Origin: Lepidodermella squamata
Lineage: Eukaryota; Animalia; Gastrotricha
Direction of reading: 5' to 3'
Assembly (NCBI GenBank): GCA_047495785.1
Contig: JBLDXI010000025.1
Location: 2,415,063-2,479,062, forward strand
Length of the DNA: 64,000 nucleotides
The position numbers and the translations under genes are program-made. Positions 1-64,000 of this stretch are shown here, piece by piece. Position 1 is the first letter of the stretch. Every line of letters starts with the position of its first letter. Under the pieces are notes generated by a model. The model ran no database searches. It had not been told where the DNA came from and saw nothing but the letters and a program-made list of their open reading frames with translations.

Positions 1-878
1 ACAGAAAAAGTCGGTTTGTATAGTAAATTCTTGCGCTTTTCAAGCATCAATTGATCTCTTTTTCCAAAAACATTATTGTAAGCAACCAAATTTATAGGAT
101 CTTCTGGGGAAGCTAGCCATAATTCTAACGGGGCAACCCTAGTGCTGCGATTTTTCATTTGATTGTAAGACGCTAAGAAAAAAGGTAAGTAATCGATGTA
201 ACGCAGCGTATGATTTGCAATTTGATGCCTCGAAATAGTTCTACGAAGCCAACGGTTGAAAATTTCTATGGGTGAACACTTGAACATGGAGGTTGTAGTG
301 TAATAATAAACATTGAATTTTTTAAATATTTTTTTAGCTTCTTTGTTGATAAATTCTCCGCCAGAATCTGTAGTGAAAGAGCGGCAACGCAAATCAGGTG
401 TTAGGCTGCTCAAAAAATTACTGATCTTCTCAGCAGTGTAATTTCCTTCTTTGTTAAGTAAGGGAATACAGAAAGCATAACGCGTAAAACAGTCTTTGAT
501 TGTAAGTAAATAGCGGGTTCCATCATTATCTTGGCTTGAATCTTGAACTTCAAGAAGATCACCTAGAAAGAGGTCACTTCTAGCATAAACTTCATATTGC
601 ATGAATTGCTTCCGGTTTCTTACACTTAGTGGTTTATATAATGAATATGTTCGATCATGGCTCATAATCTCAGCTAGTTTTTTATGAGTAAGGGAATTTC
701 TCAGCTCTAAGGGTAATGTAGCTTTAAGTGTTGAGTATAATCTGCGCAGGCCTTGAAATGATCCAACATGTTTCGGATCATTATAGAAGCTCAAAACAAA
801 CGATTTCAAGTCTGACCTGTGGTTTATTTTAGCATCTCCTTCAGCTAGACGTCTCGCATTGTGTTTATTACGTGGCAT
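1..878 (-). CDS. Polinton/Maverick retroviral-like (c-)integrase, 3'-truncated by the window edge
   Basis: Manual translation from ATG 878 is open to the window edge: MPRNKH...FYNDPKHVGSFQGLRRL...YSLYKP...DLFLGDLLE...DNDGTRYLLTIKDCFTRYAFCIPL...TTDSGGEF...KCSPIEIFNRW...YNQMKNRSTRVAP. This gives a DDE triad (GDL, TDSG, PIE) and the YxDP..GSF.G N-terminal motif of Polinton integrases. Absent from the ORF track because there is no stop in the window. Confidence 0.93.
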   Translation of the reverse strand, partial: MPRNKHNARRLAEGDAKINHRSDLKSFVLSFYNDPKHVGSFQGLRRLYSTLKATLPLELRNSLTHKKLAEIMSHDRTYSLYKPLSVRNRKQFMQYEVYARSDLFLGDLLEVQDSSQDNDGTRYLLTIKDCFTRYAFCIPLLNKEGNYTAEKISNFLSSLTPDLRCRSFTTDSGGEFINKEAKKIFKKFNVYYYTTTSMFKCSPIEIFNRWLRRTISRHQIANHTLRYIDYLPFFLASYNQMKNRSTRVAPLELWLASPEDPINLVAYNNVFGKRDQLMLEKRKNLLYKPTFS

Positions 879-881
879 GAC

Positions 882-1151
882 CTAATTCTTCTTTATAGCT
901 AATTTACGGCAAGTAGGGACAACCGAACAATTAGCCATGTGGCTAAATAAATCACCGTTTAAGTGGAATAATAAATCATTTATATTATATAACATCCGCT
1001 CAGTAGACTCGACAAGTTGCCGCAGGTGAAGGAGTTCGGCTTGAGTATTGCGAACTTCCATAACAGCGAAAAAGCTGATTAAAATGGTAACCAGGGATAG
1101 CAGCAATAGGATCGGTAAAACAGCACGCGGAATATCTGTTGTTTGATGCAT
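882..1151 (-). CDS. Small element-encoded membrane protein (one TM helix plus a heptad-like segment), unknown function
   Basis: 89 aa. Hydrophobic LPILLLLSLVTILISFFAV is followed by an amphipathic stretch. The stop codon lies 3 nt before the integrase ATG. Confidence 0.55.
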   Translation of the reverse strand: MHQTTDIPRAVLPILLLLSLVTILISFFAVMEVRNTQAELLHLRQLVESTERMLYNINDLLFHLNGDLFSHMANCSVVPTCRKLAIKKN

Positions 1152-1315
1152 AATAAATTACGAAGACTTTAAAAACGGGGAAATTTACCGATAGCCATAT
1201 TTTTATTTCTGCTGCGAATTTTGAAAATTGATAGATAATGATGAAAGTAGAAATAATGATTTTAGCTTAAAAAAAGACGGCACGCGATTAATCTTCCCTC
1301 ATTCATTAAATCATT

Positions 1316-1915
1316 TTATTGTTGTTTGATATACAGAAAAAAAGGCGCCAATTTAACAAATGCTATTTTTATAAGAGATAACGAAAAACAGCCGCTCATA
1401 ATCATTTTTCCAGTGTGAAACAGTGTGGCAGATACATTTAACTTTGGTTCATTTTCATTAGTGCTGACTTTGGAGAAAACACGTATACGCAACCCAGGAA
1501 AAAATTCTGGTTGGTAAACGCATATTTTAGGAAATTGAAAAGCTAGCAGGCTAAGATTGACAGTTTTATGTAAATCGTAGAACAATACTATATTAGTAAT
1601 TATTGGGTCACGGATTATCAACCGTCGATTAACAATTTTTCTGAGTGTAGCTTGAAGAACTCCAAAAGCAGTAACACAATTCGAGGCTGTTTTGGTACCA
1701 CTACAAATTATAGCTCCGGATGAAAATAATAAAAACGTCGCGTTAAAAGCAGGTACTTTATAGAACAAAGCACTCGACATTTTTTTTGGGTTATATTTTG
1801 CACAAGGTAAAATTAGGGCTAGACTATCTAAATTAAATAGAAAATTTGACCTTGATTTAGCCATAATATTTGAAATAGAGTAATCAATATCATATTGTAT
1901 ATTATTTACTTCCAT
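1316..1915 (-). CDS. Divergent TATA-box-binding protein (TBP) homologue encoded by the Polinton
   Basis: Both TBP core repeats are recognisable: SNIMAK..NLDSLA..AKYNPKKMSSA..TFLLFSSGAIICSGTK and TNIV..NLSLLA..YQPEFFPGL..TLFHTGKMIMSG. Canonical TBP has EYNPKRFAA, IFSSGKMVCTGAK, YEPELFPGL and IFVSGKVVLTG. Intronless. The first in-frame ATG is at 1915 and the frame is open to ~2135. Confidence 0.9.
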   Translation of the reverse strand: MEVNNIQYDIDYSISNIMAKSRSNFLFNLDSLALILPCAKYNPKKMSSALFYKVPAFNATFLLFSSGAIICSGTKTASNCVTAFGVLQATLRKIVNRRLIIRDPIITNIVLFYDLHKTVNLSLLAFQFPKICVYQPEFFPGLRIRVFSKVSTNENEPKLNVSATLFHTGKMIMSGCFSLSLIKIAFVKLAPFFLYIKQQ

Positions 1916-1998
1916 ATTTAATGGTGGGGATTTCAATAGAAAAAAAGGTTCAGTGCTAGATTGTAGCTTTAAATCAACAGGATAGGATATAGTCAAAT

Positions 1999-2427
1999 TT
2001 ATGATCGTGGTCGACTGTGATGCGGCTGATTGAAGGCTTGTAACATACTTGATTTCAGCTGTTTCTGTTTGAACTTTGCGATAGGTTGAGGGCAAATCAT
2101 GACCAAAAAAGAGGCGACAGAATCTTGCTTTCGTGACTCATGATTGGTAATTGGAACAGCTGGTTTATTTTTCGCCTTGCATGGCGTTTTCGCCGATTTA
2201 GCAACTGATTTCTTCTCAGTACCTATGACTTTTTTCTGAATTTTATGTTTAGCATTGCGTTTCGGTTGATTACGAACCGCAGTTTTTGCTAATCTAGAGG
2301 CTGATGTTTGTTCAACAGGTTCCTTGGTAAACGTACTCGTATTCGGTTCATTCAGGTTTATTGGTACGAAATCATTGTTAGAAAAAAACAATGGAGAAGC
2401 CGGAGATGAATTGAAGAAAGCTTCCAT
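1999..2427 (-). CDS. Lys-rich low-complexity ORF; possibly the N-terminal extension of the TBP-like gene via frameshift or splicing
   Basis: ATG at 2427 (MEAFFNSS...). Basic KRNAKHKIQKK..KKSVAKSAKTPCKAKNK segment. Overlaps the open TBP frame across a T6 run (2105-2110). Confidence 0.5.
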   Translation of the reverse strand: MEAFFNSSPASPLFFSNNDFVPINLNEPNTSTFTKEPVEQTSASRLAKTAVRNQPKRNAKHKIQKKVIGTEKKSVAKSAKTPCKAKNKPAVPITNHESRKQDSVASFLVMICPQPIAKFKQKQLKSSMLQAFNQPHHSRPRS

Positions 2428-2595
2428 AAATTCAGTAAGAAGAATAATATTCAAAGTTCTTGCGTTTGAAATGAAAAATGATCGAATGACGGAAGCCGGC
2501 CGCGGTGATTGGTTGGAGTTGCTGAGCCCCAGAACCTTCTGATTAGGAATGAATAAATAACAAAGGCATTATATAAATAAAATAAACTGACCAAA

Positions 2596-3402
2596 TTAGG
2601 TCGAAGAGCTGTTGTTGAAAGGTAAGACGGTAGCGACAGGTTGTAGTGCGATGGAGCGTTGCATGATGCCCGGCCATTTACTATTCGCACCTTCCTGCTG
2701 ACCATTAAGAACATCGATGACTGATGCCCATGGAATTTTCTGAGCGTGTTGATAGGGTGGAGGTACGACGTTCTGCATTTCTACTGAGACCCTACGACCT
2801 GCCCGAAGTAAAAGGTAGAATATGTGCCGCAGGTTTACGCTGACACCATTAAAGTTTTTTAACAAATCGTAAAATAAATGTTGGATGTAGATATATCGGC
2901 CTTCGGTGTAGGTAGGGTGTGCCGTTAGGCCATACCAGAAACTTTCTTCCAGGCCAGACACAATAATAGGGTTAGGGCTATCGTCGAGGCAATCATCCAA
3001 AAGGTAATCACTTTCAGTAAAAATAATTGAGTGACAAATGGACGACCATAAATCATCCTGGCGAACAAGGAGCGTGGTAGTATCATTTAGGATGCTCTTC
3101 CATAAATCATGCCCAACGATGGAAGCACAGGTAGCTAAATTATATTCGGCAAAATGTTGAAAATTCGTGCCATCGTGGGTTGATGGGAAGAGACGAGCAA
3201 CGGCTCTTTTGTAGCCGAGATAAACATGATCGATAGTAATATGTTGGCCTTTCGAGTTGGCAATCAAATCGAATATGGCGACTTCAGCGAATGTAATGCG
3301 TCCAGAGAGGGTATTTAGTGATATATTTAATGATTTCGGAGGAAAAAGTAAATCTTCTCGGTAGAAAATCGCTTCATAAGATTCATCATAGCCAATAATC
3401 AT
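2596..3402 (-). CDS. Orphan element-encoded protein, 268 aa
   Basis: Long intronless ATG-initiated ORF in AT-rich DNA, co-oriented with the integrase and TBP-like genes. No family recognised. Confidence 0.65.
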   Translation of the reverse strand: MIIGYDESYEAIFYREDLLFPPKSLNISLNTLSGRITFAEVAIFDLIANSKGQHITIDHVYLGYKRAVARLFPSTHDGTNFQHFAEYNLATCASIVGHDLWKSILNDTTTLLVRQDDLWSSICHSIIFTESDYLLDDCLDDSPNPIIVSGLEESFWYGLTAHPTYTEGRYIYIQHLFYDLLKNFNGVSVNLRHIFYLLLRAGRRVSVEMQNVVPPPYQHAQKIPWASVIDVLNGQQEGANSKWPGIMQRSIALQPVATVLPFNNSSST

Positions 3403-3478
3403 AGCAACTTATTTGACCTTGCTATCCCTACCTTAATCTTTGCTTTTATTCGATTTTCCTTGAGTAAAAAAATGTTTC

Positions 3479-3727
3479 TTATATTTTTTAGATTACAGTT
3501 AAGTTGGATTGATAGGAGAAAGTAAAGTTTATTTACAAAACAAGTTAATGGACATATCAGGAAAGAAAGGAGTATTTATAAATGCTAATGGCCAAAGTAA
3601 AAAATATTTATTATATTTTAGATTAAAGTTAAGGGGGATTGATAGGAGAAAGTAATGTTTATTTACAAAAAAGGTTAATGGAAAGTAAGGTGTATTTATA
3701 TAAGCTAATGGACAAAGCAGGAAAAAA
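3479..3727. repeat. Two imperfect ~120-130-bp direct repeats, each with a TATA box, between divergent element ORFs
   Basis: ttatattttt(t)agatta..ggattgataggagaaagtaa..tttatttacaaaa..gttaatgga..gtatttata..gctaatgg occurs twice (from ~3479 and ~3611). TATAAATG is at 3577-3584 and TATATAAG at 3697-3704. Confidence 0.85.
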
Positions 3728-3855
3728 GATGAGCTAGCTTGAGTTCTTAGATTACTGTATCTAATCAAGTATCTTTTTGGAAACTAAGAAAATTGATGGA
3801 AGCAGAAGACATGTAAGTTTGGTTCTTTTTTAAAAAATCTTGAATAAATTCTGTT

Positions 3856-4071
3856 ATGTTTAGTCGTGAACGCTTATATCAAGCACTGCTAAGCATTGAC
3901 CATCTGCAACGAGCAATGACAGCAGCTATAAACGAAATGTTGAACACACAATTGGAGGTTGAACAATTGATCAATGATGCATCACGATTTATGATAGCAA
4001 CTCGAGCAAGAGATCAGGCATGCAGCCTAGATTGTGGTGATTGGAATTGTAATTACTGTTACAAAGATTGA
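3856..4071 (+). CDS. Small element ORF with a helical body and C-terminal Cys cluster (CSLDCGDWNCNYC)
   Basis: 71 aa with ATG start. AATAAA lies just after the stop (4081). The Cys cluster is a possible Zn-binding tail. Confidence 0.5.
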   Translation: MFSRERLYQALLSIDHLQRAMTAAINEMLNTQLEVEQLINDASRFMIATRARDQACSLDCGDWNCNYCYKD

Positions 4072-4237
4072 AAAATTAAAAATAAATTATCATGTGTGCA
4101 TTTTTTATATTACAAATTAATTCCCAGAAAGAATGCAAAAGCATGACTCATAATAGTTTTAGAAAAAAAGTATGCCCGCTGTATATTTTATCATAAACAT
4201 TGCGTACATTTATGGGGCAATGGATAAAACGCACTTA

Positions 4238-4437
4238 TATATTTATGTGAAACGGTTATAGTAAAAATGACCGTAGTGCTATTACTGATACAACGCTCGT
4301 ATATTTATGCCAAATGGCTATAGTAAAAATCGCCGTACTGCCATTACTGATCCCAAATTGCGTATATTTATACCAAACGGCTATAGTAAAAATCGCCGTA
4401 CTGCCATTACTGATCCAAAGTTCCCATCCTTACTACT
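4238..4437. repeat. Polinton terminal (TIR) region: three ~62-bp tandem units ending in ACTACT
   Basis: Unit consensus gtatatttat.ccaaa.ggctatagtaaaaatcgccgtactgccattactgatcc. Units 2 and 3 are nearly identical and unit 1 is diverged. Confidence 0.9.
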
Positions 4438-5339
4438 CAAGAGTTCGCTTTCTGTCGGGCGTGCGATATTTATTAGAGGCGATAGCGCGGTCTCTTATAC
4501 GCGAAGATGACGCGCGGTGTCATGATGTCGGTCGTCAAATCACCGGAAGCGCCTGCTCTGTATTTTGCTGCCCAGTTATGTTTTCATTCATTCATTCCTT
4601 CATTTATTCATTCATCACCATCGGCGCGGGATTTCTAATCGAAAATCGCGCCAGGCCACCCACCCGCCCGGCCGCGGCCGGCAATCTAAATTCTGTGCGG
4701 CACAAACGTGGCGCGCCGGTTTGCCGGCGTTTGGCTTGTTGCCGTTTTTGTTGTTGAAACGCCTTGTTGAAACATTAATGCCAACCGCTTGACCTCATCA
4801 GTTTTTGTAGCAATATCGGTTCAGTAGGATGACACCAGGGCCGACGCTACCCGGTCTGGTTGCGATGGCGTCATTATTTTCCGACACCCGTTTTTAACTA
4901 CTATGCCCTATGTCCGGATCCGCGACGGCCGTGATTACGCCTCTAATAAATTTCAACATAGTTCATTTCGCGGCATTAGTTGATAGTATAAATAATTAGG
5001 GTCTTCACGCGCGCGCGCCTATCTCGCATGTCAATTATTACATTTCCGCACCACCATATTATCTCCGCTGCTATTGTCTCTCAACGAGTCGTCGCCGTCG
5101 ATGCGTCGCGCCCCCCGAAATAAACAATAAGCAATAAGCAACAAAGGTCGAGTGGGTTTTATAGTATCCTAGAATCTGTCGTAAATATCGGCAAATTCTT
5201 AAATTGAATAAATATTATACAAAATTGTTACTTTTCACAATCTAGAATATTTCGATGTGATTTTCTGGTTTTTTCGAATGTACGAACTGGTTTACTGTTG
5301 TCGTCGCAATCGCTCGATCATTTCTATTTACCGAGCCAA

Positions 5340-8300
5340 ATGGCGAACACGATAATCAATTACACACAAACGATGACTCGCCTATCATTCATTTTAACGC
5401 TCGTCCTTCTTCCAGGTGAGCTGATTTTTTTATTTAGGAGGATTAATAGTAATAATAATGATTAATTAAGAAAATTATTAAATTCGTCAAGAAGACTTTT
5501 CTCTCTTATTAAATTTTACCATTTTTTTCAGCTGTAACTGCGAGCGGTCATTATGCGATTTTAATTAACGGTAAAGTCCGATCAACAACCAATCCGCTGA
5601 CAATCAGCGAAGCTTTCGAGAAGGGTTTCTGTTTCGACGGCCCAACTCTATCGGTGAACGAGCCTTACGTGAAGCAATCCATGTCGACGCCATCGCCGAC
5701 CGCAGCGCCACCAGTCTACGTTTGGCGCTTTTTCGACCCGTTCGGCTCTCGCCACCTCACTTTCGAACAGCTGAACCACACGGCCGTGCACATATGCATA
5801 CGCGAACCGGTCAACATCGAAGAGTACCGCACGCATAAAATCCCTTCAATCAACTTTGGTGTTGCTGCTGCTCATCAATCAGACTCTGGCGGAGGCTACG
5901 TTACCCCTCATCTTCATTTTTTCAATCACTCAATAGCGCCGATCTGGCTGATCAATGTCAACGACGTCGCGCCTCGTTTTCTCGATTACAAAAGCGCCGG
6001 GGCTAACATATCAACAACGATCGCTCGCATCGACGAGGGTTCGTACGACTCGAAGTGCATTACAAGGTTCAGGGTGCTCGACGGTGACTTTTCTTCAATC
6101 AACGTCGAGATCAAAGTCACAATTTTATCCGTGAAACCACCCGTTGCCCCGGTTTATGTACCAGGGTCTTCCTTGCCAAGCTTCCGTGTCAACTGCAACG
6201 AGACAAAAACCGCATATGTCAGCCAGGAAGTGGTCTGCTGCCTGATTGTTTCGGGCGTGTTGGACTTTGAAGTTGTCCAGTCTTACGTTGTGGCACTGCA
6301 AGCTCAGGACGCTCGGGGCGGACCGGGCCAGTCCGGACTGACCGATTACCTCGACATTGTCGTGCTTGTTAACGACGTAGACGATGCGCCACCGGTATTT
6401 TCTCTCCCGATTTACACTGTGACGTTGCCCGAGGACGCGAAACCCTCCACCGAAGTCGTGCAATTAACGGCACGTGATGGCGACTACCTAATCAACAGCA
6501 CGCTGTTTTTCAGCATTATCAGCGTGAAAGGCAGTGAATCGCTCAAGTCTTACTTCGCCATTGACAGTAAAACCGGCCGCATCTGGCTGACAGCGGCGAT
6601 AGATCGCGAGTCGAGCGACATCCAACAGCTGCCTAACGGTGAGATACGGCTCGAAGTCGAAGCTCGGGAGATCAATAAGTCACCGCAAACAAAATCAGGC
6701 TACTCGTACAACGCGGCTTCGATTGCCACTGTCATCGTTAAAGTGGCAGACATTGACGACAACGATCCTGTTTTCTCGGCCAAAGTTTACGCCCTAACTG
6801 CAGTGTGGATTCCAGCAACTGGAAAATGGAACATAGTACCATCTGGCGACACAAGTATCCGAGTCACTGACATTGATGAAGTGCGTTCGAGTGTAGTTTG
6901 ACCATCTCATTATTTTTGGAATTTTTTAGGGTAGCAACTCGGTTTTCAAGCTCTCAATAGTTGCAAAAAATGGCCCGTCTCTGTTTAACGTGGTTCCACC
7001 GGTGGCTACTGGGACCACTTTAGTAGAACTGCTACCCACCACCAACAACACCCTGCTTCAGTCGTTGAGTGGTACAACGTGGACGGCCGAGTTGAAAGCT
7101 GAAGCTGTGTTCCCGGATGCGCGAGGTCAGCGGCGTTATTCCACGGCCGTTGTAAACATCGCCATCCAACCAGCCAACACCGAGGCACCGCGTTTCGAGA
7201 AGAAGTCCTACACCTTCGAGGTGATGGAAAATGCCGAGCAAGGCCTTTTCGTCGGAAAGATTGGCGTAATTTATTTTTTATAGATTTATTTTGAAAATTT
7301 CGAATGATGAAAATTATTACAGGCAATCGATACTGATCCTGATCGTTTCGGCGTGATTACCTACTCGATTTCGACTTCAAATATCGCTAATTCTGAGGGT
7401 GGAGCTATGCAACATCTGGCGCTACCATTCGACCTCGACCCTCTTACTGGATCCTTGACTGTCAGTGTTGGCGTTGGCCGGCAAGCTCTCGACCGCGAGA
7501 TGACATCCGAATTTCTACTTTTCGTCAGCGCCGTCGACGGCGGCGGGCTGTCTGATAGCGCTGTTGTTCGCATTAAGCTGCTCGATGTCAATGACAACGG
7601 TCCGACTTTTCTGCCCACTAGCTGCTCCGTTGCAACCGTAGCTGAAGAGACGCTAGGCGTTGTTCCCAACTGCGTTTTCCAGGTGCATGACCCTGACACG
7701 TCGCCTAACAACGACTCGGTGGTCCAGATCACAAGTGTCGACCTGTTGCTAAACGTTGCGTCGACCAGCGAAATTCCTGACCAACCACCGGCTGCTAAAC
7801 TAGCTTTTCTCACGAAAGACAAATTTCGGCTCAATCGCCATTTCGATAATTCGGGCAGCGCCAAGTGGGTGCTGCAACTTGTCAGTAGCGTCGACGTCGA
7901 TAAGGTACCAACTGTTAACTTTCTTGTTTTATTCAAGTTTTTGCTTTATTATTTTCCAGCTTCGGAGCCATTTGCCAAACGGGGCGAGTGGAGGGGTTAC
8001 TGTCATCATTGGACTGCGTGCCGAGGACGCGAATGCCGCCTACCACCAGACGTCATTCTATTCCGATACAACTCTGCGTTTGACTTTTACGGACATTAAT
8101 GACAACGCGCCCGAGTGTTACTCGACCAACGCAGTCGATGCATCGCGCAACTACGGCGGCATGTACTTTGAGGTGTACGAAAACGCAACTATCAGCGATT
8201 CATTGGCGCAAATTTCGGCGAGTGACAACGACGAGCCGTACACAGTCAACTCGCGGATCGTTTACAGCTGGAGCGCGTCCGAAATGCTTATTGGAAATTT

Positions 8301-11300
8301 TATCACATACCAGCAAAACCCTTTCAGCTTGAATCCTGAAACCGGCGAACTGCGCCTGTCACCGGGCCACTCGCTCGACAAAGACATCGTTGGCATGTAT
8401 AACCTATCGGTCAGACTCCAGGATCTTGGAAATCCACCTCAAAACACAACATGCCAAGTTGTTGTCAAAATTCTGGATGTCAACAACAAACCGCCCAAGT
8501 TTATCCCGTCTGCTGTTAAATATGTCTCTGTCAGCGAAAATTCATCGCCTGAGAAATTCCTCGCAGTCATGTCTGCGGAAGATCCGGATATCGATGCTAA
8601 TCTTGAATACATTTTACTTACTGACCTAGTTTCGGCCGAATTCGGGCCACATTGGGTGGAAGCGTCGACTAGCCCGGCGCCGAGAAATTCGTCGTCAATG
8701 TTGACATTAGGCGAGTATCAAAACGACAGCTTGTACTCGCCTGTGCCGGGCAGCTCGACATCACCCCTTCTCACCTCACCGCCGCCCCTTTCGACAGCTT
8801 CGACGTCGCCTCAGTTGTCTAGCTTGGTTCAGAAACTGTTCTTAGTCGACAAACGCAACGGTTTTGTTCGGCTTCTGGATAAACTGGACCGCGAGCAGTT
8901 GCATGCGATTAAACTTCCGATTTTAGTCCGCGATCTGAATGCAGTTTCGCAAGCGCAAACCGCGACTGGCACCCTTGTGATTCAAGTTACCGACGTCAAC
9001 GATGCGACACCGCAATTCGACCGCGCTGATAGTTACTATCATTTCGAGGTAATTTTACTGCCTTTTAGCACTGATTTTGAGGACATCAATACTGAACTTA
9101 ATCTTGTTGTTCAGCGTACTTGAATTCTAAAATTAATCAAAATAATGATGAAATGTGAATCTATCGCTAAACATTGCTTAGTAAACATGTTTCAGACGGA
9201 AATCAGTGCACGTGTACCCAACTCTTAGATGAAAGATGAGATCTGTAATGGAGACAAGAGACAATGCAACTTCAAGATTTAAGCCTAACTTTTTTGGTTT
9301 TCAGGTCTCGGAGTCCGCTCCTATTTCGAGCCGAATCGGCGCTGTCAAGTGCATTGATGCAGACAGTGACGATGCGACTTACATCGAAGTGGAGCCGTGG
9401 GGCGATCGGCATCTCATCGACGTGACGCCGATAGGCGATGTGTTCACGAAGCAGTTGCTCGACTTTGAAACGCAGCGCCAGCTAAACGTCACCGTGACTT
9501 GCACGGACCGGGCTGGGCACCGAGCTCGGGCCATCGTCGCAGTGTCTCTGCTCGATGAAAACGACTGCGTACCAGCGTTCACTTCCGCACCAGACTACGC
9601 CACCGTGGCTGAGCTGGCTCCTCATGGTGAGCTGGTCGCAGAAATGCGGGCTACTGACTGCGATACTGGCGAGTACGGTCGCCTTAACTACTTTATCGTT
9701 GGCGGTAACGAAAAGGGCCACTTCGCCATCAACACTTACACTGGCGCTGTCACTGTTAACGGAATATTAGACGCGGAGACTGTCGACAATTATGAACTGA
9801 CCCTGTTAGTTAGGGACAATCCACTAGCAGCTCTGGCGAACCAGACAAACTCGGCTACGAAGCGTCTGCTGATTGCTGTGAAAGACATAAATGACTGCGT
9901 TCCAACCTTCGGCAAAGCCTCAGTTGCGCTTGGTGATATAGATATTTCAGCTCTCATCCCAGGCTTCCAACTCGTCGAACTGCCGCTTGCTAAGGATTGT
10001 GATAGAAGCATCAACAACTCGGCAATCACGTACTCTATTGATATGAACCTATACCCTGGGCCTCGTTTATTCGACATCGATCCTTCGACGGGGCGGGTCA
10101 GTGTGTCTGCCAAGGCATCGCCTAACGACTTCGAGAAAGTCGCAAACAGTCTTTACCATTTCGCTATCAAAGCCTCAGACCATGGCCTACCCGAACCACT
10201 CAGCAGCATTGCGACAGTTTCGCTGGTCATCAAGAAGGGTCAAACCTCTACTCCCTTCGTGTATACTGAAAAATCGCTTAGACCTTCAAACTCGCCGAAA
10301 TCGCTAGATCATACTGTTGCTATCGAAAGCTCGGGCGAATTAAATTTCCAGGTTAAGGAGGAATGGTCTGGTTGTTTTGGTACTCTCAAGTTGAAGCCGG
10401 AATTCATCAGTTGTTGCCACGACCTTCAATTCGACATTCTGAACTCGAAATACAACAGCTACATAGTTGCGAAGCAAATTAACGATAAAGTTGAGTTGTG
10501 TCTGCAGAAGCCAATCGACCACGAGGCCGCGATTTCTCAGCAGAATTCGTCCAAGGTGATTTTCCCGTTCACGTTGTCTATCCACGGTGCTAACTGCAAC
10601 CTCACGGCTTCGCGTTGTCTATCCGAGACGCCTTTCACCGTGGAAGTGCTCGATATCAATGACAACGCGCCTGTTTTCGAGAAACGCGAGCTTACAGTTC
10701 GAGCCCTTAGCCCTATCATTCGTGATGGCGATGTGATTGCGGATTTACGGGATTACCTGACTGATCGCGATTTCGATGCCGATTTCACAGCTGTCCGCTA
10801 TCGCATGTCGCCCCATGATAGCGTGAACAACCAGTTATCGGCTTTCCGGCGGTTTTTCGCGTTCAATGAAACATCCGGAGTTATCACTGTCTTGCCTGGC
10901 GACTTGCGTGCGCCTCTTTCACTCGCCAACCCAGCGAGCCCTATCCGGGTGACAATTTCGGCCTGGGACAATTCGACAATTAGGAAAAATGTAGAATCCA
11001 CAGTTCTCATTACGGTAAATTTTGTTGCTCTTATGATCTATGAGCATTTTAAGAATTGATTTTATAGATTCCGATTGTCACTAATTTGTCAAACTTGCTC
11101 GATATAATCGTTCGATACCCGACTGCGACATTTGACGAGAACTATCTATCGCGATATTTGCCTGAGAATGAAGACGACAGACTGTACGCAAGCCGATTTG
11201 TCCAGGCACTAAACGACGCGCTATCTACTGTAGAAGACATGGCACCTCTGCAAGTAGTCGAAGCAGGTCCTACTCTGCGGTTCGGTCCAAAATTCGCCGA

Positions 11301-14300
11301 CTCTGATTTGTGAGTTCCGTCCATCAATTTGAGCTTTGCTCTAGTATTATTGTTTTTATTAGATTGCACGTGATTGTTCACGAAGCGGAGAATCCTAAGC
11401 GTGTGACAAGTTTCAAGAGGACAGTTCCAAACGCCGATTTCGATAACAATGCTGACTCTTTGCGGAAATCGCTTTACAGAGCTTACCGCAGCTCTGATTC
11501 GATGAAAGACGTTTATGTGAGATTTGTCGTCATTCAACTCCAGGTAATTAATTTCAACTTCAAAAATCTCTTCTGATGAATTATTTTTCGTCGTAGCCAT
11601 TGCCATTGCTTTCGCAAAATTCAACGACTGGCCCTGATGCAATGTCAGCCGTGTTGCTGAACCTGACGATAACAGTGCCTGGCTCATCACCTGTCGACTT
11701 GATTCGAGTCGAAGAGCGCGTGTCTGCCGTCAAGCAGGAGGCAGCGTCGAGCGACGAGACTTTCACTACGTATATGTCATGGGCTTTCCTGTCGATCGTC
11801 ATCGTTTCGTTCCTGACCATGTCGATCTTGATCCTCGTCGCCGCCTTCATCGTATTCAGGCAAAAGTACGCAAAAGAGGCAGCCGAGCACTGCGCTAGTA
11901 GGCAATGCAACGCTAGCAGCTCGTCCACCGGCTGCGACTACGATAGGCCTATAGCCGTCGTCAGTGACGCAAAATTCACATGACCCGAATATTTTCGAGA
12001 AAATTTATTCAAAAAAATCTTTAAAAAATAGAGCCATTTATTTTCAAATATTTGTGCTATAAACTATGAAATTATTGTTGTTTAATAATATTATATGTTT
12101 CCTCTTCTCCTATTTTCCTTGCGATCGCCGCAGGTACCACCGAAAGATGCGTGCCCTCGAAATCCTTCTCACAGCTGGTTAGTTGTCGATGCTTAGCAAA
12201 TCGACGTTGTTTCGTTTTTTTGTTAAAAAATCATATATATCCGCGCGTTTTCGTCGTCATCTCGGTTGTGTGCATGCTTTGCGGCATCTACGCACTTTAA
12301 TTCGAATTCAATCGTTCTTCCATCACTGTTTTGTTTCGTCGTCCGTTTTTTGCTTTGGTGCTTTTTAGTTCTATCATATTATTGCAAAGTAGAGCGAATC
12401 ATTTATTGCGCATTCTCATTGTCTTATAATTTCTTCACCTTGTCTTATCACCACGTGGCCGTACAGATTCGGCGAATCGCCATCACCAGCCCAAAGCCGG
12501 CGGTACGACAACAATCATGAGCGGAGGCCCGAGCAGTCTGCGCGAGACGCAACACGGCAACACGGCCGCCTTCTTCGACTCGCGCACCCTGCCAGCCGAA
12601 AGCGCGGCGACTAAAATCACGAACGGCAACAAAGATCCGGGCCACTTTTACAAGAACAACGCCGTATCACTGACACGTGTTCACTATTCACGGGCGAGCG
12701 GTTTACCGGGTCCGGTCAACACGCCAAGCAGTAGTAACAATAACAGTAATCACAGCGAAGAAGCCCCACTGAAAAGTAGTAATAACGGCGGCCTGCTTGA
12801 CAAGTAAGCGCACATGTCTTTTTCACGCATTATCGTTTTTTTCCGGAAAAATAACCCGAGTGTCGCTTGATTTTTCGCACTTGAAACCGCCTAACCCCAC
12901 AGCAAATTTGATTTATTTTCATGTGTTGTTGCTATTATTATTATCTTTCGGGGAATGAATTTACAGTGTGATTTACCACCACATCAAACCGCCCGCCCCG
13001 CCGCCGCCGGGTGGGCTGAGTCACCGTTTTGGTGGCGCGCGGCGTTTCCTGGTCATCAGACGGCGAAAGACCGCGATCGGTCAAATCGAGCGTGACGATG
13101 ACCTGGCGGAGTTGACGGCCTCAGCTTCGGCTGCGGTGCCGCCGTCAACAGCCGGGGCATCGCCATCGCCGAAAAAGGTTCGCTTCGCCCTTCCGGCCCG
13201 CAGCAGCCGATGTGACACGCCGAGCGAAACAGTCAGTAAAAACACCGGCTGTCTCGAAATTTGATAGGTAGCCAAAAATTAGAAGACGCGGGTTTGAACC
13301 GGGGAATAGATTATAACTTTTCTTATACTAGGCTGTTTTGTTTGCTTTGGTATTCATTCCTATACTTTCTTTTGTTTCGCCTTTCTTTAACGCCCGCGAA
13401 GAAATCCGATAATGGTGGCACCGGCGCCGGTTGTGAGGCGCTACCAGCCGCGAACGTCGGCGGGTACGGCCTTCGTCAAGGCGCTGCGCTCGGGCCGCCT
13501 CTCGGTGATAACGCCGGCGAGCAGCAGTGGCACTGACGAAGCGCTCGTGCCGACGGCGAATAATAACATCATTCGCAGCTCCGGCAGCGCCGTGTCACCG
13601 TCGTCCGTCGCTGCCGCCAGCAAACCTGCCGGCAGCATCGTCGAGTTCGAACAGGCCGATATCATATTCCAGCAGCGAAAATAACAAAATACCTATAATC
13701 ACACAATAAAGAGTAAAGAAGCGTTATTACCTATCGTTGTTGGGTAAACTATGGATAAAACGTACCAGTAGAACACGCACGGTTCATGAGATCACCCGCA
13801 TGAAATGGTTGCACCGAATTTATCCTGTTAACTCACCGCACTTAAATGCATTTTTCTTTTAGCTTGCACTAATACTAACTTGATTGAAATGAAACAATGG
13901 TTTCGGGAGTTTGAAGGCGCTTGCCTGTGGTTTCTCTGATATTATATATTCTAGCGGTGTAGAATGATAGATTTTGTGTTATATTCGAGTGGTTAATTTG
14001 TGTTTTCTACTCGCAGCTTCCGCACGAATATTTTCTCCACATTCTTTCGGCCGATCGCAGCCCAGCCGTCGCAGCTGGGCGCCGACTCTTATCGGCACGC
14101 AAACAGACAACAGCAGCAGCAGAGACAGCGTGGCGATGACGACGCGGACAGCCGAGCAACAGCAGCAGCAGATGATGATGGCGTTCGCGAGCAACCTGAC
14201 GAGTCTAAACCCCGGCGTCTTTTCACCTTCGGCGGCGATGATGGCGCTGGAGGAGGAGTCGCTGTCGGGCCCGGACGCGCAGCTGGCGCTCGTCGCGCAA

Positions 14301-15130
14301 ATGGCGCAGTACAGCGACGCGCGACCGCCGGCGCCGTCTACACCGGCGAGGTGCCCAAGTTCATCGCGAGCCTGGTCGCCAGCCAGCAGTCGGGCTCCAA
14401 CGCCAGCCTCGACGCCCCGATCGCCCCCAGCGGCAGCACCGGCGACGAGGGCTTCGCGTCGTTCACCAGCCTGCCGCCGCCCGACGGGCAACAGCGGCGC
14501 AGCCAGCAGCGCCTGCTCTCGAACAGCCTCGACGGCCGCAGCCTGGCGGTGGCGCCTCACGAGTCGCAACAGCAACAGCAGCAGCAGCAGCAGCAGTCCG
14601 CGGTCGTGGTGCCAGCGTTTGGCCGCCGGGCTTCTGCTCCAGCGGCCGAGAACGTGTACGACGCCGACGCCGACGACGATGTGGCCGCCTCCATCGCCTA
14701 CGAAAACGGCGCCGCCGCCGACGGATCCGACCAGTACTGCCCCATCGAGACATATGCCAAGTTTCCGTTTATAGACTCCACCGTGTCGTCCAGCTTCAAC
14801 AACATCACCGGCTGCAACTCGAGTAGCTTCTCGCCCTTCCGCCCGCAGGTTACCCGCGGCGCCCACCACTTCTCGGCTGATAACGGCGGCGGCTGTCGGC
14901 GCCAGCGCACGCCAACCGGTTTCGTCTACAACGTCGACATTCACTACCGGCAACCGTCTCCGGCGCACAGCGACTCGACGGCGAGACACGACGACCGGTT
15001 GCAGTTGGCGGCGCAGAGTTTCATGCCGGCTCCTGTTGATGACGACGAGCGAGTGGACGCGTCACCCCATGGCTTCCCTTCATCCCCGCCGTCACCATCA
15101 CTCGCTCTCGTTTCTGCAACTCTGCTCTGA
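5340..15130 (+). CDS. Large non-classical cadherin (~13 EC repeats, single TM; CDH23/PCDH15/Cad87A-like architecture), multi-exon
   Basis: Signal-peptide exon 5340-5415. Further exons: 5532-6880, 6930-7265, 7323-7904, 7960-9048, 9305-11014, 11068-11309, 11363-11516, 11597-11865, 12134-12177, 12467-12803, plus alternative last exons. All join in frame at GT-AG sites. Repeated DxNDxxP, LDRE/LDFE and AxDxD motifs. TM segment WAFLSIVIVSFLTMSILILVAAFIVF. Confidence 0.93.
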
Positions 15131-15878
15131 TTACAAGCTCACTCTTCCCTTTAAAAAGCTTTATTGCCCATATAGCTCTAAATTTTTTAACACCAAAAGC
15201 ATCTCCCTCTCAGTGTCTCACCTCAAAGTCGCGACAATATTTTTATCTATTGTAAAACTGAAACCAAAGATGGATGACCTTTAGCATGGAATTTTTGAAC
15301 CTGCGTATCTTCGAATTTGCGGCGAAACTCTGTTGTATATAGATTCACGAGCTGATAAATCCTAAAAGAATTCATTAGCTTCGCAAAACTTCTGTACATA
15401 TTTTGTTGAATAAATGTTATGACTATTGCGAAAACTATGCTACTAAAAACTCGGCGTAACTATAATTTAAATATTGCGTAAAAACGATGGAAAGAATAAA
15501 AATGTTTGCTCCAAGGTGTTTGTTGTGTTTTCAAGTTAACAGGTTGCAGCTTCGAGATCAGTAGATTCGGCAAAACGTCTGATAGCCAACAAAATTTGAT
15601 CAATTTTACTTCAGTTCTGTTTTTGAAGCAGCTCATGAAAAAATAAACATCTTGATTTCAAGAGGATTCGGGTCATTATAGACGAAATTATCGACATGAC
15701 ATCGCAAGTTGGGAAAAATAATACACCTACCCGAAACAAAAATCACTTAAAATAGCTTCCCTGTGCGTCAAATAAAAAATATATAAATTAAAAACGGAAA
15801 AATACAGAGGTTTCATGATAGAATTTATGTGTCTAAAAAGAAAAATTTCTATAGATCGAGACATCAGAGTATGGAGTA

Positions 15879-17972
15879 TCATCGGAAAATCGCTAGTAAC
15901 CCAAGTTCGAGGGCTATAAGTACAGTCAGCATTTGTAGAGAGGATGCTGAGTTGAGTTCGCGAGGAGCCGCTTTTATGAAAGGATAGCTAGCATCGTACT
16001 CAGGGCTCGTTTCGACAGATGAAGCTTCTTCTTGACCTAAAAACGCCACAACCGATGCAGGCGATCCCGATCCACCATCGATGCTCAACGGAATCTGGAA
16101 ACAATAAATCTCAGTAATTGAAAGTATTAAATTAAAAGGGCGAGTCGTTAATAGTAGCAGATGGCCGCGAACGAGTAAATGGATTCCAAAATCAGTGAGC
16201 TTACAATGAGACAGGGCACCGGTTTCCCTCCGTCAGGCAGTTGATGTATATTGTTCAGGTTTTCGAGCACAAAAGCGCCATTCGAGGCAGCTATAACATG
16301 TGCGGACAAATCTTCGCTCGGACCTGGATCTATGCTGAGCGTATCGATGCCCAGCCCGACGTAGCGGGCTTCAGTCGCACCAGGCGGTGGTTGCACCAGC
16401 ATTGACGCCAGTTCCCGTGAAACCCCGGGAAAAATCATTTGGTTGACGTAAAGCGAGCTGTTGCGCCAATACTTGCTGACGCCGGTGTGAAAGAGCGCGA
16501 CGCAGCCCGATGACATGCGTTTCAACGAAGAGCTTGAAGGTCCAAACTCCTCGTAGTCCGATATAGAAATGCCACGCTCGGTTGCCGACGTCTTACGACC
16601 TGGGAGCATCTGAAACAAGAACAGAGAGGTCGAAATTTGAGATTCGAAAAATCAACCTTACCTGCCGCGAAAGGTCAACCTTGAAGCAGCAATTAGAGAA
16701 CAGTTTTGATTTTGGTAGTTTCGCAATGTCGGATCCGTTAGGCAGCATATGATAAGGCGCGTCAATGTGGGTGCCAAAGTGTTCCGCGAACTTGACACGC
16801 ACATGCGGCCGCGGAGGGCGCACGGTGCGGTGCTGCGGCGATAAGGCTGGTCCAACTGGGGCGGCGAAGAAATTGGGATGCTGCTCGCCGATATTCGCGG
16901 CTTGCTGCTCAGAAAACAACATCGCCCGACCACTTTTTGTCGACATGGTCGCTCGTACGATCGGCTTTGGTGTTCCAGGCCATAGAGGTAGTGAGTTTGA
17001 CAGCGGGTCTTTCGGGAACCACTCGTGTGATAACGAAACTGGCTGCTTCGATGTGAAATTGAGCAAGGTCACAGCAGCTAGTCCGACTGGTACCGTGCGG
17101 TCTGGCTGGAAAACCAGAAAATACGCGTAGAAAAATGTGCTGGAATCGAACTCGTCGTCAGTGAATTCGAGAGCGTAGCCTCGCTTACTCCGCTCATGGC
17201 GTTGATGGTGGTGATGGCGTCGGAGCCTTTGCCGAGCCGCTTTCCGAGACTCGGCCACCGCTGCGCCCATTTTTAAGGCGTCTTCGTGAGACACCGGCGC
17301 TGCCGATACTATTAAAACAATTCCGTTGTTTAAAAACGCGAGTTCGAGCGAGGCAAATTGAGCCGATTGAGTCGAATTACACGGCGCAAGGCCTTTGCAA
17401 TACGTCGACTTTCGACGGGAAGCTTCCAGCTCTCGCTTGCCGTCAATATATCGATGGTTTGTGATTAAAACTGATATTTGCTTGTCGAATATCAAACAAT
17501 CAGTAGCTTCGGTTGTCAGCAAGTCGTGCTCGTGATCTTCGTCATCTGCGTACGCCGACGAGTCTATGAGTATGACGACTGAGTGGGGAGTCACCTTGGC
17601 GAAGTCTTCGTGCGTCCACGAGTACCGCCGCCGCTCGGCTGAACTGTCGCTGGACAACGGGGCAATGAAAGCGTGAACCCGTCGACCCTGAAGAGCGTCG
17701 ACACCGCCCAAGTTTTCGTAGAAACCACGCGGCAAGAGCGCACTAGTTGCCTTACGCGTGTCCTTGACTTCGACTGTATTGACGAGAACGCGGCTGTCAT
17801 CGCGTAGAGACTCTTCGAGCCGATAAACTGTCGGGAGAATCACTGTTCCAGCATCCTCAGGCTTGATTGGCCGGGTCAAATCAATCACATGAACTGGATC
17901 CTGAGCGGCCGATACCGCGACAAGCAGCAAAGAAAAGGCGAACAGGTAGAGAAGGCTCGAAATCGCCATCAT
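15879..17972 (-). CDS. Metal-dependent cyclase family (kynurenine formamidase/isatin hydrolase-like) with signal peptide and GPI-like C-terminus, 3 exons
   Basis: HFGTHIDAPYH (HxGTHxDxPxH signature), GIDTLSID, ENLNNIHQLP and IPLSIDGGSGSP motifs. Introns at 16661-16610 and ~16204-16095. Hydrophobic N- and C-termini. Confidence 0.88.
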
Positions 17973-19268
17973 TTGACCACACACATTGCCTCTGATGAAG
18001 ATATTGTTCTGCTCGTACTAGAGAGCACTATTTTTGTAGAAAACAATCGCCTATAATAAGCATCAGAAAAATTTAAGACCGGGTAAATGCGCTTTTTTTG
18101 ATTTAGCGGCGCGCAGTTTGAAATGCGGTGGCACTATTATTAGTGGTGTCTTTTTTGCGGCTAGACGCGCTGGGGCCCGATGGGAAAGGCGCGTGTTATC
18201 AGCGCGTGCATAATACGCGATTTATTGCCGGCTGTATACTAATAAGCAGTTGTTGGCTTTCACAGGCAGGCAAATCGATACAATAGATGATCGCAGCGAG
18301 TGTAACTTGTCGCCGCATGACCTGAAATTTCGGCGGGGTGCGGCCATAAAACACGCCGTTATAGGCTTGCGTGTGGTCACTGGTCAAGCTTGACATGAAA
18401 TATTTAAATAGCGTGAATGTTTTGTTTGTGAACATCATTATCGCAGCAGGCTTTTCTAAACAAATTCAGTCATCATAGTAAAAAGCGGTCAGTTTTTGAA
18501 ATAACTGCAGACAAATAATTTGTTCCGAAAAAGCGCGCACCCGATCCATTCATCAGCATGTACGACGGTAATCGAATTTTTCAAGGCGGCTCAAGCGGAA
18601 CGCCCTTGGAAATGGAAAAAAGCGTCTCGAGAGCTAGCAACCGTGCGATCGGCTCTAATGTACTATGCTGCCCGTACTTGAATTCATTCCGAATAAGGAA
18701 GTCTGTTGTGGTCCTCTGGTCAGCAAAACACGATCTGGCACCATCGAAAATAGTGCGCGTAAAATATTGCCGCGGGAAGGAAATTGAACGCGCGCTAAAA
18801 GGTGCGGTTGACCTAAAAACCACACAGCCCTTTGTTTTCTGTATTTTAGAGTAGGTAGCTCCGTTGCGTGAGCGGGCACTTCTAACTTCTTAATGGGCGT
18901 TTCTGTCACTCTTAATGGCTCTGAGATGAAATACAGAAAATAGCGTAATTAATTTTCCGTAAGATCAAAGAGTGTCAAGGCAATAAATAGGTGAGCAGCG
19001 ACTATTTAGCGCATTTCAATTACTTTTTTATTCCGTCCTAAAAATGCAAGAATCATCGAAACGTCATAATATACCGTAAATTGGGGCAAAATGGCCGCGG
19101 GAAAAAAATGACCCCCTGTTTTTTTCGCATTTTTACACGTTTCAGAGGGTCCTGATTCCGATTTTATAGGAAGCTCATTTTGCCCCAGGTTTGGGGCAAA
19201 TTGGACAGGTGTTTTGGGGCTAATTGGCCACCCTTATCCTTATAATGGGTTTTTAATATTTGATGATT

Positions 19269-19364
19269 GTGAGGGTTGAATGGTCGAGTGGTTGTGATGC
19301 GTCATCAGAACTTGAGTGATCTGATGAGCGACGGTTCGAATCCTCATAAAGTAGCATTTTTTTT
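19269..19364 (+). ncRNA. tRNA-derived Pol III-type cassette (A box, B box, T8 terminator); not a canonical tRNA
   Basis: A box TGGTCGAGTGG at 19281-19291 and B box GGTTCGAATCC at 19333-19343. A stem CGTCATCAGA/TCTGATGAGCG lies between them. T8 at 19357-19364. Confidence 0.55.
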
Positions 19365-19571
19365 GCTACGCATTTAATTTTTTAATTTTTTGGTTTCAAT
19401 TGTCCATTTTACTAATAATTTTTAATTAGTTTCTCCGTTTTTTCTGATAGTTTTACTGCTGAGCAACTTTTAAACGCCTCCCGAACAAAAGAAATGCCCG
19501 GGATACGTGGTGTTAGTAGAATAATTAAAATGGAAAATTAACAGAAAAAATTAAAAAATTAAATGCGTAGC

Positions 19572-19669
19572 AAAAAAAATGCTACTTTATGAGGATTCGA
19601 ACCGTCGCTCATCAGATCACTCGCAAGCTCTGATGACGCATCACAACCACTCGACCATTCAACCCTCAC
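19572..19669 (-). ncRNA. Inverted second copy of the tRNA-derived Pol III-type cassette
   Basis: Reverse-complement B box ggattcgaacc at 19593-19603, A box ccactcgacca at 19647-19657 and A8 at 19572-19579. Confidence 0.55.
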
Positions 19670-21650
19670 AATCATCAAATATTAAAAACCCATTATAAGG
19701 ATAAGGGTGGCCAATTAGCCCCCATCATTGAGTTTTCCATGGGGTAATTTGGCCACAATCACCTAGCCATACCTGTGCATCGCCTGGGGTCGCGGTTTTT
19801 TTTGCTGTCATCTACGACGAAAATGGTCGAAGGAAAAAATTTCATCTGAACATCAAACCTCGTGATTGGCTCCAGGTAATTCAATTTAGAGGAGTCGTTT
19901 TTACCTCCCCAAACTCACCTTTAAACAACAACATGCTGTGACCTCATTCCGGGACATACCTGGCTGAAAATTTACAGGCTTGTAAAAGGCTTGTTGATAA
20001 TCGTCCCCGTAAATTTTTGTGAAGTTTTATCTTGTAGTTTTTGAGCTATCGATAAAAATGTGAAAACCTCAATTTTTGGCCAATTAGCCCCAAAGGTTCA
20101 TTTTGCCCCAAATGACGGTATACTGAAACATAACGCAGCCGCGCTATTTCCTGTCGAAAGGTTGGATGCGCGTGTCTCCGGTGCGATTTCTCAGACTTGA
20201 TAAATGATTCTGAATAGAAGGAAGTATGCAGAAATTGCCGAGAAGCTGACTTATTATTATATAGAAAAATAGCCCTAATAAAACGCGTTAACTACTTAAT
20301 TGCAAAATAATATTGCGATTTTCTCACACTATAGCAACTAAATAGAAAAGAGCACTGGCGCTTTAAACTGTCTAGTGCTTTCAACAGCGTCGAGCATAAA
20401 AACTTGAAAAGGCATCATCATTTCTCGTATCGCTTTACTCTTCCGGCTATATACTCTTCGAATATGTGTTACAGAAAGTGTCTATAACTTCGACTGAAAG
20501 CCCATCATCCGTTGAAAAACCTTGCGCATATCGCCTTGAACAGTGAGCCAGCCTCAGCGCAACGTAAATGCCAAAAAACAACAAGCTATTATAAAGAGAG
20601 TATTTTATTCAAAATAAATAAATATTTTTTCACACGCTGAAAGGTTTTTCGAAGAAACCAAATTATACGAGATGTTGGGCGAGGAGCATCATGACGAGCG
20701 CAAAAAACTAGCCGCGATTAAGATGCGCTTTTTGCGGTTGTAGGTTATAATGCAACAGGGTGGCGATATAACGAGCCGCCTCGAAGAGCGCGCGCACCGC
20801 AAATACACTGAATTGAATAAAAAAAAGCAATATTCGCTACCGAGTTGCGCTAATCAAATCTCTTGAGTCATGAAAAAACATCAGCCGTCATCAAGCCGGG
20901 CCGCAGAAAAAACACGGCGTGCGCAATAAAACTTGAAACAAGGTAATAATACGCTAGACAAGCTATAGCATTGCGGTAGTAAAAGGGTTGCAGGCTTACG
21001 CCGGAAAAAATGACGGCATGAAACTCTGAAGTGGAGACATCTTATTATGAAGATCCTACTCACTTGTCATGAATGTATCATTTTCTCAGAAAGAGGTTTC
21101 AGTCTGACAACGAGTCGATTTTTTTCTTGTACAAGAGCGTGCTGAACAACGGCTTGGTCAAGACGGTAACATTTTTGGGCAATATCATATTGTCTGAGTG
21201 GTATAAAATGAACCACTCGTGGCGAAAATTCTATCTAGGCTAAATCTTGATTCCTCTTTATAGCCCGAAATCACAATAATCTATGTTGTTTTTACATGAT
21301 TGAGTGCCGTCATAAAACTTTGGTATATTCGATAACATATAGGCAAGTGCAATGAGCGGGTCTTCCATAACAATAACGATCGGGGGTGGTCAATATAACC
21401 TATGCTTTGTTTTTCGGCAAAAAATTGTTTTATATTCCCTCCCACACATCTGTCGCCCGCAACGGCGCCCGCAACGGCTATAACATGCGATAATATATGA
21501 AATGCGCCTTTGGGCCAAGCTTCCGTCCGCAGAATAAGTTTTATTGCTCGATTAGTATACAAACTCGCATAGATGATGTGAGTAAATAAAAATAAAACCT
21601 GATAGCAGATGCATGAAATCTTGATTTGAGAGATAAAACTATATCCTGCG

Positions 21651-22661
21651 CTAATCATCATTTTCTAGAGTTTTGCAGAAAAGTCTCAGAAAAACTGTTA
21701 AGGTGCTAACAGAGGCGAGCCATGCGGAAAGATGACTAATTCGACCGGCGGCAGATAAAAGGTAAATCACGGGCACTTTTTCGAGATTGCTAACACTTCG
21801 ATGGCGTGAAATCGAGTTGTTGTGCGGAAAATTGACACTGCAGGTGCAAGAGCACTGCTCGTTGTTGATAGTGTCGCAATGGTCGATGTTGGCGCACATC
21901 TTGGCGAAATCCGCGCAGCCGTCAGCTAAGCACATCTTCCGCGTTCTATAACACATGAAAAGCGAGAAGAAAAACCGCGATTATCCTTAATGGAGAATAA
22001 ATAACAAAAAATTCGCATTACAGTATCGTTCTATCCCAAGTAATATTTCTTTCGGTTACACAGCCGACGCAAGACGGATCCTGTTCTTCGGCGTCGCTCG
22101 ACAAACAAGGCGGAGGTTCTTATATAGAAAAAATAAGTAGGAAAATTTATTAATGAATAAAAATATCGATATACTAGTGAATCGTGGAGATGTTTTTCCG
22201 TTGTCGTGATTGCAGAAATTCGTGGTGCAGCAAGAGCACTGTTGAGACGAATCATCCTGTATCTTGACATCGGCCGGAAATGTCTTTTCATTGTACTAAA
22301 AAAGGTGTTGAGCTAATTTTTCGCATAGATCTTAACATTTTCCTTACAAAGCAGTTGATTTGCAAACAGGTTCGCCCTGTCGAATCGCAAGACTGGTGAA
22401 CGATTCTGTTTAAATGAAATGAATAATTTAGTGATTTCGACGAATGGAAACTTGCTTCATGAGGTCGCCGAAAATATCGGTTTGAATTATGCTGAGACTC
22501 AAACACGCTGAGCAGCCATCCGTAACATTGTGCCAGCGGAACTTAACATCGCCCGAGGCGAGTTCTGTGTGAAGCCCTTCATAGCAGACAATTCCATGAA
22601 CTGCATGCGGTAGAATTATGCAACTAAAAAGAGCGACCAGTAACTTGACTCCGGCATTCAT
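21651..22661 (-). CDS. Secreted Cys-rich, probably GPI-anchored protein (Ly6/three-finger-like start), multi-exon
   Basis: Signal peptide MNAGVKLLVALFSCIILPHAVHG followed by IVCYEG..GCSACL. Downstream Cys-rich short exons (CDSTGRTCLQINCF; CYRTRKMCLADGC..C..C..CSCTC) and a hydrophobic C-terminal tail. Internal exon boundaries are not fully resolved. Confidence 0.6.
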
Positions 22662-23140
22662 TTTTCGAAAGACGGAGAATGCAAAACTTGAACTAGTCGT
22701 TTCTATCTGGCAGGCACGTGCCGCAACATGGCACATGATATTTCTGTACTAGCCCCAAAAACAAAGCCATTTCGGAAAATTCCTGCATTGATTATTCGAA
22801 CCGGTAAAAAACCCATAATGCGGCCATTAATTAAAACTGGGCCGGCACTTGCTGCTTGTGCCGGATTAATCAACAAAATCAATCATCCGCAACCAAACGG
22901 TAAACAACATCGTGCGATTGCCCTCGGCGAAAACAATCCAAAACTCATTTATTGGAATACTTCCTTCACTTTATTTATTTGAGTTCACAATCACACAAAC
23001 AGTTAAGTCACCGATGCTCATAAGAATAAGATTAGACTATTACATTAAAGCCCAGCTGATGTGCTCTCGGAACTCATTTCAACGAGGCGCAAGAATAAAC
23101 TGTCGAACTTTGCACACACACTAACAGGAATGTTCTCATT

Positions 23141-25314
23141 TCACTTTGCCTCTGCACTTTGTTGAGGCTGAGCAGCGTCGTCTTTCTTCTCCTTTGGCTC
23201 CTTTGGAGGCTTCGGCTTCTTCTCTTGTTTCGGGGCTTTTTCGCCACCCTGTTGCTTGCCCGGCTTCCCGCCCTTGGCGCCAGGCGCAGGGGCGGCGAGA
23301 GCTGCCGAGAAAGCCGCCGCAGCCTCGGCGCCGCCGAATTTGGCGCGGAACTGGGCGCACTGCGCATCCTCGATTTTCTGGAACAGCGGCGCCGGTTTGC
23401 CGATTTTGTGCCCGGCAGGCAGCAGCCGGCCAAGAGGCGGCGTCAGCTTGAAAGAGAGATCTACGTCTTCAATGCCCAACTGGCTGCGAATGGTTTTCGC
23501 CGTGTCAGGCATGTACGGCTCGAGGAGAGTCGCCAAAATGGCAACCATGTTACATGCAACACCAATAACCGTAGCAGCTCGGTTTTTGTCCTCATCAGAT
23601 CCTAATTAACATAATGTTGAGATATTTTTCCGATTGAATGATTTGTAAAATCACCTTTGAGGAGTTTCCAAGGCTCATTGATTTGCATGAAGCCGTTTCC
23701 GACCCGGGAAATTGATAAAATCGACTGAATACCGTCCTTTAGCTTCGACTTTTCGAGACTGTCAACGTAATTGCCGACCTCAGCCTCGATTTGACTGAGC
23801 GATTCGAGATCGCGGGTAGTCAGCTCAGCCAAGTCAGGCACAACTCCGCCCCAAGTTTTCTCACACATCGCCAGAGCTCGGTTGATGAAATTGCCAAGAT
23901 TGGCGAGCAGCTCCGAGTTGACCTTGGTGGCGAAATCGCCCCAGTTGAAAGTGGCATCGGAACTTTCAGGTCGAATGTACAGAAGGTAGAAACGCCAGTA
24001 GTCATTCGGGATGCCGGTGGACTGGACATCGGTGCCGAAGACGCCAACGCCACGGCTCTTCGAGAACTTGCCCTCCTCGTAATTCAAGTACTCAGTGGCG
24101 ACCAGGTGGTTGACTAGGGTAAATCCATCATCAGCGCCTAGCAGCGATGACGGGAAAATAATGCTATGGAATGGCACATTGTCCTTGGCCATGAAATTGT
24201 ATAGTTGAACTTCGTTCGGGTTCTTCCACCATTTCTCCCAGTGTTCAGTGTAGTTGGCCGTGATCGAAATGTAACCGATCGGCGCATCAAACCACACGTA
24301 GAAAACCTTGTCGGTAAATCCTTCCAACGGGCAAGGAGTGCCCCATTTCAAATCACGAGTGATACAACGCGGCTGAAATAACGAAATCTGAACAATTCCA
24401 CCTTAAAAGTAATCGATTCTCTCACCTTGAGACCTTCTTTCAGCCACGCCCTCGCAATCAGTTTCGCGTTGTCCGTCCAGTCACCCGTGCTGGTCGACTG
24501 GTCGAGGAACTTGGTAAGTTTATCCTCGATTTTTGGCAAATCCAGGAATAAATGGGTGGTCGAACGAGCGTGCGGCGTGTTAGCGCAAACTTTACACCGC
24601 GGTTCAATCAACTCGACAGCGTTGCAAAGTTTACCGCAACCGTCGCATTGGTCTCCTCGGGCGTTGTTGTACTTGCACGACGGGCATGTACCCTCAACGA
24701 ACCGATCGGCCAGGTACAGCTGGCAAGTCTCGCAAAACAGCTGTTCGATTGCATCGGTCAGGATAAATCCGTTCCGGTGTAATTTCCAGAAAATATCCTG
24801 AGAAATCGCTGTTTGTTTATCCGTGGTGGTGCGACCGAAGTAGTCGAAAGATATGTTGAACCACGAATACACATCTCGGTGAATCGCGTGATACTTATCA
24901 CAGATCTGGCGGGGAGTCACCTTTTCCTCAAGGGCTTTTGTTTCTGTGGCAGTTCCGTACTCATCGGTCCCGCAAATGTAAAGCGTGTTGTAACCGCGCA
25001 GGCGACAAAACCTCGCGTAAATGTCAGCCGAGAGGACGCATCCAATAATATTACCTAGAAAATAATAGGTGATAGAATTTCGAGCTATTTCATTCTCTAG
25101 TCTAACCTAAATGTGGGACGTTGTTAACATATGGTAGGGCGCTTGTGATCAGAATATTCCGGGCGCCAGCTATTGGCAGCAATCGTTTAGAAGTGTCTTC
25201 TCCATTCGTGCCAGCCGGCGGCATAGACGATAGCCGCTCGGCGACTGGCGACTTGTTGGCCCAGCGGGTGCGAAGGTCGGCGACAACCGACTCGGTGAGT
25301 TCGACGGCCGACAT
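23141..25314 (-). CDS. MARS1: Cytoplasmic methionyl-tRNA synthetase, 4 exons
   Basis: [19 protein letters not shown] (HIGH motif), Zn knuckle ([21 protein letters not shown]), [27 protein letters not shown] (KMSKS) and PAPLFQKIE. Short N-terminus and Lys-rich tail. Confidence 0.97.
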
Positions 25315-26077
25315 GCGTCGATAGAAACGAACTAATGACTTTAAAACCGACGTGACACTGCGATCAATAAAAGCCTATTTTCAACAAAAATATAATTTTA
25401 TTCGCAAAAGCTACAGCAAAAATCGTGGATTTTTTCCAAGGCGTAAATTGCCATTTCAGCCAACACAACAGATTTCATTGCTCAATACCAATCATCTTCA
25501 TCATCATCGATTCTCATATCAGCAAGCTACGTCCAACTCCTGGCTCACCATATAATACGTAGCGGAATGGTTTATCGCACGATTTCAGTTAGTTATACAC
25601 ACCGTTTTTTAATAAAGATTAGACGCAAAAAGAGTTTCTCTTTACAACAACTGCAATGATAAGTCTCAACAAAAAATTATGCATAGTTGGCACCGCTCTA
25701 CACAATAAACTTTCTTTTATCACTACTGGCTGTAGCAGGTGATGGGTGAACTAAAGCGGTAGACCAATCATGTTTTGATCAACCACACGAAAATTAACCA
25801 CGTATAGATGATCACAATTGGCGGATCTCGTTCTCTCTGGGAAAATGAAACGCACTCAAACGCACACAAAATAAGAATATTAACAAAAGAAACAAGGGAG
25901 AACTTAATCATCATTCGCGAGTCGCAATATTAAGGTATCATATAAAAATCCGAAACCTGATGAGGTGGAATTATTCATTTTTGTTGTAAGCTTTTATACA
26001 TCAACGCACCGCCTGGAAGATACAGACATAGTTCGTTATTTCTTTCGATTTATCTATCGCAGTTTATATTGCTTCAT

Positions 26078-27443
26078 TTACTGGCTTTTGGCTGTAGCGT
26101 TTTTGTGGATGCACGATTGGGGGATCTTGAGCGCTTTCGGGACCTCCCACGTGAACAGACCACCCTCTTCGCGGCCGAAGTGACCGTAGCAGGCAGTTTT
26201 ACGGTAGATCGGGCGACGCAGCTGCAAATCGCGGATGATGTGGCCAGGGCGGAAGTCGAAGTTGTTCAGCAGGACGTCACGCAAATCAGCAGCCGTTAGA
26301 CCCGTCTTGGCAGTGCCGTAGTGGAAAACAGTCACCGAGATAGGCTCAGGGTGGCCGATGGCGTACGACAACTGAACGAGGCAGCGACGGGCCAAGCCAG
26401 CCGCTACGAGCGACTTGGCTGCCCAGCGAGCAGCGTATGCAGCAGAGCGATCGACCTTCGATGGGTCCTTGCCTGATAGAAAATAAGCATGGCTTAACTT
26501 GAACTAAGAAAATAATGATTGTAAATTACCAGAGAAAGCACCACCGCCATGAGCACCCCAACCGCCGTAAGTGTCGACAATAATTTTACGACCGGTAAGA
26601 CCAGCGTCGCCTTTCGGGCCGCCAACAATGAAAGAGCCACTGGGATTGAGGAAGAACTCGGTTTTATCGGTGAGTAGATTGGCCGGAACGACGGGCTTGA
26701 TGACATGTTCCATCAGGTCCTTTTTGAGCTGGTCGAGGGTAACGGTCGGGCGGTGCTGCGTCGAAATGACAATGGCAGTGACGCGCACAGGCACCGCAGC
26801 TCCGTGATCAGGCTTGTATTCGATTGTCACCTGGGTCTTTGTATCAGGCAGTGCCCACGGCAGAGTACCGTCGCGGCGCTTATCTGCTAAGCGCTTATTG
26901 AGACGGTGAGACAGAACCAGGGTGAGCGGCATCATTTCGGGGGTTTCATCGGTGGCGTAACCGAACATCATGCCTTGGTCGCCAGCACCGAGATTGGCAT
27001 CGTCCTTGTCGACATGGACAGCTTGAGCAATTTCACCACTCTGTCCTTCGACGAGGACTCGAACTTGGCAGGTCCGGTAATCAATGCCAGTTTCGGCATC
27101 ATCAAAACCGATCTCGCGAACGGTTTCGCGGGCGATTTTCTCCAAGTCAATGTGAGCTTTGCCTGAAACAACGTATAATCGGTAAACTATAGAATGATTA
27201 AACGGCATTAATTATGCTACCGTTGAATGTCACTTCGCCAAAAACATTAATTTCGTTCGATTTGGCAGCAACTTCGCAAGCAACTTTCGCTTCCGGGTCA
27301 ACGGCGAGCATAGCATCCAAAACGGCGTCACTGATCTGGTCACACAGTTTGTCAGGGTGGCCCTCGCCAACAGACTCTGAGGTGAACAGGAAAGTACCGT
27401 CCTGGACCATCCAGCCTGCAACTTCAGAAATGCCGTCAGCCAT
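26078..27443 (-). CDS. MAT: S-adenosylmethionine synthetase (methionine adenosyltransferase), 3 coding exons
   Basis: [65 protein letters not shown]|[12 protein letters not shown] and [10 protein letters not shown] motifs. Confidence 0.98.
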
Positions 27444-30094
27444 CGAAGACTAGCAATTAAAAATAATCTAACTTTTGGAAAGAGAAAATAGACAATGTTC
27501 TCTATTCGTAAGAGCAAGCTTTCAGACAGGAAAGGCTCAACGCCAAAACAGCCCACACCTTCGCGCAAACACATCTGATAACACGAGCCAATCCCCTGAT
27601 GCAATCACGCGTATTAGGCAATCCTAATTTCAACCTGTTTCTAGGAATAATACAAATACCCTATTGTGAACATAACACACACGACGTCACGTTATGTGTG
27701 GTGAAACTTCAAGTTAGTTTTTTTATAACTCGGCCAAAAACAGCGCAGGCTAGCTCAACGCGGGGCTACATGCCAAATCGGGTTTTGAATAATGTATCAA
27801 CTTCCAGCGTTTTTATCAGACAAAAGACAGCCGGGAAATATTTCGCACTTAAACAGTGCAACTGGCACGTGAACGCAAATTCAAAAAAATGCTAATTAGG
27901 CGGACAAAAAATGAAGTTACCCGATCCGCCACTGAGGAAAAAATATTTTTTTCCGCTCAGGCCATGTGATTATTATAAATTTCGAGGTTCGTAAGCTAGA
28001 TTTCAAACTAATACAATTAAGATACTGACCCAAGAGGAAATGAACATTAGCGCAACTCAGTACCGAAGTGCTTAATTGTTCTCGACAAGGTGAATAAATC
28101 TAAAATTGATCCCAGGAATGATATTACCAAATTATAATGCAAATTTATCCCTATTAACAGGAATTTAAGACAGGAAAGCTAAATTTATAGGTAGCTGGTA
28201 GCTGTAAGCTGTAAGAAACGCTAATTGCCCACGTTAACACTGGATATTAACTAGCAAGACTTTCATCGGCAAATCATAATCAATGCTAATTTCTATAAAA
28301 AATGACCAAAGGTGCGAAAAGGAGAAACGGATACTGAGATTTCACATTTGGAACCATTGCTGGAAAGAGTAACAGCGTTTACCAAAGGAAGCTACCCAGT
28401 AATCGATGATCTGGAGCCCCACTTGAAGACACTTCAAGTAAAAAAGCCCAAAACGTTCAATATAAACTATATCAACTCTTGAAAAATTCGAAAATATAAG
28501 TATTTCAGCGCAACATACTTACATGTTATAAGTTAGATCGTTGCTGTTGAAAGAATCTTTTGGACAAAGGAAATGTCCAAAGTGCAAGTCGATCAGCCCT
28601 TCGCCCTCTTAGCTCTTAGCCTGCTATCAAACAAAAAACCAACTCAACAGATTTTCAGCCAAGCTTTGCTGACCCTCAACCAGGATAAATAAACACAATA
28701 AACAGATAAACCCATGAACACAGTCTGGAGTCGGGATGATGCAGCGAATGGCTAATGGCTATAAAGAAGGCAAGACGCAAAATTAGTGCTCACCGGATGC
28801 TTGGGATGTCATAGGTCATAGCTATAGCCAAACTTATTAGCAGTATCATTCAAAGCAAAAAAATTATATGCGGTAGCAAAAATATCATCCCGATTAAGAG
28901 AAGTCATATGAAGCATCATTGCCAATTTGCCAAATTGAGCATAGCGCACTGATTTGCATAGCTTGTCAATAACCCCAGCGAAAGCGAAAAGGTGGAGTGA
29001 TTCATTAATTAATTCAGGTAAAGTGTTATTTTTTGTAAAATTGTGAAATCATCGTTTATTTGGTTGCCAGTCATCAGTCATCAGTCGCAGGGGTCAGAAG
29101 GGAGAGGATGAGAGACGAGATTGGGTCAAATGACGGGCTCGTTGCAACACTATGATTATAGCGAGCCCCATTTGACGTAATCTCTGAAAAATTATTTAAA
29201 AATTATTTTTAATCCATTTTAATATTGGTTGAAAACAACATTCTTGACTGAATTTGAAATTAATTTTATTTAGGATTCTCAAAACCGTTTGATAAACATG
29301 CTGCAAACTCGTGATCGATGTGATGTCCTCACCCACTCGTTTACCTGCGGGCTGCGGGCATCTTGTTCATTTGGCTTAGCCACCTCAATGTCCCAATATG
29401 ACGTAAAATGAGATTAAATCTAGGTGAGAATATACGTGATCGGCAGCATGCTATAGGGAAGAAACCATTCATGTAGGTACGTTTACGTGGAGGTTGAAGC
29501 TTGAAAGTGATACAGTCAGACGTTAGCTGTAATTAATGATGAGTGATAGAAAGGAAATCATCTGCCCATTAATCACCATTTTATCGGCGATTCACAATTT
29601 TCAATTTTAATCCATCAATTTAGTTATTGATACACTTGTTGGTGATATTTGCGTATTTCGTGCAATATTCAATCAGTGGCACTCACCTCTCGCTTATCTT
29701 TTTGGTTCTACTTTTACATAGTACATAAAACCCACTCTGGAATTACTCAGTGGCGTCCTCTTCACCTGGCTGTCCTCTTTAAAAATGACTAATTTGTCGT
29801 CAGCTCATAAAGTGCGGCACCGCAGCTCAGATAGTGTCGAAATGCTAGGGCTTCCGAGCTAGCGAACCACTAGTGTAATTCTCGAAAGAAGAAGGGCCCG
29901 AAACACTTACCCCGTCTCATTTAATGATTTATCGCTGTCTTTTGGATCTTCTGTGCGTCCTAAAATCATTAATGACCAGCTTCTGAGAGCACTGCCGAAA
30001 GCAGAACACAAATACACATTTTTGTTCACATAGTAGAGGTTACTCATCACCTTACACCTTACTTCTACTGTTTATGTAAGTATACGCTTACTAG

Positions 30095-30239
30095 TTGCCA
30101 GGTTTCCAGAGCAATAACTGTGGATGCGGCGACCTTGAGTCATAGCTCATTCGATATATAACTTGTGAATTTATATATCGAATGACCGATATCTGAAGGT
30201 CGTCGCGTAGTTATTGCTCATGCTCTGGACCTCTTGCAA
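30095..30239. other. Long imperfect hairpin (~140 nt) just upstream of NOC3L
   Basis: Nested stems: TCATTCGATATATAA (30147-61)/TTATATATCGAATGA (30171-85), a perfect 15 bp; GCGGCGACCTT/AAGGTCGTCGC; GAGCAATAACT/AGTTATTGCTC; TCCAGAG/CTCTGGA. Confidence 0.75.
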
Positions 30240-30293
30240 AAGCAGATATATGCACTACCCTGTACTCATCGTATTAGTCTGATAATTTTTAGG

Positions 30294-32768
30294 ATGGTTA
30301 TTATCGAAGAAAAGTACGAGGCGAAGCAACGAAAGCGAGCTTTGGAATCAGCTGATGCCGAAGAGAAAGTTGCTCGAACGCTTCTACCCGTCAAAATCGG
30401 AAGAACCGTTAAAGCTAACGCTTTGAATAAGCATATCCAAGCTAAAAGTTCAGTTCCAGAGGAAAGCCACAATGAAAGTAATAGAATGATCCATTAAGAC
30501 TTGTACCTATGGTCCTAACTTGATTTTGCAGGTGCTAACGAAGATGAGACAGCTGAAAAGAAGCCCGCTTCTCTGGTTTATATCTATGCCGAGACACTGG
30601 CAAAGGCCGCTGAGAAGCGGCGTATAATTGCTGTATCTGCGAGCAAAATCCTCGAGAGTCCTCAGACAGAAATCGGAAGGTTAAAGGAAATGCAATCTGT
30701 TCTCGAGTCGATTGATGTGCGCTGTCAAGCAAAATTGTGGATGTTTGCGACAGCCACGATTTGCGAATTATTCAAGGACATCCTACCAAGCTACCGCATT
30801 CGAATTGCTACAGAGGCTGAGAAAAAGCAACGTGCTAAAAAAGAAACGAAACAACTCCGTCAGCACGAAGAGCAAATGCTATCAGGCTATAAACAGTAAG
30901 TAAAGAATCTTTGAAAATGCCAATAATTTGTTGAATGTCTACAGCTACTTGGCCTACATGGAGAGGCATCTGCCTAAGAAATTGCTTGCCTTATTGAAGC
31001 CATTCAATGTGCCGAAACAAGCATCGACTCGACTGTGCTGTGTTGTCGTTCGTTGCTTTGGCGAGCTGTTAGTTGCACGACCCTCGTTCAATTTTTCTCA
31101 AAATATCCTTCGTGTGATCATACCTCTGATGAATTCAGGAGTCAATGAAATCTCAGAGCTTGCATGCCAATTTATCGGATCGCTATTCCAAGTCGATAAA
31201 ACTCGCGAAGTAGCTATTGAGGCAGTGAGAGTGATTTGCAAATACGTTAAAAAACACAAGTATGCTGTTCGTCCTGATATGATCAAAGTTTTCACTAAGC
31301 TGAAAATTCGCGAAGTTGACTTTAACGCCCCTACTCGGGAGCGTGAGGAAAAACGGCTGCGGCGTTTGAAGTTCAAGCTTCTTTCAAAGAAGGAGCAAAA
31401 AAAGCAAAAAGATCTTGATAAAGTCAATAAGCAACTTGAAGCAGCTGGAGCTGTGGAAAACGAGAAGAAAAAACTCGGACTGGTAAGTTGAAAGAATTAG
31501 CATGTAAACATTTCCGTAACACATTGTTTGTTTAAAGCAAACTCAAATCGTCGAGCAATTGTTCAGCGTTTATTTCTTCGTGCTCAAAACCGCGGCTTCG
31601 TCGTCAAGCAATGGCGCGGATACCCCACTTCTGTCTGCCGTTCTTGAAGGAATGGCGAATTTCTCTTGCTTCATGAGCGTGGATTATTACGATGATCTAT
31701 TCAGAACGCTCGGCATTCTGCTCGAATCTGGGGTAAGTAAACTTGTCGCATTTCTTGCCGAGGTTTTATTGATATTTGCAGAAACTGTCGGCTCATGAAT
31801 CTTTAAACTGCATTCGATCGGCTTTCAAAATGATGCAAGGCGACGGAGAAGCGTTAGACGTGGACCCCGCCCGATTCTATCGACACCTGTTCATCCTGCT
31901 GACAACTGGTGACTTCAGCCGCTGGCCGGTCGACGATTTCACCGCGATGCTGGAATGCCTAGACTTTATGCTGGTCAAGCGTCGAAAGCATTTGTCTGAC
32001 GAACGGTTATTCGCCTTTGCGAAACGGATCGCAACTGCTGCGTTGGCTTGCGCGCCAGAGAGCGCTTACTCTCTTGCTTTGATAACATTCTTACGGACTC
32101 TTTTCGGCATTTTCCCTTCTCTGGACCGCCTCCTCGACCCGAGCCCTTATCGGCCTGGCGGGATCTACCGCCCGGATGTCGAAGACCCCGAGCATTGTTC
32201 GGCCGAGGGATCTTTCTTGTATGAACTTACGCTGCTGCAATCCTCAGCTTGCCAACCGCTGGCGGCTTTTTCAACCAAATTTGCCTACGAGCATCTAACA
32301 TCAGCAGCAGACGCAGAAAACAAGAAGAACCCGAAGAAATTCGATTCCTCAATTAACCTTGAAGCTTACTGCCGAATGTATGCTAGTTATAAATCGAGAT
32401 TTTCCGTTTTTTATTCATTTTCTATATTTAGGTCTCCAAAAGAAATATTTGGTCGTCATTCACTGGTGGCTGACCTGGCCGCTTGCGAAGAAAAGGGCCG
32501 GAAGGCAGAAGCTAACGAAGCAAAGGCAGCTAATCCTGGAAAGAAGAAGGCGAAACCCAAGCTGGTCAGTAATCTCGTCAACAACGTGCAGCTGAGCAGC
32601 TTCAATCCTAAACTGGCACCTGGGGCTCTGAAAAAATCTACCAAGAAAAACGATACAGTTGATGCTCAACAATGGAACCGGAAAACTCGACGTGCTTATC
32701 GATTCGGTAAAAAGCCGATCAATCATAATGCTGCAAGTAACGAAAAATTGAAGAAAGGGAAGAAATGA
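30294..32768 (+). CDS. NOC3L: Nucleolar complex protein 3 homologue, multi-exon
   Basis: LLPVK; IAVSASKILESPQ; LFKDILPSYRIR; FNFSQNIL; PLLSAVLEGMANFS; LDVDPARFYRHLF; ERLFAFAKRIAT; YRPDVEDPEHCSAE. All match the NOC3/CBF-Mak21 pattern. Confidence 0.92.
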
Positions 32769-32955
32769 GGACTTCATTCTCCTCAAATATATTGTGCAAC
32801 TCTGCATTCAATTTTTGTAAAAATAATAAAATTATGACGGAATGAAACAGTTTCTTTTATTTTTGGCCGCGTAAAAAACACAAAAAATGATTTTGTTAAA
32901 GCTGCTGTTGACAACCATAGCGTGAAAGCGCCTGAACAAAGATATGGAAATATGG

Positions 32956-34710
32956 TCATCTTTTGCTCTTGTCTCTCGTATGAAGAATATAATGCTTCCC
33001 TTTCATGAAGCTGCAAGAAAAACATGTTGAATGATAGCTCATGTCAAGGTATGCCAACCTGAATTTATCTTGCGCCTTTATTGCTTCGGTATTTGGATCT
33101 GTGCCCGGAGTTTGGTCGCCCCATTGAGATGGGTCTATTATTTGAAATATAGCTATTTCTATCACAGATTTGTCAAAGGAAACGTACCAGGCCATAAATC
33201 TGAAATGAAAGCCGAATTAACAAGAGTTAGTTTTGAATCGTTTCAACTTACCGAGGTTCCACTTTTTGGAAAGAAGACTAAGAATACTTTGATCATTGCG
33301 ATGACCTCGAAGTCGATAATTTTGCTTTTCAAAGAGTTTGAAATCCTCATTTGATATGACGCGATAATCCTGTGCGTATGTCAACCATTCGAGAACGAAT
33401 CGAACACTTCGATGAGATTTCCGAAGTATCACAAAAGTGCCGCTTCTTTGCCAGGTGTTACGGCACTCTGGGGTGACACACCCCAACATCATAAACGCAT
33501 CTTCCTTGGTGAAGTCCTTTTCGGCTAGGCCAACAGAAAATACTGCAATGTCCTCGTCCAACCGAACCTTCAGAAAAATACAGGATAAAACAGCGATAGT
33601 ACCATCAAAAACACGACCATTTGACACAAAACTGTCGATTCAATGTCCTTTATGAATTCGGTGCCAGCATCTGAGTAGAAAATGATGTCCCCTTCGCGTA
33701 AAGCTAGTAGAGTTCGGTATATGATATATGGTTTCCATGCCCAGAGACCTTTATTTAAATAAAAATCGATTTTAAAATCCCAATGAAAATGCTAAAGGTT
33801 TACCTGCACCAGGTTGAGCATTTAAAATCTGACAATTTTTTGTGGCGAATTCCTTGTCAATAGCCTGTAATTCGACACGAATTTAAGAGAGGAATAAAAG
33901 TATTCATCAGATTCAATTGTTTACCGATTCGTTGAACGCGAGGCACACGTCAAACCCGCCTTTTTGCAGGCCTGACCGGCAATTGCGGTGTTGACTGGCT
34001 CGACAACATCCGCTGCCGGCATAATTGACCAGAACTCGCCGACCTTCAATCAGCGAACAGCGATCACGTTTGATTGTAATTGTTGTTGTATTATCCTCGG
34101 GCTCAATGAAGCGACACTGCTCCAAAAATCTTTTGTTGAAAAAAACAATCAATTCAACTAATTAAATTTGATTTATCGGCCCTTACGAAGTGTCGATTTT
34201 TAGATCTTTGTAAACAGGGTCAAGCCAATGTTCGGTATTCATCTCGAGTTTCGACGGTAGAATTTCGCCGTCGCAGCCAGTCGTGTTCAATGTAAAAGCA
34301 GTAACAAACTCGACTGGAGATTTGGAGAAGTTGTAGAATTGAGGATTTAGTTTGCAGAGAGATGCCTGAGCGTCGAAGACAGGATGAAGCTCGTCGTGAA
34401 AACGTTTAAGCAAAACTTCTGGTGGCAGAGGGACCACTTTTCCATCGACAATTTTAATATCCGGCATCGCAGGTGGATCGTAGTCGAACGGGTATGGATT
34501 ATCGAAGTTGAATGCTCGTTGCACCAGTATCATTGGCGGTTTGATGATGAGTTGGATGATCAGGAGTACAAGTAAGATACCACATCCGGCAGCGACAGCC
34601 GCCAGCTGAAGCGTCGAAAAACGACGCGCGAACCTTACGAAGAGCGCCGTCGTGCCTCGTGGTTTGATGAACTTAAACTTAAATCTAGAATAAACGTCCG
34701 GGAACAGCAT
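32956..34710 (-). CDS. Type II membrane glycosyltransferase-like protein (GT-A; WKP...YxDxG...HRxDQS family), paralogue 1, ~8 exons
   Basis: N-terminal TM; LVNYAGSGCC..GGFD; GAGLWAWKPYII..GDIIFYSDAG; FTKEDAF; FVLEWLTYAQD; HRNDQSILSLL. 12-nt micro-exon at 33188-33199. Confidence 0.75.
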
Positions 34711-36147
34711 GAGACGCGCGATTTTTTTGCGAGCAGCTGATAACGAGGCGGCAAAAATTATGCGCTACCCACTACAAGCACGAGATTTATTTATCCTAAA
34801 CATCTCACGTCTCCCTTCACAACTGTTTGCTTTAAAGTTTTTTGACACAAGCGCACGAGTGCTATACAGCGAGTTACTTATTACTTGGAGTGAGGCGAAG
34901 TGTATAAAGCAAGCATTCAACCAGTGCGTTTCCCTTCGCGTGGTTAAAAAAATGCGTCATATAACCGAGCAGGGAAAACAGCGCGAAAAGCATGTGTCGA
35001 GCGAAATTCAACAATTTTTGTACACAAGGTGATCCCACAAGGCTAACGTAAAAATATGCCGAAGAATTATTTTCATGTTTTCGCTGTGACACACAAGCCG
35101 CTCTTTACATAGATGCATTGTTTTGCAAAAAATGCATTGTTACAATTGAAACAGTTGCAAAGGCGACGCAGTGCCAAAACAGTTGTAAAACTCCAGGCCG
35201 CACCTATCCAGGTTAATAGACCATCAAGCGAAACTTAATGGCCATAATTGGATGCAATAAAATTAAATTAATAGTAGAAGAAATTGCGTGCAAACGCAGC
35301 GATGGGTGCGGGTAAAAAAACTATTTGACCGTTAACAAGTGAAAAGTGGGGTTTAGAGAATTTGCTGTATTTTTCAGCAAATCGAAAAAGGCGTGCTGAC
35401 TTGAAGAAGGATGATTCTTGGATTCCATAATGGCCTTACTCAATTTTTCTTGTGGATTCTAAATTTTCAAGTCTAAGATTCCCGGGAGGCTACCAAAACC
35501 GTTAATAGACGGGAAACCCTTACCCATGTCCCTGAAAAGTGTTCAGGTTGATATGGAGACAAAATTTTGTATGTCTAGCATCTAGCGAGATTCCTCACCT
35601 CAGATTACCCTGAAATGTCGACAGCGCATAAAAAAGAGCATTACAATAATGTGTGAGGAATTATTAATTGGCGTAATGAAAACTCAAATTATTAAGGCGC
35701 ACTTTTTTCGAAATTAACATTTTTCGCTGGTAAACTTTGAAGCCCAATTTCTCAGCCCCTGATGAATCTCGACCTCTTTTTGATATTATTCAACTCCTCG
35801 TTAATTGATCTCGAAAGCGACATCAAAATTTCACGTTGTCAAGATTGTCGCCAAACCCCAAATTTCACTTGCCAAAGGTCATTTCAACTACGAGCTACTT
35901 GCTGGTGCGCCGCGGTTTTTGCAACTTTATTTGTTTACAAAAGTGTTGCAATTATGCGCAGCACATCCGCCTAGGCTATAAATTATCCTGTTTAGCTTGA
36001 TTTTTCAAACCCAAGCGACAATAAACAAGCTTTTACGATTGAGTAAACAACGATTTATCGATTTTTCCTGCGCCGAAACATGAGAATATTTAGAAGAAAT
36101 TGTCGCACGATATTAATTGATTTAGATTTCACTGGGATGTCAAAGTT

Positions 36148-37847
36148 TTAAAGCAAGCTTCTGGTGTGTTCAATTAGAGGCAATGCTCGCATGAAATTGA
36201 AGCGATCGTTGTAGTTGCTCTCCGAGGTGTTTGATCTCCGATTTTGTGTTGGATCTATGAGTGGTAACTGCCTTATTAAAAAGTTGTTTTAGCAGCTAAA
36301 GATTACCTGGCCAGGCTTCTTTTAGCCGCAGAAGTAAAATGGAAAGAAAACAAAACAAATGGGAACATTATACCAAGCGAAAATGGAAAAATCATTAAAG
36401 TTTTCACTATATAAGCAGCAAGTTTCTTGCCAGCTTTTTCCAATAATAATGTAATCGAATTGGGATTTGGAGGGTTCTTCAGACATGCAGTGATTAGTCG
36501 TAAAAATTACCAATATTCCATCTTTTGGACAGTAGACTAAGAATGCTCTGCTCGCCGCTGTGAACTTGGCCTGTATTTTGATTCGAAATGATGCGATAAT
36601 CCTGCGAATACGCTAGCCACTCGGCTACAAACCGCACAGATTCGTGTGATTTTCGTAAAAGCACGAAGCTAGACATTCGCTGTACTGAATCAAGGCAATC
36701 CTTAGTGTCACAGCCCATTAGTGAGAAGGCCTCTTTCTTCGTTCGGCTGGCTTCGATATTACTTGAAGAAAATACGACAATATCCTGCTTGAGCTTTGCC
36801 TATTTATGTTGGGATTGAAGAAACTGCTGCAATATTGGCATATCGATAAAACCTGATTGCAGACGAGCGTAGAGTCAATGTTGGCGACGAACTCAGAGCC
36901 AGAATCGGCGTAAAATACAACGTCGTCGTCTTCGAGGGCGAGCAATGTTCGATAAATGATGTAAGGTTTCCAAAGCTTGAGGCTAAAAAGTAAGGAATTT
37001 TTACCGCATTCCGATTACAGCAAAATAACAAACCCCGCTCCAATACGACGCCTGAAAATCCGGCAGTTTTTGGATGCAAACCGATAATCAATCGACTAAT
37101 TTTAAGGTGTAACGTAGCTTGAATTTTGCGAATTTCAGCCCTATCTTTCAGCTCACCCGTTCATTAAACGATATGCATAGATCGAAGCGACCCTTTTTGA
37201 GTCCGGTAACGCAGTTGATGTACTGACTTCGTAAACAACAGCCTGCGCCAGCGTAATTGATCAAAACTCGCCGGCCATGGACTTCCTTGCATTTCCCGGG
37301 GTCTCCATAGGCAAAAGAGCCCTCTTTATCACGGCAATATTCGTAAAATCTGCCGAAATAAGATGAAAAAACAAGTTATCCTTTAATGAACAGCAGCTGT
37401 AATGAATAACCTATCCGATCTCGTAGTATTGATCGAGCTTAAGGCCAGTTTCAGCCAATTGGAACCATCCATATCCATAGCTAAACGCTTAACGGTGACT
37501 CTATTATCCGCACAGGCTAAGGGCGATAGAGATGAGGTTGGCAAATCTAAAAAATAAGCCTTCGCCCTTTCGACTTCGTTGGGCAAGTTGAAATATTGAG
37601 ATGACAAAGAACAGTTCGATGCGACAGCCGCGTCCGGATAGTCATAGTCGAAATGTTTCATCAATGAAAATTGCTCTTCGGCAAGTGGTTGAATCTCCGG
37701 TGGTAGTTCATCAAACGACAGTTGGCGAGGTGTATAATGGTCTCCTTTTATTAGGGCCGACTTTATGATCCAAACAGCTGTTGCGGTTATCAGCGCGAGA
37801 GCGATTGTCTGGCGCCTTGCCAAAAGCGCCATCATGACCCGCCGCAT
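36148..37847 (-). CDS. Glycosyltransferase-like paralogue 2, ~7 exons
   Basis: N-terminal TM; LINYAGAGCC; GAGLKLWKPYII; DDVVFYADSG; FVAEWLAYSQD; degenerate HSGEQSILSLL. 12-nt micro-exon at 36307-36318. Last exon ends IEHTRSLL*. Confidence 0.72.
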
Positions 37848-38150
37848 AAGGTGCCGAAAGAGCGGAATTTTCCCAACTTCAACTCAAATATTAGGCTAGT
37901 TATTCTGGCCTCACCGATAGCATATGCCGGGAAATTTTGTGCGGGTCTAACACTTTCTGCGGAGTGTTATTTTCACACTGCACCTTTGTTGTAATAAAAG
38001 TTGACGCACTCGTATTACATGTTCTTTGTATTCAAATAAAAAGTTAAACAAAGATGCCGAAAACAAGCCTGATTTAATTTTTGAAACAAGTCAGCAAAAA
38101 TCATTTCTTACGACGCATTTTATTTAAAAAATAGGATAAAAAGTTAAAAT

Positions 38151-39347
38151 TCAATCCCTGTGACGAGAGTGGTCGATCAGCGTCCGGCCTCTCAGCAATT
38201 TGAATTTTTCCAGCTTCTTAAGCTCGGCGCCAACTCCGAAATCACCGTACTGGCTTGGGTCTGGCCAAGCTGAAATGTCCCATTTTTTCGATAGCAAGCT
38301 CAGTACACTTTGATCATGCCGGTGTTCGCCGAATCGAGGTCGCCCTGTCTTCGGGTCTATGAAGAAGAACTTGATGGCATCCCAGCCAAAGCTGCTGTGG
38401 TCGTTTGAGAGGATGCGCCTGTCTTGAGCATACGTCAGCCATTCGGAGACAAATCGAACTGATTCACTTGATTTTCTCAACAGAATAAAACTCGCCAGGC
38501 GCTGTGGTGAATTTCTGCATTCAGCATTATCACAGTCCATCAAGACGAAGGCATCTTCCTTCGTAAATTTGGTCTCAGGATAGTCGAGGCTGAATACTAC
38601 GACATTTTGCTGCATACTGTTTTGCAGGCAAATCAGGGTGGAGTCGATGTTATCCACAAATTGTGAGCCGGAGTCGGAATAAAACAGAACATCCCCTTCA
38701 TCGAGTGCGAGTAAAACTTGTAAAATTAAATAAGGCTTCCATAGCCATAACTTCTCCGACAGTAAATCACAGTTTTTTGAGACGAAGAGAGGATCACTGA
38801 TTGACCAATTTGAAAATGGAATACACAAATCGAAGCCACCTAGCGTGATGCCAGAAATGCAGTTTCGCCTCTGGGCCTCGTGACAACACCCGCCATCGGC
38901 GTAATTCATCAGAATTTTCCGACCTTTCACTGCTGCGCATTTTTCATTATTCTGCGACATCAATCTATGTTGGTGGAATGGATAGTTTTTTCGGCATGCG
39001 AGAATAAAAATCGTGGCCTACCTCTTCTGCTCAATCCTAGACGAGTTGACGCGATAAATCGAGGTCAGCAGTTCTTCTGTAATCAGACCAGGTTCAACAT
39101 CGGCACTGATGTAGGCTGTTTCTAGGTAAGGCAAAGCAGCGTTTCTGTTGTGCTTGCCGTTAGGGGCTAGAAGCTCGCAGTCGCTCGGTATCAGCTTTGG
39201 ATGAATGATGATATCAGGAGTTCTTACCAACCGATAAATCAACAGCAGCAGGGCAATAAAAATCGCAGCTATGAGTAATAGCAAAATTCGAATAGACGGG
39301 CGACGTCGTTTTCTCAAAATAAAAGCCGCTTTTGCAAAATGAGCCAT
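38151..39347 (-). CDS. Glycosyltransferase-like paralogue 3, 2 exons
   Basis: N-terminal RKRRR plus TM; LMNYADGGCC; LWLWKPYLI; GDVLFYSDSG; FTKEDAF; EHRHDQSVLSLL; WPDPSQYG. The catalytic region is one uninterrupted exon. Confidence 0.78.
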
Positions 39348-39965
39348 CCAAATGGAAATTGGAACGCATATCAGCTATATTCACAGAAACGCGCGCTAGT
39401 GGTGGTCCTACTGGGGTCGCTGCTTACTGTGCGCTGCACATGTAAGCTGCTTACCTGTACGTGCAGCGCGCAACACTGCTACTGTTGTTTCTTGCGCAAA
39501 GTAAAGTTAGATGTGGGTCACGGCGAGCGTAACCAAAGGTAATAAAGAAGCGTTTCAATTTTTCGTTATAGCGGTCTTTATTCTTTCGCCTCATCAACAG
39601 ACGGTATATTCATCACATGAGTTTGTGCCTATCGGGTTCGGCTTCTCTTGCCAAGTCATCGTTTTCTAAAAAACACAAAATATTTATGTTGAAATCCCCC
39701 TCACTCATCAACTTCTAAATGTGCATACTTTTGTTTCAATCTTCATTATATTTGCATTTTTTAACCACACCAGCAACCGCAACTGTAAAGAAAATCGTGT
39801 CATTTTTATTCAAAAAAGCGAAACCGGAGATATGAGATCGAGAAGCAAATCAATAAATTTATCTGCATAAAAAATAAAACCGTATAAAACGTGTCAAAAG
39901 CTCGGATGTGTGTAAAATGACACGAAAACAAGTTTGGTGATGAGTCATTGATCAAATTGCAAATC

Positions 39966-41658
39966 TTAAATTTCTCGTATCGGAAGATGTGCCTGCTGTT
40001 CGTCGGCGCGAGACTGATGTGGCTTATCAAAATCAGGAGGTCGCTGCTGCTGCTGCTCGTCTTCTTCCGGAGGTCCTAGGTAGAATCCGGGTTTGCTGTT
40101 CAGCGAGGCGTCAATAACCGGCAGCGCTATTTTCTCTTCTTTCCTCGCAACCAACCCAGCTTGGCGTTGATAAAATTGGCGAAGAATATGATCAGGATCG
40201 TCAGGCTTCAACGAGCTGCGTCTCGAAGGCCGCAAGTAACGCGAGCAGCACGGTGCGACAGTGCGGATGAAATCTCGCAACGCTCCACGGAAAAATTTGT
40301 TAAAAACCGCGTAAATTATAAAATTGATAGAGCTGTTGGCGTGGCTGAGTAACAGTGCAAACATCGAGACCTAAAAAATGAAATGAATTAAATTTCAGTA
40401 AATCAAAGTTGTGTTTGGCTAAAATTTACCCTGTGAGGTACAGCGTAGTTATTTCTAACCAGGCTTTGAACAACGAAAGTTGGAATCCAGAATATGTAGA
40501 TCAGCAATACGAGGAAAATAACTGTCTTGACTGTTTTCGACAAATCAAGCCGGTTGTACGAGCCATTGGTTCCGACCGAAGCTTTTCGAACAGCAGGCTG
40601 TGACGGTGTCTGATTCAGTGGGAATGAGCTCGTGGAAGCAAGCGAGAGCAGGCGCCGATTGCTGCCCGACCTTCGCGGCAAGCCTATCGGTTCGCTGTGG
40701 TTGAACGTCATGATGCCGGACGGAACACAGCTGAACGAATTTCGGGCTTTGCTTTGCACCCCACCACTGCTCGGTGATCTGTCCTACAATTTTGAAATAA
40801 AATTTGAAAAAATCGATTAAAAACGCAGCTGGTACTTACTATGCATCGTTTGTTGTGTTCATTCTCGCTGGCAATTAACCGGATAATTAGGCTGAGATAG
40901 GTCGCAGTTACTATTAGCAGGCAAGCAACGATGAGGAAGAGCGTAAAAAATGCCATGGCACTTTCTCGGAACTTGTAAAGACAAGTCATAGCATCGGGTG
41001 CGTACAAATCGTCCGGTTCCGTCAGCACATTGCCAATCGAGAAGCCCAACGACATTGCCCAGGTGAGGCCGATGAGCATGAAAGCCAGGCGGCGGCGTCG
41101 CTTCAAGCCTTGCAAACTTGAACGAACGCCGAGGAATCGAAATATCGCGATAGCAGTTAGGGTGAACAACGACTCTGAGCAAGCGAGCAGGCACAGGGTG
41201 GCTAAAAAGCGACACACGTTGGCATCGTTCTGCATGAATGACGCCCAGATGTTGGCGAGATGCGTCGTGTTCGACAGCACTGATATTGAAAAGTCAGCTA
41301 TGGCTAAGTTCAGCACGAAATAATTGGCTGGTGGGATGGCGCGTAGAAAGCGGCGCTGCAGCACGGCTGAAATTGTTAAACCATTGCCGATGAAGCCGAT
41401 GACAATCATGGTAACAAGCACTGAAGAAATCGCGATGCGTTCTGCCACGCTGAACATGTGCATTTCTTCAAGCGATGATGGCGCGCTGCTGCTGATGTTT
41501 GCTGGCTGACTGCTGACTGATAAATAAGCACCTGGTAATTCGCCACCGAACAGAAATGCCGTCGCTGCTCCGCCAAGCTTCACCGATTCGTTAGGTATAG
41601 GTTCCATGCCGGAGGATTCCAGCATGGAAACTGGGTTGTTCCGGGACATTGGTATCAT
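39966..41658 (-). CDS. Class A (rhodopsin-like) GPCR, melatonin-receptor/orphan-like, 3 exons
   Basis: GFIGNGL (TM1), NYFVLNLAIAD (TM2), CRFLA..IAIFRF (DRY variant), TM4 Trp, FWIP (TM6), HANSSINFIIYA (NPxxY variant) and NKFFR (helix 8). Confidence 0.9.
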
Positions 41659-43182
41659 GTTCGCTTCATAATAGACATCTATTAGGAAAAACTGTTACAT
41701 TTTAAATCCGAATCCAAGTGCAGAATTAAAGGCGGGATCTTCAGAATCTAGCTGGATACTAAAAGTCTGTAATAGGGCAAAGGCGACGTCTTATCGAAAT
41801 TAGCTTGCTTGCAAGTTGTAGCGCATTCATTACCGACGCTTCGACTGCCAAAGAATTTTTCATGGCGCAGTTTATGTTGTTGTAAGAGAAGTTAACGCTT
41901 GCATCGATTGCCTACCGCATTAAGGTTGACGTTTCTAACCAGTGAATAATTTAGCGCGCATAGAATCTTCCGGGGTATTGATTAAAGGTTTCTTTCCCTT
42001 TTCGAAGAGCGCTATACCATCAAGCCGTCAAATTTCGAGTGACATTTGAAGAACGAATCGATGCTATATCAAACCTGCGCTATTGGTGATGGGCTCCAAC
42101 TTTACACTTCTTATATTCATCTTATTCTATTCGCGCTAAATTATTCGCAGGTTAAAAGCATCTACCTTTACGCGGTAGTTGATCGATGTGAGTGTCTTAT
42201 TTTTTTTTACCCCAAACCGACTTCATAATAAAAAATCCCTTAAAAATAACTGTCGCAGATTGGCTGTGGAAACGTAGGAATCCCTAATGTAACAAACAGC
42301 AATAAAGTTCAGAGAAAAGTAATACCGGGATATAAAGGTATTTCACAGAAATTCGAGTCCAACTCTACATGGAGTGATCGAATTTATTTCGGACAATAAA
42401 AGAGATTACGCGATAAAGACGTTGTGGCGGAAAACAGCAGGTGTTGTTTACGAAAAAAAGCTGCGGCTTATCGTTTTCTTACGCCGCTAACCTAAAGTGA
42501 CAACTTGGCGGTGCTTCCGCGAAACTTGAGAGGTGAGGCGCTCAATTATGAGCTCCGCGCGCGCGATATCGTTATTCAGGCAGAGGCTATACTTGCTGCT
42601 TGAATGGTGAGCCAGCTACTTTGTGTTGCAGCTCTTATTTTGCCCGATAAGCACGTGCCAGCAGCGTGATATAATCGCCTATTACAATTGATTTTTTTGT
42701 GTGAAATGAAGAATGCCATTACTCAGCGCCACTTGTAATAGCCTTGGAGGATGTTTTCAAATTGTCGGCTAAGACCACTGCCGCAGATATGGCTGCGGCT
42801 CATCTCACTGGAATCTTTGAGTACGCTGAAAAAAGACAAAATCGATATGTGTGCCCAGCAACCCCGGCGCCGAGTCTGAAGTGTGAAAAAACTACCGAGC
42901 CAACACGCTTGAGGACGAAAAAACTCGTTCGATTTTGGATACGACATAAGCCCGCCCTTAAAGACAAAATAAACATTAATTAAAAGCAAACATAGGTGAT
43001 GACGACGTGGAAAACTCACGGACGAACACATTATTCAAGAGTAAGGCTCAATTTATTCAGTAATATATTCGCCGCAAAAAATGCATCACATGAAAATCGG
43101 CAAAAATTGCGAAAAGGCATCAAGAATCGATTGAGTCAAGGAGTTAATTACAAAAATTAAATTGGCACAACGTGTATACATA

Positions 43183-46100
43183 TCAAGTGGTGAAGGTTTT
43201 CATATGGCCGTTACTGCTAGGTTTCGCGTCAACGTCATTTTCATCCTCGAGCATGGCCGAATTGCTGCCGTTCGACGACAGGTACTTCGAATCGGGGTTA
43301 TTATTGCCGAGTGACTTCATCGTGTATACTTCGCCGTCATCGTCACCGCTGTAGGCCTTGTTGCCCATGGCTAGCGATGGCCTGCCGTAGATTTGGTTGT
43401 TAGCCGCCGTGGATGTACCATTCGCAGGCAACAGCGAAGTTGCTGTAGCGACTGTGCCCAAAGTTGCGCGGCTTTGCCAATACAGCGCAGTGACTTGCTT
43501 TTGCCTGCAAACAGCAATAGGTAATAATATAGCCAAAATGTGGCCTATAAAATTTTACATCAGAGCTTGAACAACGCCGTAAGTTGCAAACAACAGAAGA
43601 GCGCTGATTGTTGAGAAGAATAGATAGATTCCAATGAAAAACCAGTAAGCATTCTGAATATAAAAAATCAAAATTATTTAAAAAGATTTAGGGAGGATCA
43701 TTGCAAACCAAAGCCCCAATTAGCTCGACGCACCCATATTCGCGTGCGATGCCGTCGTACAAGTCGAAGATGATACCCATGCGACCAACATCACGATTGG
43801 CGGCAGCGACAATCTTGTCGAGCAACTCTCCGGCGACGTAAATGATCTCAGCTTTGAGGAGAAGAATTAGCGCATCGAAGTAAGTCTCGCCGAAGTGCAT
43901 AATTGATGCTGTTGCTTCGCGCTTCTCAATTGTTTGCGTCAACGTATCGGCCATATCGCCAAGCGCAGCGTAGCTTATCGTCGCATTGTTCAGGTAATTA
44001 GCTAAGGCTAATCGATACCGCTGAGCTGCCGTTAGCTGGCCCTGTGGAGTTGTCAAATCGATCGAAGAATTTGAAGTAAGATTGACGGAATTCAAGTTGA
44101 AGCCAATCGAATTTGCGCTGGTATTCACGGCGCAGTTCGAACATGTTTTCAACGTGTTGTTGATAGCAATAGCCGGCGCGAGGTCCATCGAATTGATAAC
44201 ACTCTGGAAGAAACTGGACGAAGCAGCGATGTTTGTAAGATTGTTGAAATATTTTTGAATGGCTGGCGATAAAATTTCAAGCCTCGCTGATAGTCGCAGG
44301 TGCTTCAAATTGCGAACGTCGCGAACAAACTAAAAAAAAACATCTGTAAAATCCCAATCCTTTCGATTTAATCCAAACACACGTCAGTATCCTCGATTCG
44401 AACGAATTCGTTCAGCGTCATGTCTTCTCGTGCGGCTTCGATTATTTTGGTAGCGGTTACACGGTTTAATAGATCCGGGTCGATGCTTTTCACAAGTTTA
44501 ACGATGCATTCGGGCAGGGCTTTCTCAAGAATGTCTTCGCCAAGCATCCGATCGAACCCCGCGTAGTCTTCTTTAGCGATGATTCTGCACACCGATTTAT
44601 CAACATAACTACCCGCTATGAAATGCCCAGCAGCCAATAGGCAAAGCAACGGTCCAGTGAAAGCGACATAAATAACAGCACCTCTGAAAAAATTGATATA
44701 ATAAAGACTAAGAACAACCCTTTGAAAAATGACTCACGATATGATGAATTTCGACCCAACAACTCCGACTTTGGATGGGCTGCGGGATCGGAGGCCTTTT
44801 TCGCTAGGTTCGTGGTAGAAAACCAGCAAGCAAATGGCACCAATAATCATCAACGCGAGGCTAACGGCTGCTATTATCATGATCACTATGGCCAAAATGT
44901 ATCGGATGAAAAACGCTTGCTGAATTTGACCGACCGTAACCCCGGTTTGGTCCTCCTCTGGTGCCGCAGTTGTTGTTGTTGTTGTTGTTGTAGTCGTCGT
45001 AGTAGTCGTTGTAGTAGTAGGCAAGCCCTGCGGACCAACTGTGATAACGGTCGGTAATGTCGCGACTGAAGGCGGAGTTGCTGCTGGCACCACCGGGGCA
45101 GGAGTTGCAGCTGGAATAACAGCCGATCCACCCGTCGGTGATATGGCTGTTGTTTCCGGCCTCGGGGGAAGATTGTCAGGACACGATCCACCATTGATAA
45201 CTGGTTTAACCCGCAGTTCATACCAGTCCATGTAAAAATTGATCAACGACTCAAAGTCAGTTCCGAAAGACGAAACGATGCCATTGAACTGACGCATCAG
45301 CGAGTCTTGCGACACACTGATCTGGCCGAATTTCACCGACATCATCAAATCATTGGTTTGGTTGTACACCGATTCCACGTTCCGCCTGACACGTACCAGC
45401 ATTTCGGGGGATATCGGCGGGGCAGTGGCTGGGTCGAACGGAGGCACGAGGCAAGACGAGCAGGAGCTGATAAATGCAGCTGGCGTTAGCACGGCCGATG
45501 CGCTGACGAGGAAAGAGCAAGATGGCGATAAGTTGCTCATCATCGCCGTTGTATTCGCGCCGGCAGTTTGACAAATGCTGGCTGCGAGCTGCGGGCTAAC
45601 AGTTTGGCGCAGCGCGTTGAGGCGATTTGTAGCCACTAACATGTTATCGAGGGCAACTTGCAGATCCGATGCGCTGTTCACGAGGGGTTTTGTCACCGAA
45701 CTTTCCCACGTGAAGGCTACGACAAAAAGTCCGAATATTTGCGACTACAGAGTCAATAAAAGATAAGAATGACAACTGTTTCGTAGGTCATATAAATAAA
45801 ACGTTACCTTTTGCGCCAAGTCTATGAGGCCAGTTGCGTCGTTGAACATGCCTTTAAATGAGTCGATAGCTTTTAATCCGAAGTCTTTCTTTTTTTCAAC
45901 ATCAGCTGTCATGACATTGACGACAGTGGTGAAGTCATTGTTAAAACTGGCCATAATCCTGTTGTAATCTAATATAGCGCCGAAAACAACAGTCGACGAT
46001 CGGTATAGCGACCATGTAAAAGATTCGTTGAAGTAAAAAGCCCCTCCCAAGCCGAATGCCGCGCCGAAACAGGCGATTATAGCAATGACAGCCATGGCTA

Positions 46101-47161
46101 TCATGCCCGTCGAGTAGAGGTCGTGATTTGGTTGGTGTACGGCTTGGCCATTTGCAGCGGCATTGCCGTTCAGCGGCTTGAAGTTGAAAGAATTTGCGGA
46201 TGATACGCGCATGCTCGATTGGTGACTCGAATCGGCAGTTGCCAGCGAGTCGCTGGAAAATGGGTTGTAGCGGAAGTCGTTGCGATAACGCCTCCGTGAG
46301 AGGCAGTAGGCGAGACCAGCGGCAATCGGGACTATTATAAAGGTGAGCAAGATTCCAATTGCTGCAACTGCAATCAGTCCTTTGCATTCTACGAGTGGCT
46401 ACGGCAATAGTTCGCGTAAACATGGTCAAATCCGCGAATGAAACATACCCAAAGTAACTCATTGATAATGCCGTTCATGTTCGCTCCTTTACCAGCCTTG
46501 ATCGCTATGTTTTTGATCGCATCTAAGTTGGGAATAAAATTAACATGGAATTTCAGGTGCCAATGAGAATCGCGGGATATGATTGGATAGGTCATGAAGC
46601 AATATTTATTGTGTTTTGGGCTTTGGAGAAATGAAGGATATGCCTTGAGGGAACAGCTTATCGTTAGCGACGCTCCAAAACAAGCGCTTTACTATTTATA
46701 GACTTTTATGGAAATAAGTACGTTCGACCCTTGAACATTTAGGCTCCTTTGACCTCCTTCAAGTACGATCGAATGAGTCTTGTGAGTCAAAAATGGTTGT
46801 TTTGGAGGTTAACGATTAAATGAATAAAAAATGTATTCGATCCCTCGGATATCTTTTGATAATTCGAGGGAATAATTTAGCCTAGAATTCTGTGAAAAAA
46901 AAGGAAAAATAAATTCTTACTTTGTGGGGCCTTCGAAGACTCAGCTTTGTCGATAATATCGGAGACAAAGCCGTAAAGATTTGGCCAGGCTCCTACGGCT
47001 CGGTAATTTGACGCGAAAAGAGATAGTGGTTGGCTCGAGCTGTTGCTGAAGTCATAGTCGGGCAGAACAATCGTCCAATCAGAGTTGAGCTTATTTCCGT
47101 TGAGTGCGATCTGCGGCGCTTTAATGACGTCCTTCAAGCTAGTCGGCATTGACATCTGCAT
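43183..47161 (-). CDS. Prominin-like 5-TM glycoprotein, paralogue A, multi-exon
   Basis: Five TMs with two large N-glycosylated loops; GSYVDKSVC and CVELIGAL|NAYWFFIG motifs; a Thr-rich (ACA/ACT)n insert at ~44969-45020. Colinear homology to paralogue B. The 5' end is uncertain. Confidence 0.7.
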
Positions 47162-48277
47162 CTTCGGGGGCAGGTGTCTTTTCCGAATGTAACTATCTAC
47201 TCTGGTTCAAGTTGCAAGTCCCCGCTATCCAGGTCTTGTTAAATTTCAAGTCGGCCAAACGATGTATTCAGTATTTTGGACGTCAAATGAGTCAAACAAG
47301 CTGTTAAGCACAATATTTTAAAACACCCGAGTAGTAGAAAAAGCGGGAAACAGGCACCTACTCAACACGCTAAGTTTGTCTGTCTAAATGGGCGATTTTA
47401 TTAGTATTATTTATTGTAAAACAAACACATGTGTTGTAGCAGTGATACTAATATTTTTTACGCAACTTCGTATACGCGTTATATTCTTTCATTCCTTTGT
47501 TGTTGCTTTGTTCTGTTGTCGCCACGGTTCAAGAATGCACGTACGCGCCAGGGCTCTAAGAGCGTTGTCGCTTTCAAGCTCTGAGCAATTGAAACTTTTG
47601 GCTGGCATAGTGAGCTCGCGTTGTAAATCTTACTCACGTTCAAAACAACATTCGCCTGCTTTTCTTTTCCGCACCAACATCAGCGATGTAGGATTATAGT
47701 TTACATTTCCAACATAGACACATCCACGCATTGTGTTTTTTTCAACAATTTTAACAATGGTGGTTTTGTTATAGTTGCCTGCGCTTTGTTCTCACCACGA
47801 AGCCGAGATAACGCCACAAATTTAAATTATGTCAACGTTTTATATCTATGAGACCGAATTACTAAGGATACAGCACATCCGCTGGGTACTGAGAGCATGT
47901 ATTGCGAAGTCACGACGACTTTCAAAGAGATGTTTGAACAATCTTGGCGGCTCGGTCCGTTGCACACAGACAATTGCTACATTTTGTATCTAATGGGATT
48001 TGGCCGTGATTTATTAACATGCCGATAATTACGTTTCGTGATGAGTTATACCTACGTCATAAAAGTCATTAGGAACTTTTGACACGTATCTAATTTACTG
48101 CTCCCGACAATTTACTCGATGATTCATCCCTTTATAATGAAGCTCGTGGTTGTACTGGAGTACCCGAAAATGAAGTCAGAATTCATCATCGAAAATACTC
48201 TACAGGCCTTATATTGGAAGACTTATTGTCTCATTTCACAAGAGGAGTCCAGGATGTTTTGAGATATTTTAACTCGA

Positions 48278-48371
48278 TGAAAATGAAAAATGAATGAATA
48301 TTCATTCATGAAAATGAATAAATTCATGAAAATTCATGAAAATGAATAAATGATGAAAATGAATAAATTCT
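48278..48371. repeat. AT-rich minisatellite (ATGAAAATGAATAAATTC-like); mirrored at ~63195-63289
   Basis: Visible tandem atgaaaatgaa(t)aaa units. Confidence 0.8.
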
Positions 48372-48674
48372 TCCCAATTTAATTTGTCCGAGTCAAGCCG
48401 GATTAATCAAGGTTGAACTTCGCATATAATTTTCAGGGATTCTCAAGACCACTTTAGCGGTTTATTCGTTCATGGTTGAAGTTGAAGCAAGTCAAATTCG
48501 AGGAAATCTGCAACTTGAAGCTTTCTATAACCTCTTCGAACTGAAAAAAGAGACACTGCCCATTTAGATCTGCGCAATTGTTTTATTATTTGAAAGATAC
48601 AAAATGTATTTCGGATTAATCGATGAGATGATTTGAGTATTGACGAATTAGAAAAACTAGCTCGGCCGCTGGCT

Positions 48675-51600
48675 CTAAGAGATGCTGAAACTTGTTGTTG
48701 TGAAGACCAGCTTATCATCGTCATCATCGGGCATGCGAATACTAGCCGAAGACTGGCTGCTTCTAAGTGCCGACGAACTGGCCGAAGTGTTCATCGGCGA
48801 GGATTGCGTAGAGCTTGCCGGCGACGCCAGTGCTTCGGATACAACCGAGCCCATTATGTAAGACTCGGCCGAGTAGTTGATACTGCTTTCAGCTGTCAGC
48901 GTCTTGTTGCGAAAAGCGCCGTCTGAAACCGCGTAGTAGTTGTCACTTATAACAACCTGCTCCGGGGCCTGCCATACTTTCGAGGCGATACCGCGTTGGG
49001 GACGCTGCATGCTAACCAAAGCCGCATAGCTCGCGATCAACAGCAACGCGCTGACGGTCGAAAATATCAAATAGATGCCAACAAAGAACCAAAACGCGTT
49101 CATAGCGCCGATAAGTTCGACACAGGCGTACTGAACAGCGACGCCGTTGTACAACTCATAGGCCATGCGAAGCCGCCCGATATCAAGCGTAACGCCATTT
49201 GAAACGTTGTCCACCAACTTGACGACCATGTAGCGGATGAGGTCTTTCAATAGGACCATGATTTGCTTGACCCAAGACTCGACGTAGTGCATAGAATCAG
49301 TTATTAGATCGCGTTGTTCGACGGCGATTGTCATCATCTCGCTGGCGTCCGACCACGTCCGATACGCTGAATTCAAATCAGTGAAATATTTGCTCAGCAT
49401 GCTCTTGTAGATGGTAGCTGTTGCTGACTTTTGCGAGAATTGCGGGTTTGACAGTAATGAACTCATGACACAGTTCGAGCAGTTCGAAATCTGACCGCTC
49501 AACGCCCTCGTGGCATTGATGTTTATTTCGGACTTTAATTTTCGGAAAATTGCTCCATCAGCGATTATTTCCGTGAAGTTGGCCATGTACGCCGCGGTTT
49601 TGTTGTTGTACACCACTAGTTTAGACGTCAGATTCAAGTAGGTCAGGTCCTTGACCTCGCGCACAAACACAGAGTCGTTGAGCCTCAGAAACTGGTTAAT
49701 AGTGCTTCCGTTCGCGGCGAATTCGAGGAACTTGCCAACCGTTAGCCGATCGGCTAGAATATCAGGGTCAATCGAGTCGGCGAATGTAACGACGCATGAC
49801 GGCAAGGCATAGCGTAGAATGTTATCCTGCGAGCCATTTCGAGCCGTGTTCAGCATTTCGTCGAGCAGCGAGTGATTGCCTGATCTAACCGCTGAGCAGA
49901 CGGTTTTGTCGATGAAGCCGCCGGCATAGAAGTGAGCGGCCGCTAAGACACACAGCGCTGGACCAGCGAGGGCAACAAACAGCACTGAGCCACTATAACA
50001 AACAAACATCATTTAATTATCATTGAGCAAATAATCCTAAAAAGCTTACGCTATAGCAGAAGATCGGCCGACTTTTTCTAGTTTAGTCGCTTGACGGGTT
50101 CGGAAATTACGTGAATGGTCGACGCCTCGGCAATATACTACCAGTAAGCAAGACGCGCCGATAACCATTAGAAAGATTTGAATCGCGGCGATGATCAACA
50201 GAGTTAGAGCCACAATATGGCGATCGCGGAATGCGTCGCGAACCGAGCCTATAATTGAAGCCACGCTGGATTCGCTATTGGGAGGTTTAACCTCAGGGGC
50301 TGGGGTTGTCTCGTCTGTCCATATCGCCAAATCGTCGCTAAGTGTTGTAGTCTGGCTGATACCAGTTCCAGTCACTTCGTCAGACTTCAAAGTGGTCCGG
50401 CGAGTTCTAGGCAATCTTTTCGTTGTCGTAGTCGTCGGTTCAGCTGTAGTCGTAGTCGTAGCAACCGAGTCGTCGCCATCACATTTCTCACCATGCGTAA
50501 TGCCGTGTAGACGGCTGTTGAACCACTTTGTGTAGTGTTGTTGCCAGGCGTCGAAATCGCCCATCAAGTTGGACTTGATGCTTTTAAACTGGTTGATCAA
50601 CTCCTCGCGGGTAACCATTTGCCCAACCTTGGTTAACATCATTCGACTCGTGCGATTAGACATGGCTTTTAGGGCAGATTCGATTTCGACGCGGTTCTTG
50701 TAGTGGTTCAAAAACGACGGGTTCAACTCATCGGGTATGTCGGGCAGAAGGCATGATGTGCAAACATCGGTTGCGTTCGAACTACGGCTGAATCGGGCGC
50801 AAGTTTGCGGCCACGACGCGTTGCTGGCACTCGTCGCGCAAAGATCGCGAATTGAAGCTAGCGAACGCTCATCGCCCAACATGCTCAACACGTCCATTTC
50901 GGCGAGGTTCAGGCGAAGAGTGGCATTGCGAGCTGCGTTGATCGAATCCCGCAACGGCTCGACGGTCGATTTTTCCCACGATAGCATGATGAAAAACAGG
51001 AGAATAGCCTGCGATTTCTGAAGCAAGTCGACAATTTTCAGTTGGTCGGAAAATATGTTGTTCAGCGAATCCATGGCTTTGTTCACAAATTCCACCTTAT
51101 TTTTGACATCGGTGGTCACAGCCTCGCCGACAGCATCGAAATCGGTCATGAAATCGTCTACGATGTCATTAACATCGGCCGTTGCGTTGGCGACCACGCT
51201 TTCCGAACGTAGTAGCGAGAACGAAAACGAATTGTTGAAGTAGATCGAAGCACCGAGGCCGAAAAGCGCTAGCAATGCCGTGAAAATCGCTACCGAAGCC
51301 ATGGCGACAAGTCCTTTCGAATAGGAAGGTGTTGGCCAACTTTGCTGCTTTTCTTCGTTTTTTACGGGTTTTCCCAAGTTGGGGAGGCTATCTGACGAGA
51401 ATGGGTTGTAGCGGTAATTGTTGCGGCATCGCCGCTTAACACATGAATAAATGACGCATGATGCGATTGGAACTAGGATGAAAGACGCGATAAGGCCAAT
51501 AATTGATATCGCCAACAGAGACTTGTACTCTAGCAAGCCCTGAAAAAAATTTGATTTTTCACAAAATGTTCTTGAGTTGCATTAGTCAGACTTACGTTGA

Positions 51601-51990
51601 CGATCTCTGTGCCTATACCAGGCCTGCCTTGAGTAGCACTGATGATTATTTCACGAAGGAATGCTGTGTAAGGCAATGGGTATGAGTAATTCAGAGGCGA
51701 ATATGTCAGCATTACTCACATTTAGCTTTGCTTGTTGTTTCAACGTTGTCGATAATGCCTGCGACAAAGCTGTACAAATTGGGCCACGAGGCCTGCGGTT
51801 CGTATGCCGAGAGGCGAACTGCCTCCAAATGTGAGACATTGAAGTGATAGGCGGGGAACGTCATGCTCCAGTTTCTGTAGAGTCGGTTTCCGAACTGGTC
51901 GGTAAATTCCGGGGCCGGGAAAAGATCCATCAGCGATTTTGGAAGCGGCCGAGACGATACGCTGGATTGCGTTGTAGCTGATGCCGTCAT
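48675..51990 (-). CDS. Prominin-like 5-TM glycoprotein, paralogue B (left palindrome arm, intact)
   Basis: Same topology and motifs as paralogue A (WPNLY, YRYNPFSSDSL, GGFIDKTVC, CVELIGAMNAFWFFVG), with many NxS/T sequons. Confidence 0.72.
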
Positions 51991-54022
51991 GATATCGTAT
52001 TTCAATACAATTTTAATGAATGAGCGAAATCTAAGCAGCGATCTCGCCTCTGAAAACGACAGAACAGTAGGCGTGTAAAAATGCGTCGTCGAAAAGGGCC
52101 ATTGTTAAAGAAGGTCGGTGTGTGTTTTTTCTGGAGCGCGAACTCCGCGACAACAACAATATCGCACGCGTGGCACCTTCGCACCACGGCCGCGTGGAAA
52201 CGCGAGTTTTGGCAGTGGCCGCCGCGAAACTAACGCAACTTTTGGGTGAAAGAAATCTGAATGCTACGGCAAAAGAATTTCAGGATCCTTAACTAAAGTA
52301 TGGAAAACCCACGCTGGCATATGCCTGGCGTGAAAAATCGCAAGAAAACAATCCTGGCGTCATTAACACGAGCAGCTCCAGTGACGTTTTTGCTAATTAA
52401 TTGCTTTTAATTATTAATTGCCCCGCTTTTTAGCGCGTGCGGCGTTCTTGAACTGTCTTTGCCTGTAACGCAAGCTGCCTCAAATTTTACCGCCCGGTGG
52501 TTTTAGAAACGTGTAAAAGGATAATATATATTACTTATATTACGACAAAAATACGCCTTGTTGCAGCCGAGGCGTGCAATTTTTTGAATGAAATATCGTG
52601 GATGATAATAACACCTTCAGCAGCAACAAGGCGCGGACCCGTTCAATGGCGACAAAAAAACGCTTCAAACCACCGGCGTCCGCCTTAATCCGCGTAATCC
52701 GTTGATACCACTCCACCCGAACACATTGTTCTCGAGCAATGCCGCCTAATATAACCTTTCTACAAAAAGAAATTCCTCAAATAAGAATATTTGAGCAATA
52801 GGCACTGAATATAAAGCTTGTCAAGCTAAATTTTAAGGGTGCAAATATGTTCAAACTATTTTTCGTGCAAAATTTTGCAAAAAACGTTAAGTCTGGACAA
52901 AAGGTAAAAATCCACAATGGAGCATATGTTAAAAGATTTATCTCTAACTAATATTATGCGCGAAGATGTTGCAAAACATGAAAATATATGTTAACAGGAA
53001 CGAAAGATAACAAGTGGACATCGCGTAATGTTGCCGAGCCGGCAACTTTTAATAAACGCATCAACTTGTTCACGGTTGAAAAAAACAAAAGTCGCGCGTT
53101 CGGGTGACGAGCACGTGGGAGATAACCCCCCACTAATACAAATACACCACATGTACACGCAATGATAGTAGTCGACTTTTATTTTTTGTGAATCAATTTT
53201 TATTGCTGCCGGGGAAAAGCTATCTTCTTATGTAACAGCGGATCTGCCGAGCGCGAGCGCATTACCCCTCAGTCGTAAAAACGTAACACCTGCATTTATT
53301 TTGGGTTCAACGGCCGCTGATAGAAGTCAAATTTTTTTACCAGTATCTGTAAATGAAAGGTGCACATGAACCTGCGTGGGAGGTTTTGACACCTCTTCTA
53401 AGCCTCCTTAATTGATACTTAATTTAGAAAAAAAATCATCAGCTTATAATTGTTTGTTCCGGAAGCTGGAAGCGGGTAAGAATGTCAGGGGTAAAAAAAC
53501 AGGACCATGTTTCCGCATAATTAGTACCGCATAATGACAATGGGGCCACCTTGATAAATAAGGCGCATGCCGTCAATCAAAATAACGTAACAACCCCAGG
53601 TGCGCAGAGTGCGCTCTTTTTGTTTTATTGCCCTCTCGAGTCGCGCCAGCCGAGCCGATCTTTTTTCTACCAACATTCAGCTTTCATACTTCATAATCCT
53701 ATCGTCTCGGTTGGCATGAAACGCCTTTGGCTGGTGGAAAACATCGGTAAACATTTTTTTACCAGAAGCTGGTTTATTGATGTATTTTTCCTTGTTTGGG
53801 GATTGGCAATGGACATATAACGCAAATGAGATGGTGTAATTAATTATCAGATCTTATAATTTGAATATTGTAACTTAGCTATTCATAGCTTTCGTAATTA
53901 GAAATACAAAAATATCAGTTGGAATATGTTGACGGTAATGTTTTGTTCTAAAAATCTCGCGGTAAGAGCCATCTCAAATGCTCTTGAATAGACGATCCAT
54001 AAATTCAGAGACTAGAAGCTGG

Positions 54023-54759
54023 TTACATAGCCGTAATGCAGTTGCTCGACTTTTTGGCTACGTGGCACTCGCGGACCATGCCTTTCCTTCGGCTAAACAC
54101 TGGCTGACAGCAAGAACCAGGCAGGCAATCACTGCTCGTTTCGCACGCTTCGTTGTTCTTAATACGGCCGTTACCAGCGGTCAGCTTGGAACAAAATCCT
54201 ACTCCGCTGTAAAATCGGAAAAATTAGTGTCAACGTAAAAATAATCTATATTATGCTTACCCATTCGATGCGTCCGACGTGTCAGCTACGATGTAGCAGA
54301 GCTTTTAGGGATAAAGATTGAATTTGATTGAGAAGTCGAGAAACTAGGTTAAAGCTTACGCTCTCGCCACAGCATTCATTCGAGCCGAAGCAAGGTGAAT
54401 TGTTGGGAAGGCATTCCTGGGTTTGAGAATAGAACTATATTAAAAAAATTGAAAATTAATCACAAATTATAAATGCTATTAAGATTGGGATAATTTTGAT
54501 GATATAACTCTTTGCAAAGCCGACTAACATCACTCCATGACAAATATTTAGAAATGAAACGTGACGGGCGCCAAGAGCGCTGCTGCCGCGCTACTCGTTG
54601 AAGGGACGATGAAGGCGAGCGGTTGAAGCTGATGGCTGAGGACGGGGCGGGCAACAGCAGCGAAAGTAGCAGGCATGTGTAGCCTGTGGTCAGGAGAGCG
54701 TTGGCAACGGACGGCAGCCGGTGACTCAAGGCCGATCCAGGCCAATCGTTCAAAGGCAT
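54023..54759 (-). CDS. Secreted Cys-rich double-knottin precursor (prohormone-3/ITG-like), left-arm copy
   Basis: Mirror of 56805-57541. Confidence 0.7.
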
Positions 54760-55997
54760 AGACTGAAGGCTATCAAATAGCGTTTTAATACTAAATTCGT
54801 TCCTAACGATAATCGCACAGGCCAAGTGTTATAAATGACAGGGCAAGTCCGAGACGTCACGGGCTAATAAGCTTGAGGCTGTGGGAGGCGATTTTATACT
54901 GGCAAACTTTGAAAAACATCAAGTGCGACGCCGCAAAATTTTATTTGCGATGCGACGATGATCGGAAATGGCCAATCGGATATATGTGAAATAATACACA
55001 TACAGCATAATCGTCTGTTAATAAAATGCCGATATGAGCAATCGCGTGTGGGAAAAGTGGGCGCGCGCGCTTTTGTTTTTCCAAAAGCACTGTCTTGCGT
55101 CTGTGTAGATGCGGGATCCACTCACGGATATGGAGCATGTAAAAAATAGTAATAATGGCTATGCTTGCTCAATTTATTACACGCGCATCCACACCCGCAC
55201 AACATCGTGGCGACTAATCATGCGCGCTGGTCCGCGACTCGTTTTTCCAATCACTCCCTGCAATGAATATTATAAATTCTGGTCTTGAGGCGGCTGCTGA
55301 CGAGAGCTCTTCGCAATTGGCTATATTTGTACGAACGGATGTTTGCACGTGTATTAAATTTCGCGCGGCTTCACTCGCAACTCGCGTCGCCTTGTTTATG
55401 CGATTGTTTTCTCTGCCAATTTTTTTTAGCCCATACGAGGCCCGATATAAGCCGGACAAGCGCGATGCGTTTGTCGGCCCACGCCCAATTTACCTAATAA
55501 TAGAGTTACTATATAATGATGACAACACAAAATCCAACTTGGAATATGCGGAGGATGGTGATGAGGCGCTGATCGCCCGGGCGATATACGCGCATAAATT
55601 TGGTTCGCGCAGTCATTGAGAAAAGAAAGGCGATGCGCAACACGCGACTCTGGGGACGGCTGGCTAAAATAGTACAAAAACGGTCGATTTTTTTCGGATC
55701 ATTGTTGTCCTCATTTTCATATTAGCCACTTCATCACCATGTAAATCACATGAGCGAGAAATAAGCGGACAAAGCACATGCATATAAAAAGCGCATAGTA
55801 ATCAAGATGAAAGAAGTGATGCGCGTGAGAAAATATTTTCGGCTCGCAAGATCGCTATTTATAAGTATTACAGGTTAATAATATCGCATATGGTACAAAA
55901 TATAGCAGCTTTTAATTGCAATATATAGTAATTATTCCTCATCATTTATTCTAACACTAAACGTTAGCTGTGATGAAGGTTGGAAAAATTCATGAAG

Positions 55998-56183
55998 TCA
56001 TGGAGTGATGAAAGCAACTTTCTGAGTTATAGGTAGTTGGTGTCTATGGTATCTAATCAAAGATTGATTTACCTCTTCTGGTGGCGAAAAGACGAAAGAG
56101 CTCTTCGTGTCTCGGAAGTTGACAGCGCTGACACCGACCATCACACCAGCGGCAAGTGATAGGGCGATTGCGAAATTTATCAT
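55998..56183 (-). CDS. Candidate small secreted peptide in the palindrome spacer
   Basis: ATG 56183 MINFAIALSLAAGVMVGVSA (signal-like). A donor GAG|GTAAAT at 56073 and an in-frame 51-nt intron would give 44 aa. Confidence 0.35.
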   Translation of the reverse strand: MINFAIALSLAAGVMVGVSAVNFRDTKSSFVFSPPEEVNQSLIRYHRHQLPITQKVAFITP

Positions 56184-56804
56184 CGCTAATAAACTAGATC
56201 TAAGTGTCGATACACGTGCAAACATCCGTTCGTACAAATATAGCCAATTGCGAAGAGCTCTCGTCAGCAGCCGCCTCAAGACCAGAATTTATAATATTCA
56301 TTGCAGGGAGTGATTGGAAAAACGAGTCGCGGACCAGCGCGCATGATTAGTCGCCACGATGTTGTGCGGGTGTGGATGCGCGTGTAATAAATTGAGCAAG
56401 CATAGCCATTATTACTATTTTTTACATGCTCCATATCCGTGAGTGGATCCCGCATCTACACAGACGCAAGACAGTGCTTTTGGAAAAACAAAAGCGCGCG
56501 CGCCCACTTTTCCCACACGCGATTGCTCATATCGGCATTTTATTAACAGACGATTATGCTGTATGTGTATTATTTCACATATATCCGATTGGCCATTTCC
56601 GATCATCGTCGCATCGCAAATAAAATTTTGCGGCGTCGCACTTGATGTTTTTCAAAGTTTGCCAGTATAAAATCGCCTCCCACAGCCTCAAGCTTATTAG
56701 CCCGTGACGTCTCGGACTTGCCCTGTCATTTATAACACTTGGCCTGTGCGATTATCGTTAGGAACGAATTTAGTATTAAAACGCTATTTGATAGCCTTCA
56801 GTCT

Positions 56805-57541
56805 ATGCCTTTGAACGATTGGCCTGGATCGGCCTTGAGTCACCGGCTGCCGTCCGTTGCCAACGCTCTCCTGACCACAGGCTACACATGCCTGCTACTT
56901 TCGCTGCTGTTGCCCGCCCCGTCCTCAGCCATCAGCTTCAACCGCTCGCCTTCATCGTCCCTTCAACGAGTAGCGCGGCAGCAGCGCTCTTGGCGCCCGT
57001 CACGTTTCATTTCTAAATATTTGTCATGGAGTGATGTTAGTCGGCTTTGCAAAGAGTTATATCATCAAAATTATCCCAATCTTAATAGCATTTATAATTT
57101 GTGATTAATTTTCAATTTTTTTAATATAGTTCTATTCTCAAACCCAGGAATGCCTTCCCAACAATTCACCTTGCTTCGGCTCGAATGAATGCTGTGGCGA
57201 GAGCGTAAGCTTTAACCTAGTTTCTCGACTTCTCAATCAAATTCAATCTTTATCCCTAAAAGCTCTGCTACATCGTAGCTGACACGTCGGACGCATCGAA
57301 TGGGTAAGCATAATATAGATTATTTTTACGTTGACACTAATTTTTCCGATTTTACAGCGGAGTAGGATTTTGTTCCAAGCTGACCGCTGGTAACGGCCGT
57401 ATTAAGAACAACGAAGCGTGCGAAACGAGCAGTGATTGCCTGCCTGGTTCTTGCTGTCAGCCAGTGTTTAGCCGAAGGAAAGGCATGGTCCGCGAGTGCC
57501 ACGTAGCCAAAAAGTCGAGCAACTGCATTACGGCTATGTAA
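56805..57541 (+). CDS. Secreted Cys-rich double-knottin precursor (prohormone-3/ITG-like), right-arm copy, 4 exons
   Basis: Exons 56805-57035, 57148-57204, 57263-57303 and 57358-57541 splice in frame. Signal-like CLLLSLLLPAPSSA, then ...WSD|ECLPNNSPCFGSNECCGES|LCYIVADTSDASNG|GVGFCSK...EACETSSDCLPGSCCQPVFSRRKGMVRECHVAKKSSNCITAM*, i.e. 2 x 6 Cys. Confidence 0.72.
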
Positions 57542-59573
57542 CCAGCTTCTAGTCTCTGAATTTATGGATCGTCTATTCAAGAGCATTTGAGATGGCTCTT
57601 ACCGCGAGATTTTTAGAACAAAACATTACCGTCAACATATTCCAACTGATATTTTTGTATTTCTAATTACGAAAGCTATGAATAGCTAAGTTACAATATT
57701 CAAATTATAAGATCTGATAATTAATTACACCATCTCATTTGCGTTATATGTCCATTGCCAATCCCCAAACAAGGAAAAATACATCAATAAACCAGCTTCT
57801 GGTAAAAAAATGTTTACCGATGTTTTCCACCAGCCAAAGGCGTTTCATGCCAACCGAGACGATAGGATTATGAAGTATGAAAGCTGAATGTTGGTAGAAA
57901 AAAGATCGGCTCGGCTGGCGCGACTCGAGAGGGCAATAAAACAAAAAGAGCGCACTCTGCGCACCTGGGGTTGTTACGTTATTTTGATTGACGGCATGCG
58001 CCTTATTTATCAAGGTGGCCCCATTGTCATTATGCGGTACTAATTATGCGGAAACATGGTCCTGTTTTTTTTACCCCTGACATTCTTACCCGCTTCCAGC
58101 TTCCGGAACAAACAATTATAAGCTGATGATTTTTTTTCTAAATTAAGTATCAATTAAGGAGGCTTAGAAGAGGTGTCAAAACCTCCCACGCAGGTTCATG
58201 TGCACCTTTCATTTACAGATACTGGTAAAAAAATTTGACTTCTATCAGCGGCCGTTGAACCCAAAATAAATGCAGGTGTTACGTTTTTACGACTGAGGGG
58301 TAATGCGCTCGCGCTCGGCAGATCCGCTGTTACATAAGAAGATAGCTTTTCCCCGGCAGCAATAAAAATTGATTCACAAAAAATAAAGTCGACTACTATC
58401 ATTGCGTGTACATGTGGTGTATTTGTATTAGTGGGGGGTTATCTCCCACGTGCTCGTCACCCGAACGCGCGACTTTTGTTTTTTTCAACCGTGAACAAGT
58501 TGATGCGTTTATTAAAAGTTGCCGGCTCGGCAACATTACGCGATGTCCACTTGTTATCTTTCGTTCCTGTTAACATATATTTTCATGTTTTGCAACATCT
58601 TCGCGCATAATATTAGTTAGAGATAAATCTTTTAACATATGCTCCATTGTGGATTTTTACCTTTTGTCCAGACTTAACGTTTTTTGCAAAATTTTGCACG
58701 AAAAATAGTTTGAACATATTTGCACCCTTAAAATTTAGCTTGACAAGCTTTATATTCAGTGCCTATTGCTCAAATATTCTTATTTGAGGAATTTCTTTTT
58801 GTAGAAAGGTTATATTAGGCGGCATTGCTCGAGAACAATGTGTTCGGGTGGAGTGGTATCAACGGATTACGCGGATTAAGGCGGACGCCGGTGGTTTGAA
58901 GCGTTTTTTTGTCGCCATTGAACGGGTCCGCGCCTTGTTGCTGCTGAAGGTGTTATTATCATCCACGATATTTCATTCAAAAAATTGCACGCCTCGGCTG
59001 CAACAAGGCGTATTTTTGTCGTAATATAAGTAATATATATTATCCTTTTACACGTTTCTAAAACCACCGGGCGGTAAAATTTGAGGCAGCTTGCGTTACA
59101 GGCAAAGACAGTTCAAGAACGCCGCACGCGCTAAAAAGCGGGGCAATTAATAATTAAAAGCAATTAATTAGCAAAAACGTCACTGGAGCTGCTCGTGTTA
59201 ATGACGCCAGGATTGTTTTCTTGCGATTTTTCACGCCAGGCATATGCCAGCGTGGGTTTTCCATACTTTAGTTAAGGATCCTGAAATTCTTTTGCCGTAG
59301 CATTCAGATTTCTTTCACCCAAAAGTTGCGTTAGTTTCGCGGCGGCCACTGCCAAAACTCGCGTTTCCACGCGGCCGTGGTGCGAAGGTGCCACGCGTGC
59401 GATATTGTTGTTGTCGCGGAGTTCGCGCTCCAGAAAAAACACACACCGACCTTCTTTAACAATGGCCCTTTTCGACGACGCATTTTTACACGCCTACTGT
59501 TCTGTCGTTTTCAGAGGCGAGATCGCTGCTTAGATTTCGCTCATTCATTAAAATTGTATTGAAATACGATATC

Positions 59574-62500
59574 ATGACGGCATCAGCTACAACGCAATCC
59601 AGCGTATCGTCTCGGCCGCTTCCAAAATCGCTGATGGATCTTTTCCCGGCCCCGGAATTTACCGACCAGTTCGGAAACCGACTCTACAGAAACTGGAGCA
59701 TGACGTTCCCCGCCTATCACTTCAATGTCTCACATTTGGAGGCAGTTCGCCTCTCGGCATACGAACCGCAGGCCTCGTGGCCCAATTTGTACAGCTTTGT
59801 CGCAGGCATTATCGACAACGTTGAAACAACAAGCAAAGCTAAATGTGAGTAATGCTGACATATTCGCCTCTGAATTACTCATACCCATTGCCTTACACAG
59901 CATTCCTTCGTGAAATAATCATCAGTGCTACTCAAGGCAGGCCTGGTATAGGCACAGAGATCGTCAACGTAAGTCTGACTAATGCAACTCAAGAACATTT
60001 TGTGAAAAATCAAATTTTTTTCAGGGCTTGCTAGAGTACAAGTCTCTGTTGGCGATATCAATTATTGGCCTTATCGCGTCTTTCATCCTAGTTCCAATCG
60101 CATCATGCGTCATTTATTCATGTGTTAAGCGGCGATGCCGCAACAATTACCGCTACAACCCATTCTCGTCAGATAGCCTCCCCAACTTGGGAAAACCCCG
60201 TAAAAAACGAAGAAAAGCAGCAAAGTTGGCCAACACCTTCCTATTCGAAAGGACTTGTCGCCATGGCTTCGGTAGCGATTTTCACGGCATTGCTAGCGCT
60301 TTTCGGCCTCGGTGCTTCGATCTACTTCAACAATTCGTTTTCGTTCTCGCTACTACGTTCGGAAAGCGTGGTCGCCAACGCAACGGCCGATGTTAATGAC
60401 ATCGTAGACGATTTCATGACCGATTTCGATGCTGTCGGCGAGGCTGTGACCACCGATGTCAAAAATAAGGTGGAATTTGTGAACAAAGCCATGGATTCGC
60501 TGAACAACATATTTTCCGACCAACTGAAAATTGTCGACTTGCTTCAGAAATCGCAGGCTATTCTCCTGTTTTTCATCATGCTATCGTGGGAAAAATCGAC
60601 CGTCGAGCCGTTGCGGGATTCGATCAACGCAGCTCGCAATGCCACTCTTCGCCTGAACCTCGCCGAAATGGACGTGTTGAGCATGTTGGGCGATGAGCGT
60701 TCGCTAGCTTCAATTCGCGATCTTTGCGCGACGAGTGCCAGCAACGCGTCGTGGCCGCAAACTTGCGCCCGATTCAGCCGTAGTTCGAACGCAACCGATG
60801 TTTGCACATCATGCCTTCTGCCCGACATACCCGATGAGTTGAACCCGTCGTTTTTGAACCACTACAAGAACCGCGTCGAAATCGAATCTGCCCTAAAAGC
60901 CATGTCTAATCGCACGAGTCGAATGATGTTAACCAAGGTTGGGCAAATGGTTACCCGCGAGGAGTTGATCAACCAGTTTAAAAGCATCAAGTCCAACTTG
61001 ATGGGCGATTTCGACGCCTGGCAACAACACTACACAAAGTGGTTCAACAGCCGTCTACACGGCATTACGCATGGTGAGAAATGTGATGGCGACGACTCGG
61101 TTGCTACGACTACGACTACAGCTGAACCGACGACTACGACAACGAAAAGATTGCCTAGAACTCGCCGGACCACTTTGAAGTCTGACGAAGTGACTGGAAC
61201 TGGTATCAGCCAGACTACAACACTTAGCGACGATTTGGCGATATGGACAGACGAGACAACCCCAGCCCCTGAGGTTAAACCTCCCAATAGCGAATCCAGC
61301 GTGGCTTCAATTATAGGCTCGGTTCGCGACGCATTCCGCGATCGCCATATTGTGGCTCTAACTCTGTTGATCATCGCCGCGATTCAAATCTTTCTAATGG
61401 TTATCGGCGCGTCTTGCTTACTGGTAGTATATTGCCGAGGCGTCGACCATTCACGTAATTTCCGAACCCGTCAAGCGACTAAACTAGAAAAAGTCGGCCG
61501 ATCTTCTGCTATAGCGTAAGCTTTTTAGGATTATTTGCTCAATGATAATTAAATGATGTTTGTTTGTTATAGTGGCTCAGTGCTGTTTGTTGCCCCTCGC
61601 TGGTCCAGCGCTGTGTGTCTTAGCGGCCGCTCACTTCTATGCCGGCGGCTTCATCGACAAAACCGTCTGCTCAGTGGTTAGATCAGGCAATCACTCGCTG
61701 CTCGACGAAATGCTGAACACGGCTCGAAATGGCTCGCAGGATAACATTCTACGCTATGCCTTGCCGTCATGCGTCGTTACATTCGCCGACTCGATTGACC
61801 CTGATATTCTAGCCGATCGGCTAACGGTTGGCAAGTTCCTCGAATTCGCCGCGAACGGAAGCACTATTAACCAGTTTCTGAGGCTCAACGACTCTGTGTT
61901 TGTGCGCGAGGTCAAGGACCTGACCTACTTGAATCTGACGTCTAAACTAGTGGTGTACAACAACAAAACCGCGGCGTACATGGCCAACTTCACGGAAATA
62001 ATCGCTGATGGAGCAATTTTCCGAAAATTAAAGTCCGAAATAAACATCAATGCCACGAGGGCGTTGAGCGGTCAGATTTCGAACTGCTCGAACTGTGTCA
62101 TGAGTTCATTACTGTCAAACCCGCAATTCTCGCAAAAGTCAGCAACAGCTACCATCTACAAGAGCATGCTGAGCAAATATTTCACTGATTTGAATTCAGC
62201 GTATCGGACGTGGTCGGACGCCAGCGAGATGATGACAATCGCCGTCGAACAACGCGATCTAATAACTGATTCTATGCACTACGTCGAGTCTTGGGTCAAG
62301 CAAATCATGGTCCTATTGAAAGACCTCATCCGCTACATGGTCGTCAAGTTGGTGGACAACGTTTCAAATGGCGTTACGCTTGATATCGGGCGGCTTCGCA
62401 TGGCCTATGAGTTGTACAACGGCGTCGCTGTTCAGTACGCCTGTGTCGAACTTATCGGCGCTATGAACGCGTTTTGGTTCTTTGTTGGCATCTATTTGAT

Positions 62501-62891
62501 ATTTTCGACCGTCAGCGCGTTGCTGTTGATCGCGAGCTATGCGGCTTTGGTTAGCATGCAGCGTCCCCAACGCGGTATCGCCTCGAAAGTATGGCAGGCC
62601 CCGGAGCAGGTTGTTATAAGTGACAACTACTACGCGGTTTCAGACGGCGCTTTTCGCAACAAGACGCTGACAGCTGAAAGCAGTATCAACTACTCGGCCG
62701 AGTCTTACATAATGGGCTCGGTTGTATCCGAAGCACTGGCGTCGCCGGCAAGCTCTACGCAATCCTCGCCGATGAACACTTCGGCCAGTTCGTCGGCACT
62801 TAGAAGCAGCCAGTCTTCGGCTAGTATTCGCATGCCCGATGATGACGATGATAAGCTGGTCTTCACAACAACAAGTTTCAGCATCTCTTAG
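59574..62891 (+). pseudogene. Prominin-like paralogue B, right-arm copy with two +1 frameshifts (pseudogene or sequencing errors)
   Basis: Identical to 48675-51990 except for an extra C at ~60196-60199 (aaaaCCCCgt), an extra C at ~61593-61596 (tgCCCCtcg) and one Ala>Val change (~61675). Confidence 0.7.
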
Positions 62892-64000
62892 AGCCAGCGG
62901 CCGAGCTAGTTTTTCTAATTCGTCAATACTCAAATCATCTCATCGATTAATCCGAAATACATTTTGTATCTTTCAAATAATAAAACAATTGCGCAGATCT
63001 AAATGGGCAGTGTCTCTTTTTTCAGTTCGAAGAGGTTATAGAAAGCTTCAAGTTGCAGATTTCCTCGAATTTGACTTGCTTCAACTTCAACCATGAACGA
63101 ATAAACCGCTAAAGTGGTCTTGAGAATCCCTGAAAATTATATGCGAAGTTCAACCTTGATTAATCCGGCTTGACTCGGACAAATTAAATTGGGAAGAATT
63201 TATTCATTTTCATCATTTATTCATTTTCATGAATTTTCATGAATTTATTCATTTTCATGAATGAATATTCATTCATTTTTCATTTTCATCGAGTTAAAAT
63301 ATCTCAAAACATCCTGGACTCCTCTTGTGAAATGAGACAATAAGTCTTCCAATATAAGGCCTGTAGAGTATTTTCGATGATGAATTCTGACTTCATTTTC
63401 GGGTACTCCAGTACAACCACGAGCTTCATTATAAAGGGATGAATCATCGAGTAAATTGTCGGGAGCAGTAAATTAGATACGTGTCAAAAGTTCCTAATGA
63501 CTTTTATGACGTAGGTATAACTCATCACGAAACGTAATTATCGGCATGTTAATAAATCACGGCCAAATCCCATTAGATACAAAAATGTAGCAATTGTCTG
63601 TGTGCAACGGACCGAGCCGCCAAGATTGTTCAAACATCTCTTTGAAAGTCGTCGTGACTTCGCAATACATGCTCTCAGTACCCAGCGGATGTGCTGTATC
63701 CTTAGTAATTCGGTCTCATAGATATAAAACGTTGACATAATTTAAATTTGTGGCGTTATCTCGGCTTCGTGGTGAGAACAAAGCGCAGGCAACTATAACA
63801 AAACCACCATTGTTAAAATTGTTGAAAAAAACACAATGCGTGGATGTGTCTATGTTGGAAATGTAAACTATAATCCTACATCGCTGATGTTGGTGCGGAA
63901 AAGAAAAGCAGGCGAATGTTGTTTTGAACGTGAGTAAGATTTACAACGCGAGCTCACTATGCCAGCCAAAAGTTTCAATTGCTCAGAGCTCTGAAAGCGA

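What the first reader, a model, noticed from the sequence alone, without database searches (positions are those of the whole stretch)
1..4437. A Polinton/Maverick that encodes its own TATA-binding protein
Seen: AGTAGT terminus, TIR repeats, c-integrase and, two ORFs upstream of it, an intronless gene with both TBP core repeats. Known: TBP homologues occur in giant viruses (NCLDV), but TBP is not a core Polinton gene (pPolB, integrase, ATPase, protease, major/minor capsid), and I know of no described animal Maverick carrying one. Inference: the element may redirect host Pol II to its own promoters or antagonise host TBP, which would be an element-specific transcription system. This is the best candidate for a novel system in the window.
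Basis: partly seen in the sequence, partly recalled or inferred. Interest (0 to 1): 0.92.

Follow-up and report, generated by a model that had tools for sequence, protein, structure and literature searches.

The report
Integrase-bearing virus-like element encoding its own TBP
The last 4.4 kb of an AT-rich, integrase-carrying virus-like DNA element, inserted in an animal genome, holds an intact but very divergent copy of the TATA-binding protein, which suggests the element brings its own transcription start factor; whether it is truly a Maverick/Polinton cannot be settled from this window.

Summary
The TBP observation is real. ORF 1319-1915 (minus strand, 199 aa) matches Pfam TBP at 85 bits with both repeats. 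AlphaFold gives pLDDT 94, and the model fits solved TBP cores at TM 0.80-0.83. It keeps every family column that is at least 90% conserved, both saddle Asn residues and 3 of the 4 DNA-kinking Phe. It is only 25-37% identical to any TBP among 1.84 billion representatives, and its codon use is foreign to the host (GC3 25% against 53-55%). It is therefore not a recent host retrocopy.

It lies between a DDE (rve) integrase ORF, cut by the window edge, and a terminus at 4437. That terminus starts with AG, repeats a trinucleotide, carries three 62-63-nt subterminal repeats and coincides with a sharp GC step.

Maverick identity is plausible but unproven. No pPolB, ATPase, capsid or protease gene, no second terminus and no target-site duplication are visible. 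The integrase and the other ORFs have no detectable close relatives.

Sister copies were not retrieved because of an operator bar. The function is inferred only.

The parts
1..878 (-). Integrase ORF, N-terminal 292 codons; continues beyond the left edge of the window
   Evidence: PF00665 rve 26.2 bits, E 9.9e-6, residues 116-194. PHROG 4410/4646/8463 transposase-type hits. Candidate catalytic D, D, E visible in the translation. No PDB or word-search relatives.
882..1151 (-). 89-aa ORF with one strongly hydrophobic N-terminal segment (small membrane protein?)
   Evidence: ORF list. Peak 19-residue hydropathy 2.74 at residue 12. No Pfam or PHROG hit.
1316..1915 (-). TBP-like gene, minimal ATG model: 199 aa, core only. 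Repeat 1 is about 1634-1882 and repeat 2 about 1322-1603. The open frame continues upstream to 2095.
1999..2454 (-). Basic ORF: 151 aa from TTG, 142 aa from the first ATG, pI 10.4. Its 3' end overlaps the upstream open part of the TBP frame, in another frame.
   Evidence: No family hit above noise.
2596..3402 (-). 268-aa acidic ORF of unknown function
   Evidence: No Pfam or PHROG hit and no homologues. Single-sequence AF2 model unusable, pLDDT 34.
3403..3855 (.). Very AT-rich divergent intergenic region (GC 26-32%) with two 84-nt direct repeats (3469-3552 and 3599-3682, 85% alike). An A/T-only TATA-like octamer follows each repeat copy on the minus strand (starts 3580 and 3700).
3856..4071 (+). 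71-aa ORF on the opposite strand with a Cys-rich C-terminus
   Evidence: No family hit above noise.
4236..4422 (.). Three tandem 62-63-nt subterminal repeats (76-94% alike), each with an A/T-only TATA-like octamer
   Evidence: TRF period 63, 2.9 copies, score 259. Repeat family D1. Octamer positions.
4423..4437 (-). Inferred terminus of the element. Read on the minus strand it starts AG, with a trinucleotide given twice.
   Evidence: Sequence. GC step at 4400-4500. The boundary is not verified by a second end or an empty site.
4438..4443 (.).
   Evidence: Sequence only. The other end is not in the window.

Best explanation
Window 1-4437 is one arm of an integrated, AT-rich, virus-like DNA element in an animal genome. 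The element is most likely of the Maverick/Polinton (adintovirus-like) kind. Its genes are read inward from the terminus, on the minus strand.

One of them is an intact, core-only TATA-binding protein paralogue. It diverged long ago from cellular TBPs but keeps the saddle fold and most DNA-contact residues.

Most likely mechanism (inferred): the protein binds A/T-only TATA-like boxes. The element carries these in or beside its repeat units: one after each copy of the 84-nt repeat upstream of the 268-aa gene, and one in each of the three subterminal repeats. Through its conserved C-terminal stirrup the protein would nucleate a host Pol II pre-initiation complex on the element's own promoters. 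That would give the element a transcription start factor independent of host TBP.

Shown here: the fold, residue conservation, intact ORFs, position inside the element, and foreign codon use. Inferred: expression, DNA binding, use of host TFIIB and Pol II, and the Maverick identity.
For: TBP homology and fold:
- Pfam 85 bits, two repeats.
- PDB TBPs at E 4e-19 to 3e-9.
- AF2 pLDDT 94, pTM 0.86.
- Foldseek TMq 0.80-0.83 to human, yeast and plant TBP cores.

Constraint on the protein:
- The query keeps 17 of 17 columns that are at least 90% conserved, and 21 of 27 that are at least 80% conserved, across 149 relatives.
- It keeps both saddle Asn and 3 of the 4 conserved Phe columns. The role of the four Phe is taken from PMC12209930.
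- The C-stirrup residues E137, F139, P140 and G141 are kept.

Not a host retrocopy:
- The best of 1.84 billion representatives is 29-37% identical, and none reaches E<1e-30.
- GC3 is 25% against 53-55% in host exons.

Part of an element:
- It lies between the integrase ORF and the terminus, in uniformly AT-rich DNA with a sharp GC step at the end.
- All long ORFs are on one strand, and all exceed the longest ORF in 500 shuffles.

Candidate target sites: TATA-like octamers in or beside the repeat units.

Precedents:
- A TBP gene is labelled on MELD-virus maps (PMC8502044).
- Herpesviral TBP mimics direct host Pol II to viral late promoters (abstracts of PMC7498053 and PMC12529657).
Against: - No hallmark Maverick gene, second terminus or target-site duplication is visible.
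- The integrase match is below Pfam's gathering score and has no detectable close relatives.
- No sister copy was examined, so selection (dN/dS) is untested. The exact proteins are absent from the 15-billion-protein collection.
- The first-stirrup Phe column is not kept and lies next to a one-residue insertion. Five other columns that are at least 80% conserved also differ. DNA specificity, or binding itself, may therefore differ.
- The TATA-like octamers are not enriched beyond what the repeats themselves contribute in very AT-rich DNA.
- The contig has a fold-back-like duplication at its other end, so an assembly chimera at the junction is not excluded.
Confidence: 0.45

Rival explanations
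1. Decoy or antagonist. The protein does not start transcription at element promoters. Instead it competes with host TBP for TATA boxes, or titrates host partners such as TFIIB, TFIIA or NC2-type factors, and so damps or reshapes host transcription.
For: The fold and the C-terminal stirrup are conserved. The N-terminal stirrup, which is the TFIIA side by established TBP structural knowledge, is altered: the Phe column is lost and there is a one-residue insertion. The protein is core-only, with no N-terminal regulatory domain in the ATG model.
Against: Three of the four Phe and both Asn are kept, as expected for a productive DNA binder. The element has TATA-like boxes of its own near its genes. 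Nothing here tests partner binding.
Confidence: 0.12
2. Terminal-repeat architectural protein. The TBP-like saddle binds and bends the TATA-like boxes that recur once per 62-63-nt subterminal repeat. It would serve genome-end functions (replication start or integration complex) rather than transcription.
For: One A/T-only TATA-like octamer sits in each of the three subterminal repeats, in phase. The terminus repeats a trinucleotide. By general knowledge, such reiteration is typical of protein-primed linear replicons, whose ends bind accessory DNA-bending factors.
Against: No TBP homologue is known to act this way. Similar boxes also lie in the internal promoter-like region. The DNA is AT-rich, so such octamers are cheap.
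Confidence: 0.08
3. Passenger gene without a role for the element. A TBP paralogue was captured long ago from some eukaryote and is carried along, and this copy is intact only because the insertion is young.
For: No sister copies were examined, so selection is untested. Maverick-like and MELD elements are known to pick up host-derived genes (PMC8502044).
Against: Identity of about 28% combined with 17 of 17 invariant columns kept is the pattern of long evolution under constraint, not of neutral drift. Its codon use matches the element's AT bias, and exceeds it.
Confidence: 0.15
4. Not a Maverick/Polinton. The arm belongs to another kind of integrase-bearing element or endogenised DNA virus, or the junction at 4437 is an assembly join. 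TBP would then be a gene of that other entity.
For: Hallmark genes are not seen. The integrase is weak (26 bits) and lacks an N-terminal Zn-finger-like Cys/His pattern in the visible part. No ORF has recognisable Maverick or adintovirus relatives. TBP homologues are otherwise typical of giant viruses. The contig shows a fold-back-like duplication.
Against: The AG terminus, the terminal repeats, small one-strand genes and an rve integrase reading inward near one end all fit Polinton anatomy (Kapitonov and Jurka 2006, Pritham et al. 2007; from my own knowledge). The TBP is structurally nearer to cellular TBPs than to giant-virus TBPs. The gene order is not that of an LTR retroelement.
Confidence: 0.2

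Closest known systems
Polinton/Maverick elements and adintoviruses of animals
   Same: rve integrase near one end reading inward, 5'-AG terminus, subterminal repeats, a string of small genes on one strand, integrated in an animal genome.
   Different: Hallmark genes (pPolB, ATPase, capsids, protease) are not visible. The integrase and accessory ORFs have no detectable relatives. TBP is not among the accessory genes that the main text of PMC8502044 (section 3.2) describes for animal adintoviruses.
[quoted passage not shown] 2021, Fig. 5 legend)
   Same: A mid-size element with Polinton-type genes and a TBP homologue. This is the only literature precedent I found.
   Different: That figure belongs to the paper's section on non-animal datasets. 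The figure itself is not held, so I could not see which element carries the gene. No sequence comparison was made, and no function has been studied.
TBP homologues of giant viruses (Nucleocytoviricota)
   Same: Virus-encoded, divergent proteins with the TBP fold.
   Different: They fit less well (TMq 0.57-0.74, 10-21% identity) than cellular TBPs (TMq 0.80-0.83, 25-27%). By general knowledge they act with the virus's own RNA polymerase. An element of this size has no room for one.
Beta- and gamma-herpesvirus TBP mimics (KSHV ORF24, HCMV UL87, EBV BcRF1)
   Same: This is what it would work like: a nuclear DNA virus factor that recognises a TATA-type box in viral promoters and brings in host Pol II (abstracts of PMC7498053 and PMC12529657).
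   Different: The mimics are large proteins with no sequence similarity to TBP. The protein here is a bona fide PF00352 TBP with both repeats. The only herpesvirus hit in BFVD was weak (TMq 0.51).
Cellular TBP paralogues (TRF1, TRF2/TLF, TRF3) and divergent protist TBPs such as Giardia TBP
   Same: Promoter-selective or divergent TBP-fold proteins. The protein here is core-only and very divergent, like the protist ones.
   Different: It keeps 3 of the 4 kinking Phe, whereas Giardia TBP keeps 1 of 4. It is encoded in a mobile element with foreign codon use. No specific affinity to any paralogue could be shown, because no named TRF2 sequence was available.

Membership tests
TBP family (PF00352) | Two tandem TBP repeats detectable by profile | tested here: met
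   85.2 bits against a cut-off of 22.9, in 2 stretches. Archaeal TBP models of NCBIfam score 50-70 bits, far below their cut-offs, so it is not an archaeal-type TBP.
TBP family (PF00352) | Saddle fold with pseudo-dyad (strand-helix pattern repeated twice) | tested here: met
   AF2 pLDDT 94, pTM 0.86. Foldseek against 44 TBP chains: E<=5e-11, TMq up to 0.83, rmsd 1.7-2.4 A. The MSA was made of TBPs, which favours this fold.
TBP family (PF00352) | DNA-contact residues: four kinking Phe and two saddle Asn | tested here: inconclusive
   Both Asn and 3 of the 4 Phe columns are kept. The first-stirrup Phe column (88% F in the family) is Ser, next to a one-residue insertion. Assigning these columns to the kinking Phe rests on PMC12209930 and on my knowledge of TBP structures.
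TBP family (PF00352) | Binding of TATA DNA, TFIIB and TFIIA | not testable with these tools
   Only conservation of the C-stirrup residues E137, F139, P140 and G141 could be shown.
Polinton/Maverick (adintovirus-like) | Protein-primed family B DNA polymerase | not testable with these tools
   It would lie beyond the left edge of the window. Retrieval of the adjoining DNA was left out (operator bar).
Polinton/Maverick (adintovirus-like) | Retrovirus-like (rve, DDE) integrase | tested here: met
   PF00665 E 1e-5 (26.2 bits, below the gathering score of 32.6; the ORF is cut by the window edge). PHROG transposases at 1e-8 to 7e-5. A D, D, E triad is visible. Membership of the Maverick-type 'c-integrase' clade was not tested, as no comparator was available.
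Polinton/Maverick (adintovirus-like) | Jelly-roll major and minor capsid proteins, FtsK-type packaging ATPase, adenain-like protease | tested here: inconclusive
   None of the five other visible ORFs matches such families. These genes may lie in the unseen part.
Polinton/Maverick (adintovirus-like) | Terminal inverted repeats | tested here: inconclusive
   One terminus with three tandem subterminal repeats is seen. No inverted partner lies within the window.
Polinton/Maverick (adintovirus-like) | 6-bp target-site duplication | not testable with these tools
   Needs the other end or an empty site.
Polinton/Maverick (adintovirus-like) | Termini beginning 5'-AG | tested here: met
   The minus-strand reading from 4437 starts AG. 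The criterion comes from Kapitonov and Jurka 2006, from my own knowledge.
Giant-virus TBP homologues | Closest relatives are giant-virus TBPs | tested here: not met
   BFVD best TMq 0.57-0.74 at 10-21% identity, against PDB cellular TBPs at TMq 0.80-0.83 and 25-27%.
Recent host TBP retrocopy | High identity to animal TBP cores and host-like codon use | tested here: not met
   25-27% identity to human TBP cores. No relative above 37%. GC3 25% against host 53-55%.

The most novel reading that the evidence does not exclude
A lineage of animal Mavericks (adintovirus-like elements) runs an element-specific transcription programme. Its own bona fide TBP reads TATA-like boxes built into the element's promoter and terminal repeat units, and recruits host Pol II. 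This would be the first small nuclear dsDNA element of animals with a true TBP-fold initiation factor. It would be functionally parallel to the herpesvirus late-gene TBP mimics but derived from cellular TBP.
Probability: 0.3. Interest if true: 0.75.

Novelty: new variant of a known kind. Interest (0 to 1): 0.58.

Why it matters
Virus-encoded TBP homologues are known from giant viruses, which bring their own polymerase, and functional mimics are known from herpesviruses. A true two-repeat TBP in a 15-20-kb-class, integrase-bearing element of an animal would show that even small endogenous virus-like elements can carry a general transcription factor.

It would also offer a natural, very divergent TBP for studying which saddle and stirrup features are indispensable. 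This one keeps all invariant columns but has lost one kinking Phe.

The interest is tempered in three ways. The Maverick identity is unproven in this window. A TBP gene has already been drawn on MELD-virus maps. Nothing about expression is known.

Tried and rejected
Searches that found nothing useful:
- Word-indexed homologue searches: TBP gave one weak hit; the integrase and the 268-aa ORF gave none.
- Exact look-ups of ten TBP-related and element proteins or host ORFs found none in the collection. This also means a look-up of encoding contigs could not have worked.
- PDB phmmer with the integrase found nothing.
- AF2 on the 268-aa ORF without an alignment gave pLDDT 34, so no fold search was run with it.
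- PHROGs for the small ORFs found nothing.
- Rfam and tRNA scans of the window found nothing.
- BLASTP of TBP repeat 1 against repeat 2 found no detectable similarity; the repeats are very asymmetric.
- A search of the rest of the window for another copy of the element or its proteins found none.
- The octamer census shows that TATA-like octamers recur only through the repeat units, so I make no enrichment claim beyond that.

Readings rejected:
- Recent host retrocopy, on identity and codon use.
- Archaeal contaminant: NCBIfam scores are far below the cut-offs, and the gene is embedded next to animal genes.
- LTR retroelement, on gene order.
- Human contig: the host genes have long single exons, and there is a SAM synthetase ORF of 233 aa.

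Not attempted: a labelled phylogeny, because the representative library has no names.


Full report
1. WHAT IS THERE

Window 1-4437 is a compositionally distinct block. Its GC is 35-38%, against 43-52% in the following 60 kb. GC steps from about 30-36% to 48-54% between 4400 and 4500.

All long open frames lie on the minus strand: 293, 273, 270 and 189 codons. The longest open frame in 500 shuffles of the block was 171 codons. These frames are therefore intact coding regions, not chance.

Read on the minus strand from 4437 inward, the block contains:
- A terminus that starts AG and gives a trinucleotide twice.
- Three tandem 62-63-nt repeats, 4236-4422.
- A 71-aa ORF on the other strand, 3856-4071.
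- A very AT-rich region with two 84-nt direct repeats, 3469-3682.
- A 268-aa ORF, 2596-3402.
- A basic 151-aa ORF, 1999-2454.
- The TBP frame, 1316-2095, with its first ATG at 1915.
- An 89-aa ORF with a hydrophobic N-terminal segment, 882-1151.
- An integrase ORF that starts at 878 and runs off the left edge of the window.

2. THE TBP GENE IS REAL

Sequence evidence:
- Pfam PF00352 scores 85.2 bits (cut-off 22.9) in two stretches.
- phmmer against PDB returns 35 TBP sequences, archaeal at 4e-19 and eukaryotic at about 1e-11 to 1e-9. The matches cover both repeats.

Structure evidence:
- With an alignment of 149 relatives (A1), AlphaFold gives pLDDT 94 and pTM 0.86. The strand-helix pattern is repeated twice.
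- Foldseek places the model on human, yeast, plant and microsporidian TBP cores at TMq 0.80-0.83, rmsd 1.7-2.4 A and 25-27% identity.

Residue conservation:
- The protein keeps all 17 columns that are at least 90% conserved among the relatives, and 21 of 27 that are at least 80% conserved.
- It keeps both saddle Asn (N16, N108) and three of the four family-conserved Phe columns (F64, F139, F166).
- The fourth Phe column, in the first stirrup, is Ser next to a one-residue insertion.
- That these four Phe kink the DNA is taken from PMC12209930 and from general knowledge of TBP structures.
- The C-terminal stirrup keeps E137, F139, P140 and G141. By established TBP-TFIIB structures this is the TFIIB side.

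The two repeats are no longer similar to each other by BLASTP.

3. IT IS NOT A RECENT HOST COPY

- HMMER read 1.84 billion representative proteins and found 1125 relatives. None scored better than 2e-20, and none was more than 37% identical.
- The word-indexed search found one hit at 30%.
- The protein scores 50-70 bits against archaeal TBP models whose cut-offs are 181-347 bits.
- Giant-virus TBPs fit less well than cellular ones: TMq 0.57-0.74 at 10-21% identity.
- Animal TBP cores are highly conserved (general knowledge), so 25-27% identity to human TBP rules out a young retrocopy.
- GC3 is 25% for the TBP gene and 31-42% for the other element ORFs, against 53-55% for host exons.

Very low overall identity combined with full retention of the invariant columns points to long evolution under constraint. 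This is indirect evidence, and the relatives were selected by similarity to the query.

4. THE ELEMENT

The integrase:
- The ORF matches rve at E 1e-5. The 26.2 bits are below Pfam's gathering score, and the ORF is truncated by the window edge.
- It matches three PHROG transposase-type families.
- Candidate catalytic D, D and E are visible with integrase-like spacing.
- It has no PDB or word-search relatives.

The rest of the anatomy:
- The AG terminus, subterminal repeats, inward-reading integrase and small one-strand genes fit Polinton/Maverick anatomy as described by Kapitonov and Jurka 2006 and Pritham et al. 2007 (my own knowledge).
- None of the defining genes (pPolB, ATPase, capsids, protease) is in the visible 4.4 kb.
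- No inverted partner of the terminus is in the window, and the 6-bp duplication cannot be checked.
- No second copy of the element or its proteins lies in the rest of the window.

I put the Maverick/adintovirus-like identity at about 0.6-0.7.

5. THE HOST

The flank encodes cadherin repeats, MetRS, SAM synthetase (best PDB match mammalian MAT2A, 305 bits), a rhodopsin-type GPCR, CBF/Mak21 and prominin-like ORFs. The exons are long. This is an animal, probably an invertebrate. It is not human-like. The species was not identified.

6. ARE ANY GENES BROKEN?

Within the visible part, neither gene that has relatives to compare with (TBP, integrase) shows an internal stop or frameshift.

Two pairs of neighbouring ORFs could conceivably be parts of longer genes.
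- If the basic ORF and the TBP frame were one gene, they would differ by one change of frame. That could be an intron or one frameshift.
- If the 89-aa ORF and the integrase were one gene, they would be separated by one stop.

My best reading is four separate genes and no break. I give no places beyond the ORF bounds.

No tool here predicts an intron and no relatives show one. Each ORF was searched apart.

7. HOW IT MOST LIKELY WORKS (INFERRED)

An A/T-only TATA-like octamer follows each copy of the 84-nt repeat upstream of the 268-aa gene, and one lies in each of the three subterminal repeats.

The simplest reading is that the element's basic (pI 9.7), saddle-shaped protein binds these boxes and recruits host TFIIB and Pol II. 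This would parallel the role of the herpesvirus TBP mimics (abstracts of PMC7498053 and PMC12529657).

The rivals are listed with their weights in the Rival explanations section:
- a decoy for host factors;
- a terminal-repeat architectural protein;
- a passenger gene;
- a non-Maverick element or an assembly join.

8. NOVELTY

In the searchable library, the only link between Polinton-type elements and TBP is the legend of Fig. 5 in Starrett et al. 2021. [quoted passage not shown] The figure belongs to the paper's section on non-animal datasets.

That paper's account of accessory genes in animal adintoviruses does not mention TBP. Other searches found nothing.

The finding is therefore a new variant of a known kind, not a new category.

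I therefore made no look-up, pattern scan or accession fetch for sister copies, for the adjoining contig, for related Maverick or adintovirus loci, or for the genomic context of the nearest TBP-like proteins (their sources are unknown).

Consequently dN/dS, the second terminus and the hallmark genes remain untested.

The residue statements above rest on the column counts.
- Also in my reasoning, I worked out how the two neighbouring ORF pairs abut, including an approximate place for a possible splice. I do not repeat these here.

Noticed in passing
47577-55354 and 56210-63990: A 7.78-kb inverted duplication, 99.92% identical (1 mismatch, 5 gap openings), with an 855-nt spacer. Each arm holds a pair of prominin-like ORFs. 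The right arm ends 10 nt from the window end. It looks like a fold-back assembly artefact or a very recent inverted duplication.
   Followed up: partly
19216-19722: Nested short inverted repeats with arms of 99-101 nt, 89-99% complementary; hairpin- or MITE-like.
   Followed up: no
5654-11059: A run of long cadherin-repeat ORFs on the plus strand. The element's end lies about 1.2 kb upstream of the first, so the insertion may sit in that gene's upstream region.
   Followed up: partly
13974-15130: Long overlapping ORFs on both strands (266-376 aa) in GC-rich DNA with no Pfam match. Nature unknown.
   Followed up: partly
23602-24920: Two abutting minus-strand ORFs that together cover a methionyl-tRNA synthetase catalytic domain. 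A SAM synthetase ORF lies nearby at 26504-27208.
   Followed up: no
1916 and 2428 (minus strand): The TBP ORF and the basic ORF share the same 8-nt context around their first ATG. This is possibly chance.
   Followed up: no
4583-4615: A (TTCA)8 microsatellite in the host flank, just outside the element.
   Followed up: no
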